Source: Escherichia coli (lineage in GTDB: Bacteria > Pseudomonadota > Gammaproteobacteria > Enterobacterales > Enterobacteriaceae). Taken from it: a stretch of 64,000 nt of DNA. The position numbers and the translations under genes are program-made. Positions 1 through 64,000 of this stretch are shown here, piece after piece (the stretch's first letter is position 1; the number at the start of each line of letters is the position of its first letter). The notes beneath the pieces are model-generated. The model saw only the letters and a list, made by a program, of their open reading frames with translations, was not told where the DNA came from and ran no database searches. The stretch is taken from NCBI RefSeq assembly GCF_003334335.1, contig NZ_QOWQ01000022.1; one strand, given 5' to 3'.

Positions 1-90
1 TCCATAAATTAACCTTCATTTGATGCTGGATTGAACATATCAAAATCAGGCAATTACACAAATCTATGTACAGGCTCCTTTACGGGGAAA

Positions 91-831
91 TTAGAACATT
101 ACCTTATGACCGTACTGCTCAAGAATGCCTTTCACGCGTTCCATGGTCTCTTTCTTCGGTGGTTTAACACCGTCGAGTTTGTACTCTTCACCCATTGCCA
201 CCCATTTGTGTTTGCCCAGCTCGTGGTAGGGGAGAAGCTCGATTTTCTCAACGTTGCCCATATCACGGGTAAATTCACCGAGGCGATGCGCTGAATCGTC
301 ATCGTCAGACCAGCCTGGGACAACAACGTAGCGGATCCACACCTTCACATTTTTGTTCGCCAGATATTTAGCGAACTCCAGCGTGCGGTGGTTGGAAACT
401 CCAACCAGATTTTGGTGGATCTCGTCGTTCATCTGTTTGAGATCGAGCATTACCAGGTCGGTTACTTCCAGCAGTTCATCAATCACCGGATCGTAACGAC
501 GAACAAAACCGTTGGTGTCCAGACAGGTATGAATGCCTTCTTTTTTGCAGGCGCGGAACCAGTCACGAACAAACTCAGCTTGCAGGATTGCTTCACCGCC
601 GGATGCGGTAACGCCGCCGCCGGAAGCGTTCATAAAGTGGCGATAGGTCACCACTTCCTTCATCAAATCTTCAACGGTAACTTCTTTACCGCCATGCGTG
701 TCCCAGGTGTCGCGGTTATGACAATACAGGCAGCGCATCAGGCAGCCCTGGAAAAAGGTGATAAAGCGAATACCTGGGCCGTCTACGGTTCCACAGGATT
801 CAAAGGAGTGAATGCGACCAATAACTGACAT
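91..831 (-). CDS. pflA: pyruvate formate-lyase activating enzyme (radical SAM); start set at [10 protein letters not shown], 9 codons inside the longest ORF
   Basis: ORF 91..858(-); CxxxCxxC radical-SAM motif ([10 protein letters not shown]) visible; position downstream of pflB. Confidence 0.93.
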
Positions 832-954
832 TGCGGTGTTTCTCCAGATGTGGCCCATCTGAGGCCGTGTTGGTGCGCAGCTCGAAGGCTACGTCGAGTC
901 TGTTTTGGCAGTCACCTTAAAGTATAGATAGCTGACAAAAAAGGCTCTCGCGCT

Positions 955-982
955 AAAAAAGGCCCCACTTTCGTGGAGCCTT
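955..982 (-). terminator. putative intrinsic terminator downstream of pflB
   Basis: minus-strand hairpin GGCUCCAC-GAAA-GUGGGGCC followed by U-run, just 3' of the pflB stop. Confidence 0.6.
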
Positions 983-1022
983 TATTGTACGCTTTTTACT
1001 GTACGATTTCAGTCAAATCTAA

Positions 1023-3305
<2,283 letters not shown>

Positions 3306-3359
3306 GTAACACCTACCTTCTTAAGTGGATTTTTTATTTACTGCGTACTTCGACAACCA

Positions 3360-4217
3360 TTAATGGTGGTCGTTTTCACGCAGGTAAATGACCCAGTATG
3401 TCAACCCAACCAACAAACCACCACCGATAATGTTGCCGATCGTAACCGGAATCAGGTTATCAGTGATGAAATTCATCACGGTCAGGTGAGAAAAATTTTC
3501 CGGTGCAGAACCGACTGCGGTCCAAAATTCCGGGGATGCGAAGTCGCGGATTACAATACCCATCGGGATCATAAACATGTTTGCGATACTGTGCTCAAAA
3601 CCGCTGGCAACAAACATCGCGACCGGCAGCACCATAATGAACGCTTTGTCCATCAGGCTGCGGCCAGAATAACTCATCCATACTGCCAGACATACCATCA
3701 GGTTTGCCAGGATACCAAGACAGACGGCCTCAATAAAAGTATGGTGCACTTTGTGGTCGGCGGTTTGTAGGACGTTTAGTCCCCATTGACCATTTGCGGT
3801 CATATACTCGCCGGAAAGCCACATTAAAAGTACAAACAGCAGTGCGCCGACCAGGTTGCCAAAATAGACATTTAGCCAGTTTTTCGCCAACTGACCCCAG
3901 GTGATGCGCCCACTCGCCTTAGCAACAACAATCAACACGGTGGAAGTAAAGAGATCGGCTCCGCAGACAACACAAAGAATCAGCCCCAGAGAGAAGCAAA
4001 TGCCGCCAACCAGTTTTGCCATGCCGAAGGGCATTGTGCCTGTGCCAGTGGTTGCTGTGATATAGAAGACGAATGCGATTGAGATGAAAACACCGGCGGT
4101 AATCGCCAGATAGAAAGTCTTAAGCGGATGTTTCGTTGCTTTATAGACACCCGCCTCTTCGGCCACTTTGGCCATTGCAGCAGGAAGTAAAAGATCAAAA
4201 GGGTTGTCAGCTTTCAC
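3360..4217 (-). CDS. focA: formate channel FocA (FNT family), 285 aa, GTG start
   Basis: ORF 3360..4391(-) trimmed to the GTG (cac at 4215-4217 on + strand) preceding KADNPFDLL; polytopic membrane protein. Confidence 0.88.
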   Translation of the reverse strand: MKADNPFDLLLPAAMAKVAEEAGVYKATKHPLKTFYLAITAGVFISIAFVFYITATTGTGTMPFGMAKLVGGICFSLGLILCVVCGADLFTSTVLIVVAKASGRITWGQLAKNWLNVYFGNLVGALLFVLLMWLSGEYMTANGQWGLNVLQTADHKVHHTFIEAVCLGILANLMVCLAVWMSYSGRSLMDKAFIMVLPVAMFVASGFEHSIANMFMIPMGIVIRDFASPEFWTAVGSAPENFSHLTVMNFITDNLIPVTIGNIIGGGLLVGLTYWVIYLRENDHH

Positions 4218-4276
4218 ACTAACTCTCTCTTTATTAAGTCGGCGACGAGATACTAACAAAGCATTATAGATGAGAA

Positions 4277-4290
4277 ATTGATATAGATCA
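4277..4290 (-). promoter_or_regulatory. FNR-type box TTGAT-N4-ATCAt in the focA-pflB promoter region
   Basis: TTGATATAGATCAT about 60 bp upstream of the focA GTG; 9/10 match to the TTGAT-N4-ATCAA consensus; AT-rich surroundings. Confidence 0.55.
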
Positions 4291-4622
4291 TATCTCGCCT
4301 GGCTTATAGGCCCGTAACTCGCATGGTTTTTATGCAAATACGGAGTAAATATTTGATTATCCAAATAAAAATAAATTTTAAAAATTAACAAATGAGTTGA
4401 ATTTTTTCCGCATCCTCCGCTAAAACAGTTAATTAAAAGGGAGCATCAGGCGAATAAAGTAACAATATCGATCGTATTTATTAAATACAAATTACCGATA
4501 TTTAACCTTATAATTACAATTATTTTATTAATGCAAATATATGTAAAGCGGGGCATTAAAAAAACGCCCCGTAATATAACTCAGACTAATCATTAAGCCT
4601 ACATTGCGTAGGCTATTTGATT

Positions 4623-6383
4623 TTATTTTGCCCAGAATGCTGCTTTGGCGCGCTGCAGCTTTTCGTAGGCCTTCAACAACGACTGATGTGCAGCAAACGC
4701 GTGCAGATCGCTATCTACCGGTTGCAGGCCGTAAAACGCCGCTTCGCCGCTCATTGCCGCACTGGCGGCTTCTACGGCATCTGCGCCGTACATGCGAACA
4801 AACGCATTCAGATATTGCAGCGGCTGGCGATCTTCTTCCTGTGCCAGTAATAACAACGTTTGCAGGCAGCGATAATAGTTGGCGCGTTCCGGACTAAATA
4901 CTGATGAGTTAAACTCCATCGTCCATTCGGTCCAGACCAGAGCCTGTTCCAGATCGCCACCAGCCAGCGCCAGCATGGCTTTTAATTCACCGATACGCAG
5001 GGTGTACCAACCGTTATCCGACCCGGTCGCCAGACCCAACAGCTCACGCACGCGGGTAAAGTCATCAAAACCTTCTTCATCCAGTTGCTCGATGAGGTTC
5101 AGGTAATCTTCTTTTTCCCACTCGCTGCCTGGTAGCGAAAGAATCGTTTCACGTAAATGGCTGCCCATACTGTTATTCGCGAGCCACAGATCTTCAGCCG
5201 GATAAATATCGGACATGCCAGGCACGATAATACGGCAAGCATAAACGCCCAGATGCTCGTAATCGGCAATATAAACTTCTTTATCTTCTTTGTTGAAGAT
5301 AGCCATCAGTGTGGCGAACTCTTCTTCCGTGGTGCCGGAGAAATTCCAGTCCACAAACGGATAATCGGCATCCTGCTTGAACAGGTCCCAGGAGATTAAA
5401 CCGCTGGAATCGATAAAGTGCGTTTCGAGGTTGGTATGTTCAGCGACTTCTTCATCATCGAAGGTTGGCGGAGTAAACACATCCAAATCTTTCAGGCCAC
5501 GACCTTGCAGCAGCTCGGTCACGGTACGTTCCAGTGCTACGCCAAAATCAGGATGCGCACCGAAAGAGGCAAAGCAGGTACCGTTAGCAGGATTGAACAG
5601 TACCACGCAAATCACCGGATACTGGCCGCCAAGCGAACCGTCATAAGCGAAGATTGGGAAACCCTCCGCTTCCAGCGTTTCGATGGCTTCAACTACTGCT
5701 GGGTAACGCGCCAGCACGTCTGCCGGGATCTCTGGCAGGCTGATGCTTTCAGCAATAATGCGGTTTTTCACGTAGCGTTCGAAAACTTCAGACAATCCCT
5801 GAACGCGTGCTTCGTTGCGGGTATTACCTGCGGACATACCGTTGGAGACGTACAGGTTACCAATGATATTCATCGGAATATAAACGGTCTGATTGTCGGA
5901 CTGACGCGTAAACGGCAGGCCGCAAATACCACGATCTTCGTTACCGGATTGTAGGTCAATCAGCATGCTGCCGGTCAGTTCATTCTCCGGATCATAAAAC
6001 GCGCGCAGACGGTCATCGAGCAGCCCTTCTGGCACATCGTCATTTTCGGTCAGTGGGAACCATTTTTCGTTGGGATAATGCACGAACGGACCGTTGGCGA
6101 TGGTTTCGCCCAGCCAGAAGTCCGCAAAAAAGTAGTTGGTTGAGAGACGCTCGAAATATTCACCGAGTGCAGAAGCCAGCGCCGCTTTCTTGGTTGCGCC
6201 TTTACCGTTGGTAAAACACAGTGCGCACTCTTTGTCGCGAATATGTACAGACCAGACGTTAGGCACGGGATTCAGCCAGGAGGCCTCTTCAATCTGAAAG
6301 CCGAGGTCTGAAAGTTTTTGCTGGAAGCGAGCGATGGAATCTTCCAGAGCGGCATCTTTGCCGGGGATAAATGTTTGCGTCAT
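4623..6383 (-). CDS. ycaO: YcaO-domain ATP-dependent enzyme, 586 aa
   Basis: ORF 4623..6416(-) trimmed to MTQTFIPGKD; divergent from ycaP. Confidence 0.9.
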   Translation of the reverse strand: MTQTFIPGKDAALEDSIARFQQKLSDLGFQIEEASWLNPVPNVWSVHIRDKECALCFTNGKGATKKAALASALGEYFERLSTNYFFADFWLGETIANGPFVHYPNEKWFPLTENDDVPEGLLDDRLRAFYDPENELTGSMLIDLQSGNEDRGICGLPFTRQSDNQTVYIPMNIIGNLYVSNGMSAGNTRNEARVQGLSEVFERYVKNRIIAESISLPEIPADVLARYPAVVEAIETLEAEGFPIFAYDGSLGGQYPVICVVLFNPANGTCFASFGAHPDFGVALERTVTELLQGRGLKDLDVFTPPTFDDEEVAEHTNLETHFIDSSGLISWDLFKQDADYPFVDWNFSGTTEEEFATLMAIFNKEDKEVYIADYEHLGVYACRIIVPGMSDIYPAEDLWLANNSMGSHLRETILSLPGSEWEKEDYLNLIEQLDEEGFDDFTRVRELLGLATGSDNGWYTLRIGELKAMLALAGGDLEQALVWTEWTMEFNSSVFSPERANYYRCLQTLLLLAQEEDRQPLQYLNAFVRMYGADAVEAASAAMSGEAAFYGLQPVDSDLHAFAAHQSLLKAYEKLQRAKAAFWAK

Positions 6384-6512
6384 GAAAATCACTTTAGTCG
6401 TACGGAAAGCGCGCAATAATACGGGTTTTATCTCAAAGGCGCTATCACCGCCGCCATGCCGATGAACTGTTGACTATGCTTTTAGCGGATAAACCACGTT
6501 AAGAGCATAAAA

Positions 6513-7205
6513 ATGAAGGCGTTCGATCTCCACCGTATGGCATTTGATAAAGTGCCTTTTGATTTCCTTGGCGAAGTTGCACTACGTAGTCTTTATACCT
6601 TTGTACTGGTCTTTTTGTTCCTCAAAATGACCGGAAGACGCGGTGTGCGGCAGATGTCGCTGTTTGAAGTTTTAATCATTCTGACGCTGGGATCAGCGGC
6701 GGGAGATGTGGCGTTTTATGATGATGTGCCGATGGTCCCGGTACTTATCGTCTTTATTACTCTGGCGTTGTTATACCGCCTGGTAATGTGGTTGATGGCG
6801 CACAGTGAAAAACTGGAAGATCTTCTGGAAGGCAAGCCAGTTGTCATTATTGAAGATGGCGAGCTGGCCTGGTCGAAACTCAATAACTCCAACATGACGG
6901 AATTTGAGTTCTTTATGGAGCTACGATTGCGTGGCGTGGAGCAGCTGGGGCAGGTACGTCTGGCGATTCTCGAAACCAACGGGCAAATCAGTGTCTATTT
7001 CTTTGAAGATGACAAGGTGAAACCGGGTTTACTTATTTTACCCAGTGATTGTACGCAGCGTTACAAAGTGGTGCCGGAGTCGGCGGACTATGCCTGTATT
7101 CGTTGTAGTGAAATCATTCATATGAAAGCGGGGGAAAAACAATTATGTCCGCGCTGTGCAAATCCAGAATGGACGAAGGCAAGTCGGGCAAAACGGGTGA
7201 CCTGA
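6513..7205 (+). CDS. ycaP: DUF421-family inner membrane protein with C-terminal CxxC...CxxC motif
   Basis: ORF 6513..7205(+), 230 aa; hydrophobic N-terminal half; CIRCSE...CPRCANP near C-terminus. Confidence 0.85.
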   Translation: MKAFDLHRMAFDKVPFDFLGEVALRSLYTFVLVFLFLKMTGRRGVRQMSLFEVLIILTLGSAAGDVAFYDDVPMVPVLIVFITLALLYRLVMWLMAHSEKLEDLLEGKPVVIIEDGELAWSKLNNSNMTEFEFFMELRLRGVEQLGQVRLAILETNGQISVYFFEDDKVKPGLLILPSDCTQRYKVVPESADYACIRCSEIIHMKAGEKQLCPRCANPEWTKASRAKRVT

Positions 7206-7403
7206 CAGTAAAAACATCGGCTTTTTGCTAATAATCCGAGAGATTCTTTTGTGTGATGCAAGCCACATTTTTGCCCTCAACGGTTTTACTCATTGCGATG
7301 TGTGTCACTGAATGATAAAACCGATAGCCACAGGAATAATGTATTACCTGTGGTCGCAATCGATTGACCGCGGGTTAATAGCAACGCAACGTGGTGAGGG
7401 GAA

Positions 7404-8492
7404 ATGGCTCAAATCTTCAATTTTAGTTCTGGTCCGGCAATGCTACCGGCAGAGGTGCTTAAACAGGCTCAACAGGAACTGCGCGACTGGAACGGTCTTG
7501 GTACGTCGGTGATGGAAGTGAGTCACCGTGGCAAAGAGTTCATTCAGGTTGCAGAGGAAGCCGAGAAGGATTTTCGCGATCTTCTTAATGTCCCCTCCAA
7601 CTACAAGGTATTATTCTGCCATGGCGGTGGTCGCGGTCAGTTTGCTGCGGTACCGCTGAATATTCTCGGTGATAAAACCACCGCAGATTATGTTGATGCC
7701 GGTTACTGGGCGGCAAGTGCCATTAAAGAAGCGAAAAAATACTGCACGCCTAATGTCTTTGACGCCAAAGTGACTGTTGATGGTCTGCGCGCGGTTAAGC
7801 CAATGCGTGAATGGCAACTCTCTGATAATGCTGCTTATATGCATTATTGCCCGAATGAAACCATCGATGGTATCGCCATCGACGAAACGCCAGACTTCGG
7901 CGCAGATGTGGTGGTCGCCGCTGACTTCTCTTCAACCATTCTTTCCCGTCCGATTGACGTCAGCCGTTATGGTGTAATTTACGCTGGCGCGCAGAAAAAT
8001 ATCGGCCCGGCTGGCCTGACAATCGTCATCGTTCGTGAAGATTTGCTGGGCAAAGCGAATATCGCGTGTCCGTCGATTCTGGATTATTCCATCCTCAACG
8101 ATAACGGCTCCATGTTTAACACGCCGCCGACATTTGCCTGGTATCTATCTGGTCTGGTCTTTAAATGGCTGAAAGCGAACGGCGGTGTAGCTGAAATGGA
8201 TAAAATCAATCAGCAAAAAGCAGAACTGCTATATGGGGTGATTGATAACAGCGATTTCTACCGCAATGACGTGGCGAAAGCTAACCGTTCGCGGATGAAC
8301 GTGCCGTTCCAGTTGGCGGACAGTGCGCTTGACAAATTGTTCCTTGAAGAGTCTTTTGCTGCTGGCCTTCATGCACTGAAAGGTCACCGTGTGGTCGGCG
8401 GAATGCGCGCTTCTATTTATAACGCCATGCCGCTGGAAGGCGTTAAAGCGCTGACAGACTTCATGGTTGAGTTCGAACGCCGTCACGGTTAA
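7404..8492 (+). CDS. serC: phosphoserine aminotransferase, 362 aa
   Basis: ORF 7404..8492(+); [16 protein letters not shown]-terminus; upstream of aroA. Confidence 0.97.
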
Positions 8493-8511
8493 TGCCGAAA
8501 TTTTGCTTAAT

Positions 8512-8541
8512 CCCCACAGCCAGCCTGTGGGGTTTTTATTT
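8512..8541 (+). terminator. hairpin plus T-run between serC and aroA (attenuator or terminator)
   Basis: CCCCACAG-CCAGC-CTGTGGGG followed by TTTTTATTT. Confidence 0.65.
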
Positions 8542-8562
8542 CTGTTGTAGAGAGTTGAGTTC

Positions 8563-9846
8563 ATGGAATCCCTGACGTTACAACCCATCGCTCGTGTCGA
8601 TGGCACTATTAATCTGCCCGGTTCCAAGAGCGTTTCTAACCGCGCTTTATTGCTGGCGGCATTAGCACACGGCAAAACAGTATTAACCAATCTGCTGGAT
8701 AGCGATGACGTGCGCCATATGCTGAATGCATTAACAGCGTTAGGGGTAAGCTATACGCTTTCAGCCGATCGTACGCGTTGCGAAATTATCGGTAACGGCG
8801 GTCCATTACACGCAGAAGGTGCCCTGGAGTTGTTCCTCGGTAACGCCGGAACGGCAATGCGTCCGCTGGCGGCAGCTCTTTGTCTGGGTAGCAATGATAT
8901 TGTGCTGACCGGTGAGCCGCGTATGAAAGAACGCCCGATTGGTCATCTGGTGGATGCGCTGCGCCTGGGCGGGGCGAAGATCACTTACCTGGAACAAGAA
9001 AATTATCCGCCGTTGCGTTTACAGGGCGGCTTTACTGGCGGCAACGTTGACGTTGATGGCTCCGTTTCCAGCCAATTCCTCACCGCACTGTTAATGACTG
9101 CGCCTCTTGCGCCGGAAGATACGGTGATTCGTATTAAAGGCGATCTGGTTTCTAAACCTTATATCGACATCACACTCAATCTGATGAAGACGTTTGGTGT
9201 TGAAATTGAAAATCAGCACTATCAACAATTTGTCGTAAAAGGCGGGCAGTCTTATCAGTCTCCGGGTACTTATTTGGTCGAAGGCGATGCATCTTCGGCT
9301 TCTTACTTTCTGGCAGCAGCAGCAATCAAAGGCGGCACTGTAAAAGTGACCGGTATTGGACGTAACAGTATGCAGGGTGATATTCGCTTTGCTGATGTGC
9401 TGGAAAAAATGGGCGCGACCATTTGCTGGGGCGATGATTATATTTCCTGCACGCGTGGTGAACTGAACGCTATTGATATGGATATGAACCATATTCCTGA
9501 TGCGGCGATGACCATTGCCACGGCGGCGTTATTTGCAAAAGGCACCACCACGCTGCGCAATATCTATAACTGGCGTGTTAAAGAGACCGATCGCCTGTTT
9601 GCGATGGCAACAGAACTGCGTAAAGTCGGCGCGGAAGTGGAAGAGGGGCACGATTACATTCGTATCACTCCTCCGGAAAAACTGAACTTTGCCGAGATCG
9701 CGACATACAATGATCACCGGATGGCGATGTGTTTCTCGCTGGTGGCGTTGTCAGATACACCAGTGACGATTCTTGATCCCAAATGCACGGCCAAAACATT
9801 TCCGGATTATTTCGAGCAGCTGGCGCGGATTAGCCAGGCAGCCTGA
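8563..9846 (+). CDS. aroA: 3-phosphoshikimate 1-carboxyvinyltransferase (EPSP synthase), 427 aa
   Basis: ORF 8563..9846(+); [24 protein letters not shown]-terminus. Confidence 0.97.
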
Positions 9847-9886
9847 ATGAACAACGGGCAATAAATAGCCAAATCTTTCTTTATCA

Positions 9887-9917
9887 AAACGTCGGCACAT
9901 TGTCGGCGTTTTTTTTC
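9887..9917 (+). terminator. putative intrinsic terminator after aroA
   Basis: imperfect hairpin AACGUCGGCAC...GUCGGCGUU followed by eight T. Confidence 0.5.
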
Positions 9918-10014
9918 GGACCTTGTGAGTCATTTTGATTAATGGTAGCGTCGCTTGTCAATGTAAGTTGTTGATACATAATATTTATATATGATTAATC
10001 AACGGATGATTCAC

Positions 10015-10779
10015 ATGAAGAATACTAAATTACTGCTGGCGATTGCGACCTCTGCAGCATTACTGACAGGGTGTCAAAATACCCACGGTATTGATACCAA
10101 TATGGCTATCAGCTCCGGTTTAAATGCCTATAAAGCAGCAACATTAAGCGATGCCGATGCAAAAGCGATTGCCAATCAGGGCTGTGCCGAAATGGACAGC
10201 GGCAATCAAGTCGCAAGTAAATCCAGCAAGTACGGTAAACGTCTGGCAAAAATCGCCAAAGCATTGGGTAACAATATTAATGGCACGCCGGTCAACTATA
10301 AGGTTTATATGACCAGCGACGTCAACGCATGGGCGATGGCGAACGGCTGTGTTCGTGTCTACAGTGGCCTGATGGACATGATGAATGACAACGAAATTGA
10401 AGGCGTTCTGGGCCATGAACTGGGCCACGTCGCGTTGGGTCACTCGCTGGCTGAAATGAAAGCTTCTTATGCGATCGTTGCCGCACGCGATGCCATTTCA
10501 GCTACCAGCGGTGTGGCTTCCCAGCTTTCCCGCTCACAATTAGGTGATATCGCAGAAGGCGCTATCAATGCTAAATACTCCCGTGATAAAGAGTCCGAAG
10601 CAGATGATTTCTCCTTTGATCTGTTGAAGAAACGTGGCATCAGCACCCAGGGGCTGGTTGGCAGCTTTGAAAAACTGGCTAGCCTGGATGGCGGTCGCAC
10701 CCAGTCCATGTTTGACTCTCACCCACCATCAACAGAGCGTGCGCAACACATCCGTGATCGTATCGCCTCTGGTAAGTAA
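10015..10779 (+). CDS. ycaL: M48-family metalloprotease lipoprotein (HExxH: GHELGHVALGH), 254 aa
   Basis: ORF 9991..10779(+) trimmed to MKNTKLLLAIA; lipobox LTGC; HELGH zinc motif. Confidence 0.85.
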   Translation: MKNTKLLLAIATSAALLTGCQNTHGIDTNMAISSGLNAYKAATLSDADAKAIANQGCAEMDSGNQVASKSSKYGKRLAKIAKALGNNINGTPVNYKVYMTSDVNAWAMANGCVRVYSGLMDMMNDNEIEGVLGHELGHVALGHSLAEMKASYAIVAARDAISATSGVASQLSRSQLGDIAEGAINAKYSRDKESEADDFSFDLLKKRGISTQGLVGSFEKLASLDGGRTQSMFDSHPPSTERAQHIRDRIASGK

Positions 10780-10951
10780 ATCATTGTCATCTTTCGGGCT
10801 GGTCTTCTGCCAGCCCGCTATAATTGCGCAATAAATCCCCATCTGAATACAGACAAAACTGGTTTTTGCACACAACGTTAACGATTTGTGGCGTCGGCGC
10901 GTATAATGCGCGCGGTTATGTTAACGGTACGCCTGTTTTAAGGAGATAAAG

Positions 10952-11635
10952 ATGACGGCAATTGCCCCGGTTATTACCATTGATGGCCCAAGCGGTGCAG
11001 GGAAAGGCACCTTGTGTAAGGCTATGGCGGAAGCGTTGCAATGGCATCTGCTGGACTCGGGTGCAATTTATCGCGTACTGGCATTGGCGGCATTACATCA
11101 CCATGTTGATGTTGCGTCGGAAGATGCGCTGGTACCGCTGGCATCCCATCTGGATGTACGTTTTGTGTCGACCAATGGCAATCTGGAAGTGATCCTCGAA
11201 GGGGAAGATGTCAGCGGCGAAATTCGTACTCAGGAAGTGGCGAATGCAGCTTCACAAGTCGCGGCATTCCCACGCGTTCGTGAAGCATTATTGCGTCGCC
11301 AACGCGCGTTTCGCGAATTACCAGGTCTGATTGCCGATGGCCGCGACATGGGAACGGTGGTATTCCCTGATGCACCAGTGAAAATTTTCCTTGACGCCTC
11401 CTCGGAAGAACGTGCGCATCGCCGCATGCTACAGTTGCAGGAGAAGGGCTTTAGTGTTAACTTTGAGCGCCTTTTGGCCGAGATCAAAGAACGCGACGAC
11501 CGCGATCGTAACCGAGCGGTAGCGCCACTGGTTCCGGCAGCCGATGCTTTAGTGTTGGATTCCACCACCTTAAGCATTGAGCAAGTGATTGAAAAAGCGC
11601 TACAATACGCGCGCCAGAAATTGGCTCTCGCATAA
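10952..11635 (+). CDS. cmk: cytidylate kinase, 227 aa
   Basis: ORF 10952..11635(+); P-loop GPSGAGKGT; upstream of rpsA. Confidence 0.96.
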
Positions 11636-11745
11636 GCGACCGAATTTGCAGTACCCCCGTTGCAATGGAATGACAGCGGGTATGTTAAACAACCCCATCC
11701 GGCATGGAGCCAGGTGGACGTTAAATATAAACCTGAAGATTAAAC

Positions 11746-13419
11746 ATGACTGAATCTTTTGCTCAACTCTTTGAAGAGTCCTTAAAAGAAATCGAAACCC
11801 GCCCGGGTTCTATCGTTCGTGGCGTTGTTGTTGCTATCGACAAAGACGTAGTACTGGTTGACGCTGGTCTGAAATCTGAGTCCGCCATCCCGGCTGAGCA
11901 GTTCAAAAACGCCCAGGGCGAGCTGGAAATCCAGGTAGGTGACGAAGTTGACGTTGCTCTGGACGCAGTAGAAGACGGCTTCGGTGAAACTCTGCTGTCC
12001 CGTGAGAAAGCTAAACGTCACGAAGCCTGGATCACGCTGGAAAAAGCTTACGAAGATGCTGAAACTGTTACCGGTGTTATCAACGGCAAAGTTAAGGGCG
12101 GCTTCACTGTTGAGCTGAACGGTATTCGTGCGTTCCTGCCAGGTTCTCTGGTAGACGTTCGTCCGGTGCGTGACACTCTGCACTTGGAAGGCAAAGAGCT
12201 TGAATTTAAAGTAATCAAGCTGGATCAGAAGCGCAACAACGTTGTTGTTTCTCGTCGTGCCGTTATCGAATCCGAAAACAGCGCAGAGCGCGATCAGCTG
12301 CTGGAAAACCTGCAGGAAGGCATGGAAGTTAAAGGTATCGTTAAGAACCTCACTGACTACGGTGCATTCGTTGATCTGGGCGGCGTTGACGGCCTGCTGC
12401 ACATCACTGACATGGCCTGGAAACGCGTTAAGCATCCGAGCGAAATCGTCAACGTGGGCGACGAAATCACTGTTAAAGTGCTGAAGTTCGACCGCGAACG
12501 TACCCGTGTATCCCTGGGCCTGAAACAGCTGGGCGAAGATCCGTGGGTAGCTATCGCTAAACGTTATCCGGAAGGTACCAAACTGACTGGTCGCGTGACC
12601 AACCTGACCGACTACGGCTGCTTCGTTGAAATCGAAGAAGGCGTTGAAGGCTTGGTACACGTTTCCGAAATGGATTGGACCAACAAAAACATCCACCCGT
12701 CCAAAGTTGTTAACGTTGGCGATGTAGTGGAAGTTATGGTTCTGGATATCGACGAAGAACGTCGTCGTATCTCCCTGGGTCTGAAACAGTGCAAAGCTAA
12801 CCCGTGGCAGCAGTTCGCGGAAACCCACAACAAGGGCGACCGTGTTGAAGGTAAAATCAAGTCTATCACTGACTTCGGTATCTTCATCGGCCTGGACGGC
12901 GGCATCGACGGCCTGGTTCACCTGTCTGACATCTCCTGGAACGTTGCAGGCGAAGAAGCAGTTCGTGAATACAAAAAAGGCGACGAAATCGCTGCAGTTG
13001 TTCTGCAGGTTGACGCAGAACGTGAACGTATCTCCCTGGGCGTTAAACAGCTCGCAGAAGATCCGTTCAACAACTGGGTTGCTCTGAACAAGAAAGGCGC
13101 TATCGTAACCGGTAAAGTAACTGCAGTTGACGCTAAAGGCGCAACCGTAGAACTGGCTGACGGCGTTGAAGGTTACCTGCGTGCTTCTGAAGCATCCCGT
13201 GACCGCGTTGAAGACGCTACCCTGGTTCTGAGCGTTGGCGACGAAGTTGAAGCTAAATTCACCGGCGTTGATCGTAAAAACCGCGCAATCAGCCTGTCTG
13301 TTCGTGCGAAAGACGAAGCTGACGAGAAAGATGCAATCGCAACTGTTAACAAACAGGAAGATGCAAACTTCTCCAACAACGCAATGGCTGAAGCTTTCAA
13401 AGCAGCTAAAGGCGAGTAA
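11746..13419 (+). CDS. rpsA: 30S ribosomal protein S1, 557 aa
   Basis: ORF 11746..13419(+); repeated S1 domains; high-expression codon usage. Confidence 0.98.
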
Positions 13420-13578
13420 TTCTCTGACTCTTCGGGATTTTTATTCCGAAGTTTGTTGAGTTTACTTGACAGATTGCAGGTTTCGTCCTGTAATCAAGCA
13501 CTAAGGGCGGCTACGGCCGCCCTTAATCAATGCAGCAACAGCAGCCGCTTAATTTGCCTTTAAGGAACCGGAGGAATC

Positions 13579-13863
13579 ATGACCAAGTCAGAATTGATAG
13601 AAAGACTTGCCACCCAGCAATCGCACATTCCCGCCAAGACGGTTGAAGATGCAGTAAAAGAGATGCTGGAGCATATGGCCTCGACTCTTGCGCAGGGCGA
13701 GCGTATTGAAATCCGCGGTTTCGGCAGTTTCTCTTTGCACTACCGCGCACCACGTACCGGACGTAATCCGAAGACTGGCGATAAAGTAGAACTGGAAGGA
13801 AAATACGTTCCTCACTTTAAACCTGGTAAAGAACTGCGCGATCGCGCCAATATTTACGGTTAA
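13579..13863 (+). CDS. ihfB: integration host factor beta subunit, 94 aa
   Basis: ORF 13579..13863(+); [11 protein letters not shown]...; followed by terminator hairpin. Confidence 0.97.
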
Positions 13864-13890
13864 GTTTTTTACTCAAACTTGAACGAGAGA

Positions 13891-13916
13891 AAAGCACCTG
13901 TCGGGTGCTTTTTTCA
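13891..13916 (+). terminator. intrinsic terminator after ihfB
   Basis: AGCACC-TGTC-GGGTGCT followed by TTTTTT. Confidence 0.7.
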
Positions 13917-14070
13917 TTTCTCTAATCTGGAACTGGAAGCTGCCTCGCAGAGTTTTGAACAGTTTTCACCCTTTCGTTAAATTCTTCTGAATATGCCTCG
14001 GGGAACGCAAAATTCCCACCAGACAACCGCTCAACAAAGTTGCACACTTTCCATAAACAGGGAGGGGTGC

Positions 14071-16335
14071 ATGAAAATAACGACAGTCGGTGTATGCATA
14101 ATTAGCGGAATTTTTCCGTTGCTGATTTTGCCCCAATTGCCTGGGACATTAACCCTTGCGTTTCTGACTCTCTTCGCCTGCGTACTGGCATTTATCCCTG
14201 TTAAAACCGTCCGTTATATCGCGCTGACGTTGCTGTTTTTCGTTTGGGGCATATTATCAGCAAAGCAAATTTTGTGGGCAGGAGAAACCTTAACTGGCGC
14301 GACGCAGGATGCAATTGTTGAGATCACTGCAACTGACGGCATGACCACTCATTACGGTCAAATTACTCATCTACAAGGTCGACGTATATTCCCTGCGTCA
14401 GGTCTCGTGATGTATGGCGAATATCTTCCGCAAGCGGTTTGTGCTGGACAACAATGGTCAATGAAACTCAAAGTTCGTGCAGTTCATGGCCAACTTAATG
14501 ATGGCGGCTTTGATAGCCAGCGTTATGCCATTGCCCAGCATCAGCCGCTCACCGGCCGTTTTCTGCAGGCAAGTGTCATTGAACCGAATTGTAGCCTGCG
14601 TGCACAGTATCTGGCGTCACTACAAACAACGCTGCAACCCTATCCGTGGAATGCGGTTATTCTTGGTTTAGGTATGGGGGAACGGTTATCCGTCCCCAAA
14701 GAAATCAAAAATATCATGCGCGATACTGGAACGGCGCATTTAATGGCGATATCGGGATTGCACATCGCTTTTGCGGCGTTGCTGGCTGCCGGACTCATTC
14801 GCAGTGGACAAATTTTTCTGCCTGGGCGCTGGATCCACTGGCAAATACCATTAATTGGCGGAATCTGCTGTGCTGCTTTTTATGCCTGGTTGACGGGAAT
14901 GCAACCTCCTGCATTGCGTACCATGGTGGCGCTTGCTACGTGGGGAATGCTTAAGTTAAGTGGGCGACAGTGGAGTGGCTGGGATGTATGGATATGTTGT
15001 CTGGCGGCAATTTTGCTGATGGATCCTGTTGCCATTCTCTCGCAAAGTTTATGGCTCTCTGCCGCTGCGGTCGCGGCATTGATATTTTGGTATCAGTGGT
15101 TTCCCTGTCCTGAGTGGCAACTGCCGCCGGTATTGCGTGCAGTTGTTTCCCTCATCCATCTGCAACTGGGAATCACACTTCTGCTTATGCCCGTGCAAAT
15201 CGTCATATTTCATGGCATTAGTCTGACCTCGTTTATTGCAAATCTATTAGCAATTCCCTTGGTGACATTTATCACGGTTCCGTTGATCCTCGCCGCGATG
15301 GTTGTGCATTTAAGCGGGCCGTTAATCCTGGAGCAAGGGTTATGGTTTCTTGCCGACCGGTCTTTGGCTTTACTTTTCTGGGGGTTAAAGAGTTTGCCGG
15401 AAGGGTGGATCAACATTGCTGAATGTTGGCAATGGCTATCATTTTCCCCATGGTTCTTACTGGTGGTATGGCGATTAAACGCCTGGCGAACGTTGCCAGC
15501 AATGTGTGTGGCTGGAGGCTTGCTGATGTGCTGGCCGCTGTGGCAAAAACCTCGACCTGACGAGTGGCAGCTGTACATGCTTGATGTCGGGCAAGGGCTG
15601 GCAATGGTGATAGCCAGAAACGGCAAAGCGATTCTCTATGACACAGGACTGGCCTGGCCTGAAGGGGATAGTGGGCAACAACTGATTATCCCCTGGCTCC
15701 ACTGGCATAATCTTGAACCGGAAGGCGTTATTCTGAGCCATGAACATCTAGATCACCGGGGAGGGCTGGATTCAATATTGCATATATGGCCGATGTTATG
15801 GATCAGAAGTCCGTTAAACTGGGAACATCATCAGCCCTGTGTGCGTGGCGAAGCGTGGCAATGGCAAGGATTGCGTTTCAGCGCGCACTGGCCTTTACAA
15901 GGTAGCAACGATAAAGGAAATAACCATTCCTGTGTGGTTAAGGTTGATGACGGGACGAATAGCATTCTTCTAACCGGTGATATTGAAGCCCCAGCTGAAC
16001 AAAAGATGCTAAGCCGTTACTGGCAGCAAGTGCAGGCAACATTGCTTCAGGTACCTCACCATGGCAGTAATACCTCATCATCGTTGCCATTAATTCAGCG
16101 AGTGAATGGAAAAGTGGCACTCGCATCGGCATCGCGCTATAACGCATGGCGACTGCCCTCTAACAAAGTTAAGCATCGCTATCAACTGCAAGGATATCAA
16201 TGGATTGATACTCCACATCAAGGTCAAACAACGGTCAATTTTTCAGCGCAAGGCTGGCGGATTAGCAGCCTCAGGGAGCAAATTTTACCTCGTTGGTATC
16301 ATCAGTGGTTTGGCGTGCCAGTGGATAACGGGTAG
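14071..16335 (+). CDS. ycaI: ComEC/Rec2-family membrane protein with C-terminal metallo-beta-lactamase domain, 754 aa
   Basis: ORF 13993..16335(+) trimmed to MKITTVGVCII; polytopic N-terminal part; HEHLDHRGG motif. Confidence 0.85.
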   Translation: MKITTVGVCIISGIFPLLILPQLPGTLTLAFLTLFACVLAFIPVKTVRYIALTLLFFVWGILSAKQILWAGETLTGATQDAIVEITATDGMTTHYGQITHLQGRRIFPASGLVMYGEYLPQAVCAGQQWSMKLKVRAVHGQLNDGGFDSQRYAIAQHQPLTGRFLQASVIEPNCSLRAQYLASLQTTLQPYPWNAVILGLGMGERLSVPKEIKNIMRDTGTAHLMAISGLHIAFAALLAAGLIRSGQIFLPGRWIHWQIPLIGGICCAAFYAWLTGMQPPALRTMVALATWGMLKLSGRQWSGWDVWICCLAAILLMDPVAILSQSLWLSAAAVAALIFWYQWFPCPEWQLPPVLRAVVSLIHLQLGITLLLMPVQIVIFHGISLTSFIANLLAIPLVTFITVPLILAAMVVHLSGPLILEQGLWFLADRSLALLFWGLKSLPEGWINIAECWQWLSFSPWFLLVVWRLNAWRTLPAMCVAGGLLMCWPLWQKPRPDEWQLYMLDVGQGLAMVIARNGKAILYDTGLAWPEGDSGQQLIIPWLHWHNLEPEGVILSHEHLDHRGGLDSILHIWPMLWIRSPLNWEHHQPCVRGEAWQWQGLRFSAHWPLQGSNDKGNNHSCVVKVDDGTNSILLTGDIEAPAEQKMLSRYWQQVQATLLQVPHHGSNTSSSLPLIQRVNGKVALASASRYNAWRLPSNKVKHRYQLQGYQWIDTPHQGQTTVNFSAQGWRISSLREQILPRWYHQWFGVPVDNG

Positions 16336-16371
16336 AATATGCGGCTATTTCAACAAATGCTGGTTTTTTGA

Positions 16372-18120
16372 ATGCATAACGACAAAGATCTCTCTACGTG
16401 GCAGACATTCCGCCGACTGTGGCCAACCATTGCGCCTTTCAAAGCGGGTCTGATCGTGGCGGGCGTAGCGTTAATCCTCAACGCAGCCAGCGATACCTTC
16501 ATGTTATCGCTCCTTAAGCCACTTCTTGATGATGGCTTTGGTAAAACAGATCGCTCCGTGCTGGTGTGGATGCCGCTGGTGGTGATCGGGCTGATGATTT
16601 TACGTGGTATCACCAGCTATGTCTCCAGCTACTGTATCTCCTGGGTATCAGGAAAGGTGGTAATGACCATGCGTCGCCGCCTGTTTGGTCACATGATGGG
16701 AATGCCAGTTTCATTCTTTGACAAACAGTCAACGGGTACGCTGTTGTCACGTATTACCTACGATTCCGAACAGGTTGCTTCTTCTTCTTCCGGCGCACTG
16801 ATTACTGTTGTGCGTGAAGGTGCGTCGATCATCGGCCTGTTCATCATGATGTTCTATTACAGTTGGCAACTGTCGATCATTTTGATTGTGCTGGCACCGA
16901 TTGTTTCGATTGCGATTCGCGTTGTATCGAAGCGTTTTCGCAACATCAGTAAAAACATGCAGAACACCATGGGGCAGGTGACCACCAGCGCAGAACAAAT
17001 GCTGAAGGGCCACAAAGAAGTATTGATTTTCGGTGGTCAGGAAGTGGAAACGAAACGCTTTGATAAAGTCAGCAACCGAATGCGTCTTCAGGGGATGAAA
17101 ATGGTTTCAGCCTCTTCCATCTCTGATCCGATCATTCAGCTGATCGCCTCTTTGGCGCTGGCGTTTGTTCTGTATGCGGCGAGCTTCCCAAGTGTCATGG
17201 ATAGCCTGACTGCCGGTACGATTACCGTTGTTTTCTCTTCAATGATTGCACTGATGCGTCCGCTGAAATCGCTGACCAACGTTAACGCCCAGTTCCAGCG
17301 CGGTATGGCGGCTTGTCAGACGCTGTTTACCATTCTGGACAGTGAGCAGGAGAAAGATGAAGGTAAGCGCGTGATCGAGCGTGCGACTGGCGACGTGGAA
17401 TTCCGCAATGTCACCTTTACTTATCCGGGACGTGACGTACCTGCATTGCGTAACATCAACCTGAAAATTCCGGCAGGGAAGACGGTTGCTCTGGTTGGAC
17501 GCTCTGGTTCGGGTAAATCAACCATCGCCAGCCTGATCACGCGTTTTTACGATATTGATGAAGGCGAAATCCTGATGGATGGTCACGATCTGCGCGAGTA
17601 TACCCTGGCGTCGTTACGTAACCAGGTTGCTCTGGTGTCGCAGAATGTCCATCTGTTTAACGATACGGTTGCTAACAACATTGCTTACGCACGGACTGAA
17701 CAGTACAGCCGTGAGCAAATTGAAGAAGCGGCGCGTATGGCCTACGCCATGGACTTCATCAATAAGATGGATAACGGTCTCGATACAGTGATTGGTGAAA
17801 ACGGCGTGCTGCTCTCTGGCGGTCAGCGTCAGCGTATTGCTATCGCTCGAGCCTTGTTGCGTGATAGCCCGATTCTGATTCTGGACGAAGCTACCTCGGC
17901 TCTGGATACCGAATCCGAACGTGCGATTCAGGCGGCACTGGATGAGTTGCAGAAAAACCGTACCTCTCTGGTGATTGCCCACCGCTTGTCTACCATTGAA
18001 AAGGCAGACGAAATCGTGGTCGTCGAGGATGGTGTCATTGTGGAACGCGGTACGCATAACGATTTGCTTGAGCACCGCGGCGTTTACGCGCAACTTCACA
18101 AAATGCAGTTTGGCCAATGA
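16372..18120 (+). CDS. msbA: lipid A flippase, ABC transporter, 582 aa
   Basis: ORF 16372..18120(+); Walker [10 protein letters not shown], signature LSGGQRQR. Confidence 0.97.
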
Positions 18121-19103
18121 TCGAAAAAATCTGGTCTGGTGAATCCCCTTTGTGGCGGCTATTGCTGCCACTCTCCTGGTTGTATGGCCTGGTGAGTGGC
18201 GCGATCCGTCTTTGCTATAAACTAAAACTGAAGCGCGCCTGGCGTGCCCCCGTACCGGTTGTCGTGGTTGGTAATCTCACCGCAGGCGGCAACGGAAAAA
18301 CCCCGGTCGTTGTCTGGCTGGTGGAACAGTTGCAACAGCGCGGTATTCGCGTGGGGGTCGTATCGCGGGGATATGGTGGTAAGGCTGAATCTTATCCGCT
18401 GTTATTGTCGGCAGATACCACAACAGCACAGGCGGGTGATGAACCTGTGTTGATTTATCAACGCACTGATGCGCCTGTTGCGGTTTCTCCCGTTCGTTCT
18501 GATGCGGTAAAAGCCATTCTGGCGCAACACCCTGATGTGCAGATCATCGTAACCGACGACGGTTTACAGCATTACCGTCTGGCGCGTGATGTGGAAATTG
18601 TCGTTATTGATGGTGTGCGTCGCTTTGGCAATGGCTGGTGGTTGCCGGCGGGGCCAATGCGTGAGCGAGCGGGGCGCTTAAAGTCGGTTGATGCGGTAAT
18701 CGTCAACGGCGGTGTCCCTCGCAGCGGTGAAATCCCCATGCATCTGCTGCCGGGTCAGGCGGTGAATTTACGTACCGGTACGCGTTGTGACGTTGCTCAG
18801 CTTGAACATGTAGTGGCGATGGCGGGGATTGGGCATCCGCCGCGCTTTTTTGCCACGCTGAAGATGTGTGGCGTACAACCGGAAAAATGTGTACCGCTGG
18901 CCGATCATCAGTCTTTGAACCATGCGGATGTCAGTGCGTTGGTAAGCGCCGGGCAAACGCTGGTAATGACTGAAAAAGATGCGGTGAAATGCCGGGCCTT
19001 TGCAGAAGAAAATTGGTGGTATTTGCCTGTAGACGCACAGCTTTCAGGTGATGAACCAGCGAAACTGCTTACGCAACTAACCTTGCTGGCTTCTGGCAAC
19101 TAG
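18117..19103 (+). CDS. lpxK: tetraacyldisaccharide 4'-kinase, 328 aa
   Basis: ORF 18117..19103(+); 4-nt overlap with msbA stop; P-loop [11 protein letters not shown]. Confidence 0.95.
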
Positions 19104-19139
19104 TTACGCCGCGGCAGCGTTCGATTGATGGAGTCATGA

Positions 19140-20372
19140 ATGTCGCTGCCGCACCTCTCCCTTGCTGATGCGCGTAATCTTCACCTTGCCGCACAAGGCC
19201 TGTTAAACAAACCCCGCCGTCGAGCGTCGTTGGAGGATATTCCGGCAACGATCTCCCGCATGTCCTTGCTGCAAATCGATACCATCAATATTGTTGCCCG
19301 TAGTCCATATCTGGTGCTTTTCAGTCGTCTGGGAAATTATCCTGCCCAGTGGCTGGATGAGTCTCTGGCGCGTGGCGAATTAATGGAATACTGGGCGCAT
19401 GAAGCCTGCTTTATGCCGCGTAGCGACTTTCGTCTTATTCGCCACCGCATGCTGGCACCTGAAAAAATGGGCTGGAAATACAAAGACGCCTGGATGCAGG
19501 AACATGAGGCGGAAATTGCACAGTTAATTCAGCATATTCATGATAAGGGGCCGGTACGTTCAGCCGATTTTGAGCATCCTCGTAAAGGTGCAAGCGGCTG
19601 GTGGGAATGGAAGCCGCATAAACGGCATCTGGAAGGTTTATTTACTGCCGGAAAGGTGATGGTGATTGAACGGCGCAACTTCCAGCGCGTTTATGATTTA
19701 ACCCACCGTGTCATGCCTGACTGGGATGATGAGCGCGATCTCGTTTCGCAAACAGAAGCAGAAATCATCATGCTGGATAACAGTGCGCGTAGCCTGGGAA
19801 TATTCCGCGAACAGTGGCTGGCAGATTACTATCGGCTGAAACGTCCGGCACTGGCGGCGTGGCGCGAAGCGAGGGCTGAACAGCAGCAAATCATTGCTGT
19901 GCATGTTGAAAAATTGGGCAATCTTTGGCTGCATGATGATTTGCTGCCGCTACTCGAGCGAGCGCTGGCCGGAAAGCTCACTGCAACGCACAGCGCGGTA
20001 CTTTCGCCTTTTGATCCTGTTGTCTGGGATCGCAAACGCGCAGAGCAGCTTTTTGATTTTAGCTACCGGCTGGAGTGCTATACCCCAGCGCCGAAACGCC
20101 AGTATGGCTATTTTGTTCTGCCGTTATTACATCGTGGGCAATTAGTTGGGCGAATGGATGCCAAAATGCATCGCCAGACAGGCATCCTTGAAGTTATCTC
20201 TCTGTGGTTACAGGAAGGTATTAAACCAACGACAACGCTGCAAAAAGGGCTACGTCAGGCGATTACTGATTTCGCTAACTGGCAGCAGGCAACGCGGGTG
20301 ACATTAGGATGCTGCCCGCAAGGCCTCTTTACTGATTGCCGCACCGGCTGGGAAATAGACCCCGTCGTATAA
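19140..20372 (+). CDS. ycaQ: winged-helix DNA glycosylase family protein (YcaQ/AlkZ-like), 410 aa
   Basis: ORF 19140..20372(+); position between lpxK and ycaR. Confidence 0.88.
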   Translation: MSLPHLSLADARNLHLAAQGLLNKPRRRASLEDIPATISRMSLLQIDTINIVARSPYLVLFSRLGNYPAQWLDESLARGELMEYWAHEACFMPRSDFRLIRHRMLAPEKMGWKYKDAWMQEHEAEIAQLIQHIHDKGPVRSADFEHPRKGASGWWEWKPHKRHLEGLFTAGKVMVIERRNFQRVYDLTHRVMPDWDDERDLVSQTEAEIIMLDNSARSLGIFREQWLADYYRLKRPALAAWREARAEQQQIIAVHVEKLGNLWLHDDLLPLLERALAGKLTATHSAVLSPFDPVVWDRKRAEQLFDFSYRLECYTPAPKRQYGYFVLPLLHRGQLVGRMDAKMHRQTGILEVISLWLQEGIKPTTTLQKGLRQAITDFANWQQATRVTLGCCPQGLFTDCRTGWEIDPVV

Positions 20373-20423
20373 ATGATTATGATAAGATTTATGCATTCAT
20401 AACCCGATCCATCTGGAGGAACT

Positions 20424-21349
<926 letters not shown>

Positions 21350-21502
21350 TTTCACTTCACGACACTTCAGCCAATTTTGGGAGGAGTGTCGTACCGTTAC
21401 GATTTTCCTCAATTTTTCTTTTCAACAATTGATCTCATTCAGGTGACATCTTTTATATTGGCGCTCATTATGAAAGCAGTAGCTTTTATGAGGGTAATCT
21501 GA

Positions 21503-22396
21503 ATGGAACAGCTGCGTGCCGAATTAAGCCATTTACTGGGCGAAAAACTCAGTCGTATTGAGTGCGTCAATGAAAAAGCGGATACGGCGTTGTGGGCTTT
21601 GTATGACAGCCAGGGAAACCCAATGCCGTTAATGGCAAGAAGCTTTAGTACGCCCGGAAAAGCCCGACAACTGGCATGGAAAACCACCATGCTGGCAAGA
21701 AGTGGGACTGTCCGTATGCCGACTATTTATGGTGTGATGACGCATGAAGAACACCCCGGCCCCGATGTCCTGCTACTGGAGCGGATGCGTGGTGTTTCGG
21801 TGGAGGCACCAGCCCGAACACCAGAACGCTGGGAACAACTCAAAGACCAAATCGTTGAAGCCTTACTGGCCTGGCACCGTCAGGACAGTCGCGGTTGCGT
21901 CGGCGCGGTCGACAATACTCAGGAAAATTTCTGGCCCTCATGGTACCGGCAACATGTTGAAGTGCTATGGACCACGCTCAATCAGTTCAATAACACCGGT
22001 CTGACGATGCAGGATAAGCGGATCCTGTTTCGCACTCGCGAATGTCTCCCGGCATTATTTGAAGGCTTTAACGACAATTGTGTGCTGATTCACGGTAACT
22101 TCTGTTTACGCAGCATGTTGAAAGATTCGCGCAGCGATCAGTTACTGGCGATGGTCGGGCCGGGACTAATGCTTTGGGCACCGCGAGAATACGAACTGTT
22201 CCGACTAATGGATAATTCTCTGGCGGAAGATTTGCTCTGGAGTTACCTGCAACGCGCGCCAGTGGCGGAGTCGTTCATCTGGCGGCGTTGGTTGTATGTG
22301 TTATGGGATGAAGTTGCGCAACTGGTTAATACCGGACGATTTAGTCGGCGCAACTTCGATCTGGCATCAAAATCACTCTTGCCGTGGCTCGCCTGA
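21503..22396 (+). CDS. ycbJ: uncharacterised kinase-like protein, 297 aa
   Basis: ORF 21503..22396(+); synteny kdsB-ycbJ-elyC. Confidence 0.8.
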   Translation: MEQLRAELSHLLGEKLSRIECVNEKADTALWALYDSQGNPMPLMARSFSTPGKARQLAWKTTMLARSGTVRMPTIYGVMTHEEHPGPDVLLLERMRGVSVEAPARTPERWEQLKDQIVEALLAWHRQDSRGCVGAVDNTQENFWPSWYRQHVEVLWTTLNQFNNTGLTMQDKRILFRTRECLPALFEGFNDNCVLIHGNFCLRSMLKDSRSDQLLAMVGPGLMLWAPREYELFRLMDNSLAEDLLWSYLQRAPVAESFIWRRWLYVLWDEVAQLVNTGRFSRRNFDLASKSLLPWLA

Positions 22397-23152
22397 CGAA
22401 CCTTTTAGCCACTGCCAGATACGGCCAAGCGTTTCATAGCCAACACGATCGCTATGCATCAACCAGACCGGAGAAGGGATTGCCCGTTCCCACGGGTTAA
22501 GCGGCGAGTCGATGGCCAACTGATTCGCCGGGGCTGGTAGCGGATTTAACCCTTCCTGCTGAAAAAAGATCATCGCCCGCGGCAGATGTGATGCGGAGGT
22601 CACCAGCAGGAAAGGGGCGTCACCAATCGCCTGTTTCACTGCTGCAGCTTCTTCTTCGGTATCTTTTGGCAAATCCAGGGTGATAATTTGCTCGCGCGGC
22701 ACGCCCAGCGATTGCGCAACTCTGGCACCTACTTCCGCTGTACTCACCGTATTGGTTTTTGCTACGCCTCCCGTGAAGATCAGTTTTGATCCCGGATTTT
22801 CGCGCCATAAGCGAATACCTTCATTCAGGCGTGGCAGACTGTTATTGATTAAATTAGAGCTCGGTGCCCACTGCGGGTTCCAGGTATAACCACCTCCGAG
22901 CACCACGATATAGTCCACTTTTTGCGAATTATTCCATGTCGGATAGGTGCTTTCGATGGGACGCAGCAGGCGGTCGGCTACCGGTTGCAAACTCAATAAC
23001 AAGAGCGCCAGCCACCCAATGCTAATAAAAATCTTCCCGGTTTTTTGAAAACGGCTAAACCACAGCAGCGCCAGGCCAGCGCCAATAATCAACAACATCA
23101 GCGGAAGTGGCAGCAACATATTGCCAATCACTTTTTTCAGTGTAAAAAGCAT
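22373..23152 (-). CDS. elyC: envelope biogenesis factor, DUF218 domain, 259 aa
   Basis: ORF 22373..23152(-); N-terminal TM helix; convergent overlap with ycbJ 3' end. Confidence 0.88.
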   Translation of the reverse strand: MLFTLKKVIGNMLLPLPLMLLIIGAGLALLWFSRFQKTGKIFISIGWLALLLLSLQPVADRLLRPIESTYPTWNNSQKVDYIVVLGGGYTWNPQWAPSSNLINNSLPRLNEGIRLWRENPGSKLIFTGGVAKTNTVSTAEVGARVAQSLGVPREQIITLDLPKDTEEEAAAVKQAIGDAPFLLVTSASHLPRAMIFFQQEGLNPLPAPANQLAIDSPLNPWERAIPSPVWLMHSDRVGYETLGRIWQWLKGSSGEPRQE

Positions 23153-23287
23153 CCTTTCTGGTTCCTTTTTTAACCATATAGCAAGGGATCGCCAGCGATA
23201 TTACACCAGACGGGTTCATTCTCGCCGTGGCTGTGACAAAATAGCGTCTTTATCAGAAAACGTCTTAGCCAACCGGTGGAGAAAGCA

Positions 23288-24073
23288 ATGCAGGATCGCA
23301 ATTTTGATGATATTGCGGAAAAGTTTTCCCGTAACATTTACGGCACCACCAAAGGGCAGCTTCGACAGGCTATTCTGTGGCAGGATCTCGATCGCGTGCT
23401 GGCGGAAATGGGCCCGCAAAAACTGCGTGTGCTGGATGCTGGCGGTGGAGAAGGGCAGACCGCAATCAAAATGGCCGAGCGTGGGCATCAGGTCATTTTA
23501 TGCGATCTTTCTGCGCAGATGATCGACCGCGCAAAACAGGCGGCAGAAGCAAAAGGTGTGAGCGACAACATGCAATTTATACATTGCGCCGCTCAGGATG
23601 TTGCTTCGCATTTGGAAACGCCCGTTGATCTGATATTGTTCCATGCGGTGCTCGAGTGGGTGGCTGATCCCCGCAGCGTATTGCAGACCCTGTGGTCAGT
23701 GTTGCGTCCAGGCGGCGTGTTGTCGTTAATGTTCTACAATGCGCATGGTTTGTTGATGCATAACATGGTCGCCGGGAATTTTGATTACGTGCAGGCGGGA
23801 ATGCCGAAAAAGAAAAAACGGACGCTTTCGCCAGATTATCCACGCGACCCGGCGCAGGTTTATCTGTGGCTGGAAGAAGCTGGTTGGCAAATTATGGGTA
23901 AGACAGGCGTTCGCGTGTTTCATGATTATCTGCGCGAGAAACACCAGCAGCGCGACTGCTATGAAGCATTACTTGAATTAGAAACGCGTTATTGCCGTCA
24001 GGAACCGTATATTACCCTGGGGCGTTATATTCATGTCACCGCGCGCAAACCGCAGAGCAAGGATAAAGTATGA
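23288..24073 (+). CDS. cmoM: SAM-dependent tRNA methyltransferase (former smtA), 261 aa
   Basis: ORF 23276..24073(+) trimmed to [16 protein letters not shown] motif LDAGGGEG; stop overlaps mukF start. Confidence 0.88.
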
Positions 24074-25392
24074 GTGAATTTTCCCAGACAGTCCCCGAAC
24101 TGGTTGCCTGGGCCAGAAAAAATGACTTCTCCATCTCGCTGCCGGTAGACCGACTCTCTTTTCTGCTGGCGGTTGCCACGCTGAACGGCGAGCGTCTGGA
24201 TGGTGAGATGAGTGAAGGCGAGCTGGTGGATGCATTCCGCCATGTGAGTGATGCGTTTGAGCAAACCAGCGAAACCATCGGCGTGCGCGCCAATAACGCG
24301 ATCAACGACATGGTGCGTCAACGTCTGCTGAACCGCTTTACCAGCGAGCAGGCGGAAGGGAACGCAATTTACCGTCTGACGCCGCTCGGCATCGGCATTA
24401 CTGACTACTACATCCGTCAGCGCGAGTTTTCTACGCTGCGTCTTTCTATGCAGTTGTCGATTGTGGCGGGTGAGCTCAAACGCGCAGCAGATGCCGCCGA
24501 AGAGGGCGGTGATGAATTTCACTGGCACCGTAATGTCTATGCGCCACTGAAATATTCGGTAGCAGAAATTTTCGACAGTATCGACCTGACGCAACGTCTG
24601 ATGGACGAACAGCAGCAGCAGGTGAAGGACGATATCGCCCAGTTGCTGAACAAAGACTGGCGGGCGGCGATTTCCAGCTGTGAATTGTTGCTTTCGGAAA
24701 CTTCCGGAACGCTGCGTGAATTGCAGGATACGCTGGAAGCGGCAGGCGACAAATTGCAGGCTAATCTGTTGCGCATTCAGGATGCGACGATGACCCATGA
24801 CGATCTGCATTTCGTCGATCGTCTGGTGTTCGATCTGCAGAGCAAACTCGATCGTATTATCAGTTGGGGCCAGCAATCCATCGACTTGTGGATTGGCTAC
24901 GACCGCCACGTACACAAATTTATTCGTACCGCGATCGATATGGATAAAAACCGCGTCTTTGCTCAGCGGTTACGTCAGTCGGTACAAACCTATTTTGATG
25001 AGCCGTGGGCGCTAACTTATGCCAATGCCGATCGTCTGCTGGATATGCGTGACGAAGAGATGGCACTGCGCGATGAAGAAGTGACTGGGGAACTTCCTGA
25101 GGATCTGGAATACGAAGAGTTTAACGAGATCCGCGAACAGCTGGCGGCGATCATCGAAGAACAACTTGCCGTGTACAAAACCAGACAAGTGCCGCTGGAT
25201 CTTGGTCTGGTGGTACGCGAATATCTGTCACAGTATCCGCGTGCACGTCACTTTGACGTTGCGCGTATTGTTATTGATCAGGCGGTACGTCTTGGCGTAG
25301 CGCAAGCAGATTTCACCGGACTGCCAGCGAAATGGCAGCCGATTAATGATTACGGAGCCAAGGTACAGGCGCATGTCATCGACAAATATTGA
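24070..25392 (+). CDS. mukF: condensin kleisin subunit MukF, 440 aa
   Basis: ORF 24070..25392(+); [20 protein letters not shown]. Confidence 0.96.
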
Positions 25393-26077
25393 ACAAGTGA
25401 TGCCGGTTAAGCTGGCGCAGGCGCTGGCGAATCCGTTATTTCCGGCGCTGGACAGCGCCTTACGTTCAGGACGCCATATTGGCCTCGACGAACTGGATAA
25501 TCATGCATTCCTGATGGATTTTCAGGAATATCTGGAAGAGTTTTACGCGCGTTATAACGTTGAGCTTATTCGCGCACCAGAAGGGTTCTTCTATTTACGC
25601 CCACGTTCCACCACGCTGATCCCTCGTTCCGTCTTGTCGGAACTGGATATGATGGTCGGGAAAATCCTCTGTTATCTCTATCTCAGCCCGGAACGGCTGG
25701 CGAATGAGGGGATTTTCACCCAGCAGGAACTGTACGACGAACTGCTCACCCTGGCCGATGAAGCAAAACTGCTGAAACTGGTGAACAACCGTTCAACCGG
25801 TTCAGACGTTGACCGTCAGAAGTTGCAGGAGAAAGTACGTTCTTCGCTCAACCGTCTGCGTCGTTTAGGCATGGTGTGGTTTATGGGCCACGACAGCAGC
25901 AAGTTTCGCATTACCGAATCGGTGTTCCGCTTCGGAGCCGATGTGCGTGCTGGCGACGATCCCCGTGAAGCACAGCGTCGCCTGATTCGTGATGGCGAAG
26001 CAATGCCGATTGAAAATCATCTGCAACTCAACGATGAAACCGAAGAGAATCAGCCAGATAGCGGAGAGGAAGAATAA
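25373..26077 (+). CDS. mukE: condensin subunit MukE, about 234 aa
   Basis: ORF 25346..26077(+) trimmed to [14 protein letters not shown]; overlaps mukF 3' end; stop shares 1 nt with mukB ATG. Confidence 0.85.
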
Positions 26078-29000
26078 TGATTGAACGCGGTAAATTTCGC
26101 TCACTGACGCTGATTAACTGGAACGGCTTTTTTGCCCGAACTTTTGACCTTGACGAGCTGGTCACGACGCTTTCTGGCGGTAACGGGGCGGGTAAATCCA
26201 CCACCATGGCGGCGTTCGTTACGGCGCTGATCCCCGACCTGACCCTGCTGCATTTCCGTAACACTACGGAAGCCGGGGCCACCAGCGGTTCGCGCGATAA
26301 AGGTCTGCACGGTAAGCTGAAAGCGGGTGTCTGTTATTCGATGCTCGACACCATTAACTCGCGCCACCAGCGCGTGGTGGTCGGTGTGCGTCTGCAACAG
26401 GTTGCCGGACGCGATCGTAAAGTGGATATCAAGCCGTTTGCCATTCAGGGACTGCCGATGTCGGTGCAGCCGACACAGCTGGTGACCGAAACCCTGAACG
26501 AACGCCAGGCGCGCGTGCTGCCGCTTAACGAGCTGAAAGACAAGCTCGAGGCGATGGAAGGCGTGCAGTTTAAACAGTTCAACTCCATTACTGATTACCA
26601 CTCGCTGATGTTCGATCTGGGCATCATCGCGCGTCGTCTGCGCTCCGCATCTGACCGTAGCAAATTCTATCGTCTGATCGAAGCTTCGCTGTATGGCGGG
26701 ATCTCCAGTGCCATTACCCGTTCTCTGCGCGACTACCTGTTGCCAGAAAACAGCGGCGTGCGTAAAGCGTTCCAGGACATGGAAGCGGCGCTGCGTGAAA
26801 ACCGTATGACGCTGGAAGCGATTCGTGTCACCCAGTCGGACCGCGACCTGTTTAAGCATCTGATCAGCGAAGCCACCAACTACGTGGCGGCGGACTACAT
26901 GCGTCACGCCAACGAGCGCCGTGTCCATCTCGACAAAGCCCTGGAGTTTCGTCGCGAGCTACATACTTCGCGTCAGCAACTGGCGGCTGAGCAGTACAAA
27001 CACGTCGATATGGCGCGTGAGCTGGCAGAGCACAACGGTGCCGAAGGCGATCTGGAAGCGGATTATCAGGCGGCCAGTGATCACCTGAACCTGGTGCAAA
27101 CCGCACTGCGTCAGCAGGAGAAGATCGAACGCTACGAAGCGGATCTCGATGAGCTGCAGATCCGTCTGGAAGAGCAAAATGAAGTGGTGGCAGAAGCCAT
27201 CGAACGCCAGGAAGAGAATGAGGCTCGTGCGGAAGCTGCCGAACTGGAAGTGGACGAGCTGAAAAGCCAGCTTGCTGACTACCAGCAGGCGCTGGACGTC
27301 CAGCAAACGCGCGCGATCCAGTATAACCAGGCGATTGCTGCGCTTAATCGTGCCAAAGAACTGTGCCATCTGCCGGACTTAACCGCCGACTGCGCCGCCG
27401 AATGGCTGGAAACCTTCCAGGCGAAAGAGCTGGAAGCGACTGAAAAAATGCTCTCTCTTGAGCAGAAAATGAGCATGGCGCAAACCGCGCACAGCCAGTT
27501 TGAGCAGGCTTATCAGCTGGTGGTGGCAATCAACGGCCCACTGGCGCGTAACGAGGCGTGGGATGTCGCTCGCGAACTATTGCGCGAAGGGGTCGATCAG
27601 CGTCACCTGGCAGAGCAGGTTCAGCCGCTGCGGATGCGATTAAGCGAACTGGAACAGCGTCTACGCGAGCAGCAAGAAGCTGAGCGTCTGCTGGCAGATT
27701 TCTGCAAACGTCAGGGCAAGAATTTTGATATCGACGAACTGGAAGCCCTGCATCAGGAACTGGAAGCACGCATTGCCTCTCTTTCCGATAGCGTGTCTAA
27801 CGCCCGTGAAGAGCGCATGGCACTGCGCCAGGAGCAGGAACAGCTGCAGTCTCGCATTCAGAGTTTGATGCAGCGTGCGCCGGTTTGGCTGGCAGCGCAA
27901 AACAGTCTCAACCAGTTGAGCGAACAGTGCGGCGAAGAGTTTACCTCCAGCCAGGACGTCACCGAATATCTGCAACAGTTGCTGGAGCGTGAGCGAGAGG
28001 CGATTGTTGAACGCGATGAAGTGGGCGCGCGCAAAAACGCCGTCGATGAAGAGATCGAACGTTTAAGCCAGCCTGGCGGCTCTGAAGATCAGCGTCTGAA
28101 CGCGCTGGCGGAGCGTTTTGGTGGTGTGCTGCTGTCAGAAATTTATGACGACGTTAGCCTGGAAGATGCGCCGTACTTCTCAGCGCTGTATGGCCCGTCA
28201 CGCCACGCCATCGTGGTGCCAGATCTGTCACAGGTAACTGAACACCTGGAAGGCTTGACCGATTGCCCGGAAGATCTCTATCTGATCGAAGGAGATCCGC
28301 AGTCATTCGATGACAGCGTGTTCAGCGTTGATGAGCTGGAAAAAGCGGTAGTGGTGAAAATCGCCGATCGTCAGTGGCGTTATTCACGTTTCCCGGAAGT
28401 GCCGCTGTTTGGTCGTGCTGCGCGTGAAAGCCGTATTGAAAGCCTCCATGCCGAGCGTGAAGTGCTTTCCGAACGCTTCGCCACGCTCTCCTTTGATGTA
28501 CAGAAAACTCAGCGTCTGCATCAGGCGTTCAGCCGCTTTATCGGCAGTCATCTGGCGGTTGCGTTTGAGTCTGACCCGGAAGCAGAAATCCGTCAACTGA
28601 ACAGCCGTCGCGTCGAACTGGAGCGGGCGTTAAGTAATCATGAAAATGATAACCAGCAGCAGCGTATTCAGTTTGAGCAGGCGAAAGAGGGCGTTACGGC
28701 GCTGAACCGCATTCTGCCGCGTCTCAACCTGTTGGCTGATGACAGCCTGGCGGATCGCGTCGATGAAATCCGCGAACGTCTGGATGAAGCCCAGGAAGCC
28801 GCGCGTTTTGTTCAGCAGTTTGGCAATCAACTGGCGAAACTGGAACCGATTGTTTCGGTATTGCAGAGCGACCCGGAACAGTTCGAACAGTTAAAAGAAG
28901 ATTACGCGTACTCTCAGCAGATGCAGCGCGATGCCCGTCAGCAGGCGTTTGCCCTGACGGAAGTGGTGCAGCGTCGTGCGCACTTTAGCTATTCTGACTC

Positions 29001-30537
29001 GGCAGAAATGCTTAGCGGTAACAGCGATCTCAACGAAAAACTGCGTGAACGTCTGGAACAGGCGGAAGCGGAGCGTACCCGCGCTCGCGAAGCGTTGCGC
29101 GGTCACGCAGCGCAGTTGAGTCAGTACAACCAGGTGCTGGCTTCGCTGAAAAGTTCTTACGACACCAAAAAAGAGCTACTCAACGATCTGCAACGTGAAT
29201 TGCAGGATATCGGCGTGCGTGCTGATAGCGGGGCAGAAGAGCGGGCGCGTATTCGCCGTGACGAGCTGCATGCGCAACTGAGCAATAACCGTTCACGCCG
29301 CAATCAACTGGAAAAAGCGCTTACCTTCTGCGAAGCGGAGATGGACAACCTGACCCGCAAACTGCGCAAGCTGGAGCGGGATTACTTTGAGATGCGCGAG
29401 CAGGTAGTGACCGCCAAAGCGGGCTGGTGTGCGGTGATGCGCATGGTGAAAGATAACGGCGTTGAGCGCCGCTTACACCGTCGTGAGCTGGCTTATCTCT
29501 CCGCTGATGATTTGCGTTCCATGTCGGATAAGGCGTTAGGTGCGCTGCGTCTGGCGGTGGCGGATAACGAACATCTGCGCGACGTGCTGCGCATGTCGGA
29601 AGATCCGAAACGTCCGGAGCGTAAAATTCAGTTCTTCGTGGCGGTTTATCAGCATCTGCGTGAACGTATTCGTCAGGATATTATTCGTACCGATGATCCG
29701 GTGGAAGCTATCGAACAGATGGAGATTGAACTTAGCCGTCTGACCGAAGAATTAACCTCCCGTGAACAGAAACTGGCGATCAGTTCCCGCAGCGTGGCGA
29801 ACATCATTCGCAAAACCATTCAGCGCGAGCAGAACCGTATCCGTATGCTCAACCAGGGGTTGCAGAACGTATCGTTTGGTCAGGTGAACAGCGTGCGTCT
29901 CAACGTGAACGTGCGTGAAACGCACGCCATGCTACTGGATGTGCTCTCTGAACAGCACGAGCAGCATCAGGATCTGTTTAACAGCAACCGTTTGACCTTC
30001 TCGGAAGCGCTGGCGAAACTGTATCAACGTCTTAACCCGCAGATTGATATGGGGCAGCGCACGCCGCAGACCATCGGTGAAGAACTGCTGGATTACCGCA
30101 ACTATCTGGAAATGGAAGTTGAGGTTAACCGTGGTTCCGATGGCTGGCTGCGCGCAGAGTCTGGTGCATTGTCGACCGGTGAGGCGATTGGTACCGGTAT
30201 GTCGATTCTGGTGATGGTGGTACAAAGCTGGGAAGATGAATCTCGCCGCCTGCGCGGTAAAGATATCTCTCCTTGCCGCCTGCTGTTCCTCGATGAAGCA
30301 GCGCGACTGGATGCTCGTTCTATCGCCACGCTGTTTGAATTGTGTGAGCGTTTGCAAATGCAACTCATCATCGCAGCGCCGGAAAATATCAGCCCGGAGA
30401 AAGGCACCACCTATAAACTGGTGCGTAAAGTCTTCCAGAATACCGAACACGTTCATGTCGTCGGCCTGCGAGGATTTGCGCCGCAACTCCCTGAAACGCT
30501 TCCAGGAACTGACGAAGCGCCTTCTCAGGCGAGTTAA
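26077..30537 (+). CDS. mukB: SMC-like condensin ATPase MukB, 1486 aa
   Basis: ORF 26077..30537(+); N-terminal Walker [10 protein letters not shown]; long coiled-coil; C-terminal LLFLDEA. Confidence 0.98.
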
Positions 30538-30542
30538 AATTA

Positions 30543-30570
30543 AGGCGGCAGCAATGCCGCCTTTTCTTTT
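30543..30570 (+). terminator. intrinsic terminator after mukB
   Basis: GGCGGCA-GCAA-TGCCGCC followed by TTTTCTTTTT. Confidence 0.7.
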
Positions 30571-30797
30571 TCCGAAAACTCCGTTTCTGCACTAAAAAAG
30601 TGGCACATTACGGCGCGCTTTTCTTTAAACTTCTTTACATTAGGTTATGTAAAAACGTATCGGCGTTTATATACTGAAGATAAGCCTGATGAGTAACAGG
30701 CTTGCTCGTCATACTTTCGTGAGTATTGGCGTTGTACAGGCAAGTCGTAAAATAACAGCCTGGCTATTCAGAGTATGATAAAAACAGGGGGCAAGGG

Positions 30798-32645
30798 ATG
30801 TTGCTTAATATGATGTGTGGTCGTCGGCTGTCGGCAATCAGTTTGTGCCTGGCCGTAACATTCGCTCCACTGTTCAATGCGCAGGCCGATGAGCCTGAAG
30901 TAATCCCTGGCGACAGCCCGGTGGCTGTCAGTGAACAGGGCGAGGCACTGCCGCAGGCGCAAGCCACGGCAATAATGGCGGGGATCCAGCCATTGCCTGA
31001 AGGTGCGGCAGAAAAAGCCCGCACGCAAATCGAATCTCAATTACCCGCAGGTTACAAGCCGGTTTATCTTAACCAGCTTCAACTGTTGTATGCCGCACGC
31101 GATATGCAACCCATGTGGGAAAACCGTGATGCTGTTAAAGCCTTCCAGCAACAGCTGGCAGAGGTGGCGATTGCCGGTTTCCAGCCGCAGTTTAATAAAT
31201 GGGTAGAGTTACTGACCGATCCTGGTGTTAACGGGATGGCACGCGACGTGGTGCTCTCTGATGCGATGATGGGCTATCTCCATTTCATTGCAAATATTCC
31301 GGTCAAAGGCACTCGCTGGCTATATAGCAGTAAACCTTATGCACTTGCAACGCCGCCGCTCTCGGTGATTAACCAATGGCAGCTGGCGCTGGATAAAGGT
31401 CAATTGCCTACGTTTGTTGCAGGACTGGCACCGCAGCATCCGCAATATGCGGCGATGCATGAATCGTTACTGGCCTTACTCTGTGACACCAAACCGTGGC
31501 CCCAACTGACCGGCAAAGCAACGTTGCGCCCAGGGCAGTGGAGTAACGACGTACCGGCGTTGCGCGAAATATTGCAACGCACAGGCATGTTGGACGGGGG
31601 GCCGAAAATTACTCTACCTGGCGATGACACGCCAACTGACGCGGTAGTCAGCCCATCCGCTGTTACTGTTGAAACAGCAGAAACTAAGCCGATGGATAAG
31701 CAAACGACGTCTCGTAGTAAACCTGCGCCTGCCGTTCGCGCCGCCTACGATAATGAACTGGTGGAAGCCGTTAAACGTTTTCAGGCATGGCAAGGATTGG
31801 GGGCAGATGGTGCTATTGGCCCGGCAACACGTGACTGGTTAAACGTAACGCCCGCCCAGCGTGCTGGCGTGTTGGCTCTCAACATCCAGCGATTGCGCTT
31901 GCTGCCAACAGAGCTTTCTACCGGGATCATGGTTAACATTCCGGCCTATTCGCTGGTCTACTATCAGAACGGCAATCAGGTGCTGGATTCGCGAGTCATT
32001 GTCGGTCGCCCCGATCGCAAAACGCCGATGATGAGCAGTGCCCTTAACAACGTAGTGGTAAACCCGCCGTGGAACGTACCTCCAACTCTGGCACGCAAAG
32101 ATATTCTGCCAAAAGTGCGCAACGATCCGGGATATCTCGAAAGCCATGGCTATACGGTGATGCGCGGCTGGAACAGCAGAGAAGCGATTGACCCATGGCA
32201 GGTTGACTGGTCTACAATCACGGCCTCGAATTTACCGTTCCGCTTCCAGCAGGCTCCAGGCCCACGGAACTCGCTGGGGCGCTATAAATTCAATATGCCG
32301 AGTTCAGAGGCCATTTATTTGCATGACACGCCGAACCACAATCTGTTCAAGCGTGATACACGCGCATTGAGCTCAGGCTGTGTACGAGTGAATAAAGCTT
32401 CCGATCTGGCGAATATGCTGTTGCAGGATGCAGGCTGGAATGACAAACGTATTTCTGATGCGCTGAAGCAGGGTGATACACGTTACGTCAATATTCGGCA
32501 GTCGATTCCGGTGAATCTCTACTACCTGACGGCCTTTGTTGGTGCAGATGGTCGTACCCAGTATCGTACAGATATTTACAATTATGATCTGCCTGCGCGA
32601 TCCAGCTCGCAAATCGTATCGAAAGCGGAACAATTAATCAGGTAA
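30798..32645 (+). CDS. ldtD: L,D-transpeptidase (YkuD domain), 615 aa
   Basis: ORF 30798..32645(+); signal peptide; catalytic region HDTPNHNLF...SSGCVRV. Confidence 0.93.
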
Positions 32646-32825
32646 ATGAAGTAGTTCGGGGAAATCAGTTGTCGTAATAATTAGCATGATTGGGGGCGAT
32701 TCTCTGCAGCCCCCGTCACTGCTGGGGTTGAGTCATCTTGACGTCTGCTTTACGGGCGGTTAAGGTGCCTCTTGTGCGCCAGAAGTGCATATAAACGATA
32801 ACATTGACCTGTAGACTTGATTATC

Positions 32826-33374
32826 ATGGACAAATTCGACGCTAATCGCCGCAAATTGCTGGCGCTTGGTGGCGTTGCACTCGGTGCCGCCATCCTGCCG
32901 ACCCCTGCGTTTGCAACACTCTCTACCCCACGCCCGCGCATTTTGACACTCAATAATCTTCATACCGGAGAGTCAATCAAAGCGGAGTTTTTCGATGGCA
33001 GAGGCTATATTCAGGAAGAATTGGCAAAACTTAACCATTTTTTCCGCGATTACCGCGCGAACAAAATAAAGTCCATCGACCCAGGATTATTCGACCAGTT
33101 GTATCGCCTGCAAGGGTTGTTAGGCACGCGCAAACCGGTGCAACTCATTTCCGGTTATCGTTCTATTGATACCAACAATGAACTACGCGCCCGCAGCCGT
33201 GGAGTAGCGAAGAAAAGCTATCACACTAAAGGCCAGGCGATGGATTTCCATATTGAAGGTATCGCGTTAAGCAATATTCGCAAAGCCGCGTTATCTATGC
33301 GCGCAGGTGGTGTAGGATATTATCCACGTAGTAACTTTGTGCATATTGATACCGGGCCAGCACGGCACTGGTAG
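32826..33374 (+). CDS. mepK: peptidase M15-like murein endopeptidase with Tat-type signal peptide, 182 aa
   Basis: ORF 32817..33374(+) trimmed to MDKFDANRRKLLALGG (twin-arginine-like RRKLL). Confidence 0.85.
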   Translation: MDKFDANRRKLLALGGVALGAAILPTPAFATLSTPRPRILTLNNLHTGESIKAEFFDGRGYIQEELAKLNHFFRDYRANKIKSIDPGLFDQLYRLQGLLGTRKPVQLISGYRSIDTNNELRARSRGVAKKSYHTKGQAMDFHIEGIALSNIRKAALSMRAGGVGYYPRSNFVHIDTGPARHW

Positions 33375-33400
33375 TAATTGCTTAACGAAACAGGGGCAGT

Positions 33401-34048
33401 ATGAACTATCGTATTATTCCGGTCACCGCATTCTCCCAGAACTGTTCATTAATCTGGTGTGAACAAACCCGTCTGGCCGCACTGGTCGATCCTGGCGGCG
33501 ATGCGGAAAAAATCAAACAGGAAGTTGATGACAGCGGCCTGACACTGATGCAGATCCTGCTGACGCATGGTCATCTGGACCACGTTGGCGCAGCGGCGGA
33601 ACTGGCGCAACATTACGGCGTGCCGGTTTTCGGCCCGGAAAAAGAAGATGAGTTCTGGCTGCAAGGCTTGCCTGCGCAAAGTCGTATGTTTGGTCTGGAA
33701 GAGTGCCAGCCGCTGACGCCAGATCGTTGGCTGAACGAAGGCGATACCATCAGCATAGGGAATGTGACTTTACAGGTGTTACATTGCCCTGGGCATACGC
33801 CGGGTCATGTCGTGTTTTTTGATGATCGGGCAAAGCTGCTGATTTCTGGCGATGTTATTTTCAAAGGCGGAGTAGGGCGCAGTGACTTCCCGCGTGGCGA
33901 TCATAATCAACTGATTTCTTCAATCAAAGATAAATTGCTGCCACTGGGGGATGACGTGATATTTATTCCGGGTCACGGACCATTATCCACACTTGGTTAT
34001 GAACGCCTGCATAATCCCTTCCTGCAAGACGAAATGCCCGTCTGGTAA
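33401..34048 (+). CDS. gloC: metallo-beta-lactamase fold hydrolase (glyoxalase II-like), 215 aa
   Basis: ORF 33401..34048(+); THGHLDHVG metal-binding motif. Confidence 0.88.
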
Positions 34049-34110
34049 GGCACATAAAAAAGCCCGCTTTTAATGCGGGCCTGGATTTCTGGCAAAGTGC
34101 GCTTTGTTTA

Positions 34111-34210
34111 TGCCGGATGCGGCACGAGCGCCTTATCCGGCCTACAAAATCGTGCAAATTCAAAATATTGCAGGGGACGCGTAGGCCTGATAAGCGTAGC
34201 GCATCAGGCA
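34111..34210. repeat. REP/BIME-type extragenic palindromic element (two inverted REP units) between gloC and aspC
   Basis: GCCGGATGCGGCACGAGCGCCTTATCCGGCCTAC and inverted GCGTAGGCCTGATAAGCGTAGCGCATCAGGCA. Confidence 0.8.
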
Positions 34211-34269
34211 ATGTTGCGTTTGTCATCAGTCTCAGCCCGCTTTTCAGCGGGCTTCATTGTTTTTAATGC

Positions 34270-35460
34270 TTACAGCACTGCCACAATCGCTTCGCACAGC
34301 GGAGCCATGTTATCTGGTGTCATCCCGGCCACATTTACGCGACCAGAAGCAACCGCATATACGCCAAACTCTTCGCGCAGACGCAGCACTTGTTCTTTTG
34401 TCAGGCCACTGAAGGAGAACATGCCGTTCTGTTTGATGATAAAGCTGAAGTCGCGGTTTGCGCCTTTTTCCTGCAGCGTATTGACGAACAACTGACGCAT
34501 ACGCTGAATACGCTGGCGCATATCAGTCAGCTCTTGTTCCCAAATCGCACGTAACGCATCGTTGCTCAGGATGGTGGCAACAACAGAAGCGCCGTGTGCT
34601 GGTGGGTTAGAGTAGTTAGCGCGAATCGCCGCTTTCATTTGGCTGAATGCGCGATCAACGGTTTCACTGTCGGCAGCAACCAGAGTACAAGCGCCAACAC
34701 GCTCGTTGTACAGGCCAAAGTTTTTAGAGTAGGAACTGGCAACAATCAGCTCTTTATGCATAGCCGCGAAAGCGCGCAGTCCTTCAGCATCTTCTTCCAG
34801 ACCACGGGCAAAACCCTGGTAAGCGAAGTCAAACAGCGGTAACCAGCCTTTCTCAACGGAGAGTTGTGCCAGTGTTTGCCATTGTTCCAGCGTAGGGTCG
34901 ATACCGGTTGGGTTATGGCAGCAGCCATGGAACAGCACTACGTCGCCAGCCTGAGCTTCATTCAGGCTGTTAATCAGTGCATCGAAGTCAAGAGTGTGAT
35001 TTTCCGCATCATAATAAGCGTATTCACGAACTTCCAGACCTGCAGAGTTAAAGACGCTCTTATGGTTCGGCCAGCTTGGGTTGCTCACCCACACACGCTT
35101 AACGCTGGTATTTTTTGCCAGGAAATCGGCAGCCACGCGTAGTGCGCCAGTGCCCCCCGGAGTCTGTGCCGTGCGAGCACGTTTGTCATTGATCAGGGCG
35201 CTACCTTTACCAAACAGCAGTTCCTGAGTGCAGCGACCAAATTCAGGGATGCCGTCAATGCCGAGGTAATTTTTGGTGGTTTCATTTTCGAGCAGATACT
35301 GTTCAGCCTTTTTCACGCTGGTCAGTACCGGGGTTTTGCCCGTCTCATCTTTATAGACACCAATCCCGAGGTTAATTTTGCCGGGACGTTCATCGGCACG
35401 AAACAGATCGGCCAGGCCCAGAATCGGGTCGGCAGGAGCGGCGGTAATGTTCTCAAACAT
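34270..35460 (-). CDS. aspC: aspartate aminotransferase, 396 aa
   Basis: ORF 34270..35460(-); [23 protein letters not shown]. Confidence 0.97.
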
Positions 35461-35588
35461 GACGAGGTTCCATTATGGTTACAGAAGGGAAGTCCGCTAT
35501 CAGGGTAACGGGAGATTTACAAAATTCCAACTATTACTGATGAAAACGCAGGCTGTTTTTGCAAGACGTGAGATTGCTCTGGAAGGTA

Positions 35589-35619
35589 TAAAAAAAACAG
35601 GACCAAAGTCCTGTTTTTT
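35589..35619 (-). terminator. intrinsic terminator after ompF (hairpin flanked by A-run and T-run, potentially bidirectional)
   Basis: AAAAAAAA-CAGGAC-CAAA-GTCCTG-TTTTTT. Confidence 0.7.
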
Positions 35620-35644
35620 CGGCATTTAACAAAGAGGTGTGCTA

Positions 35645-36733
35645 TTAGAACTGGTAAACGATACCCACAGCAACGGTGTCGTCTGAACCTACGCCCAGTT
35701 TGTTGTCAGAATCGATCTGGTTGATGATGTAGTCAACATAGGTGGACATGTTTTTGTTGAAGTAGTAGGTTGCGCCCACTTCAAAGTAGTTCACCAGATC
35801 AACATCACCGATACCTTCTACGTCTTTCGCTTTAGATTTGGTGTAAGCGATGGACGGACGCAGACCGAAATCGAACTGGTATTGCGCAACTAACAGAACG
35901 TCTTGCGTTTTGTTGGCGAAGCCGCTGGTGTTTGTAAATTTATTAGTGATCGGCGTAGCGTTACGGGTTTCACCGTAGTTCGCTGCCAGGTAGATGTTGT
36001 TCGCGTCGTACTTCAGACCAGTAGCCCACTGTTCAGCTTTTTTACCGTTGCCAAGAGGTTGAGCTTCTTGCAGGTTGGTACGGTCAGCTGCACCATAAGC
36101 ACCAACGATACCAAAGCCTTCGTATTCGTAGCTGATAGAACCGCCAACACCGTCGCCGTTAGAACGGCGTGCAGTGTCACGCTCGTTTTTACCCAGGTAC
36201 TGAACAGCGAAGTTCAGGCCATCAACCAGACCAAAGAAGTTGGAGTTACGATAGGTAGCAACGCCGCCAACACGACCAACGAAGAAGTCATCGCTGTATG
36301 CAGTATCACCACCAAATTCTGGCAGCATATCGGTGTAACCCAGTGCATCATAAACCACACCGTAGTTACGGCCGTAATCGAAAGAACCAACGTCAGCGTA
36401 TTTAAGACCCGCGAATGCCAGACGCGTTTTGTTACCAGTTTGAGCGTCAGCGCCTTCAGAGTTGTTACCCTGGAAGTTATATTCCCACTGACCATAACCG
36501 GTCAGATCGGAATTGATTTGAGTTTCCCCTTTAAAACCAAGACGGGCATAGGTCATGTCGCCATTGCCACCGTAACTGTTTTCACCGTTACCCTTGGAAA
36601 AATAATGCAGACCAACAGCTTTACCGTACAGATCTACTTTGTTGCCATCTTTGTTATAGATTTCTGCAGCGTTTGCAGTACCTGCTACTAACAGAGCAGG
36701 GACGATCACTGCCAGAATATTGCGCTTCATCAT
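35645..36733 (-). CDS. ompF: outer membrane porin F, 362 aa
   Basis: ORF 35645..36733(-); signal peptide [23 protein letters not shown]-terminal VGIVYQF. Confidence 0.98.
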
Positions 36734-36960
36734 TATTTATTACCCTCATGGTTTTTTTATGACACCTGCCACTGCCGTCAATAAGTTCTGTCAATAAAAA
36801 TTTACGGAACTATTGATGAGAGTTTGGTGTCTTTATGTGTCTGCAGGCATCTTTCCATTCAAACTAACGTTTCGCTACCGTGAAAGTGCTACAAAGATAA
36901 AGATTTGGTTTCAAAAAGAAAAAATATGTAACCAAAAGTAAAATTTAAGGAACTTTGTGA
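36734..36960 (-). promoter_or_regulatory. ompF 5' UTR and promoter with OmpR-binding region (F1-F3 boxes)
   Basis: minus-strand sequence TTTACTTTTGGTTACATATTTTTTCTTTTTGAAACCAAATCTTTATC...TTATTGACGGCAGTGGCAGGTGTCATAAA matches the ompF regulatory region as I recall it; the 600-bp intergenic region is long for this genome. Confidence 0.7.
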
Positions 36961-37293
36961 ACACCGTCATATTTCCATAGAGACGTGATGATATTTACAG
37001 CAATTTTAATCTATTTATATGATTTCCTTATATTTAAATTAACTAAACGGAAATTTTGTTTCTGATGGAAACTTTATCGACCTGGCACAAAATCTTCTTT
37101 CAGACATCCAGAATGCCAAAAAATAGTATGAAAATTGTGCTATTAGCTAAGAAAAAACTAATCCGCAATAAGAATGCGGATTAGTTTTTGCGCGTAAATG
37201 TTGCAATGTAATATTCCGTAACAGGATGATCGTTATGGCGGGGTTGCAAATAGATTGCTTGACTTAACAAACAGATAACTTGACAGAAAAGAT

Positions 37294-37321
37294 AAAAAAA
37301 GAGCCAGCGGGCGCTGGCTCT
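37294..37321 (-). terminator. intrinsic terminator after asnS
   Basis: minus-strand hairpin GAGCCAGCG-CCC-GCTGGCTC followed by TTTTTTT. Confidence 0.7.
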
Positions 37322-37334
37322 TGAAGACGCTAAA

Positions 37335-38735
37335 TTAGAAGCTGGCGTTACGCGGAGTACGTGGGAACGGAATCACATCACGTACGTTTTGCACGCCAGT
37401 TACGTAAGCAATCAGACGTTCAAAACCAAGACCGAAACCTGAATGCGGAACAGTACCGTAGCGACGCAGATCGCGATACCACCAGTAATCTTCTTTATTC
37501 AGGCCCATTTCCAGCATACGCTCGTCCAGCACGTCCAGACGTTCTTCACGCTGGGAGCCACCAATGATCTCACCGATGCCCGGAGCCAGAACGTCCATAG
37601 CCGCAACGGTTTTACCGTCTTCGTTAAGGCGCATATAGAACGCTTTAATATCTTTCGGATAGTTTTTAACCACTACCGGTGCTTTAAAGTGTTCTTCCGC
37701 CAGATAACGCTCATGCTCAGAAGAGAGATCGACTCCCCAGTAAACCGGGTTTTCAAACTTCCTGCCGCAGTTTTCGAGAATGGTCACTGCGTCGGTATAA
37801 TCCACCTGCGCAAAATCGGCTTCAATGAAGCGTTCCAGACGTGAAACGGCATCTTTATCTACGCGTTCAGCGAAGAATTTCATGTCGTCAGCGCGTTCTT
37901 CGAGAACCGCTTTGAAGACATATTTCAGCATGGCTTCAGCCAGACCCGCAATATCGTTCAGGTTAGCAAACGCCACTTCCGGCTCCAGCATCCAGAATTC
38001 CGCCAGGTGACGGCTGGTGTTGGAGTTTTCAGCACGGAAAGTCGGGCCGAAGGTATAAATTTTGGACAATGCGCAAGCGTAGGTTTCGCCGTTCAACTGG
38101 CCAGATACGGTCAGGAAAGACTCTTTACCAAAGAAGTCTTTGTCGAAATCCACTTTGCCCTGATCGTTACGCGGCAGGTTTTCCAGATCCAGCGTAGAAA
38201 CGCGGAACATTTCGCCTGCACCTTCGGTATCAGATGCGGTAATCAGTGGCGTTGAAACCCAGAAGAATCCCTGCTCGTTAAAGAAGCGATGCAGCGCCTG
38301 CGCCAGCGTATGGCGAACGCGCGCGACGGCACCAATCAGGTTTGTGCGCGGACGCAGGTGAGCGACTTCACGCAGATACTCAATGCTGTGGCGTTTTGCC
38401 GCCATCGGGTAAGTGTCTGGATCTTCAACCCAACCAGCAACTTCAACCTTGCTGGCCTGAATTTCAAATTGTTGCCCCTGGCCCGGCGACGCCACGACTT
38501 TACCCGTCACAATGACCGAGCAGCCGGTGGTCAGACGCAGGACGTCTTCATTGTAATTGGGCAGAGAATTATTGATGACAGCCTGTACAGGATCAAAGCA
38601 GGAACCGTCATAAACGGCGAGGAAGGAGATGCCAGCTTTTGAATCTCGGCGGGTACGTACCCATCCGCGCACGGTGACTTCGCTGTCAACGGCTACACGG
38701 CCCTGGAGTACGTCGGCTACAGGCACAACGCTCAT
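37335..38735 (-). CDS. asnS: asparaginyl-tRNA synthetase, 466 aa
   Basis: ORF 37335..38780(-) trimmed to [14 protein letters not shown]. Confidence 0.95.
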
Positions 38736-38870
38736 AATATTCTCTCTGTTAATAGTCGGAAAAAATAAACACTTGTCCACCCGTAAATGGGGGGATACCT
38801 ATGTTACCTGGCATCTGCAATCAGACAAGCAGAATTCGCAAATGCAGCGAAAGATTTCGGAATTAAAGGT

Positions 38871-38895
38871 AAAAAAAGGGAGCCGATTAGCTCCC
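38871..38895 (-). terminator. intrinsic terminator after pncB
   Basis: minus-strand hairpin GGGAGC-TAATC-GGCTCCC followed by TTTTTTT. Confidence 0.7.
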
Positions 38896-38903
38896 TGATG
38901 ATA

Positions 38904-40106
38904 TTAACTGGCTTTTTTAATATGCGGAAGGTCGAACGCTTTGCGCAGCGCCCGAACAAACGCTTTATCATGGCAGATAGTTTTGCCAGGGCTGTCAGAA
39001 AGTTTCGCCACCGGTTTACCGTTACACTCTACCAACTTAATGACAATATTCAGGGGTTTTACCTGGGGGATATCGCAGGTCAGGCGAGTCCCAATACCAA
39101 AACTTAATTGCACGCGGGAAGAGAAGTGGCGGTATAGCTCAACCGCTTTGCGTAAATCCAGATTGTCAGAGAAAACCAGCGTTTTACTCTGTGGATCAAT
39201 TCCCAGCTTTTCATAATGTGCAATGGCTTTTTCACCCCATTCAACCGGGTCGCCAGAGTCATGACGCAGGCCCTGATACCGACTAGCGAACTCGACACCG
39301 AAATCACGCAGGAAAGCATCCATAGTGATGCAGTCGGTTAATGCAATGCCAAGTTGGTCGGGATACTCTTCCAGCCAGGCAGCAAGTGCAGCTCGCTGGC
39401 TGTTGGCTAGATCCGGGCTGATTTGCTGATGTGCCTGGAACCATTCGTGTGCCTGTGTTCCCATCGGCGTGAGGGAAAGCCGACGCGCCAGATCGTAGTT
39501 GCTGGTGCCCACAAACCAGGATTCCTGTTGCAGACGCTTAACGATGGTTTCTTGTACTTCGCGAGAAAAACGGCGACGGGTGCCAAAATCCATCAGATGG
39601 AAGCGCGACATATCAAGACCGGCGGTTAACGCCGAGAAGTCGACTAATTTGCTTTCCAGCGTGTCGAGGGCTTGCGCAACGTCGGCCTGCGGTGAGCGAT
39701 AGCGATGTACCATTTCACTGATAACCGCCAGCAAAGGAACTTCCCAGAGGATGACTTCACGCCACGGGCCGCTTAAACGAATATCCAGCTTGCCATTATC
39801 GTTGGACACGGTGACTTGTTCCGGGTTAAAGCGGAACTCGCGTAACCAGTTAAGATAGTCGGCCTTAAAGAAAGGCAGGGCAGAAAGCCACTGATATTCA
39901 TCATCCTGCAGGCGCAGGTGCTGCATCGCCTGAACCTGTTCACGAATAGCATCGGCATAAATACCCAGCAGATCGTCACCTCGGCAACGAAACTCCGCCG
40001 CGACATGCACATCGTAATAGTGATGAAACACGGCTTGCTGCATATGCAACTTATAAGCATCTGTATCCAGCAACGAGTGCAGAACAGGAGAAGCGAATTG
40101 TGTCAT
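38904..40106 (-). CDS. pncB: nicotinate phosphoribosyltransferase, 400 aa
   Basis: ORF 38904..40154(-) trimmed to [20 protein letters not shown]. Confidence 0.93.
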
Positions 40107-40371
40107 AGGTGCGCAGTAGCGTCCTCGTACAGGAGCGTTTAGTACAATAAACATCTTCAGGAACTGCTGGAGTATACCTTGTTTCGCAATTTATTGAACC
40201 CCGATCACACCATATGCCACCTTTCTGGTCGATGGCATTACGCGGTGTATGTTATAAAAATGTAGCAATAAAGGCGTTTGTACCTGAAAAGATGAAGATT
40301 CTGCATAGCGCGATTTACGCAACAGGAATAGACTGAACACCAGACTCTATAAAAGATGCTAAAGGTTATTT

Positions 40372-42984
40372 ATGACTCAACAGCCACAAGCCAAATACCG
40401 TCACGATTATCGTGCGCCGGATTACCAGATTACTGATATTGACTTGACCTTTGACCTCGACGCGCAAAAGACGGTCGTTACCGCGGTCAGCCAGGCTGTC
40501 CGTCATGGTGCATCAGATGCTCCCCTTCGTCTCAACGGCGAAGACCTCAAACTGGTTTCTGTTCATATTAATGATGAGCCGTGGACCGCCTGGAAAGAAG
40601 AAGAGGGCGCACTGGTTATCAGTAATTTGCCGGAGCGTTTTACGCTTAAGATCATTAATGAAATAAGCCCGGCGGCGAATACCGCGCTGGAAGGGCTTTA
40701 TCAGTCAGGCGATGCGCTTTGCACCCAGTGTGAAGCCGAAGGTTTCCGCCATATTACGTATTATCTCGACCGCCCGGACGTGCTGGCGCGTTTTACCACC
40801 AAAATTATTGCCGATAAAATCAAATATCCCTTCCTGCTTTCCAATGGTAACCGCGTTGCGCAAGGCGAACTGGAAAACGGACGCCATTGGGTACAGTGGC
40901 AGGACCCGTTCCCGAAACCGTGCTACCTGTTTGCGCTGGTGGCAGGCGACTTTGATGTACTGCGCGATACCTTTACCACGCGTTCTGGTCGCGAAGTAGC
41001 ACTGGAGCTGTACGTCGATCGCGGCAACCTTGATCGCGCGCCGTGGGCGATGACCTCGCTGAAAAACTCCATGAAATGGGATGAAGAACGCTTTGGCCTG
41101 GAGTATGACCTCGACATCTATATGATCGTCGCGGTGGATTTCTTCAATATGGGCGCAATGGAGAATAAGGGGCTGAATATCTTTAACTCCAAATATGTGC
41201 TGGCCCGCACCGACACCGCCACCGACAAAGATTACCTCGATATTGAACGCGTTATCGGCCATGAATATTTCCATAACTGGACCGGTAACCGAGTGACCTG
41301 TCGCGACTGGTTCCAGCTCAGCCTGAAAGAAGGTTTAACCGTCTTCCGCGATCAGGAGTTCAGCTCTGACCTTGGTTCCCGCGCAGTTAACCGCATCAAT
41401 AATGTACGCACCATGCGCGGATTGCAGTTTGCAGAAGACGCCAGCCCGATGGCGCACCCGATCCGCCCGGATATGGTCATTGAGATGAACAACTTCTACA
41501 CCCTGACCGTTTACGAGAAGGGCGCGGAAGTGATTCGCATGATCCACACCCTGCTTGGCGAAGAAAACTTCCAGAAAGGGATGCAGCTTTATTTCGAGCG
41601 TCATGATGGTAGTGCAGCGACCTGTGACGACTTTGTGCAGGCGATGGAAGATGCGTCGAATGTCGATCTCTCCCATTTCCGCCGTTGGTACAGCCAGTCC
41701 GGTACACCGATTGTGACCGTCAAAGACGACTACAATCCGGAAACCGAGCAGTACACCCTGACCATCAGCCAGCGCACGCCAGCCACGCCGGATCAGGCAG
41801 AAAAACAGCCGCTGCATATTCCGTTTGCCATCGAACTGTATGATAACGAAGGCAAAGTGATCCCGTTGCAGAAAGGCGGTCATCCGGTGAATTCCGTGCT
41901 GAACGTCACTCAGGCGGAACAGACCTTTGTCTTTGATAATGTCTACTTCCAGCCGGTGCCTGCGCTGCTGTGCGAATTCTCTGCGCCAGTGAAACTGGAA
42001 TATAAGTGGAGCGATCAGCAACTGACCTTCCTGATGCGTCATGCGCGTAATGATTTCTCCCGCTGGGATGCGGCGCAAAGTTTGCTGGCAACCTACATCA
42101 AGCTGAACGTCGCGCGTCATCAGCAAGGTCAGCCGCTGTCTCTGCCGGTGCATGTGGCTGATGCTTTCCGCGCGGTACTGCTTGATGAGAAGATTGATCC
42201 AGCGCTGGCGGCAGAAATCCTGACGCTGCCTTCTGTCAATGAAATGGCTGAATTGTTCGATATCATCGACCCGATTGCTATTGCCGAAGTACGCGAAGCA
42301 CTCACTCGTACTCTGGCGACTGAACTGGCGGATGAGCTACTGGCTATTTACAACGCGAATTACCAGAGCGAGTACCGTGTTGAGCATGAAGATATTGCAA
42401 AACGCACTCTGCGTAATGCCTGCCTGCGTTTCCTCGCTTTTGGTGAAACGCATCTGGCTGATGTGCTGGTGAGCAAGCAGTTCCACGAAGCAAACAATAT
42501 GACTGATGCGCTGGCGGCGCTTTCTGCGGCGGTTGCCGCACAGCTGCCTTGCCGTGACGCGCTGATGCAGGAGTACGACGACAAGTGGCATCAGAACGGT
42601 CTGGTGATGGATAAATGGTTTATCCTGCAAGCCACCAGCCCGGCGGCGAATGTGCTGGAGACGGTGCGCGGCCTGTTGCAGCATCGCTCATTTACCATGA
42701 GCAACCCGAACCGTATTCGTTCGTTGATTGGCGCGTTTGCGGGCAGCAATCCGGCAGCGTTCCATGCCGAAGATGGCAGCGGTTACCTGTTCCTGGTGGA
42801 AATGCTTACCGACCTCAACAGCCGTAACCCGCAGGTGGCTTCACGTCTGATTGAACCGCTGATTCGCCTGAAACGTTACGATGCCAAACGTCAGGAGAAA
42901 ATGCGCGCGGCGCTGGAACAGTTGAAAGGGCTGGAAAATCTCTCTGGCGATCTGTACGAGAAGATAACTAAAGCACTGGCTTGA
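40372..42984 (+). CDS. pepN: aminopeptidase N (M1 family), 870 aa
   Basis: ORF 40372..42984(+); HEYFHNWTGN zinc motif. Confidence 0.98.
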   Translation: MTQQPQAKYRHDYRAPDYQITDIDLTFDLDAQKTVVTAVSQAVRHGASDAPLRLNGEDLKLVSVHINDEPWTAWKEEEGALVISNLPERFTLKIINEISPAANTALEGLYQSGDALCTQCEAEGFRHITYYLDRPDVLARFTTKIIADKIKYPFLLSNGNRVAQGELENGRHWVQWQDPFPKPCYLFALVAGDFDVLRDTFTTRSGREVALELYVDRGNLDRAPWAMTSLKNSMKWDEERFGLEYDLDIYMIVAVDFFNMGAMENKGLNIFNSKYVLARTDTATDKDYLDIERVIGHEYFHNWTGNRVTCRDWFQLSLKEGLTVFRDQEFSSDLGSRAVNRINNVRTMRGLQFAEDASPMAHPIRPDMVIEMNNFYTLTVYEKGAEVIRMIHTLLGEENFQKGMQLYFERHDGSAATCDDFVQAMEDASNVDLSHFRRWYSQSGTPIVTVKDDYNPETEQYTLTISQRTPATPDQAEKQPLHIPFAIELYDNEGKVIPLQKGGHPVNSVLNVTQAEQTFVFDNVYFQPVPALLCEFSAPVKLEYKWSDQQLTFLMRHARNDFSRWDAAQSLLATYIKLNVARHQQGQPLSLPVHVADAFRAVLLDEKIDPALAAEILTLPSVNEMAELFDIIDPIAIAEVREALTRTLATELADELLAIYNANYQSEYRVEHEDIAKRTLRNACLRFLAFGETHLADVLVSKQFHEANNMTDALAALSAAVAAQLPCRDALMQEYDDKWHQNGLVMDKWFILQATSPAANVLETVRGLLQHRSFTMSNPNRIRSLIGAFAGSNPAAFHAEDGSGYLFLVEMLTDLNSRNPQVASRLIEPLIRLKRYDAKRQEKMRAALEQLKGLENLSGDLYEKITKALA

Positions 42985-42991
42985 TAAATAA

Positions 42992-43021
42992 CCGAATGGC
43001 GGCAATAGCGCCGCCATTCGG
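42992..43021. terminator. perfect 12-bp inverted repeat between convergent pepN and ssuB (shared terminator or REP-like hairpin)
   Basis: CCGAATGGCGGC-AATAGC-GCCGCCATTCGG. Confidence 0.6.
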
Positions 43022-43026
43022 GGAAT

Positions 43027-43794
43027 TTACCCCTGTTTTCTCAGGCGAGTTTCAGATTCACCACGTTGCATCACCCGTTGCAACACCTCCGCTTCCAGCT
43101 CCGCTAATCGCACCGACCCTAATCGACGCGGACGGGGGATATCCACTGTCAAATCCAGACCAATTTTTCCCTCTTCAATTAACAGCACCCGGTCAGCCAT
43201 CGCTACCGCTTCGCTCACATCATGCGTCACCAACAGTACGGTAAAGCCGTGCTCCTGCCAAAGTGACACAATCAAATCCTGCATCTCGAGTCGCGTTAAG
43301 GCGTCCAGCGCCCCGAGCGGTTCATCAAGCAACAATAATCCCGGTCGATGAATCAACGCTCTTGCCAGCGCCACTCGCTGTTTCTGCCCGCCAGAAAGTG
43401 CGGCAGGCCATTCCCCTGCGCGATTCTCCAGTCCTACCGCAGCCAACGCTCGACGTGCGGCATCGCGCCACTGGCCTTTAAGGCCTAACCCAACGTTATC
43501 AATCACCGATTTCCACGGTAGCAGACGCGCATCCTGAAACATCATTCGCGTGTCTTCCTGAATTTCAGCCAGCGGTGTGGTGCCCGCTAACACATCGCCT
43601 GCGGTTGGCGTTTCCAGACCTGCCAGCAGGCGCAGCAGGGTACTTTTGCCACCACCGCTGCGGCCCACCACCGCCACAAACTGACCTGCCGGAATATGTA
43701 AATCCAGTTGGTTCAGGACGATATTTTCCGCGTAATGTTTGCTTACTGCATTGAGCAACAATGGCGTGCCCTGGTTCAGACGAGCAGTATTCAT
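43027..43794 (-). CDS. ssuB: aliphatic sulfonate ABC transporter ATPase, 255 aa
   Basis: ORF 43027..43794(-); Walker [10 protein letters not shown]. Confidence 0.95.
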
Positions 43795-44582
43795 ACCGTG
43801 GCCTCCTTCAAATGATAAGCCGGGTTCCAGCGCAACCAGAGGCGCTCTAACAGCTGCGCGCTGACGTCAGCCAGTTTGCCGAGCAGGGCGTAAAGAATAA
43901 TAGCGACTACCACCACGTCCGTTTGCAAAAACTCCCGCGCATTCATCGCCAGATAACCAATGCCTGAATTGGCAGAAATGGTTTCGGCAACAATCAGCGT
44001 CAGCCACATCAGGCCCAACGCAAAACGCACGCCGACCATAATTGAGGGCAGGGCACCAGGCAGGATCACATGGATAAACAGCGGTATGCCGGATAATCCA
44101 TAGCTACGCGCCATCTCCACCAACCCGCGATCGATATTACGGATGCCATGCCAGGTGTTGATATAAATGGGGAATAGCGTACCGAGCGCCACCAGAAAGA
44201 TTTTTGCGGATTCATCAATGCCAAACCACAAAATCACCAGCGGGATCAGCGCCAGATGCGGCACGTTGCGCAACATCTGAATTGAGGTATCCAGCAGCCG
44301 TTCTCCCCAGCGAGATAGCCCGCTAATCAGTCCCAAAATCAACCCCAGCGATCCGCCAATTGAAAAGCCAATCAGCGCCCGCCAGGAGCTGATCGCCAGA
44401 TGCTGCCACAGTTCGCCGCTGGCGGAGAGCGTCCAGAACGCCGTCACCACTCCTTCCGGTGAAGGCAAAATACGCGTCGACAGCCAGCCAACCGAGGAGG
44501 CCAGTTGCCACACCGCCACGATGCCCACCGGTAAAAACCAGGGGGCAACGCGCAATAACCACTTCTTCACTGGCGTTGCCAT
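43791..44582 (-). CDS. ssuC: aliphatic sulfonate ABC transporter permease, 263 aa
   Basis: ORF 43791..44627(-) trimmed to [15 protein letters not shown]; 4-nt overlap with ssuB. Confidence 0.9.
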
Positions 44583-44592
44583 TATTTCTTCC

Positions 44593-45738
44593 TTAGCTTT
44601 GCGCGACTTTACGGGGGATAAAATCATTCGCCACCGCTTCGCCTTGCGGATTCAGCGGCTGCGGCTGGGGAATTTCCGGGATGGCGACATCCAGAAGCGG
44701 GAACAGCAACTCGCCAACCCGATACGCTTCTTCCAGATGCGGATAGCCCGAAAGCACAAAACTGTCGATGCCAAGCGCGGCATATTCGTTGATTCGCGCA
44801 GCGACCGTAGGACCATCGCCCACCAGCGCCGTCCCGGCACCGCCGCGCACTAAGCCAACGCCCGCCCATAAATTGGGGCTGATCTCCAGATTGTCGCGCT
44901 TGCCGTTATGTAACGCCGCCATTCGCTGTTGCCCTACGGAATCCGTCCGGGCGAATGCGGCCTGTGCTTTGGCGATAGTTTCATCATCAAGATGCGAGAT
45001 TAACCGCTCGGCGGCCTGCCACGCTTCGTCGTTAGTTTCACGAACAATCACATGCAGACGAATACCGAAACGAATTTTGCGTCCATGCGCGGCAGCTTTC
45101 GCCCGCACTTGTTCGATTTTCTCTTTAACCAGTTCCGGCGGTTCGCCCCAGGTGAGGTAGAGATCAACCTGTTCTGCCGCCAGCTCCTGGGCGACATCTG
45201 ACGATCCGCCAAAGTAAAGTGGCGGATACGGCTGTTGAATCGCCGGGAAGAGCAGTTTTGCTCCGCGCACATGAATATGTTTACCGTTGAAATCGACGGT
45301 TTCTCTCTGCAATAAACGCCGCCAGACCTGGGTAAATTCCGCCGAGGCTTCGTAGCGCTCGCTATGATCAAGGAACACTCCGTCGCCTGCCAGCTCTTGT
45401 GGATCGCTGCCTGTGACCAGGTTAAACAACGCACGTCCATTTGAGAGACGGTCAAGCGTGGCGGCCTGGCGGGCGGCAACGGTAGGTGAGGTTACGCTGG
45501 GACGCAGGGCGACAAGAAACTTCAGCCGCTGCGTCACCGGGATCATCGATGCGGCAACCAGCCACGCATCTTCGCAGGAGCGCCCCGTTGGAATTAGCAC
45601 ACCGGTATAGCCAAGACGATCCGCCGCTTGCGCAATTTGTTGCAGATAACCGTGATCAACCGGGCGTGAACCTTCTTCCGTTCCCAGATAATGCCCGTCA
45701 CCGTGGGTCGGTAAAAACCAGAACATATTCAGACTCAT
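44593..45738 (-). CDS. ssuD: FMNH2-dependent alkanesulfonate monooxygenase, 381 aa
   Basis: ORF 44593..45738(-); [19 protein letters not shown]. Confidence 0.96.
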
Positions 45739-46694
45739 AATTGTTTTCCTTCCAGTTGAGTGGGCTGCCAGATGCGCTGGCGAATATCGACTTTTTTCGG
45801 CACCAGACGATTTTCATAAAACAGATCTGCCGTTTGCTGCTGTAAGGCGGCAACCTCGGCGTTAACCGGTTTGATGGTGGTAGGAGGGCGATGATCTAAG
45901 TAAGAGGCAATCACCGGTGCCGGTAAGCCCATCGTTTTTGCCAGTAAAGCGATGCTTTGCTCGCGCTGGCTGCGGGTTAACGCATCGGCCTCACTAAAGG
46001 TTGCCAGTACGCCCTGAATAAAAGCGCCGTTTTTTTCTGCATAGGGACGAGCTGCCAGATAAAACGATCCAGTTTGATTGAGATCGGTGCCGTCTTTCAG
46101 CACCCGCACGCCGCCCTGTAATAATGCAGCAGAGTAGTAGGGATCCCAGATAGCCCAGGCGTCAACGTTACCTTGCTGGAACGCGGCGCGGGCATCAGCG
46201 GGCGTCAGGTAAGTGGGTTGGATATCGGTAAACTTAAGTCCGGCCTGACGCAGTGCACGCAGTAAAAGGTTGTGTGAACTGGAACCTTTCTGAAAGGCAA
46301 CTTTGTGACCTTTAAGATCGGCTACGGTTTTGATCGGGCTGTTTTCTGCCACCAGAATCACTTCGGCTTTGGGCTTCGGTGGCTCGACGCCCACGTACAC
46401 CAAATCAGCCCCGGCAGCCTGGGCAAAGATTGGCGGAATATCCCCGGTACTGCCGAGATCAATACTGCCAACGTTTAACGCTTCCAACATTTGCGGACCC
46501 GCGGGGAACTCCACCCAGGAGATTTTTGATTCCGGATAGCGTTTTTCCAGTAACTGGTGGCTTTTTGCCAGCACCATACCAATACTGCCTTTCTGATAGC
46601 CTATACGTAACGCTTCAGGCGAGGATTCTGCAGCAACCGCAAAAGTAGAGACGCTAAGCAATCCCGCCAGCGCCAGTTTAATGATGTTACGCAT
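45735..46694 (-). CDS. ssuA: aliphatic sulfonate periplasmic binding protein, 319 aa
   Basis: ORF 45735..46736(-) trimmed to [14 protein letters not shown]; overlaps ssuE stop. Confidence 0.9.
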
Positions 46695-47262
46695 GGGCAT
46701 TACCTCGCAGAGACAGAAGGTCAGGAACCTGAACATCGCGGCGGTGCAATGCCTGCCAGAAAGTTTCTAGCGCGGTATCAAGACGGGTTTGCAGATTTGG
46801 CGTGAACTGGGGTCTGTGATGGTAATCAATTACTTGTGAGTCATCGGCAAACACGCCGTGCAGGATCTCCTGAGCTTTCAGTGCGCTTAAAACTGGTTTA
46901 AGGGCATAATCGACCGCCAGCAGATGGGCCACGGTACCGCCCGTCGCCAGCGGTAGCACCACTTTGCCTTGCAAAGCGCGTTCTGGCAGCAGGTCGAGCA
47001 GGGTTTTCAACGCACCGGAATAGGCGGCTTTATACACAGGCGTGGCGACAATCAGCCCATCGGCCTGTTGCAGCTGTTCGGTGAAGGTCTTGAGTGCCGG
47101 ACTATCGAAACGAGCATAAAGTAGATCTTCCGGGGCGAAGTTTTGCAGATTCCAGTGATAAACCTCTACATCCAGGCCATTTAGTTTTTCCCGCGCATAT
47201 TCCAGCAAGGAGCTGGAGCGAGAAGGAAAGCGAGGACTACCCGCCAGGGTGATGACACGCAT
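46687..47262 (-). CDS. ssuE: NADPH-dependent FMN reductase, 191 aa
   Basis: ORF 46687..47262(-); first gene of the ssuEADCB operon. Confidence 0.95.
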   Translation of the reverse strand: MRVITLAGSPRFPSRSSSLLEYAREKLNGLDVEVYHWNLQNFAPEDLLYARFDSPALKTFTEQLQQADGLIVATPVYKAAYSGALKTLLDLLPERALQGKVVLPLATGGTVAHLLAVDYALKPVLSALKAQEILHGVFADDSQVIDYHHRPQFTPNLQTRLDTALETFWQALHRRDVQVPDLLSLRGNAHA

Positions 47263-47617
47263 ACTCTCTCCTTATAACCAATTGTTCTTTTTTTGTTAAC
47301 ATTGATAACAATTCGGTCAGTCTGTCGGAGAGACAAGAAAATTCCAAATATAAATTTTGTGTATCTTTTTCTGAAAATAAACTAAAGAAAGGGCTTTATA
47401 TATCACGCATATTTATTTATTGGATAGTCATTAGATGTTGAATCAATGAATTACTCGTTCAGTTAATATTTAAATATTCATGAAATCTATAAATTAAAGA
47501 TTTGTCACTTATTGGATTTAGTATGCTTGATTTAAATGGCGGACAATTATTGTTATTATTAAGTCTAATGTCATTTAAAGGCATTATCATATTTACGAAG
47601 AGATCAGGATGATAACG
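47263..47617. promoter_or_regulatory. AT-rich divergent control region between ssuE and elfA
   Basis: 355 bp of strongly AT-rich sequence between divergent operons. Confidence 0.5.
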
Positions 47618-48157
47618 ATGAAAAAAAGTGTATTGACGGCGTTTATAACTGTGGTATGTGCAACGTCCAGCGTTATGGCTGCTGATGATAATGCTATCAC
47701 GGATGGCTCAGTAACATTTAATGGTAAAGTTATTGCTCCAGCTTGTACCCTGGTAGCTGCGACGAAAGATTCCGTGGTGACTTTGCCAGATGTTAGTGCC
47801 ACGAAGTTGCAAACCAATGGTCAGGTTTCTGGCGTGCAAATTGATGTGCCAATTGAATTAAAAGATTGTGATACTACCGTAACAAAAAATGCAACGTTCA
47901 CCTTTAATGGCACTGCGGATACTACTCAGATTACAGCGTTTGCTAACCAGGCCTCATCTGATGCTGCTACAAACGTGGCCCTGCAAATGTATATGAATGA
48001 TGGTACAACGGCCATCACGCCAGACACAGAAACCGGGAACATTTTGTTGCAGGATGGAGATCAGACGTTGACTTTTAAAGTTGATTATATCGCTACGGGG
48101 AAAGCGACTTCAGGTAATGTGAATGCGGTAACAAATTTCCATATTAACTATTATTAA
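47618..48157 (+). CDS. elfA: fimbrial major subunit-like protein, 179 aa
   Basis: ORF 47609..48157(+) trimmed to MKKSVLTAFITVV; signal peptide; C-terminal aromatic residue typical of pilins. Confidence 0.88.
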   Translation: MKKSVLTAFITVVCATSSVMAADDNAITDGSVTFNGKVIAPACTLVAATKDSVVTLPDVSATKLQTNGQVSGVQIDVPIELKDCDTTVTKNATFTFNGTADTTQITAFANQASSDAATNVALQMYMNDGTTAITPDTETGNILLQDGDQTLTFKVDYIATGKATSGNVNAVTNFHINYY

Positions 48158-48239
48158 TAGAACTCATTAATTGTTTTATTAATTAGTACCCCTCCAGTGT
48201 TCTGGAGGGGATATTCATATTTTTTAAGAGTGACTATTT

Positions 48240-48941
48240 ATGAAAACTTGCATAACAAAGGGAATTGTGACCGTAAGTTTAACGGCAATATTACTCAGCT
48301 GCTCATCCGCATGGGCGGCAGGTAAAGGCGGGATTGGACTTGCAGCAACACGTCTTGTTTATTCAGAAGGTGAAGAGCAAATTTCACTGGGTGTACGTAA
48401 CACCAGTCCGGATGTTCCTTATCTTATTCAGTCATGGGTGATGACCCCAGATAATAAAAAATCAGCAGACTTTATTATTACACCACCGCTATTTGTGCTG
48501 AATCCGGCAAATGAGAATCTGTTACGCATTATGTACATTGGAGCGCCGTTGGCGAAAGACAGAGAAACCCTTTTCTTCACTAGCGTACGGGCAGTCCCTT
48601 CAACAACGAAGCGGAAAGAGGGAAATACCCTGAAGATTGCCACACAAAGCGTCATCAAACTTTTCTGGCGACCAAAAGGTTTAGCGTATCCCTTAGGCGA
48701 GGCTCCGGCGAAACTGCGTTGCACTTCGTCAGCTGACATGGTTACGGTCAGTAACCCAACACCTTATTTCATTACCCTGACAGACCTGAAAATAGGTGGA
48801 AAAGTAGTTAAAAATCAAATGATTTCCCCCTTTGATAAATACCAATTTTCTCTGCCAAAGGGGGCCAAAAATAGCAGCGTAACGTATCGAACCATCAATG
48901 ACTACGGGGCGGAAACGCCGCAACTCAACTGTAAATCGTAA
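48240..48941 (+). CDS. elfD: periplasmic fimbrial chaperone (PapD-like), 233 aa
   Basis: ORF 48240..48941(+); signal peptide; chaperone fold motifs. Confidence 0.9.
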   Translation: MKTCITKGIVTVSLTAILLSCSSAWAAGKGGIGLAATRLVYSEGEEQISLGVRNTSPDVPYLIQSWVMTPDNKKSADFIITPPLFVLNPANENLLRIMYIGAPLAKDRETLFFTSVRAVPSTTKRKEGNTLKIATQSVIKLFWRPKGLAYPLGEAPAKLRCTSSADMVTVSNPTPYFITLTDLKIGGKVVKNQMISPFDKYQFSLPKGAKNSSVTYRTINDYGAETPQLNCKS

Positions 48942-48965
48942 TTCGTCTTCAGTTAAGAGAGCGAG

Positions 48966-52119
<3,154 letters not shown>

Positions 52120-52130
52120 CGCGTGAACGT

Positions 52131-52673
52131 ATGAAGAAAAAAACGATATTTCAGTGCGTTATCTTGTTCTTTAGCATTCTTAACATCCATGTCGGGATGG
52201 CTGGGCCTGAACAAGTTAGTATGCATATTTATGGGAATGTGGTCGATCAGGGCTGTGATGTCGCCACCAAAAGTGCATTACAAAATATTCGTATTGGTGA
52301 TTTTAATATCAGTGATTTTCAGGCTGCGAATACCGTAAGCACTGCTGCTGATTTGAATATCGATATCACCGGTTGTGCCGCTGGTATTACTGGCGCGGAC
52401 GTCCTTTTTAGCGGCGAGGCTGACACCCTTGCGCCGACACTGCTCAAACTAACTGACACAGGCGGAAGCGGTGGTATGGCAACGGGGATTGCCGTGCAAA
52501 TTCTTGATGCGCAAAGTCAGCAAGAAATCCCGCTCAATCAGGTCCAGCCTCTTACGCCCTTAAAAGCCGGGGATAACACACTCAAATATCAACTTCGTTA
52601 TAAGTCCACAAAGGCGGGAGCAACGGGCGGTAATGCGACGGCGGTTCTCTATTTTGATCTGGTTTACCAGTGA
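52131..52673 (+). CDS. ycbU: fimbrial subunit-like protein, 180 aa
   Basis: ORF 52131..52673(+); signal peptide; pilin-like C-terminus ...YFDLVYQ. Confidence 0.85.
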   Translation: MKKKTIFQCVILFFSILNIHVGMAGPEQVSMHIYGNVVDQGCDVATKSALQNIRIGDFNISDFQAANTVSTAADLNIDITGCAAGITGADVLFSGEADTLAPTLLKLTDTGGSGGMATGIAVQILDAQSQQEIPLNQVQPLTPLKAGDNTLKYQLRYKSTKAGATGGNATAVLYFDLVYQ

Positions 52674-52680
52674 AGGAGTG

Positions 52681-53196
52681 ATGTTGAAACGGATAATCTG
52701 GATTCTGTTCTTACTGGGATTAACGGGGGGCTGTGAGCTATTTGCCCATGATGGCACGGTCAACATTAGCGGATCGTTTCGCCGTAATACATGCGTGCTG
52801 GCACAGGATAGCAAGCAAATCAATGTGCAGTTAGGCGATGTCTCGCTGACACGTTTTTTTCATGGGAATTATGGCCCGGAGAAATCTTTCATCATTAATT
52901 TGCAGGATTGCGGAACAGATGTCAGCACGGTTGACGTCACCTTTTCAGGAACCCCCGACGGAGTGCAGAGCGAAATGCTGTCCATTGAAAGTGGTACGGA
53001 TGCAGCCAGCGGGCTGGCAATTGCGATTCTGGATGATGCGAAGATATTGATTCCGCTTAACCAGGCGAGTAAAGACTACAGCCTACATAGCGGTAAGGTG
53101 CCATTAACTTTTTATGCGCAATTGCGACCTGTCAATAGCGATGTGCAGTCGGGTAAAGTGAATGCCAGCGCGACATTTGTACTTCATTATGACTAA
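52681..53196 (+). CDS. ycbV: fimbrial subunit-like protein, 171 aa
   Basis: ORF 52633..53196(+) trimmed to the ATG at 52681 preceded by AAGGAG; pilin-like C-terminus. Confidence 0.8.
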   Translation: MLKRIIWILFLLGLTGGCELFAHDGTVNISGSFRRNTCVLAQDSKQINVQLGDVSLTRFFHGNYGPEKSFIINLQDCGTDVSTVDVTFSGTPDGVQSEMLSIESGTDAASGLAIAILDDAKILIPLNQASKDYSLHSGKVPLTFYAQLRPVNSDVQSGKVNASATFVLHYD

Positions 53197-53899
53197 TACG
53201 TGGAACAGATTGGCGCTCTTGATTTTCGCCGTTTTATCGCTGCTGGTGGCGGGTGAATTGCGGGCAGGAGTGGTGGTCGGCGGAACGCGATTTATCTTTC
53301 CGGCAGACAGAGAATCGATATCTATTTTACTGACTAATACCAGTCAGGAATCCTGGCTTATTAACAGTAAAATCAACCGCCCAACGCGTTGGGCCGGGGG
53401 GGAAGCGTCGACAGTGCCAGCACCATTACTGGCCGCTCCGCCACTTATTCTCCTGAAGCCCGGTACTACAGGCACGTTGCGCTTGCTGAGAACGGAAAGC
53501 GACATCTTGCCTGTGGATCGCGAAACGCTATTTGAGTTAAGCATTGCCAGCGTGCCATCCGGCAAAGTTGAAAATCAGAGCGTAAAAGTGGCGATGCGCT
53601 CGGTATTTAAACTGTTCTGGCGACCCGAAGGTTTGCCGGGCGACCCGCTGGAAGCTTATCAACAATTACGCTGGACACGGAATTCGCAGGGTGTACAACT
53701 CACTAACCCAACGCCTTACTACATTAACCTGATTCAGGTGAGCGTAAATGGTAAAGCGTTAAGTAATGCGGGAGTTGTGCCGCCTAAAAGCCAGCGTCAG
53801 ACAAGCTGGTGTCAGGCAATCGCACCGTGTCATGTCGCCTGGCGGGCGATAAATGATTACGGCGGGTTGAGTGCAAAGAAGGAGCAAAATCTGCCCTGA
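53189..53899 (+). CDS. ycbF: second periplasmic fimbrial chaperone-like protein, about 236 aa
   Basis: ORF 53162..53899(+) trimmed to MTNTWNRLALLIF; PapD-like. Confidence 0.8.
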   Translation: MTNTWNRLALLIFAVLSLLVAGELRAGVVVGGTRFIFPADRESISILLTNTSQESWLINSKINRPTRWAGGEASTVPAPLLAAPPLILLKPGTTGTLRLLRTESDILPVDRETLFELSIASVPSGKVENQSVKVAMRSVFKLFWRPEGLPGDPLEAYQQLRWTRNSQGVQLTNPTPYYINLIQVSVNGKALSNAGVVPPKSQRQTSWCQAIAPCHVAWRAINDYGGLSAKKEQNLP

Positions 53900-54009
53900 A
53901 ACAGGTTCGGAAAACGTTTGCGTTTTTTTTGCCGCAGGTCAATTCCCTTTTGGTCCGAACTCGCACATAATACGCCCCCGGTTTGCACACCGGGAATCCA
54001 GGAGAGTTC

Positions 54010-55020
54010 ATGTACTACCCCTTCGTTCGTAAAGCCCTTTTCCAGCTCGATCCAGAGCGCGCTCATGAGTTTACTTTTCAGCAATTACGCCGTATTACAG
54101 GAACGCCGTTTGAAGCACTGGTGCGGCAGAAAGTGCCTGCGAAACCTGTTAACTGCATGGGCCTGACGTTTAAAAATCCGCTTGGTCTGGCAGCCGGTCT
54201 TGATAAAGACGGGGAGTGCATTGACGCGTTAGGCGCGATGGGATTTGGATCGATCGAGATCGGTACCGTCACGCCACGTCCACAGCCAGGTAATGACAAG
54301 CCGCGTCTCTTTCGTCTGGTAGATGCCGAAGGTTTGATCAACCGTATGGGCTTTAATAATCTTGGCGTTGATAACCTCGTAGAGAACGTAAAAAAGGCCC
54401 ATTATGACGGCGTCCTGGGTATTAACATCGGCAAAAATAAAGATACGCCAGTGGAGCAGGGCAAAGATGACTATCTGATTTGTATGGAAAAAATCTATGC
54501 CTATGCGGGATATATCGCCATCAATATTTCATCGCCGAATACCCCAGGATTACGCACGCTGCAATATGGTGAAGCGCTGGATGATCTCTTAACCGCGATT
54601 AAAAATAAGCAAAATGATTTGCAAGCGATGCACCATAAATATGTGCCGATCGCAGTGAAGATCGCGCCGGATCTTTCTGAAGAAGAATTGATCCAGGTTG
54701 CCGATAGTTTAGTTCGCCATAATATTGATGGCGTTATTGCAACCAATACCACACTCGATCGTTCTCTTGTTCAGGGAATGAAAAATTGCGATCAAACCGG
54801 TGGCTTAAGTGGTCGTCCGCTTCAGTTAAAAAGCACCGAAATTATTCGCCGCTTGTCACTGGAATTAAACGGTCGCTTACCGATCATCGGTGTTGGCGGC
54901 ATCGACTCGGTTATCGCTGCGCGTGAAAAGATTGCTGCGGGTGCCTCACTGGTGCAAATTTATTCTGGTTTTATTTTTAAAGGTCCGCCGCTGATTAAAG
55001 AAATCGTTACCCATATCTAA
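54010..55020 (+). CDS. pyrD: dihydroorotate dehydrogenase (quinone), 336 aa
   Basis: ORF 53983..55020(+) trimmed to [23 protein letters not shown] at 54001-54005. Confidence 0.95.
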
Positions 55021-55193
55021 TTATTTCTTCGAATTCCTCTTTATAAGATAATCAGGGCTTTATTTTCAGCCCTGGTTGTTTTATATTCATCTCTGTTGCT
55101 TATTTAGACATTTTGTACTTTTATTGTTGAGGTTATTAAGCGAAGCGACAATGGATTGTGTTGCTGCGGTTTTATAGGGTAGGGGAGAGGCAG

Positions 55194-55736
55194 ATGCGAA
55201 TTAAACCAGACGATAACTGGCGTTGGTATTACGATGAAGAGCACGATCGAATGATGCTCGATTTAGCCAATGGTATGCTATTTCGCTCACGTTTTGCGCG
55301 CAAGATGTTGACTCCAGATGCCTTTTCTCCCGCAGGCTTTTGCGTTGACGACGCCGCGCTCTATTTCTCTTTTGAAGAAAAGTGCCGCGATTTTAATTTA
55401 TCTAAAGAACAAAAAGCCGAACTGGTGCTGAATGCACTGGTAGCAATTCGCTATCTCAAACCGCAAATGCCGAAAAGCTGGCATTTTGTTTCCCATGGTG
55501 AAATGTGGGTGCCCATGCCGGGCGATGCGGCCTGCGTTTGGTTGAGCGATACTCACGAGCAGGTCAATTTGCTGGTCGTTGAATCTGGCGAAAATGCCGC
55601 ACTATGCCTGCTGGCACAACCCTGCGTTGTTATTGAGGGTCGCGCGATGCAGTTGGGCGACGCCATTAAAATCATGAACGACAGGCTGAAACCGCAGGTT
55701 AATGTTGACAGCTTCAGCCTCGAACAGGCAGTCTAA
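55194..55736 (+). CDS. zapC: FtsZ-associated cell division protein ZapC, 180 aa
   Basis: ORF 55158..55736(+) trimmed to [18 protein letters not shown]. Confidence 0.88.
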
Positions 55737-56842
55737 CGCGCCAACTTAAGTGCAGTCTTCGGTACACAGCTACAGCAAAGAATGGTGCCATCATCGCCCA
55801 TTGCTGATTTTTTCAGCGGCGTGACTTCGCCTTCTAAAAGCTGAACACGGCAACTTCCACAAATGCCCGCGCGGCAAGAATAAGGGATACGAATTCCCTG
55901 ATTTTCTAATTGCTCCAGCAACACCTGTTGGTTATTTCCACGAAATGCCTGTCCCTGCCAGTCAATATCTACATTTGCGTCCGGTTGTTGCGTGATGTTG
56001 GCGGTATCATCAGCGGCAGCTGCGCCGTAAATTTTTGCCGGAGCCGTTGCCAGAATTTCCACCTCATCGCCAACGCGAATCACGCCGCTATTACGGGCAA
56101 TTAAATTCTGACCAAAATCGACATCGCCGTTATCCTGGGCAGTGCGGAAAGATTGCAATGTTTTTAATGGTTCGCCTGCCGGATGTTTTTGCCCTTTTTC
56201 TGGGCTGACGGTGGTGAAAATACAGCGGCTACAAGGTTTAACCACATCAAACACCACATCACCAATGCGAATCACTTTCCAGCGATCTTCTTCCCAGGCT
56301 GACGCGCCGGAAACCACCAGATTGGGGCGGAATTGCTCCATTTTTACACTGGCCGGACAACGTTGTTGGAGATCACGTAACGAGGCTTCGTTAGCAAGAA
56401 GGTAAGGATAGCCATCAGCAAATGACAGAGGTACAGTGTTGTGGCGTTTCACGCGCCGGGTCATTTGTGGCCCCACCCAGCGTAATTGCACTTCGCGGGA
56501 GAAAAATCCACTTAGCCATTTGTTGATCGCGTCTGGCGCAATTCGCGCGGTAAAATGTGTGCCCCAAACTTCGGTTGGTGCGTCTTGTGTGGCGAAATCA
56601 GCAAAACGAACATATGCGCTACTGCCATCTGGTGCGGTGAGATGCAAGCCATCATGCACAGGTGAAGGAGTAAACCGTACCATCTGGGGAAACTGGCGAG
56701 CGGTAATAAACGTACCGTCAGGTTCCGTGATCATAAAGATGCGATCGAAGGCCAGACCACTGACATCTGCCAGAGCATGTGTAAGACCAATGCCGCGCAT
56801 CGATTTAACAGGATGAATAAAAAGCCGGATTAATGTCGCCAC
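55733..56842 (-). CDS. ycbX: MOSC-domain protein with C-terminal 2Fe-2S ferredoxin-like domain, 369 aa
   Basis: ORF 55733..56842(-); C-terminal CRAGICGSC...CCSC cysteine cluster. Confidence 0.9.
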
Positions 56843-57085
56843 GGTGCGGTCCTCAAATGAAAATAAGCCCTCAACTTTATGACATGACGCGCTTATTAGC
56901 TATAATGCGCAACAATTTTCTTAGCGCCTGTCCCATTAGGCTATTTTATTTGTCAGTTTGGCCCTGGGTTATGCTCGAAATCCTCACGTACTTGTGTACG
57001 CTCCGGTTTCTCCGCGCTGTCCATGTCCAGACTGACTGCAACAATTACGCCTACTGCGGTAGGCTCTTAGAGTAAAAGTGACGAT

Positions 57086-59194
57086 ATGAATTCTCTGTTT
57101 GCCAGTACGGCCCGTGGGCTGGAAGAGCTGTTAAAAACTGAACTGGAAAACCTGGGGGCCGTTGAATGCCAGGTGGTTCAGGGTGGGGTCCATTTCAAGG
57201 GCGACACACGGCTTGTTTACCAGAGCCTGATGTGGAGCCGCCTGGCCTCGCGTATTATGTTGCCGCTGGGCGAGTGTAAGGTTTACAGCGATTTAGACCT
57301 CTATCTCGGTGTTCAGGCGATCAACTGGACAGAGATGTTTAATCCTGGCGCGACCTTCGCTGTCCACTTCAGTGGTTTGAATGACACCATCCGCAACAGT
57401 CAGTACGGCGCGATGAAAGTGAAAGACGCGATCGTCGATGCTTTCACGCGGAAAAATCTGCCGCGTCCAAATGTTGATCGCGATGCGCCGGATATCCGCG
57501 TTAACGTCTGGCTGCATAAAGAAACCGCCAGTATCGCTCTTGATCTGAGTGGTGATGGTTTACATCTGCGTGGCTATCGCGATCGTGCTGGTATTGCGCC
57601 GATCAAAGAAACCCTGGCAGCCGCTATTGTGATGCGATCCGGCTGGCAGCCAGGAACACCGCTGCTCGATCCGATGTGTGGTTCCGGTACGTTGCTGATT
57701 GAAGCAGCGATGCTGGCGACCGATCGCGCACCTGGCTTGCACCGTGGGCGTTGGGGCTTTAGCGGCTGGGCGCAGCATGATGAAGCTATCTGGCAGGAAG
57801 TGAAAGCGGAAGCGCAAACTCGCGCCCGTAAAGGCCTGGCTGAGTATAGCTCTCATTTTTACGGTTCGGACAGCGACGCACGGGTGATTCAACGTGCGCG
57901 CACTAACGCCCGTCTTGCGGGGATTGGTGAACTGATCACCTTTGAGGTGAAAGATGTCGCGCAACTGACCAATCCGCTGCCGAAAGGGCCGTACGGTACA
58001 GTGTTGAGCAACCCGCCATACGGTGAACGTCTGGACAGCGAACCGGCGCTGATAGCGCTGCATAGTCTGCTGGGCCGAATCATGAAAAACCAGTTCGGTG
58101 GCTGGAATCTCTCTTTGTTTAGTGCCTCGCCGGATCTGCTCAGCTGCCTGCAGCTGCGTGCAGACAAACAGTACAAGGCGAAAAACGGCCCGCTGGACTG
58201 CGTACAGAAAAATTACCACGTTGCCGAAAGCACTCCAGACAGCAAACCGGCGATGGTAGCGGAAGACTACGCTAACCGCCTGCGTAAGAACCTCAAAAAA
58301 TTCGAGAAGTGGGCTCGCCAGGAAGGGATTGAATGTTACCGCCTGTATGACGCCGATCTGCCGGAATATAACGTTGCCGTTGACCGTTATGCCGACTGGG
58401 TGGTGGTGCAGGAGTATGCGCCGCCAAAAACTATTGATGCGCACAAAGCGCGTCAGCGTCTGTTCGATATTATCGCTGCAACCATTTCGGTACTGGGGAT
58501 TGCGCCAAACAAACTGGTGCTGAAAACCCGTGAACGCCAGAAGGGCAAAAATCAGTACCAGAAACTGGGCGAGAAGGGCGAGTTTCTCGAAGTCACCGAA
58601 TATAACGCTCACTTGTGGGTGAACCTGACGGATTACCTCGATACCGGTCTGTTCCTCGATCACCGTATCGCCCGTCGTATGCTCGGTCAGATGAGCAAAG
58701 GCAAAGATTTCCTCAACCTGTTCTCTTATACCGGCAGCGCCACCGTGCACGCGGGATTAGGCGGTGCACGCAGCACCACCACCGTGGATATGTCGCGTAC
58801 TTATCTGGAGTGGGCAGAACGCAACCTGCGTCTGAATGGCCTGACCGGGCGTGCGCATCGCCTGATTCAGGCCGATTGCCTGGCGTGGCTGCGTGAGGCA
58901 AATGAACAGTTCGATCTGATCTTTATCGATCCGCCAACCTTCTCTAACTCAAAACGAATGGAAGATGCGTTTGATGTTCAGCGCGATCATCTGGCGCTGA
59001 TGAAAGATTTGAAACGTCTGCTGCGTGCTGGTGGGACGATCATGTTCTCGAACAACAAACGTGGCTTCCGTATGGATCTCGACGGCCTGGCAAAACTGGG
59101 ACTGAAAGCACAAGAAATTACGCAAAAAACGCTCTCCCAGGATTTCGCCCGTAACCGCCAGATCCACAACTGCTGGCTGATTACCGCAGCCTGA
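57086..59194 (+). CDS. rlmL: bifunctional 23S rRNA methyltransferase (m2G2445/m7G2069), 702 aa
   Basis: ORF 57086..59194(+); two methyltransferase modules (NPPYGER motif). Confidence 0.95.
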
Positions 59195-59205
59195 AAGGAA
59201 TAGTA

Positions 59206-61113
59206 ATGTCATTAATCAGTATGCATGGCGCATGGCTGTCGTTCAGCGACGCGCCGCTTCTCGATAACGCAGAACTGCATATCGAAGATAACGAACGTGT
59301 TTGTCTGGTGGGCCGCAACGGCGCAGGCAAATCGACGTTAATGAAAATCCTCAACCGTGAACAAGGGCTGGATGACGGTCGCATTATTTACGAGCAGGAT
59401 TTGATTGTAGCGCGTCTGCAACAGGATCCGCCGCGTAACGTTGAGGGTAGTGTTTATGATTTCGTTGCCGAAGGCATTGAAGAACAAGCGGAATATCTGA
59501 AACGCTATCACGATATTTCTCGCCTGGTGATGAACGACCCGAGCGAGAAAAATCTCAACGAACTGGCAAAGGTTCAGGAACAGCTGGATCACCACAACCT
59601 GTGGCAGCTGGAAAACCGCATCAACGAAGTGCTGGCGCAACTGGGGTTAGATCCTAACGTTGCGCTGTCGTCGCTTTCCGGCGGCTGGTTGCGTAAAGCG
59701 GCATTAGGACGCGCGCTGGTGAGCAATCCGCGCGTATTGCTGCTGGACGAACCGACTAACCACCTGGATATCGAAACCATCGACTGGCTGGAAGGGTTCC
59801 TCAAAACCTTCAATGGGACGATTATTTTCATCTCCCACGACCGTTCGTTTATCCGCAATATGGCGACGCGCATTGTTGATCTCGATCGCGGCAAGCTGGT
59901 GACCTATCCGGGCAATTACGATCAGTACCTGCTGGAAAAAGAAGAAGCCCTGCGCGTGGAAGAACTACAAAATGCCGAGTTCGATCGCAAACTGGCGCAG
60001 GAAGAAGTGTGGATTCGGCAGGGGATCAAAGCACGCCGTACCCGTAATGAAGGCCGCGTACGCGCCCTGAAAGCGATGCGTCGCGAGCGGGGCGAACGTC
60101 GCGAAGTGATGGGTACCGCAAAGATGCAGGTGGAAGAGGCCAGCCGCTCCGGTAAGATCGTTTTCGAAATGGAAGACGTTTGCTATCAGGTTGACGGTAA
60201 GCAACTGGTGAAAGATTTTTCTGCCCAGGTTCTACGTGGCGACAAAATTGCCCTGATTGGTCCGAATGGGTGCGGCAAAACCACGCTGCTGAAACTGATG
60301 CTCGGTCAGCTTCAAGCAGACAGCGGGCGTATTCACGTTGGCACCAAACTGGAAGTGGCTTATTTCGATCAGCACCGCGCGGAACTGGATCCCGATAAAA
60401 CGGTGATGGATAACCTTGCCGAAGGTAAGCAAGAGGTGATGGTTAACGGCAAGCCACGCCACGTATTGGGCTATTTGCAGGACTTCCTGTTCCATCCAAA
60501 ACGGGCGATGACGCCGGTACGTGCGCTTTCTGGCGGTGAGCGTAACCGTTTGTTGTTGGCGCGTTTGTTCCTCAAACCAAGCAACTTATTGATTCTTGAC
60601 GAACCGACCAACGATCTTGATGTCGAAACGCTGGAACTGCTGGAAGAACTGATCGACAGCTATCAGGGCACGGTATTGCTGGTTAGCCACGATCGTCAGT
60701 TTGTCGATAACACCGTTACAGAATGCTGGATCTTCGAAGGCGGCGGTAAAATTGGTCGTTATGTCGGCGGTTATCATGATGCCCGTGGTCAGCAAGAGCA
60801 GTATGTGGCGCTCAAACAGCCTGCGGTGAAAAAAACCGAAGAAGCCGCCGCGGCAAAAGCAGAAACTGTAAAACGCAGCAGTAGCAAACTAAGCTATAAA
60901 TTGCAGCGCGAACTGGAGCAGCTACCGCAATTGCTCGAAGATCTGGAGGCGAAGCTGGAAGCCCTACAGACGCAGGTGGCGGATGCTTCCTTCTTCAGTC
61001 AGCCACATGAGCAGACACAAAAAGTGCTCGCCGATATGGCTGCTGCAGAGCAGGAGTTGGAGCAAGCCTTTGAACGCTGGGAGTATCTTGAAGCGTTAAA
61101 AAATGGTGGCTGA
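59206..61113 (+). CDS. uup: ABC-F family ATPase Uup, 635 aa
   Basis: ORF 59206..61113(+); two Walker A motifs (GRNGAGKST, GPNGCGKTT) and C-terminal coiled coil. Confidence 0.96.
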   Translation: MSLISMHGAWLSFSDAPLLDNAELHIEDNERVCLVGRNGAGKSTLMKILNREQGLDDGRIIYEQDLIVARLQQDPPRNVEGSVYDFVAEGIEEQAEYLKRYHDISRLVMNDPSEKNLNELAKVQEQLDHHNLWQLENRINEVLAQLGLDPNVALSSLSGGWLRKAALGRALVSNPRVLLLDEPTNHLDIETIDWLEGFLKTFNGTIIFISHDRSFIRNMATRIVDLDRGKLVTYPGNYDQYLLEKEEALRVEELQNAEFDRKLAQEEVWIRQGIKARRTRNEGRVRALKAMRRERGERREVMGTAKMQVEEASRSGKIVFEMEDVCYQVDGKQLVKDFSAQVLRGDKIALIGPNGCGKTTLLKLMLGQLQADSGRIHVGTKLEVAYFDQHRAELDPDKTVMDNLAEGKQEVMVNGKPRHVLGYLQDFLFHPKRAMTPVRALSGGERNRLLLARLFLKPSNLLILDEPTNDLDVETLELLEELIDSYQGTVLLVSHDRQFVDNTVTECWIFEGGGKIGRYVGGYHDARGQQEQYVALKQPAVKKTEEAAAAKAETVKRSSSKLSYKLQRELEQLPQLLEDLEAKLEALQTQVADASFFSQPHEQTQKVLADMAAAEQELEQAFERWEYLEALKNGG

Positions 61114-61242
61114 TCGCAAAATAGTCGATTTAAACAGAGACAGCTGACAACGGTAAAATTGCCTGATGAACTGGGTTTATCAGGCATGAAAAACAACACT
61201 TTGTTAGTCATCTGTAAAATAGCGCATCATTAAGGAGTACCA

Positions 61243-62496
61243 ATGTGCGAACATCATCATGCCGCGAAGCACATCCTGTGCTCGCAGTGTGACATGCTGG
61301 TGGCGTTACCGCGCCTTGAGCATGGTCAGAAAGCGGCATGTCCCCGGTGTGGCACAACGTTAACCGTGGCGTGGGATGCCCCTCGGCAGCGTCCGACCGC
61401 CTATGCGTTGGCTGCACTGTTCATGCTGTTGCTGTCCAACTTGTTTCCTTTTGTGAATATGAACGTTGCAGGAGTTACCAGTGAAATAACATTACTGGAA
61501 ATTCCCGGCGTGCTTTTTTCTGAGGACTACGCCAGCCTCGGCACCTTTTTCCTGTTGTTTGTGCAACTGGTTCCAGCGTTTTGTCTGATAACCATTCTGT
61601 TACTGGTGAATCGCGCGGAATTACCGGTCCGTTTAAAAGAGCAACTGGCACGGGTGCTTTTTCAACTCAAAACCTGGGGAATGGCGGAGATTTTCCTCGC
61701 GGGTGTGCTGGTCAGTTTCGTTAAACTGATGGCTTACGGCAGCATTGGCGTAGGCAGCAGCTTTCTCCCCTGGTGTTTATTTTGTGTCCTGCAACTGCGT
61801 GCTTTTCAGTGCGTTGATCGTCGCTGGTTATGGGACGATATCGCCCCGATGCCAGAACTGCGCCAGCCGCTAAAACCAGGCGTCACGGGGATACGTCAGG
61901 GGCTGCGTTCATGCTCCTGTTGTACGGCAATCCTTCCTGCTGATGAACCCGTGTGCCCGCGTTGTAGTACCAAAGGGTACGTTCGGCGTAGAAACAGCCT
62001 GCAATGGACACTCGCGCTGCTTGTTACGTCCATCATGCTGTATCTTCCGGCTAATATTTTGCCCATCATGGTGACGGATTTATTAGGCTCGAAGATGCCA
62101 TCGACGATTCTCGCTGGGGTCATCCTGTTATGGAGCGAAGGCTCTTATCCCGTCGCTGCGGTGATCTTTCTGGCCAGTATTATGGTGCCAACGTTAAAGA
62201 TGATCGCCATCGCGTGGCTGTGTTGGGATGCCAAAGGGCATGGCAAGCGCGACAGTGAAAGAATGCATTTGATTTATGAAGTTGTTGAGTTTGTAGGCCG
62301 CTGGTCGATGATTGACGTTTTCGTTATCGCGGTGCTCTCGGCGCTGGTGCGTATGGGAGGTTTAATGAGTATTTATCCGGCAATGGGTGCATTAATGTTT
62401 GCTTTAGTCGTCATAATGACAATGTTTTCTGCTATGACGTTTGACCCGCGTTTGTCGTGGGATCGTCAACCTGAATCAGAGCATGAGGAGTCCTGA
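61243..62496 (+). CDS. pqiA: paraquat-inducible inner membrane protein A, 417 aa
   Basis: ORF 61243..62496(+); two CxxC...CxxC motifs and polytopic segments. Confidence 0.93.
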   Translation: MCEHHHAAKHILCSQCDMLVALPRLEHGQKAACPRCGTTLTVAWDAPRQRPTAYALAALFMLLLSNLFPFVNMNVAGVTSEITLLEIPGVLFSEDYASLGTFFLLFVQLVPAFCLITILLLVNRAELPVRLKEQLARVLFQLKTWGMAEIFLAGVLVSFVKLMAYGSIGVGSSFLPWCLFCVLQLRAFQCVDRRWLWDDIAPMPELRQPLKPGVTGIRQGLRSCSCCTAILPADEPVCPRCSTKGYVRRRNSLQWTLALLVTSIMLYLPANILPIMVTDLLGSKMPSTILAGVILLWSEGSYPVAAVIFLASIMVPTLKMIAIAWLCWDAKGHGKRDSERMHLIYEVVEFVGRWSMIDVFVIAVLSALVRMGGLMSIYPAMGALMFALVVIMTMFSAMTFDPRLSWDRQPESEHEES

Positions 62497-62500
62497 CAGT

Positions 62501-64000
62501 ATGGAATCTAATAATGGGGAAGCCAAAATCCAGAAAGTGAAGAACTGGTCTCCCGTGTGGATATTTCCTATCGTCACGGCGCTCATTGGGGCCTGGGTTC
62601 TTTTTTATCATTACAGCCATCAGGGACCGGAAGTGACCCTGATCACCGCGAATGCGGAAGGAATTGAAGGTGGCAAAACCACCATTAAAAGCCGTAGCGT
62701 TGACGTCGGCGTGGTTGAAAGTGCCACACTGGCTGATGATTTGACACACGTTGAAATCAAAGCGCGGCTGAATTCCGGTATGGAAAAATTGCTGCATAAA
62801 GATACCGTCTTTTGGGTGGTGAAACCGCAGATTGGTCGCGAAGGGATTAGCGGCCTGGGAACGCTGCTGTCTGGAGTTTATATCGAACTGCAGCCAGGCG
62901 CGAAAGGCAGCAAAATGGATAAATACGATTTGCTGGACTCGCCACCGTTGGCCCCGCCTGATGCGAAAGGTATCCGTGTGATTCTCGATAGCAAAAAAGC
63001 CGGGCAGCTCTCGCCAGGAGATCCGGTGCTGTTCCGTGGCTATCGGGTAGGTTCGGTTGAAACCAGCACCTTCGATACGCAAAAACGCAATATCAGCTAT
63101 CAACTGTTCATCAATGCACCTTATGACCGACTGGTGACCAGCAATGTTCGCTTCTGGAAAGATAGTGGCATTGCGGTTGATCTGACGTCAGCGGGAATGC
63201 GTGTGGAGATGGGCTCATTGACAACGCTGCTGAGTGGCGGTGTCAGCTTTGATGTGCCGGAAGGTCTGGATTTAGGGCAGCCAGTGGCACCGAAAACAGC
63301 TTTCGTTTTGTATGATGATCAGAAGAGCATTCAGGATTCGTTGTACACCGATCACATTGATTATCTGATGTTCTTTAAAGATTCGGTACGCGGTCTGCAA
63401 CCGGGAGCTCCGGTAGAATTCCGGGGTATTCGCCTGGGTACCGTAAGCAAAGTGCCATTCTTTGCGCCGAATATGCGTCAGACATTTAACGATGATTACC
63501 GTATTCCGGTACTGATTCGTATCGAGCCAGAGCGGCTGAAAATGCAGCTTGGCGAAAATGCGGATGTTGTTGAGCACCTTGGCGAATTGTTGAAACGTGG
63601 TTTACGCGGATCGCTGAAAACCGGAAACCTGGTCACTGGCGCACTGTATGTTGATCTCGATTTCTATCCAAATACGCCTGCAATAACCGGTATTCGTGAA
63701 TTTAATGGTTATCAGATTATCCCGACTGTTAGCGGCGGCCTGGCGCAAATCCAGCAACGACTGATGGAAGCGTTGGATAAGATCAACAAACTGCCATTGA
63801 ATCCGATGATTGAACAGGCAACCAGTACGCTTTCTGAAAGTCAGCGCACAATGAAAAACCTGCAAACGACGCTGGATAGCATGAACAAGATCCTCGCCAG
63901 CCAGTCGATGCAGCAGTTGCCGACGGATATGCAGTCAACGTTGCGTGAATTGAATCGCAGCATGCAGGGCTTCCAGCCTGGCTCCGCAGCCTACAACAAG
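62501..64000 (+). CDS. pqiB: MCE-domain protein PqiB, 5' portion only (runs off the window end)
   Basis: ATG at 62501 after pqiA stop; open frame MESNNGEAKIQKVKNWSPVWIFPIV... to position 64000 with no stop. Confidence 0.9.
   Translation, partial: MESNNGEAKIQKVKNWSPVWIFPIVTALIGAWVLFYHYSHQGPEVTLITANAEGIEGGKTTIKSRSVDVGVVESATLADDLTHVEIKARLNSGMEKLLHKDTVFWVVKPQIGREGISGLGTLLSGVYIELQPGAKGSKMDKYDLLDSPPLAPPDAKGIRVILDSKKAGQLSPGDPVLFRGYRVGSVETSTFDTQKRNISYQLFINAPYDRLVTSNVRFWKDSGIAVDLTSAGMRVEMGSLTTLLSGGVSFDVPEGLDLGQPVAPKTAFVLYDDQKSIQDSLYTDHIDYLMFFKDSVRGLQPGAPVEFRGIRLGTVSKVPFFAPNMRQTFNDDYRIPVLIRIEPERLKMQLGENADVVEHLGELLKRGLRGSLKTGNLVTGALYVDLDFYPNTPAITGIREFNGYQIIPTVSGGLAQIQQRLMEALDKINKLPLNPMIEQATSTLSESQRTMKNLQTTLDSMNKILASQSMQQLPTDMQSTLRELNRSMQGFQPGSAAYNK

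Follow-up and report, generated by a model that had tools for sequence, protein, structure and literature searches.

Does the AT-rich DNA between focA and ycaO hold a genuine FNR site, i.e. one that controls the focA-pflB operon, or a run of letters that resembles such a site by accident? The question carries some weight, as a genuine site here makes the production of pyruvate formate-lyase and of the formate channel, and with it the entry to mixed-acid fermentation, depend on the loss of oxygen. We addressed it in a window of 64,000 nucleotides of Escherichia coli DNA (the whole stretch analyzed, to which all window positions below refer), where a sequence-only reading had proposed an FNR-type box within a multi-promoter anaerobic control region.

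Positions 4150-4700 of the window (551 bases) match E. coli K-12 MG1655 (NC_000913.3) at 100%, and the matching stretch is present in every complete E. coli genome examined (5,426 of 5,426). Judged by this identity and by the RefSeq genes on either side (focA, b0904, and ycaO, b0905), we are dealing with the focA-pflB control region, the name that the sequence-only reading had given it, and with the very DNA of K-12 and no relative of it. The FNR 14-mer and the ArcA four-repeat site are the same in both, and we find no difference. A window position x corresponds to x + 950,249 in NC_000913.3 and to x + 949,472 in U00096.2. The segment from 4218 to 4622 is the entire focA-ycaO spacer (405 bp), and with a G+C content of 30.9%, against 50.7% for the whole window, it is as AT-rich as had been claimed. 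The features of the region are collected in Table 1.

Table 1. Genes and regulatory features of the focA-pflB region, in window coordinates
Feature	Position	Strand	Details
pflA	91-858	minus	
pflB	1023-3305	minus	
focA	3360-4217	minus	RefSeq b0904
focA GTG start codon	4215-4217	minus	RefSeq b0904 and translation
-10 hexamer TAGTAT, FNR-activated P6	4250-4255	minus	predicted start 4243/4244
-10 hexamer TATAAT (perfect), overlapping promoter	4263-4268	minus	FNR box over its -35 region
FNR binding site	4278-4291	minus	ATGATCTATATCAA on coding strand, TTGATATAGATCAT on plus strand; center 4284.5
G+C-rich block GGGCCTATAAGCCAGGCGAGAT	4292-4313	minus	22 bp, directly upstream of FNR box
IHF core AATCAAATATTTA, WATCAA-N4-TTR	4346-4358	minus	predicted
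Conserved A/T tract TTTAAAATTTATTTTT	4367-4382	minus	upstream of IHF core
Further ArcA-type box AAACAGTTAATTAAA	4423-4437	plus	contains classical AGTTAATTAA
ArcA-P site, four direct repeats	4477-4530	minus	core TTGTAATTATAAGGTTAA at 4502-4519
P7 candidate 1, TTTACA-17-AATAAT	4519-4547	minus	predicted start ~4512
ycaO intrinsic terminator hairpin	4549-4571	minus	9-bp stem, then T-rich run
P7 candidate 2, TATATT (4573-4578) and TAGGCT (4596-4601)	4573-4601	minus	17 bp apart
First hairpin after ycaO stop, AGCCTAC...GTAGGCT	4596-4614	minus	not conserved in that form
ycaO	4623-6416	minus	RefSeq b0905; stop codon 4623-4625

A scan for FocA in species-representative genomes returned 80 Enterobacteriaceae loci, 79 of them with upstream sequence that could be analyzed. 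The focA start is GTG at all 79 species loci, in line with the start codon proposed from the window itself; the product begins (V/M)KADNPFDLL, and a purine-rich GAGAGAG (4223-4229) stands ahead of the codon. A TTG-started ORF of 343 aa (3360-4391, minus strand) was rejected: it is an in-frame upstream extension of focA across the promoter region, and an artifact because there is no in-frame stop upstream of focA. The small ORFs within the spacer were likewise set aside as mechanical ORFs of AT-rich DNA without support. In the annotation of Klebsiella pneumoniae MGH 78578 used by Kim et al. (2012), focA is 816 bp long versus 858 here, and an overlooked GTG start is a possible cause. A scan of the spacer (4218-4622) against Rfam found no family; elsewhere in the window, matches at gathering score include the PyrD leader (53942-54015, plus strand, 97.9 bits) and the ES036/CssrF sRNA (34146-34188, plus strand, 53 bits).

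The proposed box, TTGATATAGATCAT, had been read correctly, while its coordinates had not: positions 4277-4290 read ATTGATATAGATCA, and the box lies one position further on (Table 1). A recount against TTGAT-N4-ATCAA gives agreement at 9 of 10 positions, as had been stated, and the distance of "about 60 bp" to the focA GTG is borne out by a near edge 61 bp and a center 67.5 bp upstream. When the whole window is scanned for the consensus with at most one mismatch, 3 matches are found and 2.7 are expected, i.e. the count is at chance level, and the sequence match alone therefore proves little.

A matrix scan for FNR, ArcA, and IHF sites had been suggested as a check, and for FNR the outcome is clear. 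Using a matrix of 62 ChIP-seq-supported sites from Table S6 of Myers et al. (2013), with the focA entry excluded, the box scores 16.57 bits and ranks first among 63,987 window positions (runner-up 12.44 bits); its score also exceeds the median of the training sites (15.13 bits). No remaining position of the spacer scores above 3.6 bits. The search for another strong FNR site in the spacer was negative: the best remaining candidate, CTGAGTTATATTAC, reaches 3.5 bits, and it fits a dimer site poorly, its center being kept across genera and its left half variable. The "2 sites" given in Table 1 of Myers et al. (2013) are motif counts at a low threshold. The next-best FNR-like sites of the window are GTGATGGTAATCAA (46816-46829, 12.4 bits) and TTGATGTCGGGCAA (15581-15594, 11.1 bits). 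Both are entries of Table S6 in Myers et al. (2013), within ssuE and ycaI, respectively, without an FNR ChIP-seq peak, which illustrates that an FNR motif by itself is no predictor of binding.

The top FNR match takes the form ATGATC-NNNN-TCAA at each of the 79 species loci, where the outer four bases of each half-site are invariant and variation is almost confined to the four bases at the center; at 3 of the 79, the ATCAA half has G as its first base. The center of the box stays between -67.5 and -69.5 from the GTG throughout (79/79). Conserved half-sites, a free spacer, and a fixed position together are the footprint that a site for a dimer leaves. Over 24 genera, the segment 4292-4218, which runs from the box to the start codon, shows 94% identity, compared with 70% for the coding end of ycaO. 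Within it, TATAAT (4263-4268) and TAGTAT (4250-4255) are both invariant in 24 genera, and the leader (4218-4235) is nearly so. Directly upstream of the box, the GGGCCTATAAGCCAGGCGAGAT block has a column identity of 80-100% at most positions in the same number of genera. It spans approximately -49 to -70 from the P6 start, a position that would suit the RNA polymerase alpha C-terminal domain or another regulator, e.g. NarL.

Our direct analyses cover the K-12 identity, the matrix rank, the -10 geometry, and the phylogenetic footprints; occupancy by FNR, ArcA, and sigma70, the start sites, and FNR-dependent expression come from published data. Among these, Table S6 of Myers et al. (2013; PMC3688515) lists "TTGATATAGATCAT, focA" at 953,750 as a predicted site under an FNR ChIP-seq peak, whose summit at 953,741/953,746 (window 4269/4274) is 10-15 bp off the site center. 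The same study places the FNR site at -40.5 relative to the EcoCyc focA start site (its Table 1), scores focA-pflB as "Activated" in the comparison of wild type with fnr, and gives an aerobic/anaerobic expression ratio of 0.145 for focA (Myers et al. 2013; PMC3688515). Federowicz et al. (2014) report a 25-fold Fnr ChIP enrichment, labeled "Activation, Known," and ArcA ChIP enrichment over the region as well.

Sigma70 occupancy responds to oxygen too. Two sigma70 ChIP-seq peaks lie in the spacer (window ~4223-4225 and 4560-4568), both six- to seven-fold higher without oxygen; the proximal one rises anaerobically from 285 to 2026 (~7-fold), and the distal one is located at 954,032/954,040, i.e. 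window 4560/4568 (Myers et al. 2013; PMC3688515). Kim et al. (2012) in addition mapped a pflB 5' end to 953,131 (window 3659), which lies within focA, 354 nt ahead of the pflB ATG. Two anaerobically enhanced sigma70 peaks and an internal pflB start site agree with the multi-promoter anaerobic region that the sequence-only reading had described. The 5' end at window 3659 belongs to the operon's internal 5' ends. Later work by Sawers reportedly ascribes most internal pfl 5' ends to RNA processing. As a separate observation, anaerobic H-NS ChIP-chip regions flank or cover the spacer (window 3699-4381 and 4503-5185; Myers et al. 2013, Table S3, PMC3688515).

Which promoter does the box serve? A distance of 29.5 bp separates the center of the box (4284.5) from the upstream edge of TAGTAT (4255) and places the center at -41.5/-40.5 from a start at 4243/4244; this predicted geometry would put the site at the class II FNR position. 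Relative to a start at 4254, the center is at -30.5. Kim et al. (2012) mapped a start of focA transcription to 953,726, which equals window 4254, with a 37-nt leader and TATAAT just upstream. This start, the sole genome-wide one retrieved, fits the TATAAT promoter and not P6. Kaiser & Sawers are said to have described overlapping promoters in 1997, and the present layout of TATAAT and TAGTAT agrees. We take the TATAAT promoter to be of the P6A type and the FNR-activated promoter to be P6. For P6, the figure of -41.5 stands beside the -40.5 published by Myers. A focA transcription start upstream of the box had been named as a result that would count against the site. Such a start would refute nothing, because P6 lies downstream of the box and at least one other promoter lies upstream.

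Taken at face value, a chance FNR-like match in AT-rich DNA, devoid of any regulatory role, would sit well with the consensus count and with a spacer of 31% G+C, which favors A/T-rich motifs. It does not sit well with the first rank in the matrix scan, with near-invariant half-sites around a variable spacer at a fixed distance in all 79 species, or with the published FNR ChIP-seq peak and FNR-dependent expression; the conservation pattern and the ChIP data have already refuted it, and we give it virtually no credence. Equally negligible is the prospect that another member of the CRP/FNR family, e.g. CRP, binds the box in place of FNR. GTGA is typical of CRP sites, and a T-A pair is typical of FNR sites. 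The half-sites here, TTGAT/ATCAT, have the FNR-typical T-A pair and no GTGA, the score is above the median of ChIP-proven FNR sites, and the FNR ChIP signal is centered on the box. These observations weigh against CRP, even though the inverted repeats of CRP and FNR are related to each other and some promoters are known to be co-regulated (Myers et al. 2013, Table 3; PMC3688515).

Another reading takes the box mainly as an operator through which FNR represses the TATAAT promoter (start 4254), with induction achieved chiefly via ArcA and the upstream promoter. FNR centered at -30.5 would indeed occlude the -35 region of an invariant promoter with a perfect TATAAT, the distal anaerobic sigma70 peak equals the proximal one in strength, and the "Promoter 7" paper, by its title, names an ArcA-dependent anaerobic determinant. 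But proximal sigma70 occupancy itself goes up ~7-fold without oxygen, the published score for focA-pflB is activation by FNR, and an invariant TAGTAT stands at the exact class II distance. Moreover, repressing one promoter is compatible with activating the other, so that repression would be an added role and no true alternative. As the main function of the box, we consider it very unlikely.

We conclude that the box at 4278-4291 is almost certainly the FNR site of P6, the main anaerobic promoter of the focA-pflB operon. Under anoxia, a [4Fe-4S] FNR dimer would bind the imperfect inverted repeat and, centered 40.5-41.5 bp upstream of the start, overlap the -35 region in class II fashion and recruit sigma70 RNA polymerase to TAGTAT. 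The same dimer would cover the -35 region of the TATAAT promoter, and oxygen may thus toggle initiation between two starts ~10 bp apart. We infer this overlapping-promoter switch, as well as a looping role for IHF, in which the IHF site at 4346-4358 and the ArcA-P repeats at 4477-4530 and 4423-4437 would connect the core to a second, upstream promoter. The ycaO terminator closes the spacer.

The regulatory region of focA-pflB in E. coli K-12 comprises P6, P6A, and P7 under the control of FNR, ArcA, IHF, and NarL/NarP. The FNR site of P6 is already known and belongs to textbook knowledge; studies of it date back to 1989, and genome-wide FNR and ArcA maps include it. Work on the pfl promoter region is said to include that of Sawers & Bock in 1989, Sawers in 1993, Drapal & Sawers in 1995, and Kaiser & Sawers in 1995 and 1997. 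Against this background, the analysis shows that a true regulatory site can be recognized from sequence alone, and it adds a footprint of the entire control region across the family.

The site can be compared with class II FNR promoters such as those of dmsA, narG, nirB, and yfiD, which have TTGAT-N4-ATCAA over the -35 region with a center at -40.5/-41.5. Similar to these, the focA promoter has a weak or absent -35 hexamer, and its sigma70 occupancy and expression increase anaerobically. It differs from them in a half-site that reads ATGAT and not TTGAT—a deviation that is invariant in 79 species—and in a second, perfect -10 hexamer that overlaps the promoter, owing to which bound FNR should also block the neighboring start site. 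The spacer is also listed among the "promoter islands" of Panyukov & Ozoline (2013), as 953696_434 focA/ycaO (window 4224-4658), and shares their defining trait, i.e. an AT-rich stretch dense in promoter-like signals. However, most promoter islands are horizontally acquired, silenced by H-NS, and yield little productive transcription, whereas the focA spacer belongs to a highly expressed core operon and is conserved family-wide.

The suggested scans for ArcA and IHF sites also bore fruit. With a matrix of 114 other ArcA boxes, the core at 4502-4519 scores 16.8 bits, second best of ~128,000 window positions on both strands; the neighboring repeat pair scores 10.1 bits, and shuffled spacer sequences give 0.8 matches of at least 10 bits. 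Park et al. (2013) report an ArcA site at 953,949-954,002 with four direct repeats, under the ArcA ChIP peak focA2. The segment at 4477-4530 has the make-up of an ArcA-P direct-repeat operator, i.e. TGTTAA-like repeats at 11-bp spacing, and TGTA, GTTAA, and GT within the repeats are invariant across genera. The further ArcA-type box at 4423-4437 corresponds to the ArcA motif match at 953,895-953,909 of Federowicz et al. (2014), and its TTAATTAAC is conserved in 24 genera.

The predicted IHF core is the sole perfect match to the IHF consensus in the spacer. Across genera, its consensus positions are conserved while the N4 positions vary, which is the footprint expected of a genuine IHF site. 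Sirko et al. (1993) reportedly found that IHF binds in vitro and is needed for pfl induction. Number searches of Table S4 in Myers et al. (2013; PMC3688515) showed no IHF ChIP-chip entries near the core (953,6xx-954,0xx).

Several short hairpins had been described in the spacer as consistent with promoter control. They do exist, at 4596-4614 and 4549-4571 in the minus-strand RNA just after the ycaO stop (fold -30.1 kcal/mol, z = -5.0), yet they belong to the terminator end of ycaO and are no promoter elements. The helix at 4549-4571 is paired in 92% of cells across 21 genera, and 4 of its 8 pairs show compensatory changes; the T run that follows it is present in most genera, and interrupted or degenerate in E. 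coli. This element is the Rho-independent terminator of ycaO and no promoter feature. An alternative helix that uses GTAGGC was rejected, as it is paired in only 73% of cells with almost no compensatory change and so is without covariation support. Neither ycaO nor focA has an entry in the supplementary 3'-end maps of Adams et al. (2021).

Where, then, is the upstream promoter? The literature places promoter 7 (P7) upstream of the box, and the title of one cited paper calls promoter 7 a [quoted passage not shown] We find two candidates. TTTACA-17-AATAAT is the only sigma70-type consensus match in 4100-4750, and its hexamers are identical to those assigned to focA-pflB by RpoD-holoenzyme SELEX (Shimada et al. 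2014); it is weakly conserved beyond Escherichia, Salmonella, and Citrobacter. In the region of the second candidate (4571-4602), TATATTA is invariant and GTAGG at least 90% conserved over 21 genera, with no indels between them, and the candidate, directly 5' of the ycaO terminator stem, adjoins the distal anaerobic sigma70 peak. It is absent from the promoter scan because only 8 of 12 consensus positions match.

TATATT and TAGGCT may, as a tentative proposal that we would put well short of an even chance, make up the core of the upstream promoter of focA, nested in the ycaO terminator. If so, anaerobic transcripts would start at ~4565/4566, within the 5' arm of this terminator's stem, and consequently could not form the hairpin that stops read-through from ycaO. 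Should the published mapping of P7 already point there, only this idea of terminator escape would be new. The TATATT block may alternatively be a conserved single-stranded element of the ycaO 3'-UTR RNA; among the best-ranked literature matches on ycaO, Hfq, sRNA, and RIL-seq, none mentions ycaO, so that nothing in them ties the gene to a small RNA that is Hfq-bound or comes from a 3'-UTR.

The foot of the ycaO terminator is also the site of an insertion in another isolate. E. coli KFu015, from river water in Japan (NZ_CP147130.1), carries a 768-bp IS1 in the focA-ycaO spacer (locus L082 of our set). The insertion lies upstream of the ArcA repeats, and positions 4547-4555 are duplicated as its 9-bp target. 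In the mouse gut, IS elements inserted ahead of focA are reported to be adaptive and to increase anaerobic expression of focA, and insertions in this spacer are selected as the gut is colonized (PMC5094792).

Follow-up and report, generated by a model that had tools for sequence, protein, structure and literature searches.

The ycaO gene next to focA-pflB in an Escherichia coli contig is the known stand-alone YcaO enzyme, which very probably thioamidates ribosomal protein uL16

The window analysed here, a 64,000-nucleotide stretch of an Escherichia coli genome, contains the ycaO gene, which is listed together with its neighbours and their features in Table 1. The reading frame starts with an ATG at position 6383 and ends with a TAA at 4623-4625, and both the ORF and its translation are in exact agreement with the RefSeq coding sequence. 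The longest ORF that can be drawn mechanically at this place begins with a TTG at 6416 and comprises 597 amino acids, but the annotated ATG was preferred, because the YcaO protein that has been crystallised has 586 residues. The initial annotation of this stretch, which was made from the sequence alone, had called a YcaO-domain enzyme at 4623-6383; this matches the RefSeq ycaO gene to the nucleotide, and a search with the Pfam profile PF02624 was positive (4e-75). Over positions 4200-6700 the DNA is 100% identical to that of E. coli K-12 MG1655. The ycaO stretch, with a required coverage of at least 80%, was found in 5425 of 5426 complete E. coli genomes, nearly always as a single copy, indicating that it is a core gene. 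Mobility of the gene was considered as well, and was rejected: the matches to plasmids were chromosomes or fragments filed as plasmids, several hundred kb to Mb in size, and all of them non-mobilizable. The locus is therefore an ordinary chromosomal core gene with a K-12-type sequence. The encoded protein gave a full-length match (residues 1-586) to the crystal structures of E. coli YcaO (PDB 4Q84, 4Q85 and 4Q86), the founding member of the YcaO family, whose structure was solved in 2014.

Table 1. Positions of ycaO, its protein domains, its neighbouring genes and the features in its flanks; positions refer to the 64,000-nucleotide window.
Feature	Position	Strand	Remarks
pflA	91-831	minus	gene annotation and NCBIfam
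pflB	1023-3305	minus	gene annotation and NCBIfam
focA	3360-4217	minus	gene annotation and NCBIfam; GTG start at 4217
12-aa ORF MIYINFSSIMLC	4291..4253	minus	kept in 50/70 Enterobacterales loci; contains Ser and Cys; probably regulatory DNA of focA
Two predicted RNA hairpins straight after the ycaO stop	4549..4622 (4588-4622 and 4549-4571)	minus	folding energy -30.1 kcal/mol, z = -3.8 versus shuffles
ycaO	4623..6383	minus	586 aa plus stop; E. coli K-12 b0905; RefSeq WP_001295344.1
YcaO_C TPR-like dimerisation domain, residues 407-581	4641..5165	minus	Pfam PF18381, 3.5e-65
YcaO ATP/Mg2+-binding catalytic domain, residues 59-391	5211..6209	minus	Pfam PF02624, 4e-75
ycaO/ycaP divergent intergenic region	6384..6512		129 bp; presumed ycaO promoter; no credible small ORF
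ycaP	6513-7205	plus	DUF421; divergent, upstream of ycaO; no NCBIfam match

The genes flanking ycaO are those named in the initial annotation, focA-pflB on one side and ycaP on the other, as was borne out by the gene annotation and by NCBIfam profiles. focA, pflB and pflA are located downstream of ycaO and on the same strand. Beyond ycaP follow serC, aroA, ycaL/loiP, cmk and rpsA, again according to both the gene annotation and NCBIfam, and the other ~50 kb of the window are unremarkable K-12 chromosome, which extends from msbA, lpxK and mukFEB, by way of ompF and the ssu operon, as far as pqiAB. Genes for E1/ThiF-like proteins, SagB-type dehydrogenases, TfuA or ThiS-like proteins, as well as rimO and rplP, were not found in the 64,000 nucleotides of the window, and among the nine neighbouring proteins there was no match to the E1-like, SagB-type dehydrogenase or TfuA families of NCBIfam. 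The gene for uL16, rplP, thus lies outside the window, and the pairing of YcaO with this protein, which is discussed below, is taken from the literature.

The spacer between ycaO and focA extends from 4218 to 4622, and has a length of 405 bp and a GC content of 31%. The initial annotation had given this flank as 4392-4622, which is wrong, because 4391 is the start of the longest TTG ORF in this region, whereas the annotated focA begins with a GTG at 4217. Directly after the ycaO stop codon two RNA hairpins are predicted, the second of which (4549-4571) has a 9-bp stem rich in G+C and, behind it, a U-rich tract; this element is the probable terminator of ycaO. Together with the long AT-rich spacer, the two hairpins are consistent with ycaO forming its own transcription unit. 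The ycaO promoter is presumably located in the divergent region shared with ycaP, and the Shine-Dalgarno sequence ahead of the ycaO ATG is weak. A scan for consensus promoters and terminators returned no more sites than were found in shuffled sequences, with none for ycaO on the minus strand and none in 6384..6512, and a permissive Rfam scan of positions 3300-7300 gave no match.

The protein is composed of the catalytic YcaO domain and a C-terminal TPR-like domain (Table 1). All eight catalytic residues, S71, E75, E78, N187, E199, E202, R203 and R286, are present, and each of them is kept in no fewer than 81 of the 90 sequences in the alignment, which comprises the query and 89 representatives. 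For E75, E78, E199, E202, R203 and R286, which we take to be the ATP/Mg2+ site as listed by Dunbar et al. 2014, conservation amounted to 82-87 of these 90 sequences. The protein is strongly acidic, with a computed pI of 4.38 and 92 Asp/Glu versus 42 Lys/Arg residues. The published pI of the E. coli enzyme (EcYcaO) is 4.4, and its acidity, complementary to the basic uL16, has been used as a criterion in the study that is described in the next paragraph (PMC13063428). All 13 residues that were mutated in that study are present in the protein encoded here (13/13), and this, together with the matching pI, indicates that the two proteins are the same. The TPR domain of EcYcaO, approximately 150 residues long, mediates dimerisation and may help in the binding of uL16 (PMC13063428). 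The identity of the gene, its domains, the conserved catalytic residues, the acidic pI and the absence of partner genes were all shown in the present analysis.

What the enzyme does has been worked out in the literature. A thioamide at Met82 of uL16 was seen in a 2.0 Å cryo-EM map of the ribosome and by mass spectrometry, and YcaO was then proposed as a candidate for its formation (Watson et al., PMC7550191). Rice et al. (Biochemistry 2026, PMC13063428) then showed that EcYcaO thioamidates this residue, using a knockout strain, co-expression and reconstitution of the reaction in vitro. Ribosomes of a ∆ycaO strain were devoid of the uL16 Met82 thioamide, co-expression led to complete thioamidation, and thioamidation was incomplete with E202A and other ATP-site variants, which marks E202 as functionally important (PMC13063428). 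Purified MBP-YcaO thioamidated full-length uL16 only in the presence of ATP, MgCl2 and Na2S, so that the in vitro reaction ran on non-physiological sulfide (PMC13063428). Neither GluC fragments nor peptides with a length of 11 or 21 residues served as substrates, and folded uL16 was bound with a Kd of 9.8 nM (PMC13063428). Orthologues from K. pneumoniae and P. aeruginosa act on uL16 in the same way, and in a proteome-wide AlphaFold3 screen the uL16 loop alone was posed in the YcaO active site (PMC13063428). The same study found no small ORF near E. coli ycaO and reported that TfuA is absent from E. coli (PMC13063428). Deletion of ycaO alone caused no growth defect in either LB or M9, and suppressed the slow growth of a ∆roxA strain in minimal medium (PMC13063428).

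Taking these data together with the identity of the gene, we conclude, with a probability of roughly 93%, that the ycaO gene of the window encodes a homodimeric, acidic, stand-alone enzyme that thioamidates Met82 of uL16. Neither an E1-like, RRE, dehydrogenase or TfuA partner nor a precursor peptide would be needed, because the substrate is a conserved protein that is encoded elsewhere in the genome. The sequence itself contains nothing that speaks against this assignment. The initial annotation had favoured a housekeeping role over natural-product synthesis; in the light of the uL16 Met82 thioamidation (PMC13063428), this reading was right but unspecific, as the substrate was not named.

The name that the gene carries in the databases points to a different function. 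The RefSeq product is called "S12 methylthiotransferase accessory factor", and NF040716, the NCBIfam equivalog model for the uL16-thioamidating clade, which the protein passed (917.2 bits, cut-off 700), is named 'YcaO_for_S12'; the general YcaO model TIGR00702 was passed as well (574.8 bits, cut-off 75.65). According to these names, YcaO would chiefly be an accessory factor for the methylthiolation of Asp88 of uS12 by the radical-SAM enzyme RimO. The experimental observation behind this, as summarised in PMC13063428, is that YcaO was co-purified with tagged uS12 by Strader et al. 2011, who also saw the modification fall from 99% to 84% in a ∆ycaO strain. However, this is a small effect that may have come about indirectly, via altered ribosomes. 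In vitro, RimO needs no other protein to modify a uS12 peptide, and a ∆rimO strain is fully without the modification (PMC13063428). The AlphaFold3 ipTM values were 0.31 for YcaO with uS12 and 0.16 for YcaO with RimO, versus 0.8 for uL16 (PMC13063428), and rimO is not located in the window. We consider it very unlikely that supporting RimO is the main task of YcaO, and treat its S12 role as secondary or indirect. The RefSeq and NCBIfam name rests on a weak observation from 2011, and lags behind the demonstrated function in uL16 thioamidation.

To describe the genomic context more widely, ycaO was compared between 80 Enterobacterales loci with a YcaO protein identity of 81-99%. The single-protein scan of genome contigs and the word-index protein search yielded close relatives only, with at least 81% identity. 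The gene order serC-(ycaP)-ycaO-focA-pflB-pflA is conserved across these 80 loci. ycaP is present in 45 of them, and in 42 of these 45 the spacer between ycaO and ycaP measures 114-142 bp. Where focA was found, the order ycaO-focA-pflB-pflA was kept in 70 of 72 loci, with a ycaO-focA spacer of 318-576 bp in those 70. In the two exceptions (L047 and L049), ycaO and focA are separated by an insertion of 7 kb. This insertion was rejected as a partner cassette, since its genes encode a LacI regulator, an ABC transporter and a member of the inositol-monophosphatase family, and are unrelated to peptide modification. No partner genes or credible precursor genes were detected in the 80 Enterobacterales loci.

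A search for more distant YcaO relatives among representative sequences gave 665 clusters at E ≤ 1e-30, and 88 of the 92 full-length representatives were acidic. The contexts of six distant orthologues, with identities of 39-67%, were inspected. The gene with 67% identity (P0121) lies between genes for RNase G and a CmoB-like methyltransferase, the one with 53% (P0122) between those for a ClC channel and a YkuD protein, and the one with 54% (P0123) encodes an OsmC-YcaO fusion with unrelated neighbours. At 46% identity (P0129) the neighbour is FocA, and at 42% (P0144) the context consists of YcaO, a 108-aa ORF and PFL, in this order. The sixth orthologue (P0172, 39% identity) has a pI of 9.7; this basic protein was tried as a positive control for a RiPP context and rejected, as its neighbours are housekeeping genes and it thus provides no contrast. 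RiPP- or TfuA-type partners were absent around all six, and focA-pfl was the only recurrent neighbour of ycaO among these contexts. The claim of the initial annotation that no precursor, dehydrogenase or E1-like partner is encoded nearby therefore stands for the window, and extends to the 80 Enterobacterales loci and the six distant contexts.

The recurrence of focA-pfl next to ycaO, in 70 of 72 Enterobacterales loci and again at 46% and 42% identity, could be explained if YcaO had an additional substrate or role tied to anaerobic formate metabolism. The same adjacency across Gammaproteobacteria had already been reported by Watson et al. 2020, who judged it to be functionally unrelated (PMC7550191), and YcaO enzymes may, as has been noted, act on other proteins as well (PMC13063428). 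However, the orthologues with 67%, 54% and 53% identity have unrelated neighbours, and in the window the two genes are separated by two hairpins and the 405-bp AT-rich spacer with apparent focA promoter elements. The focA-pfl genes are transcribed independently, as stated by Watson et al. (PMC7550191) in a passage citing Sawers 2005, and the uL16 thioamide is present in aerobically grown cells (PMC7550191). The proteome-wide AlphaFold3 screen, moreover, posed only uL16 in the active site (PMC13063428). We give such a further substrate or formate-related role very little credence.

The flanks of ycaO were also searched for small ORFs. When ORFs of at least 10 amino acids with a Shine-Dalgarno sequence were considered, 4218-4622 and 6384-6512 contained none except an 11-aa ORF that begins with TTG and has an SD-like motif, which was rejected as trivial. 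The statement in the initial annotation that the flanks hold no convincing short ORF with a ribosome-binding site was upheld, now with the corrected spacer borders. Clustering of the small ORFs from 70-79 Enterobacterales intergenic regions revealed a single widely kept family in the spacers, a 12-aa ORF with the consensus MIYI[N/K]FSSIMLC that was present in 50 of 70 loci. It is located approximately 40 nt ahead of the focA GTG and downstream of both ycaO hairpins, and has no Shine-Dalgarno sequence; the focA start codon carries a GAGAGAG ribosome-binding site. In the alignment, the ATG of the 12-aa ORF falls in a conserved aTGATctatATCAA motif, which closely resembles the FNR consensus TTGAT-N4-ATCAA, and a TATAAT hexamer lies within the ORF. 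Following the pfl promoters mapped by Sawers and colleagues, we take the FNR-box match and the TATAAT hexamer to be probably the FNR box and the -10 hexamer of a focA promoter. The region is thus probably promoter or regulatory DNA of focA rather than a peptide gene, and the ORF was rejected as a RiPP precursor. The initial annotation had held that a conserved small precursor-like ORF in the flanks would speak against it; formally such an ORF exists, but it is most likely non-coding, because it overlaps an FNR-box match and a TATAAT hexamer just before the focA start.

The idea that YcaO is a cryptic RiPP maturase with this 12-aa peptide as its precursor is almost certainly incorrect: both the length and the sequence of the ORF are conserved, and it shares the strand of ycaO, but this conservation is better explained by promoter DNA, the YcaO protein lacks the PxPxP or Pro-rich C-terminus typical of cyclodehydratases and scored 43.7 with the SagD family model TIGR03604 (cut-off 219.25), distant orthologues keep the enzyme despite different neighbours, and the actual substrate, uL16, has been found experimentally (PMC13063428).

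For the thioamidation of uL16, the following sequence of events can be envisaged. The YcaO homodimer would bind folded uL16 (RplP) via a broad, electrostatically complementary surface, upon which the uL16 loop Arg81-Met82-Gly83 would enter the active site. In line with the general YcaO mechanism, a sulfide equivalent would attack the backbone carbonyl of Met82, ATP would phosphorylate the oxygen of the resulting hemiorthoamide, and elimination of the phosphate would produce a thioamide (C=S) adjacent to the peptidyl-transferase centre. We infer this order of chemical steps by analogy with other YcaOs; the sulfur source in the cell and any physiological advantage are matters of inference as well. 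As hints to the sulfur donor, the N-terminal OsmC domain of the fusion proteins could be a built-in persulfide/redox relay, and the focA-pfl adjacency could couple thioamidation to an anaerobic, sulfide-rich physiology; based on a gene fusion and on gene order, this suggestion is speculative and we regard it as unlikely. In close relatives with 54% identity, the OsmC domain keeps two cysteines at the positions of the OsmC/Ohr catalytic pair.

The finding at this locus is real but was already known, since it concerns the prototype YcaO, for which both structure and substrate are established. As a call from a genome scan it was correct; the uL16 Met82 substrate was established in 2026. The role of a thioamide near the peptidyl-transferase centre, and the epistasis with hydroxylation of Arg81, are questions that have already been posed in the literature.

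When compared with known systems, the gene in the window is the same as that of E. coli YcaO (UniProt P75838; PDB 4Q84/4Q85/4Q86), with no detectable difference. The methanogen YcaO (methanogenesis marker 1, TIGR03266; e.g. MJ1094, PDB 6PE3), whose target is a glycine of McrA, shares with EcYcaO the catalytic domain and the chemistry, the ATP-dependent formation of a backbone thioamide on a folded protein that is not a RiPP. Nevertheless, the similarity between the two is weak, with 39.1 bits for the TIGR03266 McrA-glycine thioamidation model against a cut-off of 365 and an E-value of 7e-4 for PDB 6PE3, and EcYcaO, unlike the methanogen enzyme, has an extra TPR-like C-terminal domain. The methanogen YcaO frequently has TfuA as a partner and also acts on short peptides, whereas EcYcaO functions without TfuA and needs full-length uL16 (PMC13063428). 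With the azoline-forming TOMM cyclodehydratases of the SagD/BalhD/LynD type (TIGR03604), EcYcaO has the ATP-binding fold and the mechanism of amide activation in common, but it differs from them in that its C-terminus is not Pro-rich and that neither an E1-like/RRE partner nor a SagB dehydrogenase or a precursor peptide accompanies it. Finally, the OsmC-YcaO fusions (TIGR03549) carry an N-terminal OsmC domain of ~145 residues that E. coli YcaO does not have. The E. coli protein scored 681.9 bits with this model, below the cut-off of 900, in a match that covers profile positions 148-722 and from which the OsmC part is absent, and the YcaO and YcaO_C parts of such a fusion (P0123) are 54% identical to EcYcaO over its full length.

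The longest focA ORF in the window (3360-4391, 343 aa), which begins with a TTG codon at 4391, is too long for the focA gene. The annotated FocA comprises 285 aa, and its GTG start codon at 4217 is preceded by the conserved ribosome-binding site AAAGAGAGAG. The initial annotation had the flank between ycaO and focA begin at 4392; since focA starts at the GTG at 4217, and not at the TTG at 4391, this boundary was placed 174 nt off. Among Enterobacterales loci, a 12-aa ORF in this region was found to be conserved in 50 of 70 cases. As listed in the table below, it is overlapped by a TATAAT hexamer and an FNR-like box, and these two elements precede the GTG start codon of focA by approximately 40 nt. 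Judged from these motifs, the conserved micro-ORF looks like a focA promoter in disguise.

Features at the ycaO locus and at related loci (plain coordinates are window positions)
Feature	Sequence	Coordinates	Strand	Remark
12-aa ORF MIYINFSSIMLC	window	4253-4291	minus	small-ORF comparison, Enterobacterales loci
FNR-like box, conserved aTGATctatATCAA motif	window	4278-4291	minus	overlaps 12-aa ORF
TATAAT hexamer	window	4263-4268	minus	overlaps 12-aa ORF
~7-kb cassette between ycaO and focA	locus L047	9760-16960		
~7-kb cassette between ycaO and focA	locus L049	9760-16830		
P0172, YcaO relative	locus L090	4950-6653		39% identity
P0123, OsmC-YcaO fusion	locus L086	6001-8190		729 aa

The ATG of ycaO itself is preceded by ...ACTAAAGTGATTTTC (6384-6400), and no clear Shine-Dalgarno sequence was present in this stretch, which would fit with a low level of YcaO translation. 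Native YcaO amounts have been reported to be limiting for the modification of overexpressed uL16 (PMC13063428).

On the other side of ycaO, ycaP (6513-7205) adjoins the gene in only 45 of the 80 Enterobacterales loci compared, and where it is lacking, serC comes directly after the spacer upstream of ycaO. YcaP is a DUF421 protein without an NCBIfam family match, and its gene is a variable neighbor of ycaO and not a partner. The adjacency of ycaO and focA/pfl is kept in the loci of two distant relatives, P0129 (L088, 46% identity) and P0144 (L089, 42% identity), and is missing in orthologues with 53-67% identity (L082-L086). We know of no functional link between ycaO and focA/pfl. Their synteny was described previously by Watson et al. 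2020 (PMC7550191). An inserted cassette separates ycaO from focA in two cases, a Cedecea genome and Klebsiella sp. BIGb0407; it encodes a regulator of the LacI family, an ABC transporter of the PhnS2/U2/T2-like type, and a member of the inositol-monophosphatase family. In E. coli KFu015, an IS1A element lies within the region matching window positions 4200-6700 (match H1, NZ_CP147130.1 3026214-3029491), and the match consists of two pieces across 3278 bp, compared to 2501 bp.

The relative P0172 is strongly basic (pI 9.7), yet its neighbors are housekeeping genes (PFK, Ppx, PPK, and glycosyltransferase 9), and no RiPP genes were seen among them. P0172 does not follow the simple rule that acidic proteins act on uL16 and non-acidic ones belong to RiPP pathways. 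It may originate from an AT-rich genome.

In the fusion protein P0123, the YcaO part is 54% identical to EcYcaO. The OsmC domain of P0123 retains two cysteines (SSAMCAAY and MERCTVKR), both of which we take to stand at the positions of the OsmC/Ohr catalytic pair, and, purely speculatively, these possibly hint at a thiol/persulfide relay for the sulfur donor of YcaO.

Follow-up and report, generated by a model that had tools for sequence, protein, structure and literature searches.

The open reading frame at positions 6513..7205 on the plus strand of the window (the whole 64,000-nucleotide stretch of Escherichia coli DNA that was analysed) encodes a protein of 230 amino acids, followed by a stop codon, whose C-terminus reads ...DYACIRCSEIIHMKAGEKQLCPRCANPEWTKASRAKRVT. 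The gene is ycaP. It matches at 100% the E. coli gene annotated as "ycaP: DUF421 domain-containing protein", and it is flanked by the divergent ycaO on one side and by serC-aroA on the other. The stretch is matched in all 5426 of 5426 complete E. coli genomes, with at least 80% of it matched in 5422. The first-pass annotation had read the product as the DUF421 membrane protein YcaP with a membrane-anchored N-terminal domain, and both statements hold: the annotated gene agrees, Pfam finds YetF_N and DUF421, and the N-terminal part has three hydrophobic segments that are modelled as three helices. The features of the gene are as follows.

6513..7205, plus strand: ycaP coding sequence, 230 aa and stop (ORF list, sequence, match to annotated ycaP)
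6558..6803, plus strand: N-terminal membrane domain, aa 16-97, three transmembrane helices, YetF_N (Pfam, hydropathy, model, conservation)
6801..7022, plus strand: single DUF421 alpha/beta subdomain, aa 97-170, equivalent to the first (NTD) subdomain in the soluble part of YetF
7023..7082, plus strand: linker, aa 171-190, with the conserved motif G172-L173-x3-P177 (alignment of 91 sequences)
7083..7178, plus strand: predicted Cys4 ribbon mini-domain, aa 191-222, in the order strand, knuckle 1, strand, loop, knuckle 2, strand
7095..7106, plus strand: knuckle 1, Cys195-Ile-Arg-Cys198, followed in E. coli by Ser199 (codons, alignment)
7146..7157, plus strand: knuckle 2, Cys212-Pro-Arg-Cys215, CPxC (codons, alignment)
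7170..7172, plus strand: Trp220, conserved aromatic residue on the last ribbon strand (alignment, further homologues)
7173..7202, plus strand: basic C-terminal tail TKASRAKRVT, net charge +4 in E. coli (sequence)

An RNA or regulatory element beneath the cysteine motif was considered and rejected, as an Rfam search of positions 6000-8000 for an RNA element gave no matches, and a scan for promoters and terminators found no more than in shuffled sequence. Two antisense open reading frames, at 7118-7261 and 7143-7280, are short and unsupported. In the literature we found no study of YcaP itself, which is named only as a focA-linked transduction marker or in expression lists, and no description of its ribbon module.

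Domain architecture and sidedness

The N-terminal part of YcaP is a membrane domain of the YetF type. Pfam YetF_N (PF20730) matches residues 22-92 (E 9.5e-5), hydropathy peaks at about 18-40, 48-68 and 72-96, and a full-length AlphaFold2 model based on a diverse alignment of 91 sequences (28-88% identity to YcaP; mean pLDDT 89.4, pTM 0.77) has helices at 16-40, 48-68 and 74-97, followed by an alpha/beta unit at 99-163. Several charged residues are retained within this membrane domain, with E21, R25, R43 and D65 near-invariant and E52 present in 78/91 sequences. Averaged over the 91 sequences, the N-terminal segment has 1.42 Lys plus Arg and a net charge of -2.0, loop 1 (residues 38-48) has 3.1 and +2.95, and loop 2 (residues 65-73) has 0.15 and -1.75. 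Because three transmembrane helices are combined with a positive loop 1 and an acidic N-terminus and loop 2, the protein is predicted to be N-out and C-in, which would place both the DUF421 unit and the tail in the cytoplasm, a reducing compartment, and not in the periplasm. UniProt reportedly also gives YcaP a cytoplasmic C-terminus, from the fusion survey of Daley et al. 2005.

The soluble part begins with a single DUF421 unit. The Pfam model for the YetF C-terminal domain DUF421 (PF04239) matches residues 97-170 with an E value of 7.9e-17, covering model positions 2-76 of 129 and no more. Bacillus subtilis YetF (3c6f, E 4.7e-6) is the sole relative with a solved structure, and both halves of the 3c6f chain align to the same YcaP segment, 103-166, as expected if YcaP has one copy of the unit and YetF two. 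YetF has three transmembrane helices and then an NTD, which a 20-residue linker joins to a CTD with the NTD fold; in the pinwheel-shaped 3C6F tetramer every NTD is in contact with a CTD from a different subunit (PMC10126465). This homotetrameric "basket" is known only from the 3C6F crystal. The second alpha/beta subdomain, this CTD that repeats the first, is absent from YcaP: the Pfam match ends at position 76 of 129, and residues 171-230 are modelled as strands and coil, free of helices. The linker keeps G172 in 91/91, L173 in 86/91 and P177 in 85/91 sequences and is otherwise variable. YcaP-type proteins consist of the transmembrane domain, the NTD, a G-L-x3-P linker and a ribbon that replaces the YetF CTD.

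Ribbon-bearing members occur in Enterobacterales, Serratia, Brenneria, Erwinia, Pseudomonas, Acinetobacter, many Bacteroidota, Microvirga and Calidithermus, and a Cys-depleted form occurs in Methanosarcina. There are also complete genes of 182-187 aa, lying inside contigs, that stop after the NTD (P0254 and P0262). Since a ribbon stands in one branch and a CTD in another, since a DUF1657 domain has been added in 2Duf, and since complete short forms lack any such module, the C-terminal module of DUF421 proteins is an accessory part that has been exchanged in evolution.

The four-cysteine tail

Cys195, Cys198, Cys212 and Cys215 form a CxxC-x13-CxxC motif that spans 21 residues (nucleotides 7095-7157), encoded by codons at 7095-7097, 7104-7106, 7146-7148 and 7155-7157, with the codon of Trp220 at 7170-7172. 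The paired CxxC motif described by the first-pass annotation is therefore real, and the peptide it quoted corresponds to residues 195-220 (nucleotides 7095-7172, within the interval 7091-7180 given there); the 15-residue gap that it reported between the two pairs is wrong, the sequence having 13. The fifth cysteine of YcaP, at position 180, is non-conserved. A pattern of the form C..C-x(8-25)-C..C arose in 86 of 500,000 shuffles of the YcaP sequence, and the four cysteines are among the most conserved columns of the family; the motif is thus more than a product of chance.

The conservation extends from close to distant relatives. In the 120 closest database clusters, which are from Enterobacteriaceae and 77-99% identical to YcaP, the exact 21-residue motif is kept in 117, and the three exceptions are one frameshifted entry and two singletons from raw assemblies. 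In the diverse alignment the four cysteines are kept in 87 to 90 of the 91 sequences (C195 90/91, C198 88/91, C212 88/91, C215 87/91). The motif is also carried by 96/96 further matches of the family profile, with a spacing of 12-14 residues and, in all 96, a Trp no more than eight residues past the fourth Cys. A wide search of 1.84 billion cluster representatives returned 4725 matches, and among the best 150 of these, CxxC-x(9-19)-CxxC is found at the same place in essentially every full-length relative; the non-carriers among the 150 are fragments, chimeras, short forms or ligand variants. All intact full-length proteins among the matches listed (the best 120-150 per search) are either YcaP-type or short forms, and the spacing between the two pairs across the YcaP-type family is 9-19 residues. 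Apart from the ligands, the alignment keeps G199 (81/91; Ser in E. coli) and W220 (86/91), Pro is the commonest residue at position 213 (42/91), and Gly216 is found in 28/91. The positions between the ligands have no dominant residue and vary freely.

The exceptions are informative in themselves. Three homologues (P0202, P0211 and P0212) keep three cysteines and have a His shortly after the third, and two others have a CxC (P0206 and P0214), P0206 having a shifted Cys near the position of the fourth ligand. In three more (P0166, P0195 from Methanosarcina, and P0234), which form a small clade of each other's nearest relatives, two or all four of the cysteines are lost and the flanking Tyr and Trp are kept. 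Replacement of Cys by His and concerted loss of ligands are what one would expect at a metal site, and they also suggest an architectural job for the mini-domain.

The predicted fold agrees with a ribbon. In the full-length model the tail has pLDDT values of 94-97 and strands at 191-195, 201-204 and 220-222, which form a three-stranded ribbon around two knuckles and place each CxxC at the end of a strand, in the manner of a zinc ribbon; modelled alone, the isolated tail adopts the same fold (pLDDT 81). The nearest solved folds of the modelled tail are all Cys4 metal knuckle domains, including Rpb12, the rubrerythrin C-domain, MCM ribbons and rubredoxins. When a profile of the family tails was compared with the sequences in the PDB, rubrerythrin (5e-4), Rpb12 (1.4e-3) and S27ae came out on top, and the lower matches were other Cys-rich metal-binding proteins, mostly ribbons and rubredoxins. 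A Pfam scan of 50 family tails at E<=1e-3 matched DUF1451 (zinc-ribbon containing domain) in 12, DUF7129 in 6, RUBY_RBDX in 4 and Zn_ribbon_8 in 3. The "small zinc ribbon" proposed by the first-pass annotation is thus supported by the confident three-stranded model, by its nearest folds, and by profile matches of the family and of individual homologues. Of the two outcomes that the annotation had named as refuting its idea, neither was seen: the cysteines are conserved among orthologues, and the tail is predicted to lie outside the periplasm. Taken together, the last 40 residues of YcaP are a strongly conserved Cys4 mini-domain that is predicted, from sequence conservation and modelling, to bind metal.

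The E. coli ribbon could be assigned to no single described family. The E. coli tail itself matches no Pfam zinc-ribbon family at E<=0.001 (best i-E 0.0028), and the models that fall below threshold on residues ~191-226 are C2HC5, DZR_2, the NOB1 ribbon, RpoP and FmdB-type. The NCBIfam models for RNA polymerase subunit P, NF001605 and NF001608, score 17.2 bits (cut-off 63) and 15.8 bits (cut-off 84), respectively. Identification of the tail as RpoP/Rpb12, as an FmdB-type CxxC_CxxC_SSSS domain or as any single Pfam ribbon family was rejected, as the scores are far under the thresholds, and the resemblance of YcaP to Rpb12/RpoP is one of fold only. Automatic annotation has touched the module already: one JGI record is labelled "YcaP / RNA polymerase subunit RPC12/RpoP", and two database entries have precomputed PF07295 or PF21349 matches.

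A probable structural metal site and its alternatives

We think it rather better than an even chance that the tail is a structural Zn(Cys)4 clamp or cap, on the cytoplasmic side of a stress-induced (RpoS-dependent) membrane protein. On this reading YcaP is a member of the YetF/DUF421 family with a variant C-terminus, an inner-membrane protein in which three transmembrane helices, one cytoplasmic subdomain and a linker lead to a Cys4 beta-ribbon of roughly 35 residues. The four cysteines, in the form CxxC and CPxC, most likely bind a single metal ion, probably Zn(II), which would fasten the mini-domain in its folded form. The ribbon fills the place of the second subdomain of YetF, which clamps the first subdomain of another subunit in the tetramer, and it is this position that leads us to propose a clamp or cap. 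By analogy with the crystal tetramer of this distant relative, the ribbon most likely docks on the DUF421 unit as the YetF CTD does in the tetramer, and so would stabilise the cytoplasmic assembly.

A structural role is favoured because conservation is confined to the ligands, the knuckle glycine and a single Trp, because the surface is variable and near neutral (mean net charge of the ribbon across the family +0.3 ± 2.0, and of the tail after the Trp +0.6 ± 2.1), and because certain lineages do without the cysteines or lack the module entirely. The ribbon is probably not a catalytic or nucleic-acid-binding unit; the nucleic-acid-binding role that the first-pass annotation had offered as one option finds no support in a ribbon that is near neutral on average and conserves only its ligands and Gly199/Trp220. 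As to the metal, zinc is favoured as the usual ion of short Cys4 ribbons like this one. The ion could be iron, since the best sequence match is the iron-binding, rubredoxin-like domain of rubrerythrin, and zinc and iron are indistinguishable from sequence.

The expression of ycaP is that of a stress gene. It is 66-fold RpoS-dependent in stationary-phase EDL933 (PMC2907692) and is raised about 4-fold, along with dps and other stress genes, under a LolCDE inhibitor (PMC5105897), and in Deinococcus a DUF421 gene responds to loss of dps and to H2O2 (PMC12898284). YetF-type proteins raise inner-membrane rigidity and the wet-heat resistance of spores (PMC10126465, PMC12548441). One distant homologue adjoins ferritin-like and general-stress genes (DUF2383, DUF892 and YtxH) as well as a CinA gene, and the Methanosarcina homologue adjoins hemerythrin genes. 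From the RpoS dependence, the LolCDE response, the stress-gene neighbours and the effects of YetF-type proteins in spores, a membrane-stabilising role for YcaP in stationary phase would be a reasonable extrapolation by analogy. The neighbourhoods themselves are not conserved and thus indicate no partner: across five lineages (E. coli; P0139; Methanosarcina; Larkinella; Hymenobacter and "Microvirga") no gene is common to all five and no conserved redox neighbour was found, and the general-stress cluster is seen in only one of the five.

The same observations have some bearing on a switch that senses redox state or metal, in which a Zn(Cys)4 centre with reactive thiolates would release its zinc on oxidation and so alter the conformation of the membrane domain, or its oligomer, under stress. 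Reactive thiolate zinc centres are found in Hsp33 and in zinc-containing anti-sigma factors. The predicted cytoplasmic location of the Cys4 site, the strong RpoS dependence of ycaP and its co-induction with dps, the Deinococcus response, and the homologues beside DUF2383, DUF892 and YtxH or beside hemerythrin genes would all suit such a switch. Sequence, however, does not separate a sensing site from a structural one, and one clade has lost the cysteines and kept the mini-domain, and complete short forms exist that lack the module altogether, so the core function needs no switch. The expression data, for their part, bear on the idea only indirectly. We regard this explanation as unlikely, though the best placed of the alternatives.

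A rubredoxin-like Fe(Cys)4 centre, with a tail that binds iron and transfers electrons as does the C-terminal domain of rubrerythrin, is a more doubtful proposal. The rubrerythrin domain is the best PDB match of the tail profile, RUBY_RBDX (PF21349) is matched by four of the 50 tails (the E. coli tail not among them), and the family consensus CxxCG...CPxC resembles rubredoxin knuckles, but zinc ribbons and rubredoxins have a common fold, so that this likeness is no guide to the metal. A redox partner domain is absent from YcaP, and no conserved redox neighbour was seen in the five lineages; knuckle 1 is followed by Ser in E. coli, knuckle 2 is followed by Gly in only 28/91 sequences, and the His swaps and full ligand loss of some lineages fit a structural site better.

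It is slightly less probable still that the ribbon is a recruitment module that tethers RNA, DNA or a cytoplasmic protein to the membrane. Many of its structural neighbours are ribbons of RNA polymerase, ribosomal proteins and MCM, the E. coli protein has the basic end TKASRAKRVT, and many homologues end in (K/R)R-I/V-x. Against this, neither the ribbon nor the tail after the Trp is consistently basic across the family, the surface positions between the ligands are unconserved, and the five lineages have no conserved gene partner; the Rpb12 and ribosomal-protein ribbons that are matched are themselves mainly structural. The switch, the iron centre and the recruitment module are all less economical than a structural clamp. 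Finally, a chance pattern of cysteines or a pair of disulfides, with neither metal nor function, could be argued from the chance occurrence of CxxC pairs in some proteins and from the sub-threshold scores of the E. coli tail against every curated model, but this is highly improbable and effectively refuted by conservation, as the cysteines are near-invariant in homologues down to ~29% identity from several phyla, the motif is rare in shuffles, the ribbon model is confident and the predicted compartment is reducing.

Significance and comparison with known systems

Neither the gene nor the family nor the fold class is new; what has been undescribed is a YcaP branch of DUF421 in which a conserved Cys4 ribbon replaces the second subdomain of YetF. 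A ribbon in that place in a large non-sporulating branch amounts to a second major architecture of the family, and for E. coli YcaP the Cys4 ribbon is a clean, testable annotation and an experimental handle. It is suggestive that an RpoS-dependent gene belongs to a family of membrane proteins associated with dormancy. Taken alone, though, membrane proteins with a zinc ribbon are common enough, and the present results give no sign of a new mechanism. A bolder idea, to which we give only a small probability, is that YcaP-type proteins of Enterobacterales, Pseudomonas, Acinetobacter, Bacteroidota and Deinococcota correspond, in non-sporulating bacteria, to YetF and 2Duf, the heat-resistance factors of spores, and that their Cys4 centre is a redox- or metal-responsive latch on a tetrameric membrane "basket". 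If that were true, oxidative or metal stress in stationary phase would be coupled to the rigidity or permeability of the inner membrane.

Within E. coli, and indeed within this same window, there is a precedent in PqiA and LetA (YebS), polytopic inner-membrane proteins with a CxxC...CPxC ribbon on their cytoplasmic side. Their membrane domain and the system they serve, lipid transport, are unrelated to YcaP, and what they have in common with it is the generic ribbon fold only. The short spacing and knuckles of YcaP resemble those of rubrerythrin RUBY_RBDX, with "lWeClnCGhl...CPvC" there against a family consensus of "lYaCtrCGt...CprC", but the C-terminal domain of rubrerythrin is an iron-binding unit connected to a di-iron centre, whereas YcaP has no redox partner domain. 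Cys4 zinc ribbons such as Rpb12/RpoP, Zn_ribbon_RPAB4, Zn_ribbon_8, DUF1451 and NOB1 likewise have a beta-hairpin flanked by two CxxC knuckles, and then a third strand, and they match the tail weakly in sequence; the ribbon of YcaP differs in being fused to a membrane protein and in having its own signature, Y-A-C-x-x-C-G ... C-P-x-C-x4-W.

The closest comparisons are with the DUF421 proteins of spore formers. 2Duf (DUF421 plus DUF1657), encoded on the spoVA2mob transposon, is like YcaP a DUF421 membrane protein with an extra small C-terminal module, and the C-terminal end of the family is therefore modular. The module added in 2Duf is DUF1657 and not a Cys4 ribbon, and 2Duf is restricted to spore formers. 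YetF, YdfS, YkjA, YrbG and YdfR of B. subtilis, the DUF421 proteins of the spore inner membrane represented by PDB 3C6F, belong like YcaP to a programme of dormancy or stress, one run by sigma F/G in place of RpoS. Where YetF has a second alpha/beta subdomain after its 20-residue linker, YcaP has a Cys4 ribbon.

Conserved charges in the YcaP membrane region

Across the 91-sequence alignment of the YcaP family, several charged or polar residues between positions 21 and 65 (window 6573-6707), in the transmembrane (TM) region of this DUF421 protein, are near-invariant.

E21 and R25, TM1: near-invariant
R43, loop 1: near-invariant
E52, TM2: 78/91
G60, G64 and D65, end of TM2: near-invariant

Such conservation is unusual in an anchor with a purely structural role, and it hints at a polar or ion pathway, or at tight salt bridges between the helices.

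An optional C-terminal module

Beyond the membrane region, two complete DUF421 genes from homologue loci encode proteins that stop directly after the first cytoplasmic subdomain.

L010 1501-2064: complete DUF421 gene, 187 aa
L011 284-832: complete DUF421 gene, 182 aa

Both proteins are without the four-cysteine ribbon that forms the tail of YcaP and without the second subdomain, so the C-terminal module is optional in the family.

In a small clade of homologues (P0166, P0195/P0271 from Methanosarcina, and P0234; loci L005/L006), two or all four of the tail cysteines are gone and the aromatic framework of the tail (Y...W) is retained, as in the example YSCYKTGETAWMEKGSSFPYCEGDTW. Hemerythrin genes adjoin the Methanosarcina ycaP-homologue gene.

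Other genes in the window

55733-56842, minus strand: ORF of 369 aa whose C-terminal part holds a cysteine cluster (CGSC...CCSC) of the 2Fe-2S ferredoxin type
4623-6416, minus strand: ycaO, mechanical ORF with a TTG start, 597 aa

NCBIfam ferredoxin models match residues ~275-368 of the 369-aa ORF with scores below their cut-offs; from its position and size this ORF is probably YcbX. The RefSeq coding sequence of ycaO is 1761 nt (586 aa), as against 597 aa for the mechanical ORF, and the true start therefore lies downstream of the first in-frame TTG.

Neighbourhoods of ycaP homologues

In E. coli, serC (window 7404-8492) lies immediately downstream of ycaP. Hymenobacter and a genome labelled Microvirga have a serine-biosynthesis gene that fuses HAD, 2-hydroxyacid dehydrogenase and ACT regions, and it is found directly downstream of their ycaP homologue or close to it.

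L008 4879-6780: serine-biosynthesis fusion gene
L009 6788-8689: serine-biosynthesis fusion gene

This proximity, seen in only two or three lineages, may be coincidence.

A YcaP-type homologue, 37% identical, lies at 5001-5684 of loci L002-L004, where its neighbours encode DUF2383 ferritin-like, DUF892 (YciE/F-like), YtxH, DUF5670 and CinA proteins. These are kinds of genes typical of dormancy or general-stress regulons, and such stress-type neighbours recall the situation in E. coli, where ycaP is RpoS-dependent.

Follow-up and report, generated by a model that had tools for sequence, protein, structure and literature searches.

The question raised by this locus is why a homolog of the competence protein ComEC/Rec2 lies in Escherichia coli directly upstream of the genes for lipid A export, and whether that position says anything about what the protein does. 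It was addressed in a window of 64,000 nucleotides (contig NZ_QOWQ01000022.1), the whole stretch of DNA analyzed, to which all coordinates refer. The first-pass annotation of this window named the gene, ycaI, correctly from raw sequence, and the main value of the present work is as a check: the homology of ycaI, its deletion phenotypes, and its operon label are all already published. It is likewise established that the competence homologs of E. coli form a full set, ycaI included, and that they respond to Sxy and support only very weak DNA uptake. Taken as a whole, the explanation that we regard as probable is that YcaI is a Rec2/ComEC importer with a weak promoter of its own, followed by a separate msbA promoter (msbAp) and held beside msbA by ancestral linkage.

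The limits of the gene are as follows:

14071 to 16335, plus strand: ycaI coding sequence, 754 aa, ComEC/Rec2 family protein.
14061 to 14065, plus strand: Shine–Dalgarno sequence GGAGG of ycaI, with CAGGGAGG kept directly 5' of the ATG in relatives.

The open reading frame runs on the plus strand from ATG at 14071 to TAG at 16333–16335. This ATG is the right start because CAGGGAGG and the ATG are conserved, whereas the stretch before 14071 is not; a 780-aa version from the ATG at 13993 was rejected on the variability of the sequence 5' of 14071 in relatives and for want of a Shine–Dalgarno sequence. In DNA sequence the entire gene, with its flanks, is 100% identical to that of E. coli K-12 strains. 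The K-12 RefSeq annotation of the same gene is ycaI, "ComEC family protein" (WP_000705764.1), and the neighbors are also as in K-12 (rpsA-ihfB-ycaI-msbA-lpxK-ycaQ-ycaR-kdsB). Searches with NCBIfam profiles returned NF008580 at 1309 bits (cutoff 969) and TIGR00361 ComEC_Rec2 at 1129 bits (cutoff 190), the latter aligning aa 65–718 with profile positions 1–663 of 663. These profiles, the Pfam domains, and the matches to solved structures agree on a ComEC/Rec2 identity: the ORF is E. coli ycaI, an ortholog of the gammaproteobacterial Rec2/ComEC inner-membrane DNA importer, with a predicted role in import.

YcaI keeps the full three-domain ComEC build, with an OB fold, a Competence channel domain, and a nuclease of the metallo-beta-lactamase (MBL) fold:

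14149 to 14541, plus strand: N-terminal OB-fold region, DUF4131 (PF13567), aa 27–157, Pfam E=5.6e-5.
14671 to 15471, plus strand: Competence domain PF03772, aa 201–467, polytopic channel with the hallmark HLMAISGLH, Pfam E=4.1e-53.
15583 to 16128, plus strand: MBL-fold nuclease domain, Lactamase_B PF00753, aa 505–686, Pfam E=3.5e-23.
15739 to 15756, plus strand: MBL motif II, H557-E-H559-L-D561-H562, from the translation and the homolog alignment.

The DUF4131 match is weak, yet it falls at the expected position; the OB fold of ComEC is its periplasmic DNA-binding module (PMC12455585). Hydrophobic windows of 19 aa span aa 225–412, and H223, I227, S228, G229, and H231 are invariant in an alignment of 42 diverse homologs. 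All five metal-binding motifs of the MBL domain are kept (D505; H557/H559/D561/H562; N617; D637; H663/H664, with S666). Across the same 42 homologs, at 26–50% identity, these motif residues, including S666, are invariant except at position 559, which is H or D; the roles of the motifs in ComEC have been described (PMC8579336, PMC12455585). The first-pass annotation had staked its reading on PF03772, on PF00753, and on conserved residues in a motif HEHLDHRGG. Both domains are detected, the residues are conserved, and SHEHLDHRGG is encoded at 15736–15765.

Among solved proteins, YcaI aligns co-linearly over residues 105–747 with the gammaproteobacterial Rec2/ComEC structures 9vc9 (E=1.1e-77), 9vcb (2.7e-74), and 9vcf (3.5e-74), which are nearest to Shewanella among the loci compared. 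They have the same three domains and share with YcaI the motifs DVGQGLA, NN-SCV, LLTGDIE, and PHHGS, and a C-terminal WY..F motif. YcaI and its Enterobacterales relatives have HxHxDH as motif II, where most other homologs have HxDxDH. The sequence SHGANAH at this position in 9vc9 and 9vcb was considered as a natural loss of the motif and rejected, natural homologs all having HxDxDH or HxHxDH; SHGANAH and SHSANAH in the deposited Rec2 chains are most likely engineered D-to-A mutants. H. influenzae needs Rec2, and V. cholerae ComEC, to move DNA across the inner membrane, and genera of their two families share the gene order comEC-msbA-lpxK with E. coli; for YcaI itself, transport activity is a prediction from the sequence.

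ComEC of Firmicutes (B. subtilis; Moorella/Neomoorella 9ic4 and 30bt/30bu/32ks) has the same C-terminal ligand set, and the MBL domain of YcaI aligns with the Moorella/Neomoorella nuclease-domain structures 9ic4 and 30bt. These proteins are, however, much more remote from YcaI (full-protein matches at E=1e-17 to 1e-21, and matches of the C-terminal domain alone at 1e-18 to 4e-18), their motif II is HPDADH, and their gene lies in a comE operon with comEA rather than beside msbA. The nuclease activity of Firmicute ComEC depends on Mn2+ and is important for transformation (PMC8579336), the OB fold of ComEC feeds DNA to the nuclease (PMC12455585), and a cryo-EM structure has the three-domain architecture (bioRxiv 10.64898/2026.04.23.720307). 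MBL-fold nucleic-acid hydrolases of the RNase J/beta-CASP type have their fold and two-metal hydrolytic chemistry in common with YcaI, and their canonical HxHxDH is exactly its motif II; they differ in being soluble, in lacking a channel domain, and in binding substrate by the beta-CASP domain instead of an OB fold. By analogy with the biochemistry of the family, the periplasmic OB fold of YcaI would take double-stranded DNA delivered via the HofQ secretin and a type IV pilus; one strand would be broken down by the Mn2+-dependent MBL domain, and the other would enter the cytoplasm via the Competence-domain channel.

The first-pass annotation had set this architecture against an organism not regarded as naturally transformable, a contrast that is weaker than implied. 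Haemophilus and Vibrio have the same gene order, sxy induces all competence-gene homologs in E. coli, and Sxy-induced DNA uptake there is hofQ-dependent, the gene assayed being hofQ rather than ycaI (PMC3330819). Sxy-induced E. coli yields transformants only when recombination is supplied from outside (lambda Red). As for ycaI, spontaneous transformation with plasmids on plates proceeds without it, and a ycaI nonsense mutant of DH5alpha shows lower chemical and ultrasound transformation, an odd permeability read-out, and a slightly lower stationary-phase OD. In the literature searched, no experiment shows DNA transport or cutting by YcaI itself. Some of these observations would suit a YcaI whose DNA import serves chiefly nutrition or nucleotide salvage and not recombination, by the same mechanism and with a catabolic pay-off. 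The need for external recombination and the lower stationary-phase OD of the DH5alpha mutant point in this direction, as does the work of Palchevskiy and Finkel, which, as relayed in later papers (PMC3330819, PMC6135910), found that growth on DNA and fitness in stationary phase require competence homologs. Growth on DNA as sole carbon source was, however, not reproduced by three laboratories, and the passages of later papers that cite the study do not confirm ycaI among the genes tested; we regard a mainly nutritional role as improbable, though deserving of some weight.

Beyond its predicted activity, it may be asked whether ycaI is maintained at all. The gene occurs in 5426/5426 complete E. 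coli genomes, with one intact coding sequence in 58 of 60 sampled genomes, and its length is maintained in Citrobacter, Klebsiella, Enterobacter, and others. With pN of 0.18–0.27 against pS of 0.72–0.80 (dN/dS ~0.14), and pN three to four times below pS along the entire gene, ycaI is under purifying selection. It is also the fastest-evolving gene of its cluster, with the highest dN/dS, and some healthy isolates, ATCC 8739 among them, carry natural alleles disrupted by IS1. This variability, the tolerance of an engineered early ycaI stop in a published "highly reproductive" strain, and the failure to detect natural transformation in E. coli without lambda Red would all accord with a functionless, decaying relic whose locus is kept only for the essential msbA promoter in its 3' end. 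That promoter, described below, does mean that selection would preserve the last 30–60 nt at the least. Its constraint, however, covers the 3' end only, yet the 754-codon frame stays open in nearly every sampled genome, the length persists across genera, selection acts along the whole gene, and all catalytic and channel signature residues are retained. Decay to a relic seems to us unlikely.

Two features upstream of ycaI bear on its expression:

13887 to 13915, plus strand: intrinsic terminator of ihfB, a 13-bp stem followed by a T-run.
13931 to 13952, plus strand: candidate CRP-S-type (Sxy-dependent CRP) site, core TGGAA-GCTGCC-TCGCA at 13934–13949.

The ihfB terminator keeps its stem and T-run in Klebsiella, Citrobacter, and other genera, and it isolates ycaI from rpsA-ihfB transcription. 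The putative CRP-S site, the sole candidate upstream of ycaI, has two mismatches to TGCGA-N6-TCGCA and one good half-site, and the pattern count over the window is at chance level (46 matches against 45.9 expected). It is still a candidate because its position is conserved in relatives, not because of that count: a cTGaA-N6-TCGCA block recurs at the same position, ~-137 from the ycaI ATG, in ~6/8 Enterobacteriaceae, the rest of the spacer being poorly conserved. An Rfam scan of 13400–16800 (E<=1) gave nothing near a gathering score, so that neither the spacer nor the leaders contain a known RNA element. It appears that ycaI may be made at a very low level from a weak promoter 3' of the ihfB terminator, a promoter that may be part of the Sxy/CRP-S competence regulon.

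Downstream, the first-pass annotation had placed ycaI at the head of the lipid A export operon, 36 bp from msbA and probably co-transcribed with it. The features concerned are:

16310 to 16338, plus strand: msbA promoter-like element, -35 TTGGCG (16310–16315), 17-nt spacer, and -10 TAGAAT (16333–16338), from a consensus scan.
16336 to 16371, plus strand: ycaI–msbA spacer, 36 bp, probable msbA 5' UTR, containing the conserved CGGCTATTTC.
16372 to 18120, plus strand: msbA, lipid A flippase, 582 aa, ATG at 16372.
18117 to 19103, plus strand: lpxK, its start overlapping the msbA stop by 4 nt.

The distance is exact, and the gap is conserved; ycaI, msbA, lpxK, and ycaQ lie on the same strand with gaps of 36 bp, -4 bp, and 36 bp. 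[quoted passage not shown] This much of the operon reading stands. It does not extend to a cluster whose downstream genes rely on the first promoter without an internal one, as is evident from the 16310–16338 element, from msbAp, and from viable disruptions of ycaI. Strains with IS1 inserted in ycaI are viable although msbA is essential, and so are published strains with a Kan cassette or a premature stop in ycaI; because all three kinds of allele are viable, even polar ones, the essential msbA-lpxK pair can do without ycaI transcription.

The promoter element is embedded in the end of ycaI. The search for a promoter between the two genes, which the annotation had marked as worth making, found a conserved -35/-10 pair that runs into the ycaI stop codon: the first three letters of the -10 hexamer TAGAAT are the stop itself, and the -35 lies within codons for Trp-Phe-Gly (TGG TTT GGC). 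Across 21 Enterobacterales the two hexamers hardly change, whereas the nucleotides between them vary. TAGAAT occurs ~39 nt 5' of the msbA ATG in 28 of 42 gammaproteobacterial loci (-37 to -43 in most), the background being 0.02 per 110 nt. The element recurs in four orders, and its conservation reaches from Enterobacterales to Vibrio, Shewanella, and Haemophilus. Synonymous divergence falls to 0.21–0.31 in the last 16 ycaI codons, versus ~0.8 elsewhere. The available passages of a Cappable-seq publication describe a promoter, msbAp, which is essential, overlaps with recoded codons, and drives an "msbA-ycaQ operon", and other published work found the ycaI TAG to be irreplaceable. These passages give msbAp without coordinates, and we infer that it is the TTGGCG/TAGAAT element; the LPS reviews covered by our literature search gave no msbA transcription start. 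An msbA promoter overlapping the ycaI stop explains both the irreplaceable TAG and the lethality of synonymous recoding 5' of msbA. In the model that we prefer, msbA-lpxK-ycaQ would be driven mainly by this sigma-70 promoter.

The position of ycaI can then be considered across species. The order comEC, msbA, lpxK on one strand recurs in Enterobacterales, Pasteurellaceae (Haemophilus), Vibrionaceae (Vibrio), Shewanella, Colwellia, Tolumonas, and others; it is ancestral in Gammaproteobacteria, Haemophilus and Vibrio included, and therefore not an E. coli peculiarity. Betaproteobacteria and Legionella have comEC without an adjoining msbA. Synteny over several gammaproteobacterial orders, in places extending to kdsB, might be read as a sign that YcaI has an envelope or LPS role co-regulated with lipid A export, which would explain its place beside msbA-lpxK-kdsB; the terminator-free spacer, the operon label, and the transformation and permeability phenotypes of the DH5alpha mutant could be cited to the same effect. 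NCBIfam and Pfam searches find no lipid-handling domain in YcaI, however, and the same synteny holds in Haemophilus and Vibrio, where Rec2/ComEC is an established DNA-uptake protein. The embedded promoter accounts for the synteny without a functional link, msbA has its own essential promoter, comEC stands apart from msbA in Betaproteobacteria and Legionella, and the DH5alpha phenotypes could be msbA expression effects. An envelope role is very improbable, and the ycaI–msbA linkage is not evidence for a part of ComEC in lipid A export.

A regulatory variant, in which the conserved comEC-msbA-lpxK-kdsB order is functional in that Sxy/CRP-S-induced read-through from comEC adds to msbAp and raises lipid A flipping and synthesis, also strikes us as doubtful; if true, it would couple envelope remodeling to DNA uptake. 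[quoted passage not shown] The tight ycaI–msbA linkage would thus be an ancestral arrangement locked in by the embedded promoter. The overlap of this promoter with the ycaI stop codon is a useful refinement of the published picture, and it carries a warning: what looks like a phenotype of a ycaI mutation may in fact stem from altered msbA expression.

A mini-ORF in the spacer, from ATG at 16339 to TGA at 16371 (MRLFQQMLVF), was rejected as coding: it is interrupted by TAA in Citrobacter, though kept in Klebsiella, and lies mostly 5' of the predicted msbA transcription start.

The interval 14071–16335 matches annotated ycaI exactly, in a region of the E. coli chromosome that is 100% identical to K-12 strains and carries the annotated order serC-aroA-ycaL-cmk-rpsA-ihfB-ycaI-msbA-lpxK-ycaQ-ycaR-kdsB. 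The gene and its product comprise:

14061–14065, + strand: Shine-Dalgarno GGAGG of ycaI, upstream of the ATG
14071–16335, + strand: ycaI coding sequence (ATG at 14071, stop TAG at 16333–16335, product of 754 aa)
15736–15765, + strand: SHEHLDHRGG codons within ycaI
15739–15756 (aa 557–562): motif II, HxHxDH, the canonical metallo-beta-lactamase (MBL) form
YcaI aa 27–157: DUF4131, the ComEC OB fold (Pfam E=5.6e-5)
YcaI aa 201–467: Competence, PF03772 (Pfam E=4.1e-53)
YcaI aa 505–686: Lactamase_B, PF00753 (Pfam E=3.5e-23)

The first-pass annotation had described a gene of ComEC architecture with a HEHLDHRGG motif, 36 bp from msbA, and this observation was right in every detail: the Pfam domain search found both the Competence and the Lactamase_B domain, the motif is encoded within the SHEHLDHRGG codons, and the ycaI stop ends at 16335 and msbA begins at 16372. 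YcaI scores 1309 bits against the NCBIfam equivalog NF008580 (curated cut-off 969) and 1129 bits against TIGR00361 ComEC_Rec2 (curated cut-off 190). In the PDB, residues 105–747 are co-linear with the full-length Rec2/ComEC structures 9vc9, 9vcb, and 9vcf (E=1e-77 to 1e-74), and the Moorella-type nuclease-domain structures 9ic4 and 30bt match at E ~1e-17 to 1e-21. A 780-aa ORF from an ATG 26 codons upstream (13993–14070) was rejected; it lacks a Shine-Dalgarno sequence and is unconserved in relatives. Databases or papers already cover the gene, its family, the phenotypes of its deletion, the operon label, and the msbA promoter.

The transcriptional context of ycaI involves three further features:

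13887–13915, + strand: strong ihfB terminator, separating ycaI from upstream transcription
13931–13952: candidate CRP-S-like site, with one good half-site (TCGCA)
16310–16338, + strand: promoter-like TTGGCG-17-TAGAAT (consensus scan)

A sequence scan found no terminator-like site between ycaI and msbA, and a published paper (PMC10328246) speaks of a "ycaI-msbA-lpxK-ycaQ operon", which makes read-through from ycaI plausible. The possibility of a promoter at this junction had also been raised, and the consensus scan and conservation together point to one overlapping the ycaI stop codon: the TAG of the −10 TAGAAT is that stop, and the −35 TTGGCG lies in Trp-Phe-Gly codons of ycaI. The last ~45 nt of ycaI and the whole spacer—exactly 36 bp in E. 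coli, Klebsiella, and Citrobacter—are almost invariant among these genera, with proteins that are 61–72% identical, and synonymous divergence falls to 0.21–0.31 in the last 16 codons versus ~0.8 elsewhere. Across 21 Enterobacterales, including Yersinia, Serratia, Photorhabdus, Arsenophonus, Erwinia, Pectobacterium, and Dickeya, TGGTTTGG and (G)AGTAGAAT do not change, in contrast to the 17 freely varying nt that separate them; CGGCTATTTC, which follows the promoter-like element (window 16310–16371), is likewise conserved across the order. Vibrio retains GTAGAAT but reads it in another frame (...GTA GAA TAG), and it is therefore the nucleotides that are constrained, not the stop codon or the peptide. 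The −10-like hexamer is also retained in Shewanella, and Haemophilus has TACAAT.

We scanned the 110 nt upstream of the msbA start codon in 42 loci with msbA at most 400 nt after comEC. Exact TAGAAT occurs in 28 of these loci, nearly all at −37 to −43 from the ATG (background 0.02 per 110 nt), and TA[GCA]AAT in 38 (background 0.096 per 110 nt). The loci share ancestry, but their divergence is large enough to saturate silent sites. The spacer 16339–16371 can also be read as a mini-ORF of 10 codons (MRLFQQMLVF*) that ends directly before the msbA ATG. As a peptide this candidate was discarded; it is kept in Klebsiella and broken by a TAA in Citrobacter werkmanii, and its retention probably reflects promoter or 5′ UTR constraint.

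Three independent published results agree with these several lines of evidence, which support TTGGCG-17-TAGAAT as a real promoter. In work on the 57-codon genome, Cappable-seq and reporters identified msbAp, a promoter that overlaps recoded codons. The ycaI TAG could not be replaced; a strain given an early stop in ycaI instead grew well (PMC4434889). Disruption of ycaI by a Kan cassette (PMC8151780), by a nonsense mutation (PMC12844161), or by natural IS1 insertion is viable even though msbA is essential. We infer that msbAp is the element at 16310–16338; the published text concerned gives no coordinates. Our addition is that the msbAp −10 falls on the stop region of comEC and that several gammaproteobacterial orders conserve this overlap, which explains why the gene order is fixed and why two published genome-engineering attempts failed. 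The placement of ycaI at the head of the lipid A export operon thus holds for its upstream position and possible read-through, but not in the functional sense, given the separate promoter and the viable disruptions. We conclude that ycaI lies upstream of the operon and hosts its promoter without being its functional head, although it may contribute read-through into msbA. The lpxK start and msbA stop overlap by 4 nt (18117–18120), as do the kdsB start and ycaR stop (20603–20606); overlaps of this kind are typical of translational coupling, unlike the promoter-bearing gap before msbA.

To survey synteny, one genome per species was scanned and 80 loci were kept; these were then searched by tblastn with E. 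coli MsbA, LpxK, KdsB, and others. Co-oriented comEC→msbA→lpxK, usually with kdsB after them, was recovered in Enterobacterales, Pasteurellaceae (Haemophilus, Rodentibacter), Vibrionaceae (Vibrio, Aliivibrio), Shewanella, Colwellia, Aliidiomarina, Tolumonas, and Orbaceae. Methylophaga, Kangiella, Methylotenera, and several gammaproteobacterial MAGs have an extra 1.1–1.5 kb between comEC and msbA (extracted loci L041, L058, L062, L066–L068, L071, L073, L082, L084). In L040, L063, and L074, tblastn detected LpxK, and in L063 KdsB as well, but no MsbA downstream of comEC. Within the available sequence, the comEC–msbA linkage is absent in Legionella and, except for a Methylotenera MAG, in Betaproteobacteria. 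This distribution makes the arrangement ancestral for much of the Gammaproteobacteria. It also occurs in genera with naturally transformable members, so the supposed peculiarity of finding it in a "non-transformable" host falls away.

The ComEC assignment stands because metal-ligand and channel residues are conserved in aligned homologues. We aligned YcaI with 41 homologues (26–50% identity) found by searching 1.84 billion cluster representatives. D505 (motif I), H557, D561, and H562 (motif II), N617 (motif III position), D637 (motif IV), and H663, H664, and S666 (motif V and substrate serine) are invariant in this 42-sequence set, as is the channel signature H223, I227, S228, G229, H231. N617 is the asparagine that stands in for the motif III histidine in ComEC (PMC8579336); the roles of the motif V residues and substrate serine have been described (PMC12455585). 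Position 559 is His (HxHxDH) in YcaI and the 15 set members most similar to it, and Asp (HxDxDH) in 26 more distant ComEC/Rec2 sequences. Both residues can bind metal. The chains of 9vc9, 9vcb, and 9vcf, whose nearest relatives among the extracted loci are from Shewanella, read SHGANAH or SHSANAH in contrast to the HxDxDH of natural homologues, and are presumably D-to-A mutants made to abolish catalysis.

By homology, YcaI should act like ComEC: the OB fold would take hold of incoming duplex DNA, the MBL domain would degrade one strand, and the Competence domain would conduct the other (PMC8579336; PMC12455585; 2026 cryo-EM preprint). Direct evidence for YcaI function in E. coli is thin. Sxy-induced DNA uptake is hofQ-dependent and detectable only with lambda Red, in an assay on hofQ (PMC3330819); spontaneous plasmid transformation proceeds without ycaI, and a DNA-as-nutrient role of the competence homologues is disputed. 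Chemical and ultrasound transformation were modestly lower in a DH5alpha ycaI nonsense mutant (PMC12844161), possibly through altered expression of msbA.

According to PMC3330819, the competence-gene homologues of E. coli are all induced when sxy is expressed. The 155 bp from the ihfB terminator to the ycaI ATG are poorly conserved, and a consensus scan of them found no good sigma-70 match. A block, cTGaA-N6-TCGCA, is nevertheless positionally conserved at ~−137 in ~6/8 Enterobacteriaceae within this otherwise divergent region (TGGAAGCTGCCTCGCA at 13934–13949 in E. coli). Its right half is a CRP-S half-site and its left half has G6, a feature of enterobacterial CRP-S sites (Cameron and Redfield, PMC1635313). 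Across the window, CRP-S patterns occur about as often as expected by chance, and the site is therefore a candidate only.

The gene was found in 5426/5426 complete E. coli genomes, and 58 of 60 evenly spaced genomes carry one full-length coding sequence. The other two are ATCC 8739, with an IS1 insertion, and strain 90-3040, with only half of ycaI at its best-matching place (52% of the query) and a second match place in the record. Compared with Klebsiella and Citrobacter orthologues, ycaI has pN of 0.18–0.27 and pS of 0.72–0.80, with dN/dS of 0.14 for the one unsaturated pair; these divergences show clear purifying selection, weaker than on msbA (0.025), lpxK (0.07–0.11), and ycaQ (~0.06). 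IS1A alleles, in several natural or laboratory isolates, leave the ycaI 3′ part and msbA intact. In E. coli TKEC21-59 (L004 3001–3698) and in genome-search matches H2, H3, and H9 (ATCC 8739), IS1A follows ~nt 1233 of the ycaI coding sequence. Records typed as plasmids carry 4 of the 5430-odd ycaI matches in the E. coli genome search.

Follow-up and report, generated by a model that had tools for sequence, protein, structure and literature searches.

The region from 23288 to 30537 of the window, i.e., the whole stretch of 64,000 nucleotides of Escherichia coli DNA that was analyzed, is the long-known cmoM-mukFEB operon, in which the overlaps between genes do exist but are nothing special. Taken as a whole, the locus is very probably best explained as a classical operon with a single mRNA and packed gene junctions, in which mukE is translated mainly from the ATG at position 25373. 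Positions 23000 to 30800 share 100% identity with E. coli chromosomes and were matched in all 5426 complete E. coli genomes, and the layout in strain MG1655 (b0921 to b0924, with MukE being NP_415443.2) is identical. Since the smtA(cmoM)-mukF-mukE-mukB operon has been in print since 1995-96, the finding itself is already known; new here are data on the conservation of the junctions and of the mukE start across about 85 related loci.

The gene coordinates correspond to the RefSeq annotation of an identical strain, and the gene names cmoM, mukF, mukE, and mukB given in the original prediction were borne out, as all four products exceed the cut-offs of the respective NCBIfam equivalog families. 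Specifically, cmoM (formerly smtA; 23288 to 24073, plus strand, like the other three genes) encodes a tRNA cmo5U34 methyltransferase of 261 amino acids, which matches NF008264 with 504 bits (cut-off, 366) over residues 1 to 261 of 261 and whose function has been demonstrated (PMC4737166). Its start codon, ATG 23288, is preceded by GGAG at a distance of 6 nt (ΔG, -6.4), and the longer alternative, GTG 23276, is without a Shine-Dalgarno sequence. The mukF gene (24070 to 25392) codes for the kleisin subunit of MukBEF (440 amino acids; NF003615, 845 bits, cut-off 407, residues 1 to 440 of 440), and the Pfam domains WHD_KicB, MukF_M, and MukF_C were found on MukF relatives. Directly 3' of mukF lies mukE (25373 to 26077; 234 amino acids from the annotated start; NF003602, 412 bits, cut-off 250), the product of which is identical to chain C of PDB entry 3EUH, followed directly by mukB (26077 to 30537) for the SMC-like ATPase subunit of 1486 amino acids (NF003422, 2647 bits, cut-off 699).

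The view that the four genes form an operon is confirmed by publications on E. coli (PMC4255302, PMC3871593, PMC7163298, and PMC4332155, with further support from PMC4738335) and on Dickeya, for which it is backed by long native RNA reads (PMC9239193). PMC4255302, PMC4737166, and PMC9239193 cite Yamanaka et al. 1995/1996 for it. Co-transcription of all four genes is taken from the literature (PMC4255302, PMC4332155, and PMC9239193), and the position of the promoter is one that we infer. A single long mRNA would begin at a promoter between elyC and cmoM, end at a hairpin terminator just 3' of mukB, and supply a tRNA wobble-uridine methyltransferase together with the three MukBEF condensin subunits. 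The candidate promoter (23215 to 23242, plus strand) comprises a -35-like TTCATT at 23215-23220, a 16-nt spacer, TG at 23234-23235, and a -10-like CAAAAT at 23237-23242. Alignment of 80 upstream regions shows this block to be conserved and the part from about 23250 to the ATG to be variable and to contain indels. The block was among the best plus-strand sigma-70-like scores obtained with an ad hoc matrix; a scan with a stricter consensus missed it. That strict scan yielded 3 matches between 22300 and 31000, none of them within the operon, against 4.8 expected, and is therefore uninformative. At the other end, a terminator scan detected a hairpin resembling an intrinsic terminator, AAGGCGGCAGCAATGCCGCCTT, with a T-run behind it (30542 to 30573, plus strand), located 5 nt past the mukB stop and featuring 9 pairs (6 G-C), a 4-nt loop, and the tail TTCTTTTTCC. 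The sole Rfam match at E ≤ 1 was a sub-threshold one on this terminator, and no obvious terminator-like site of the same quality was seen between the operon genes.

For the comparative analysis, junction spacing was counted in 79 Enterobacteriaceae species; the genome scan yielded Enterobacteriaceae-level loci only, and more distant contexts were obtained via exact-protein look-ups. The cmoM gene lies upstream of mukF in 79 of 80 loci, the single exception ending at its contig edge, and the spacing is tight in 78 of the 79 loci with cmoM upstream. The linkage of cmoM to mukFEB was also found in Vibrio cholerae, Yersinia, Hafnia, Erwiniaceae, Brenneria, and the locus designated L085, and a predicted smtA-mukFEB operon of Vibrio fischeri is listed in PMC3948606. 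The proposed co-organization of a methyltransferase gene with condensin genes is real and old.

At the cmoM/mukF junction (24059 to 24077, plus strand), the ATGA described in the original prediction can be read directly at 24070-24073, with the mukF ATG beginning at 24070 and the cmoM TGA occupying 24071-24073; the junction sequence AAGGATAAagtATGAGTGA contains stop codons in all three frames. The Shine-Dalgarno sequence AAGGA (24059-24063; ΔG, -5.2 kcal/mol) is kept in the 79 species, and folding predicts unusually little structure around the mukF start (z = +1.6). The position of the cmoM stop relative to the mukF start varies by genus, being -8 nt in 36 species, +3 nt in 31, and -4 nt in 11, with 1 outlier; gaps of 11 nt and 36 nt precede mukF in V. 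cholerae and L085, respectively. Likewise, the TAATG at the mukE/mukB junction (26063 to 26079, plus strand) was read directly from the sequence: the TAA at 26075-26077 shares one base with the ATG at 26077-26079, preceded by the Shine-Dalgarno sequence GGAGAGGAAG at 26063-26072 (ΔG, -6.6 kcal/mol), and the predicted fold is unremarkable (z = -0.4). Across species, GGAGG or GGAGAGG is conserved at this site and the overlap again varies by genus: 55 species have 1 nt, 17 have 4 nt, and 5 have 8 nt. With two or three exceptions among the 79 species, no upstream stop is more than 8 nt away from the following start. It is this nearness of stop and start that is conserved, and the exact ATGA and TAATG motifs are not.

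ATGA overlaps had also been noted at four other gene pairs, and all four carry them: msbA/lpxK (18117-18120), ycaR/kdsB (20603-20606), and, on the minus strand, ssuC/ssuB (43791-43794) and ssuA/ssuD (45735-45738). The order given for the last pair had to be reversed, as transcription runs from ssuA to ssuD. The ssuE and ssuA genes overlap by 8 nt. Among 40 co-directional neighbor pairs in the same stretch of a near-identical strain, a 4-nt overlap occurs in 5, a 1-nt overlap in 1, and other overlap lengths in 4. A lone ATGA is not unusual; what exceeds chance is the conserved nearness of stop and start and the invariant 20-nt overlap of mukF and mukE.

The 3' end of mukF contains the mukE translation initiation region (25348 to 25392, plus strand), with GGAG at 25354-25357, AAGG at 25360-25363, and the ATG at 25373, from which the 20-nt overlap extends to the mukF TGA at 25390-25392. 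As stated in the original prediction, the longest mukE reading frame begins earlier, at ATG 25346 (243 amino acids); a third in-frame ATG is found at 25400 (225 amino acids). The start chosen there, ATG 25373, equals the RefSeq start and is also the one preferred by the comparative evidence. The overlap is 20 nt throughout Enterobacteriaceae, Yersinia, Hafnia, Erwiniaceae, Brenneria, V. cholerae, and L085, and the N-terminus MSST(N/D)I occurs in V. cholerae, L085, Yersinia, Hafnia, Erwiniaceae, and Brenneria. Over its last ~14 codons, mukF has nearly frozen synonymous sites, the fraction of minor codons being 0.05 there (0.32 gene-wide) and 0.019 in codons 427 to 436 (76 species); none of 2000 permutations showed synonymous variation this low in the mukE initiation region. 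Invariant codons include D427 (GAT), G429 (GGA), A430 (GCC), K431 (AAG), H435 (CAT), V436 (GTC), K439 (AAA), Y440 (TAT), and the TGA stop, and the mukF codon that provides the AT of the mukE ATG encodes His, Asn, or Tyr, yet always ends in AT. As the frozen stretch spans GGAGCCAAGG, ATG 25373, and MukE codons 4 to 7, it favors the 234-residue start over those at 25346 and 25400.

Consistently, the Shine-Dalgarno ΔG is -5.8 kcal/mol for ATG 25373, compared to -1.8 for 25346 and -0.2 for 25400, with a window background of -2.7 ± 2.3. Only 60 of 78 species have ATG 25346; for ATG 25373, as for ATG 25400, the number is 77. The NF003602 profile begins at residue 3 to 4 of the 234-residue protein. 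At the mukF/mukE junction, the AAGG is predicted to reside in a loop of a fold mildly more stable than shuffled sequences (z = -2.1). The mukE gene would be translated mainly from ATG 25373 to give 234 amino acids, and the last ~45 nt of mukF would double as its initiation region, which is nearly invariant in Enterobacterales and Vibrio; the comparative data clearly support this start. The N-terminomics data searched for the MukE N-terminus contained no mukE entry. A table of the MazF regulon lists "mukE 7" (PMC5001579); depending on the way of counting the cut, an ACA is 7 nt away from the one start or the other (25393 for ATG 25400 and C25366 for ATG 25373), and consequently the entry cannot tell the two starts apart.

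Two further stretches with constrained synonymous sites were observed inside cmoM. In block A (codons 89 to 100, AAAGGTGTGAGC..AACATGCAnTTTnTACAnTGC; 23552 to 23590, plus strand), these sites are frozen, with a minor-synonymous-codon fraction of about 0.05 compared to 0.32 pooled, and 0 of 2000 permutations were this low; conservation of the block extends to Yersinia, Hafnia, Serratia, and Erwiniaceae and stops short of V. cholerae. It contains a small inverted repeat, GCATT/AATGC (GCAAT/ATTGC in E. coli). A hairpin was rejected as a weakly supported explanation: one compensatory pair occurs in the Escherichia group, but the repeat is mismatched in at least 12 species. A CRP site and an antisense promoter were discarded as poor matches by eye. 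Block B (codons 108 to 118; 23609 to 23642, plus strand) is a candidate internal sigma-70 promoter of the extended -10 type, composed of a -35 motif TTGGAA (23612-23617), a variable 16-nt spacer with a Dam site, GATC, at 23627-23630, TG at 23631-23632, and a -10 motif TATTGT (23634-23639), for which transcription would be predicted to start near 23646. The GATC lies in a region reported as a stable SeqA target (PMC2912659), the GATC counts of which were reproduced here. When the cmoM blocks and the junctions were folded, only the mukF/mukE junction was mildly more stable than shuffled sequences, and the near-invariance of the sequence precluded a covariation test.

The conserved promoter-like block in cmoM suggests that mukFEB might not be transcribed from the cmoM promoter alone. 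That an additional transcript starts from block B (23612 to 23639), with condensin expression partly uncoupled from cmoM, is possible but on balance doubtful. Its conservation is promoter-shaped: rare codons are fixed precisely where the motif requires them (L109 is TTG or TTA and never CTG in 78 of 78 species, D114 is GAT in 77 of 77, L115 is CTG in 78 of 78, and I116 is ATA in 75 of 75), whereas spacer codons 111 to 113 vary, and the I116V exchange of Erwiniaceae and Pantoea (ATA to GTA) hits the free "n" of TGnTATTGT. Only 11 of 2000 permutations yielded a window this low, and block B has the best plus-strand promoter score between 23100 and 30500. However, the motif matches at only 8 of 12 positions plus the TG, chance alone would give about four sites that good in 7.4 kb, the stricter scan missed it, and the element is missing in V. 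cholerae. Moreover, the field regards the smtA promoter as the driver, the constraint might instead stem from RNA processing or protein binding at this site or from codon effects on CmoM folding, and the Cappable-seq and SMRT-Cappable-seq supplements searched for internal transcription starts gave no matches. As to the protein, it is quite unlikely that all or part of the MukE in the cell originates at ATG 25400, for instance by reinitiation 8 nt past the mukF stop, so that the short form would predominate or exist beside the long one. This ATG is also kept in V. cholerae, and the PDB holds both forms, with 234 residues (3EUH and 9GMB) and 225 residues (crystallized; 3RPU and 7V8P), the latter, together with the MG1655 protein version NP_415443.2, pointing to a revised start. 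Furthermore, forbidden codons were left in the essential mukE of the viable recoded strain Syn61 owing to altered gene coordinates (PMC13287592); if these are the TCA TCG of long-form codons 2 and 3, viability would, in our own reading, hint that a shorter MukE can suffice. Against the short form, ATG 25400 is without a Shine-Dalgarno sequence, and L085 MukE has Leu in place of Met10, so that Met is not available everywhere. The NCBIfam profile and the PDB chains of Photorhabdus and H. ducreyi begin at the long-form position, and all of 75 species agree at the mukF-synonymous sites that set MukE residues 4 to 7 (AAA, TAT, and TGA), as would follow from translation of the N-terminal extension. 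A joint arrangement, in which the frozen cmoM elements include block B as an active methylation- or SeqA-responsive mukFEB promoter and both ATG 25373 and ATG 25400 are used, would appear rather unlikely from the sequence data.

Within the favored single-mRNA operon, translational coupling of the four genes is plausible, judging from the overlaps. One mark of coupling, an upstream stop that overlaps or abuts the next start, was found at all three junctions; another, a downstream start without an accessible ribosome-binding site, was not, the conserved Shine-Dalgarno sequences having ΔG values of -5.2 to -6.6. The overlaps make coupling possible, and the genes' own Shine-Dalgarno sequences would in principle suffice for independent initiation. 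With stops that coincide with or fall within the start region of the following gene (ATGA, the 20-nt overlap, and TAATG), ribosomes ending an upstream gene could hold the next site open or reinitiate, and AAGGA, GGAGCCAAGG, and GGAGAGG would permit de novo ribosome loading at mukF, mukE, and mukB, respectively. No direct evidence for coupling at these junctions was found in the literature searched. It is possible, although not the reading we favor, that functional coupling is absent, that mukF, mukE, and mukB initiate independently, and that the overlaps are by-products of compaction and stop-codon drift. The workable spacing of the three conserved Shine-Dalgarno-like sequences, the drift of overlap length among genera, including the gaps in V. 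cholerae and L085, the frequency of ATGA among neighboring genes of the window, and the folding of the three junctions, which predicted no start-hiding RNA structure, agree with this, whereas the near-universal proximity of stop and start in the 79 species and the fixed mukF/mukE overlap over a broad species range do not. Conserved proximity and the fixed overlap fit a benefit from ribosome hand-over, but could equally reflect the embedded initiation region alone.

As written, the operon finding restates textbook knowledge and changes nothing. Its by-products are the conservation of stop-to-start nearness rather than of a motif, the clear comparative support for the 234-residue MukE, and, within cmoM, a candidate for an internal promoter of mukFEB that may be sensitive to Dam; if active, it would give a cmoM-independent mukFEB transcript that could tie condensin supply to replication. 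The MukE start matters because constructs of 225 and 234 residues are both in use and because recoding left unreadable codons in an essential gene.

Compared to the published E. coli smtA(cmoM)-mukF-mukE-mukB operon, the locus is the same thing: the DNA is 100% identical, gene order and annotated coordinates are equal, and the comparisons of junctions and mukE start only add detail. In distant MukBEF loci (L087 of Psittacicella, L089, L091, and L093; MukF at most 47% identical), the order mukF-mukE-mukB on one strand and the short gaps or overlaps between the muk genes are as here, but cmoM is not upstream, the mukF/mukE spacing is +1, +56, +5, or -17 nt compared to -20 nt in E. coli, and the MukE N-termini are unlike that of E. 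coli. Stop/start overlaps such as ATGA and TAATG are read as coupling by termination-reinitiation in the reviews PMC12548453 and PMC6728339. Two of the three junctions described here resemble such classic pairs, with overlaps of 4 nt and 1 nt, and all three stops lie within reach of the next start; unlike in those pairs, every downstream gene keeps a conserved Shine-Dalgarno sequence, and coupling would be a possibility. The mukF/mukE junction differs further from the classic pairs in its longer, out-of-frame overlap of 20 nt, with the start located 5' of the stop.

Several complete E. coli chromosomes carry the region from 23000 to 30800 with 100% identity, and a match was found in each of the 5426 complete E. 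coli genomes searched. Gene coordinates were taken from the RefSeq annotation of an identical strain and transferred to the numbering of the window. On the plus strand, the operon comprises cmoM (23288-24073), mukF (24070-25392), mukE (25373-26077), and mukB (26077-30537); it is flanked by elyC on the minus strand (22373-23152) and by ldtD, which begins at 30798. For the four operon genes, these are exactly the coordinates of the original prediction, and MG1655 has the identical layout (b0920-b0924). The gene names had also been chosen correctly, as all four proteins are full length and exceed the curated NCBIfam equivalog cut-offs, i.e., 504 bits for CmoM (NF008264; cut-off, 366), 845 for MukF (NF003615; 407), 412 for MukE (NF003602; 250), and 2647 for MukB (NF003422; 699).

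Direct reading of the sequence confirmed the three junctions that had been proposed. At cmoM/mukF (GTATGAGT, 24068-24075), the cmoM TGA (24071-24073) overlaps the mukF ATG (24070-24072) in an ATGA; at mukF/mukE (GCGCATGTCATCGACAAATATTGA), mukE begins with the ATG at 25373, 20 nt within mukF, which ends with the TGA at 25390-25392; and at mukE/mukB (GAATAATGATT), the last A of the mukE TAA (26075-26077) is shared with the mukB ATG (26077-26079). The mukE frame is indeed open from an earlier ATG at 25346 (243 amino acids [aa]) and holds a further ATG at 25400 (225 aa). The ATGA arrangement claimed for other gene pairs is present at msbA/lpxK, ycaR/kdsB, ssuC/ssuB, and ssuA/ssuD, the last of which had been named against the order of transcription; ssuE and ssuA overlap as well, by 8 nt. 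Among 40 co-directional neighbor pairs in the same stretch of a near-identical strain, five overlap by 4 nt and one by 1 nt; such overlaps are common, and a single ATGA is by itself not remarkable. Strain 300709 (NZ_CP025903.1), whose elfC carries a pseudogene annotation owing to a frameshift, exceeds the window by about 507 nt across ~43860-51360 (ssu to elf); one-base offsets between the two occur near 9900-10100 and 37260-37860.

A genome scan anchored on MukF yielded 80 loci that span Escherichia to Serratia and represent one species each; the four genes were placed in every locus by tblastn. The cmoM-to-mukF spacing (negative values denoting overlap) is −8 nt in 36 species, +3 nt in 31, −4 nt, the E. 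coli type, in 11, and +105 nt in one, and the mukE-to-mukB spacing is −1 nt in 55 species, −4 nt in 17, and −8 nt in 5. With respect to the MukE core, the mukF stop keeps a constant position in 77 of 79 cases. All three frames meet a stop in the mukF start region (AAGGATAAnnnATGAGTGA), so that CmoM, whose C terminus is variable, always ends a few bases from the ATG. According to gene calls, the 20-nt mukF/mukE overlap is found in Yersinia, Hafnia, and Brenneria, together with a 4-nt cmoM/mukF overlap, in Erwiniaceae, with an 8-nt overlap, and in V. cholerae, with an 11-nt gap; it is also found in L085, a related locus with a 50% identical MukF, where the gap is 36 nt. In all six of these, cmoM is preceded by a divergently oriented DUF218 (elyC-like) gene. 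No cmoM is present in four more distant MukBEF loci (Psittacicella and three other contigs; MukF ≤47% identical), whose mukF/mukE spacing is +1, +56, +5, or −17 nt. Judged from these loci, the cmoM-muk linkage and the 20-nt mukF/mukE overlap are old features of the Enterobacterales-Vibrio group, and the particular ATGA and TAATG are not conserved. Two outliers of the junction survey, a Kluyvera locus (L028) with an apparent frameshift around mukF/mukE/mukB and a Serratia MAG (L082) with the 105-nt cmoM-mukF gap, probably result from assembly errors or local indels. At 90% identity, 260-aa CmoM proteins fall into one cluster with V. cholerae MukF (P0121), and a 551-aa protein (P0007) matches E. 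coli MukF at 100% identity across 93% of MukF length; both findings point to cmoM-mukF open reading frames that were fused or mis-called in some assemblies and bridge the two families.

For mukE, the original prediction had assigned the start at 25373 (234 aa), which is also the RefSeq start. Pairing with the 16S rRNA 3′ end amounts to −5.8 kcal/mol before this ATG (GGAG, 25354-25357; AAGG, 25360-25363), to −1.8 kcal/mol for 25346, and to −0.2 kcal/mol for 25400, the window background being −2.7 ± 2.3. Of 78 species, 77 have the ATG at 25373 and 77 that at 25400; the ATG at 25346 is limited to 60, since Asn426 of MukF is encoded by AAT in 60 species and by AAC in 15. Across 76 distinct mukF sequences, the minor synonymous codon fraction is 0.32 as a gene average versus 0.05 for the last 13 degenerate codons, a minimum reached in 0 of 2000 permutations, and 7 of these 13 codons are invariant, compared with 1.7% of control codons. 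The frozen stretch begins about 25 nt before the mukE ATG and includes the Shine-Dalgarno region (GAT TAC GGA GCC AAG GTA CAG), whose Lys codon is AAG in 70/70 species. The mukF codon supplying the AT of the mukE ATG encodes His in enterics, Asn in V. cholerae, and Tyr in L085, always ending in AT, and the mukF-synonymous sites able to alter MukE residues 4 to 7 (AAA, TAT, TGA) are invariant in 75/75 species. The MukE N terminus reads MSSTDINEYMP in V. cholerae and MSSTNIDFPLP in L085, whose protein lacks the Met required for the short form, and the NCBIfam MukE profile as well as the Photorhabdus and H. ducreyi PDB chains begin at the long-form position. Jointly, pairing, ATG conservation, frozen sites, N termini, and the profile and PDB chains favor initiation at 25373.

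Initiation could also take place at ATG 25400, which sits 8 nt past the mukF stop, by restart of a ribosome terminating there; E. coli MukE is represented in the PDB at two lengths, 234 aa (3EUH, 9GMB) and 225 aa (3RPU, 7V8P). The long form has TCA and TCG as its second and third codons (25376-25381), the pair of serine codons eliminated from the recoded strain Syn61. Forbidden codons are reported to remain in the essential mukE gene of Syn61 owing to changed gene coordinates (PMC13287592, 2026), and we infer that long-form codons 2 and 3 may be the ones concerned; if so, survival of Syn61-delta-3 is relevant to whether short MukE can suffice. In a MazF-regulon table (PMC5001579), the entry for mukE gives an ACA cleaved at 7 nt from the start. 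With ACA at 25365-25367 and 25393-25395, this distance fits ATG 25373 or 25400, depending on the cut-counting convention, and the entry, which does not tell the start meant, was set aside as a pointer.

The original prediction is partly supported, being right on the operon, the gene names, and the mukE start; translational coupling, which it had also claimed, would be permitted by the anatomy of the junctions and is a reasonable inference, not a result. The literature searched contained no experiment on coupling in the cmoM-mukFEB operon. Independent initiation at each downstream start is a live alternative, compatible with coupling rather than mutually exclusive. The three downstream genes all carry conserved Shine-Dalgarno-like sequences of their own, namely AAGGA 6 nt ahead of the mukF ATG, GGAGCCAAGG before mukE, and GGAGAGG before mukB. 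RNA fold prediction for the three junctions revealed no structure hiding a start: predicted structure at cmoM/mukF is below that of shuffled controls (z = +1.6), the mukE/mukB fold is unremarkable against shuffles (z = −0.4), and the mukF/mukE fold, in which a loop holds AAGG, shows mild stability (z = −2.1). Small hairpins are predicted in the mukF 3′ end at 25321-25338 and 25348-25380, one being CUGCCA..UGGCAG and the other weak, with AAGG displayed in its loop; the common variable sites there are unpaired or wobble-compatible, overall variation being low. Synonymous variation is also strongly suppressed at 24073-24115 (mukF codons 2 to 15; 0.06, 0/2000 permutations as low), well past the 4 to 8 nt shared with cmoM, which together with the low predicted structure suggests selection for an open start region.

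Upstream of the operon, the elyC-cmoM intergenic region contains three conserved blocks (GATATTACACCAGA, 23197-23210; GGTTCATT, 23213-23220; GGCTGTGACAAAATAGCG, 23229-23246), and the remaining ~40 nt up to the cmoM ATG are variable. The blocks would fit a promoter composed of −35 TTCATT, a spacer of 16 nt, TG, and −10 CAAAAT, a candidate among the better plus-strand scores of an ad hoc matrix. A sequence scan detected a terminator-like hairpin with a T-run at 30542-30573, downstream of mukB.

The synonymous-site analysis revealed two further minima, both within cmoM. Block A (23552-23590, AAAGGTGTGAGC..AACATGCAnTTTnTACAnTGC) shows the lowest synonymous variation in cmoM, with a minor synonymous fraction of 0.05 at codons 88 to 97 versus 0.32 pooled over the four genes (0/2000 permutations as low), and is conserved out to Yersinia, Hafnia, and Erwiniaceae, not in Vibrio. 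Readings of Block A as a hairpin, whose small inverted repeat is not kept consistently, or as a CRP site or antisense promoter were weak and were discarded. Block B (23609-23642, plus strand; codons 108 to 117; fraction 0.10, 11/2000 permutations as low) has the sequence CAT TTG GAA nnn CCn GTy GAT CTG ATA TTG TT, which can be parsed as −35 TTGGAA (23612-23617), a 16-nt spacer, TG (23631-23632), and −10 TATTGT (23634-23639). As a bare motif it is weak (8/12 plus TG, with ~4 sites of equal score expected by chance in the operon); the promoter argument rests on the conservation pattern. Leu109 is encoded by TTG or TTA in 78/78 species and never by CTG, Ile116 by the rare ATA in 75/75, Leu115 by CTG in 78/78, and Asp114 by GAT in 77/77, so that a GATC is kept in the spacer. 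The unusual codons are those demanded by the promoter motif, and the spacer codons vary; the Ile116-to-Val exchange (GTA) of Erwiniaceae and Pantoea alters just the free base of TGnTATTGT. Block B, frozen at its synonymous sites throughout Enterobacterales, is kept in Yersinia, Hafnia, Serratia, and Brenneria, not in V. cholerae, and may be an internal mukFEB promoter of extended −10 sigma-70 shape.

In comparison with published work, the GATC density counted here, ~9/kb across cmoM (7 sites) and mukF (12 sites; 23288-25392) and about twice the 4.7/kb of the window, agrees with the description of smtA-mukF as a stable SeqA-binding target of high GATC density (PMC2912659); pyrD-rlmKL-uup, also a listed target in that study, lies within the same window. 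The operon itself, correctly predicted, is already known and nothing new: smtA-mukF-mukE-mukB is described in a review (PMC4255302) and in PMC3871593, the "smtA promoter" has been replaced or blocked to control MukBEF (PMC7163298, PMC4738335), smtA-mukFEB has been handled as a single long transcript degraded during ongoing transcription (PMC4332155), and in Dickeya the known operon was seen in long native RNA reads (PMC9239193). SmtA was shown to form the methyl ester of cmo5U34 as a tRNA methyltransferase and has been given the new name CmoM (PMC4737166). What novelty is left concerns the candidate element inside cmoM and whether MukE has one N terminus or two.

Follow-up and report, generated by a model that had tools for sequence, protein, structure and literature searches.

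The adjacent Escherichia coli genes ldtD and mepK encode a maker and a breaker of 3-3 peptidoglycan cross-links and are most likely transcribed as two units

When the genes for the enzyme that makes a cell-wall cross-link and the enzyme that breaks it lie side by side, are the two also controlled together? The original prediction for this locus, made from the letters of a 64,000-nucleotide stretch of Escherichia coli DNA (the window), identified an L,D-transpeptidase gene (ldtD) followed by an M15-like endopeptidase gene (mepK) with a twin-arginine-type signal, and took their adjacency to suggest coordinated control of 3-3 cross-linking. The 3-3 cross-links made by LdtD allow E. coli to bypass the penicillin-binding proteins, which gives β-lactam resistance, and to survive defects of outer-membrane assembly, and it is hydrolysis by MepK that lets the cells grow with a wall cross-linked in this way. 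Here, we propose that the ldtD–mepK–gloC locus encodes the make-and-break enzymes of 3-3 cross-linking, that MepK is exported by the Tat system, and that ldtD and mepK–gloC form two transcription units. We assign this explanation as a whole a probability of about 0.9. What was computed here comprises the gene identities with their domains and motifs, the protein fold, the synteny, and the conservation of the hairpin and promoter sequences. For the specificities of the enzymes, the dependence on Tat, the synthetic lethality, and the regulon assignments, we relied on the literature. The gene identities, the Tat signal, and the functional pairing at ldtD–mepK are already published and of textbook level. 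The refinement added here is small and consists of the internal promoter, the hairpin, the differing stress regulons, and the recurrence of the Ldt–MepK adjacency in distant bacteria. These details are of use in the design of reporter and deletion constructs at ldtD–mepK and for the neighborhood-based annotation of DUF882 proteins.

On the plus strand of the window, mukB is followed by ldtD, a spacer, mepK, and gloC, and then by aspC and ompF on the minus strand (Table 1). The predicted coordinates, the gap of exactly 180 bp between ldtD and mepK, the SSGCVRV motif, and the N-terminal peptide of MepK all agreed exactly with the ORF list and the sequence, and both gene identities were borne out by the RefSeq annotation, by NCBIfam equivalog matches well over their cutoffs, and by Pfam domains. 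RefSeq annotates ldtD, mepK, and gloC with identical boundaries and the same flanking genes (mukB, aspC, and ompF). The mepK product has 182 residues from the annotated ATG and 185 residues from an in-frame TTG at 32817, and gloC starts 26 bp past the end of mepK. In a megablast search with positions 30500–33600, the region was found in 5,426 of 5,426 complete E. coli genomes, many at 100% identity, and the query coverage of this 3.1-kb region was at least 80% in 5,422 of the 5,426. The locus is the chromosomal ldtD–mepK–gloC locus of E. coli.

Table 1. Features at and around the ldtD–mepK–gloC locus (positions in the window)
Feature	Position	Strand	Basis or remark
mukB	26077-30537	+	ORF list
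Intrinsic terminator after mukB, 9-bp GC stem and T-run	30542..30563	+	terminator scan; inverted repeat I2
Overlapping CpxR-box-like direct repeats GTAAA-N5-GTAAA (1 and 2 mismatches) upstream of ldtD	30624..30648	-	motif search
Two overlapping candidate sigma-70-like promoter matches upstream of ldtD, 9/12 each	30726..30779	+	promoter scan
ldtD (ycbB), L,D-transpeptidase, 615 aa	30798..32645	+	ORF list, NCBIfam, Pfam, RefSeq annotation
Codons for SSGCVRV, LdtD residues 525-531, catalytic Cys528	32370..32390	+	sequence motif
GC-rich hairpin, core GGGGGC-N11-GCCCCC at 32692-32714, -21 kcal/mol, no U-tract	32682..32724	+	folding; 37 nt past ldtD stop
Candidate sigma-70-like mepK promoter: -35 TTGACG 32738-32743, 17-nt spacer, -10 TAAGGT 32761-32766	32738..32766	+	inferred from conservation
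Stem-loop TGTGCGC-CAGAA-GTGCATA near predicted +1 of mepK transcript	32773..32791	+	folding, modest
mepK (ycbK), M15/DUF882 zinc L,D-endopeptidase, 182 aa	32826..33374	+	ORF list, NCBIfam, Pfam, RefSeq annotation, alignment, fold
MepK Tat signal peptide MDKFDANRRKLLALGGVALGAAILPTPAFA, RR codons 32847-32852, predicted cleavage after AFA	32826..32915	+	motif, homologues, alignment; identical peptide in PMC7549933
MepK Zn-ligand candidate H133	33222-33224	+	invariant in 54 homologues
MepK Zn-ligand candidate D140	33243-33245	+	invariant in 54 homologues
MepK Zn-ligand candidate H173	33342-33344	+	invariant in 54 homologues
gloC (ycbL), metallo-beta-lactamase-fold glyoxalase II, 215-aa ORF	33401..34048	+	NCBIfam, RefSeq annotation, loci comparison
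Intrinsic terminator downstream of gloC	34234..34253	+	terminator scan

LdtD matched the NCBIfam equivalog PRK10594 (NF007891) with 1201 bits (cutoff, 425). The Pfam domains Scaffold (residues 93–224, 2.6e-17), PG_binding_1 (313–348, 3.4e-7), and YkuD (376–542, 7.7e-26) follow one another in the order of the YcbB architecture, and the catalytic cysteine that had been predicted in SSGCVRV is located inside the YkuD domain. Residues 31–615 aligned with the chain of the YcbB structure (PDB ID: 6NTW; 1334.6 bits, E = 0). The start of this alignment at residue 31 fits the cleavage of a 30-residue Sec signal, and residues 1–30 form a Sec-type signal peptide. Compared with E. coli K-12 LdtD (YcbB, b0925; 6NTW), the alignment of residues 31–615 runs end to end, the architecture and Cys528 are common to both, and no differences were seen; the gene here is the same gene.

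MepK matched NF053624, "peptidoglycan L,D-endopeptidase MepK," with 274.9 bits (cutoff, 185), and its Pfam matches are Peptidase_M15_2/DUF882 (PF05951, 3.3e-61) and Peptidase_M15_3 (PF08291, 7.4e-13). A HMMER scan over 1.84 billion cluster representatives yielded 6,125 relatives. In an alignment of 54 MepK homologues with 40 to 66% identity (A1), H133, D140, and H173 are invariant and constitute candidate zinc ligands of an H-x6-D...H site. The H133A mutant of MepK was reported to be catalytically dead (10.1101/2021.02.12.430937). The equivalog match, an identical published signal peptide, and the correspondence of H133 to the published catalytic residue connect the present protein to E. coli MepK as described earlier (YcbK, b0926; Chodisetti and Reddy 2019; Voedts et al. 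2021); no differences were seen, and the gene here is the same gene.

A PDB sequence search with MepK detected no solved relative and no experimental structure of MepK itself, and an AlphaFold2 model built from the 54-sequence alignment (pLDDT 91.3) was used for fold comparison. The matches listed by Foldseek against the PDB included the M15/LAS zinc peptidases 1LBU, LdcB, VanXY, VanY, and ChiX and phage endolysins, as well as the structurally related Hedgehog N-terminal domains; the best E-value was 7e-4 with a probability of 1.0, and the TM-scores were modest (0.3–0.4). The M15-like assignment of the original prediction is thus upheld by the Pfam match and by an M15 fold recovered with the model. 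Matches to leucine-rich-repeat proteins in the PDB were discarded as spurious, arising from a short low-complexity match. The core fold and the H-x6-D...H zinc site are common to MepK and the M15/LAS peptidases (Streptomyces albus D-Ala-D-Ala carboxypeptidase 1LBU, LdcB, VanX/VanY/VanXY, ChiX, and the phage L-Ala-D-Glu endolysins), but the relationship is distant (12–33% identity, TM-score ~0.3–0.4). Unlike these relatives, MepK cuts the mDAP–mDAP cross-link, carries a Tat signal, and belongs to a separate Pfam family (Peptidase_M15_2/DUF882).

The functional pairing of LdtD and MepK is real and conserved. LdtD is known to form mDAP3–mDAP3 cross-links (10.1101/2021.02.12.430937; PMC6428754; PMC12729407). 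In vitro, MepK shows dual activity on 4-3 and 3-3 cross-links (10.1101/2021.02.12.430937), and a marked preference for the latter was described by Chodisetti and Reddy 2019, as cited in the same paper. According to the citation of Chodisetti and Reddy 2019 given there, production of YcbB/LdtD is lethal without MepK, which supports the predicted make-and-break relationship at the functional level, and the minimal endopeptidase set is MepM plus MepK when LdtD is the only transpeptidase (see also the review PMC12729407). In the proposed mechanism, LdtD would reach the periplasm via Sec and form 3-3 (mDAP3–mDAP3) cross-links through an acyl-enzyme at Cys528. MepK, a small zinc metallopeptidase of the M15/LAS fold, would be exported by Tat, presumably folded and zinc-loaded (after PMC8262268), and would hydrolyze the 3-3 cross-links made by LdtD, so that the sacculus may still expand while LdtD is active.

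Whether this pair shares a transcript depends on the elements around and between the genes. The terminator after mukB is strong and isolates ldtD from mukB transcription. The CpxR-box-like repeat upstream of ldtD is weak by itself but agrees with the published Cpx control of this gene (PMC12729407); the box search was non-specific, with 75 matches in the 64-kb window. A scan of the spacer (32646–32825), in which the original prediction had proposed to map promoters and terminators, called no terminator and a single, weak promoter match overlapping the start codon, and the comparison of genera added a conserved hairpin and a conserved promoter. This comparison used the best 80 loci from a scan that took one genome for each GTDB species, with alignment A2 as the query, all of which are from Enterobacterales. 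In 72 of 77 loci, a GC-rich hairpin with a folding energy of −10 kcal/mol or below (median, −19) was found 35 to 56 nt past the stop codon of ldtD, and its position is kept across the genera, whereas its sequence is not. Several other genera have a T-run at this hairpin, whereas E. coli has no U-tract there. The hairpin is probably the 3′ end of ldtD or a leaky terminator.

Downstream of the hairpin, 68 of 78 loci carry the motif TTGAC[GT]-N17-TA[AT]GGT, and 67 of these 68 have a spacer of 17 nt; the motif is absent from 10 Morganellaceae loci only. The −10 element ends 59 nt before the ATG of mepK, and the median across the loci is likewise 59 nt. Since the −10 hexamer TAAGGT is weak (three of the six consensus positions) and was missed by the generic promoter scan, it is the conservation that marks this motif as a candidate mepK promoter. 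The stem-loop near the predicted transcription start begins 7 to 8 nt past the −10 element in most loci and has a modest mean z of −1.2 over 61 sequences in per-sequence folding, which was used in place of RNAalifold; the latter gave no pairs on the mepK 5′UTR, where the clades were misaligned by MAFFT. It is possibly a 5′-terminal stabilizing hairpin of the mepK mRNA. Taken as a whole, the spacer has a more stable predicted fold than shuffled versions of it (z = −4.15). It is a single-copy sequence in E. coli rather than a repeat, and an Rfam search gave no match to it. A weak CpxR box upstream of mepK (32749–32763) was dismissed as a chance match of the non-specific box search.

The published regulons also set the two genes apart. 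In PMC2731931 (Table 2), ycbK–ycbL appears as a single operon induced by sigma-E (9.7- and 6.6-fold), an induction that two earlier studies had also seen; the table does not contain ycbB. The review PMC12729407 assigns ldtD to the Cpx regulon and does not mention mepK there. The canonical sigma-E promoter (GAACTT-N15-17-TCNAA) had no match in the window, so the effect of sigma-E on mepK–gloC may be indirect or exerted via a non-canonical site; candidates picked by eye were poor, with start sites that would fall inside an ORF. The terminator downstream of gloC is likely the end of the mepK–gloC unit.

Based on the conserved hairpin after ldtD, the conserved mepK promoter, and the separate published regulons, ldtD and mepK–gloC are conserved neighbors but most likely two transcription units, and we infer both this architecture and the function of the hairpins. 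The ldtD transcript would start at its own Cpx-responsive promoter and end at the GC hairpin, and the mepK–gloC transcript would start at the conserved promoter in the 180-bp spacer and respond to sigma-E overexpression. With no U-tract at the E. coli hairpin, some transcripts of ldtD may continue into mepK. The step from adjacency to coordinated control therefore holds only in part: the synteny is strongly conserved, but sequence and expression data point to two units, and the hairpin, the conserved promoter for mepK, and the different regulons speak against coordination through shared transcription (PMC2731931, PMC12729407).

Alternatively, as the original prediction implies, ldtD, mepK, and gloC might constitute one operon, in which most mepK expression would come from transcripts started at the Cpx-controlled ldtD promoter, and the two enzymes would rise together. 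We regard this as unlikely. The genes are on the same strand with a gap of 180 bp, no canonical intrinsic terminator was called between them, and the E. coli hairpin is without a U-tract, but a structured hairpin directly past ldtD and a promoter with a fixed 17-nt spacer, kept inside the intergenic region in 68 of 78 loci, argue against a single transcript. The adjacency is conserved, and the genes even overlap in one distant lineage; against this, MepK is far more conserved than LdtD across the best 80 loci (69–98% and 48–94% identity, respectively), which suggests partly independent constraints. The arrays also give ycbK–ycbL without ycbB as sigma-E-induced (PMC2731931), and ldtD is Cpx-regulated (PMC12729407).

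A more speculative extension of the two-unit reading, which we consider doubtful, is that the length-conserved spacer of ~180 bp, with its U-tract-less hairpin, weak conserved promoter, and 5′ stem-loop, is a dedicated module that sets the ratio of the two enzymes. A share of the transcripts started at the Cpx-driven ldtD promoter would then run on into mepK and add to the output of a basal or sigma-E-responsive mepK–gloC promoter. If so, the supply of the hydrolase would track the induction of the synthase without strict co-transcription, and the Cpx and sigma-E envelope-stress pathways would be integrated at one locus.

The adjacency of synthase and hydrolase, on which the original prediction was built, is strongly conserved. 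In all 78 Enterobacterales loci with upstream DNA, the gene immediately preceding mepK, in the same orientation, is ldtD, with a spacer usually of 170 to 200 bp, and gloC lies directly downstream in 80 of 80. The flanking mukB, gloC, and aspC are likewise syntenic in these loci, as would be expected if the adjacency were only an inherited Enterobacterales gene order without functional meaning, given that the best 80 loci are all from this order. Nine contexts of distant MepK homologues, consisting of eight short forms (44–49% identity over the aligned region) and one long form, bear on this point. In six of the nine, no Ldt neighbor was found. In the other three, a YcbB-type Ldt is located immediately upstream of the MepK homologue (MepK, 47–48%, and LdtD, 32–36% identical), and the neighbors are otherwise unrelated: the gap is 240 bp in L082 and 164 bp in L091/L092, and the two ORFs overlap by 8 nt in L090. 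Three independent contexts with different flanking genes, a proportion of 3/9 that is well above expectation for a domain with few genes per genome, and the direct functional dependence in published genetics (10.1101/2021.02.12.430937) make a merely inherited order very improbable. The Ldt–MepK pair is a recurrent, though not universal, gene neighborhood, and this recurrence supports functional coupling. The overlapping genes of L090 show that true co-transcription exists elsewhere, against a strict form of the two-unit model.

Among the MepK relatives, 29 long representatives (400–730 aa) were considered as possible MepK–Ldt fusions and rejected, as phmmer found no similarity to LdtD. In one of them (P0148), Pfam found no domains other than M15 domains, and the C-terminal halves of the long representatives are of low complexity.

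The N terminus of MepK bears out the predicted Tat-type signal. It reads MDKFDANRRKLL...AFA, with NRRKLLALGGVALGAAILPTPAFA corresponding to residues 7–30, and has a tripartite organization: an n-region (MDKFDANRRK), an h-region (LLALGGVALGAAILP; mean Kyte–Doolittle value, 2.14), and a c-region (TPAFA). Residues 8–12 (RRKLL) fit the TatP-type pattern RR.[FGAVML][LITMVF], and the strict consensus S/T-R-R-x-F-L-K is not matched in MepK, which has N-R-R-K-L-L-A at this place. The motif was counted in the best 150 of the 6,125 relatives, which include 114 short full-length forms. Within the N-terminal 90 residues, an RR pair is present in 109 of these 114 representatives, and the TatP-type pattern occurs in 98/114, compared with 19/114 in a control segment of the same proteins. 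Textbook SRRxFLK was seen in many short homologues, and no sequence of alignment A1 deviates at R8 or R9. The exact signal peptide of MepK is listed as an E. coli Tat signal (PMC7549933, Table 2), and PMC3027627 includes YcbK among the predicted Tat substrates of E. coli and of Salmonella. The β-lactam sensitivity of Salmonella tat mutants was explained by four substrates including MepK, deletion of mepK contributed to the tat-mutant phenotype, a fusion of the OmpA signal to MepK did not complement a tat deletion, and the authors suggested that this zinc enzyme must fold before export (PMC8262268). A modeling paper on the Klebsiella orthologue claimed that the protein has neither a Tat motif nor a signal peptide (PMC3927764), but this is contradicted by the conservation of the motif and the published substrate data. 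That the N terminus is an ordinary Sec signal with two arginines by coincidence, as the departure of NRRKLLA from the strict consensus, the Klebsiella report (PMC3927764), and the Sec-like N termini of the long-form homologues might suggest, is hardly credible in view of the invariant arginine pair in 54 sequences, its presence in 109/114 short representatives, many of them with textbook SRRxFLK, the listing of MepK as a Tat substrate of E. coli and Salmonella, and the failure of the OmpA-signal fusion in a tat deletion (PMC7549933, PMC8262268).

The Tat-dependent export of MepK has a parallel in AmiA and AmiC of E. coli and Salmonella, which are also peptidoglycan hydrolases with twin-arginine signals, and AmiA, AmiC, SufI, and MepK jointly account for the β-lactam sensitivity of tat mutants (PMC8262268). 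AmiA and AmiC are amidases, whereas MepK is an endopeptidase, and the two amidases are functional when re-routed via Sec, whereas MepK is not (PMC8262268).

The spacer between ldtD and mepK (32646–32825) retains a length of ~170–200 bp from Escherichia to Serratia, Pectobacterium, Pantoea, and Sodalis (loci L003–L081, one genome per GTDB species). Its layout, in which a hairpin is followed by TTGAC[GT]-N17-TA[AT]GGT and then by a small 5' stem-loop, is also kept over the same genera. The RefSeq annotation gives no feature in this spacer, and no discussion of a mepK promoter was found in the literature search. Immediately upstream of the mepK ATG, no recognizable Shine–Dalgarno sequence was found in 32800–32828 (…CCTGTAGACTTGATTATCATG). 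Because this stretch is almost invariant among Enterobacteriaceae (CCTGTAGACCTGATTATCATGGA) despite lacking such a site, the sequence hints at a nonstandard translation-initiation or regulatory element for mepK.

In E. coli F2_81, a pig isolate, the spacer match is limited to query positions 88–180, and the annotation places a transposase of the IS481 family there. Together, the partial match and the transposase suggest an insertion upstream of the conserved mepK promoter, at about position 32733. In E. coli SW070919 and SW070917, an IS4 element lies between mukB and ldtD, within the ldtD promoter region; these two strains are wastewater isolates.

Across the same genomes (L003–L081), MepK is much better conserved than LdtD, with identities of 69 to 98% versus 48 to 94%. 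On the 3' side, the distance from mepK to gloC is ~16–45 bp for most Enterobacterales loci (80 in all) and reaches up to ~330 bp in a few; the gap in E. coli is 26 bp (gloC region, 33375–34048). In a distant genome that retains the Ldt–MepK pair (L082), gloC is ~3 kb away. The products of the neighboring mepK and gloC differ in compartment, MepK being periplasmic and GloC cytoplasmic. Overexpression of sigma-E induces mepK–gloC (ycbK–ycbL) (PMC2731931), and ldtD is under Cpx regulation (PMC12729407). Since the literature search found no paper naming both mepK and rpoE, the link of the older sigma-E array data to the function of MepK, described in 2019, may be under-noticed.

Among the best 150 of the 6,125 MepK relatives, about one-fifth of the cluster representatives are long forms of 400 to 730 amino acids (P0148, P0158, P0165, P0211, and 25 more). 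Their N terminus is Sec-like, not Tat, the DUF882 domain is placed at the N-terminal end, and the long C-terminal extension is of low complexity, rich in Ala, Pro, Ser, and Gln, and ends in a conserved tail. These forms carry no fused Ldt: phmmer detected no similarity to LdtD, and in P0148 all Pfam domains are of the M15 type.

RNA features elsewhere in the window are listed below. The PyrD leader is expected in this region of the E. coli chromosome.

RNA features and terminators outside the ldtD–mepK spacer
Feature	Position	Strand	Remark
Rfam ES036 (CssrF) sRNA match	34146–34188	+	score above gathering; gloC–aspC intergenic region, 34054–34188
Rfam naRNA4 (CssrE) match	34106–34142	-	subthreshold; gloC–aspC intergenic region
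Terminator	34060–34082	-	one of two crossed terminators flanking the CssrF/CssrE matches
Terminator	34234–34253	+	the other of the two
Rfam PyrD leader match	53942–54015	+	97.9 bits
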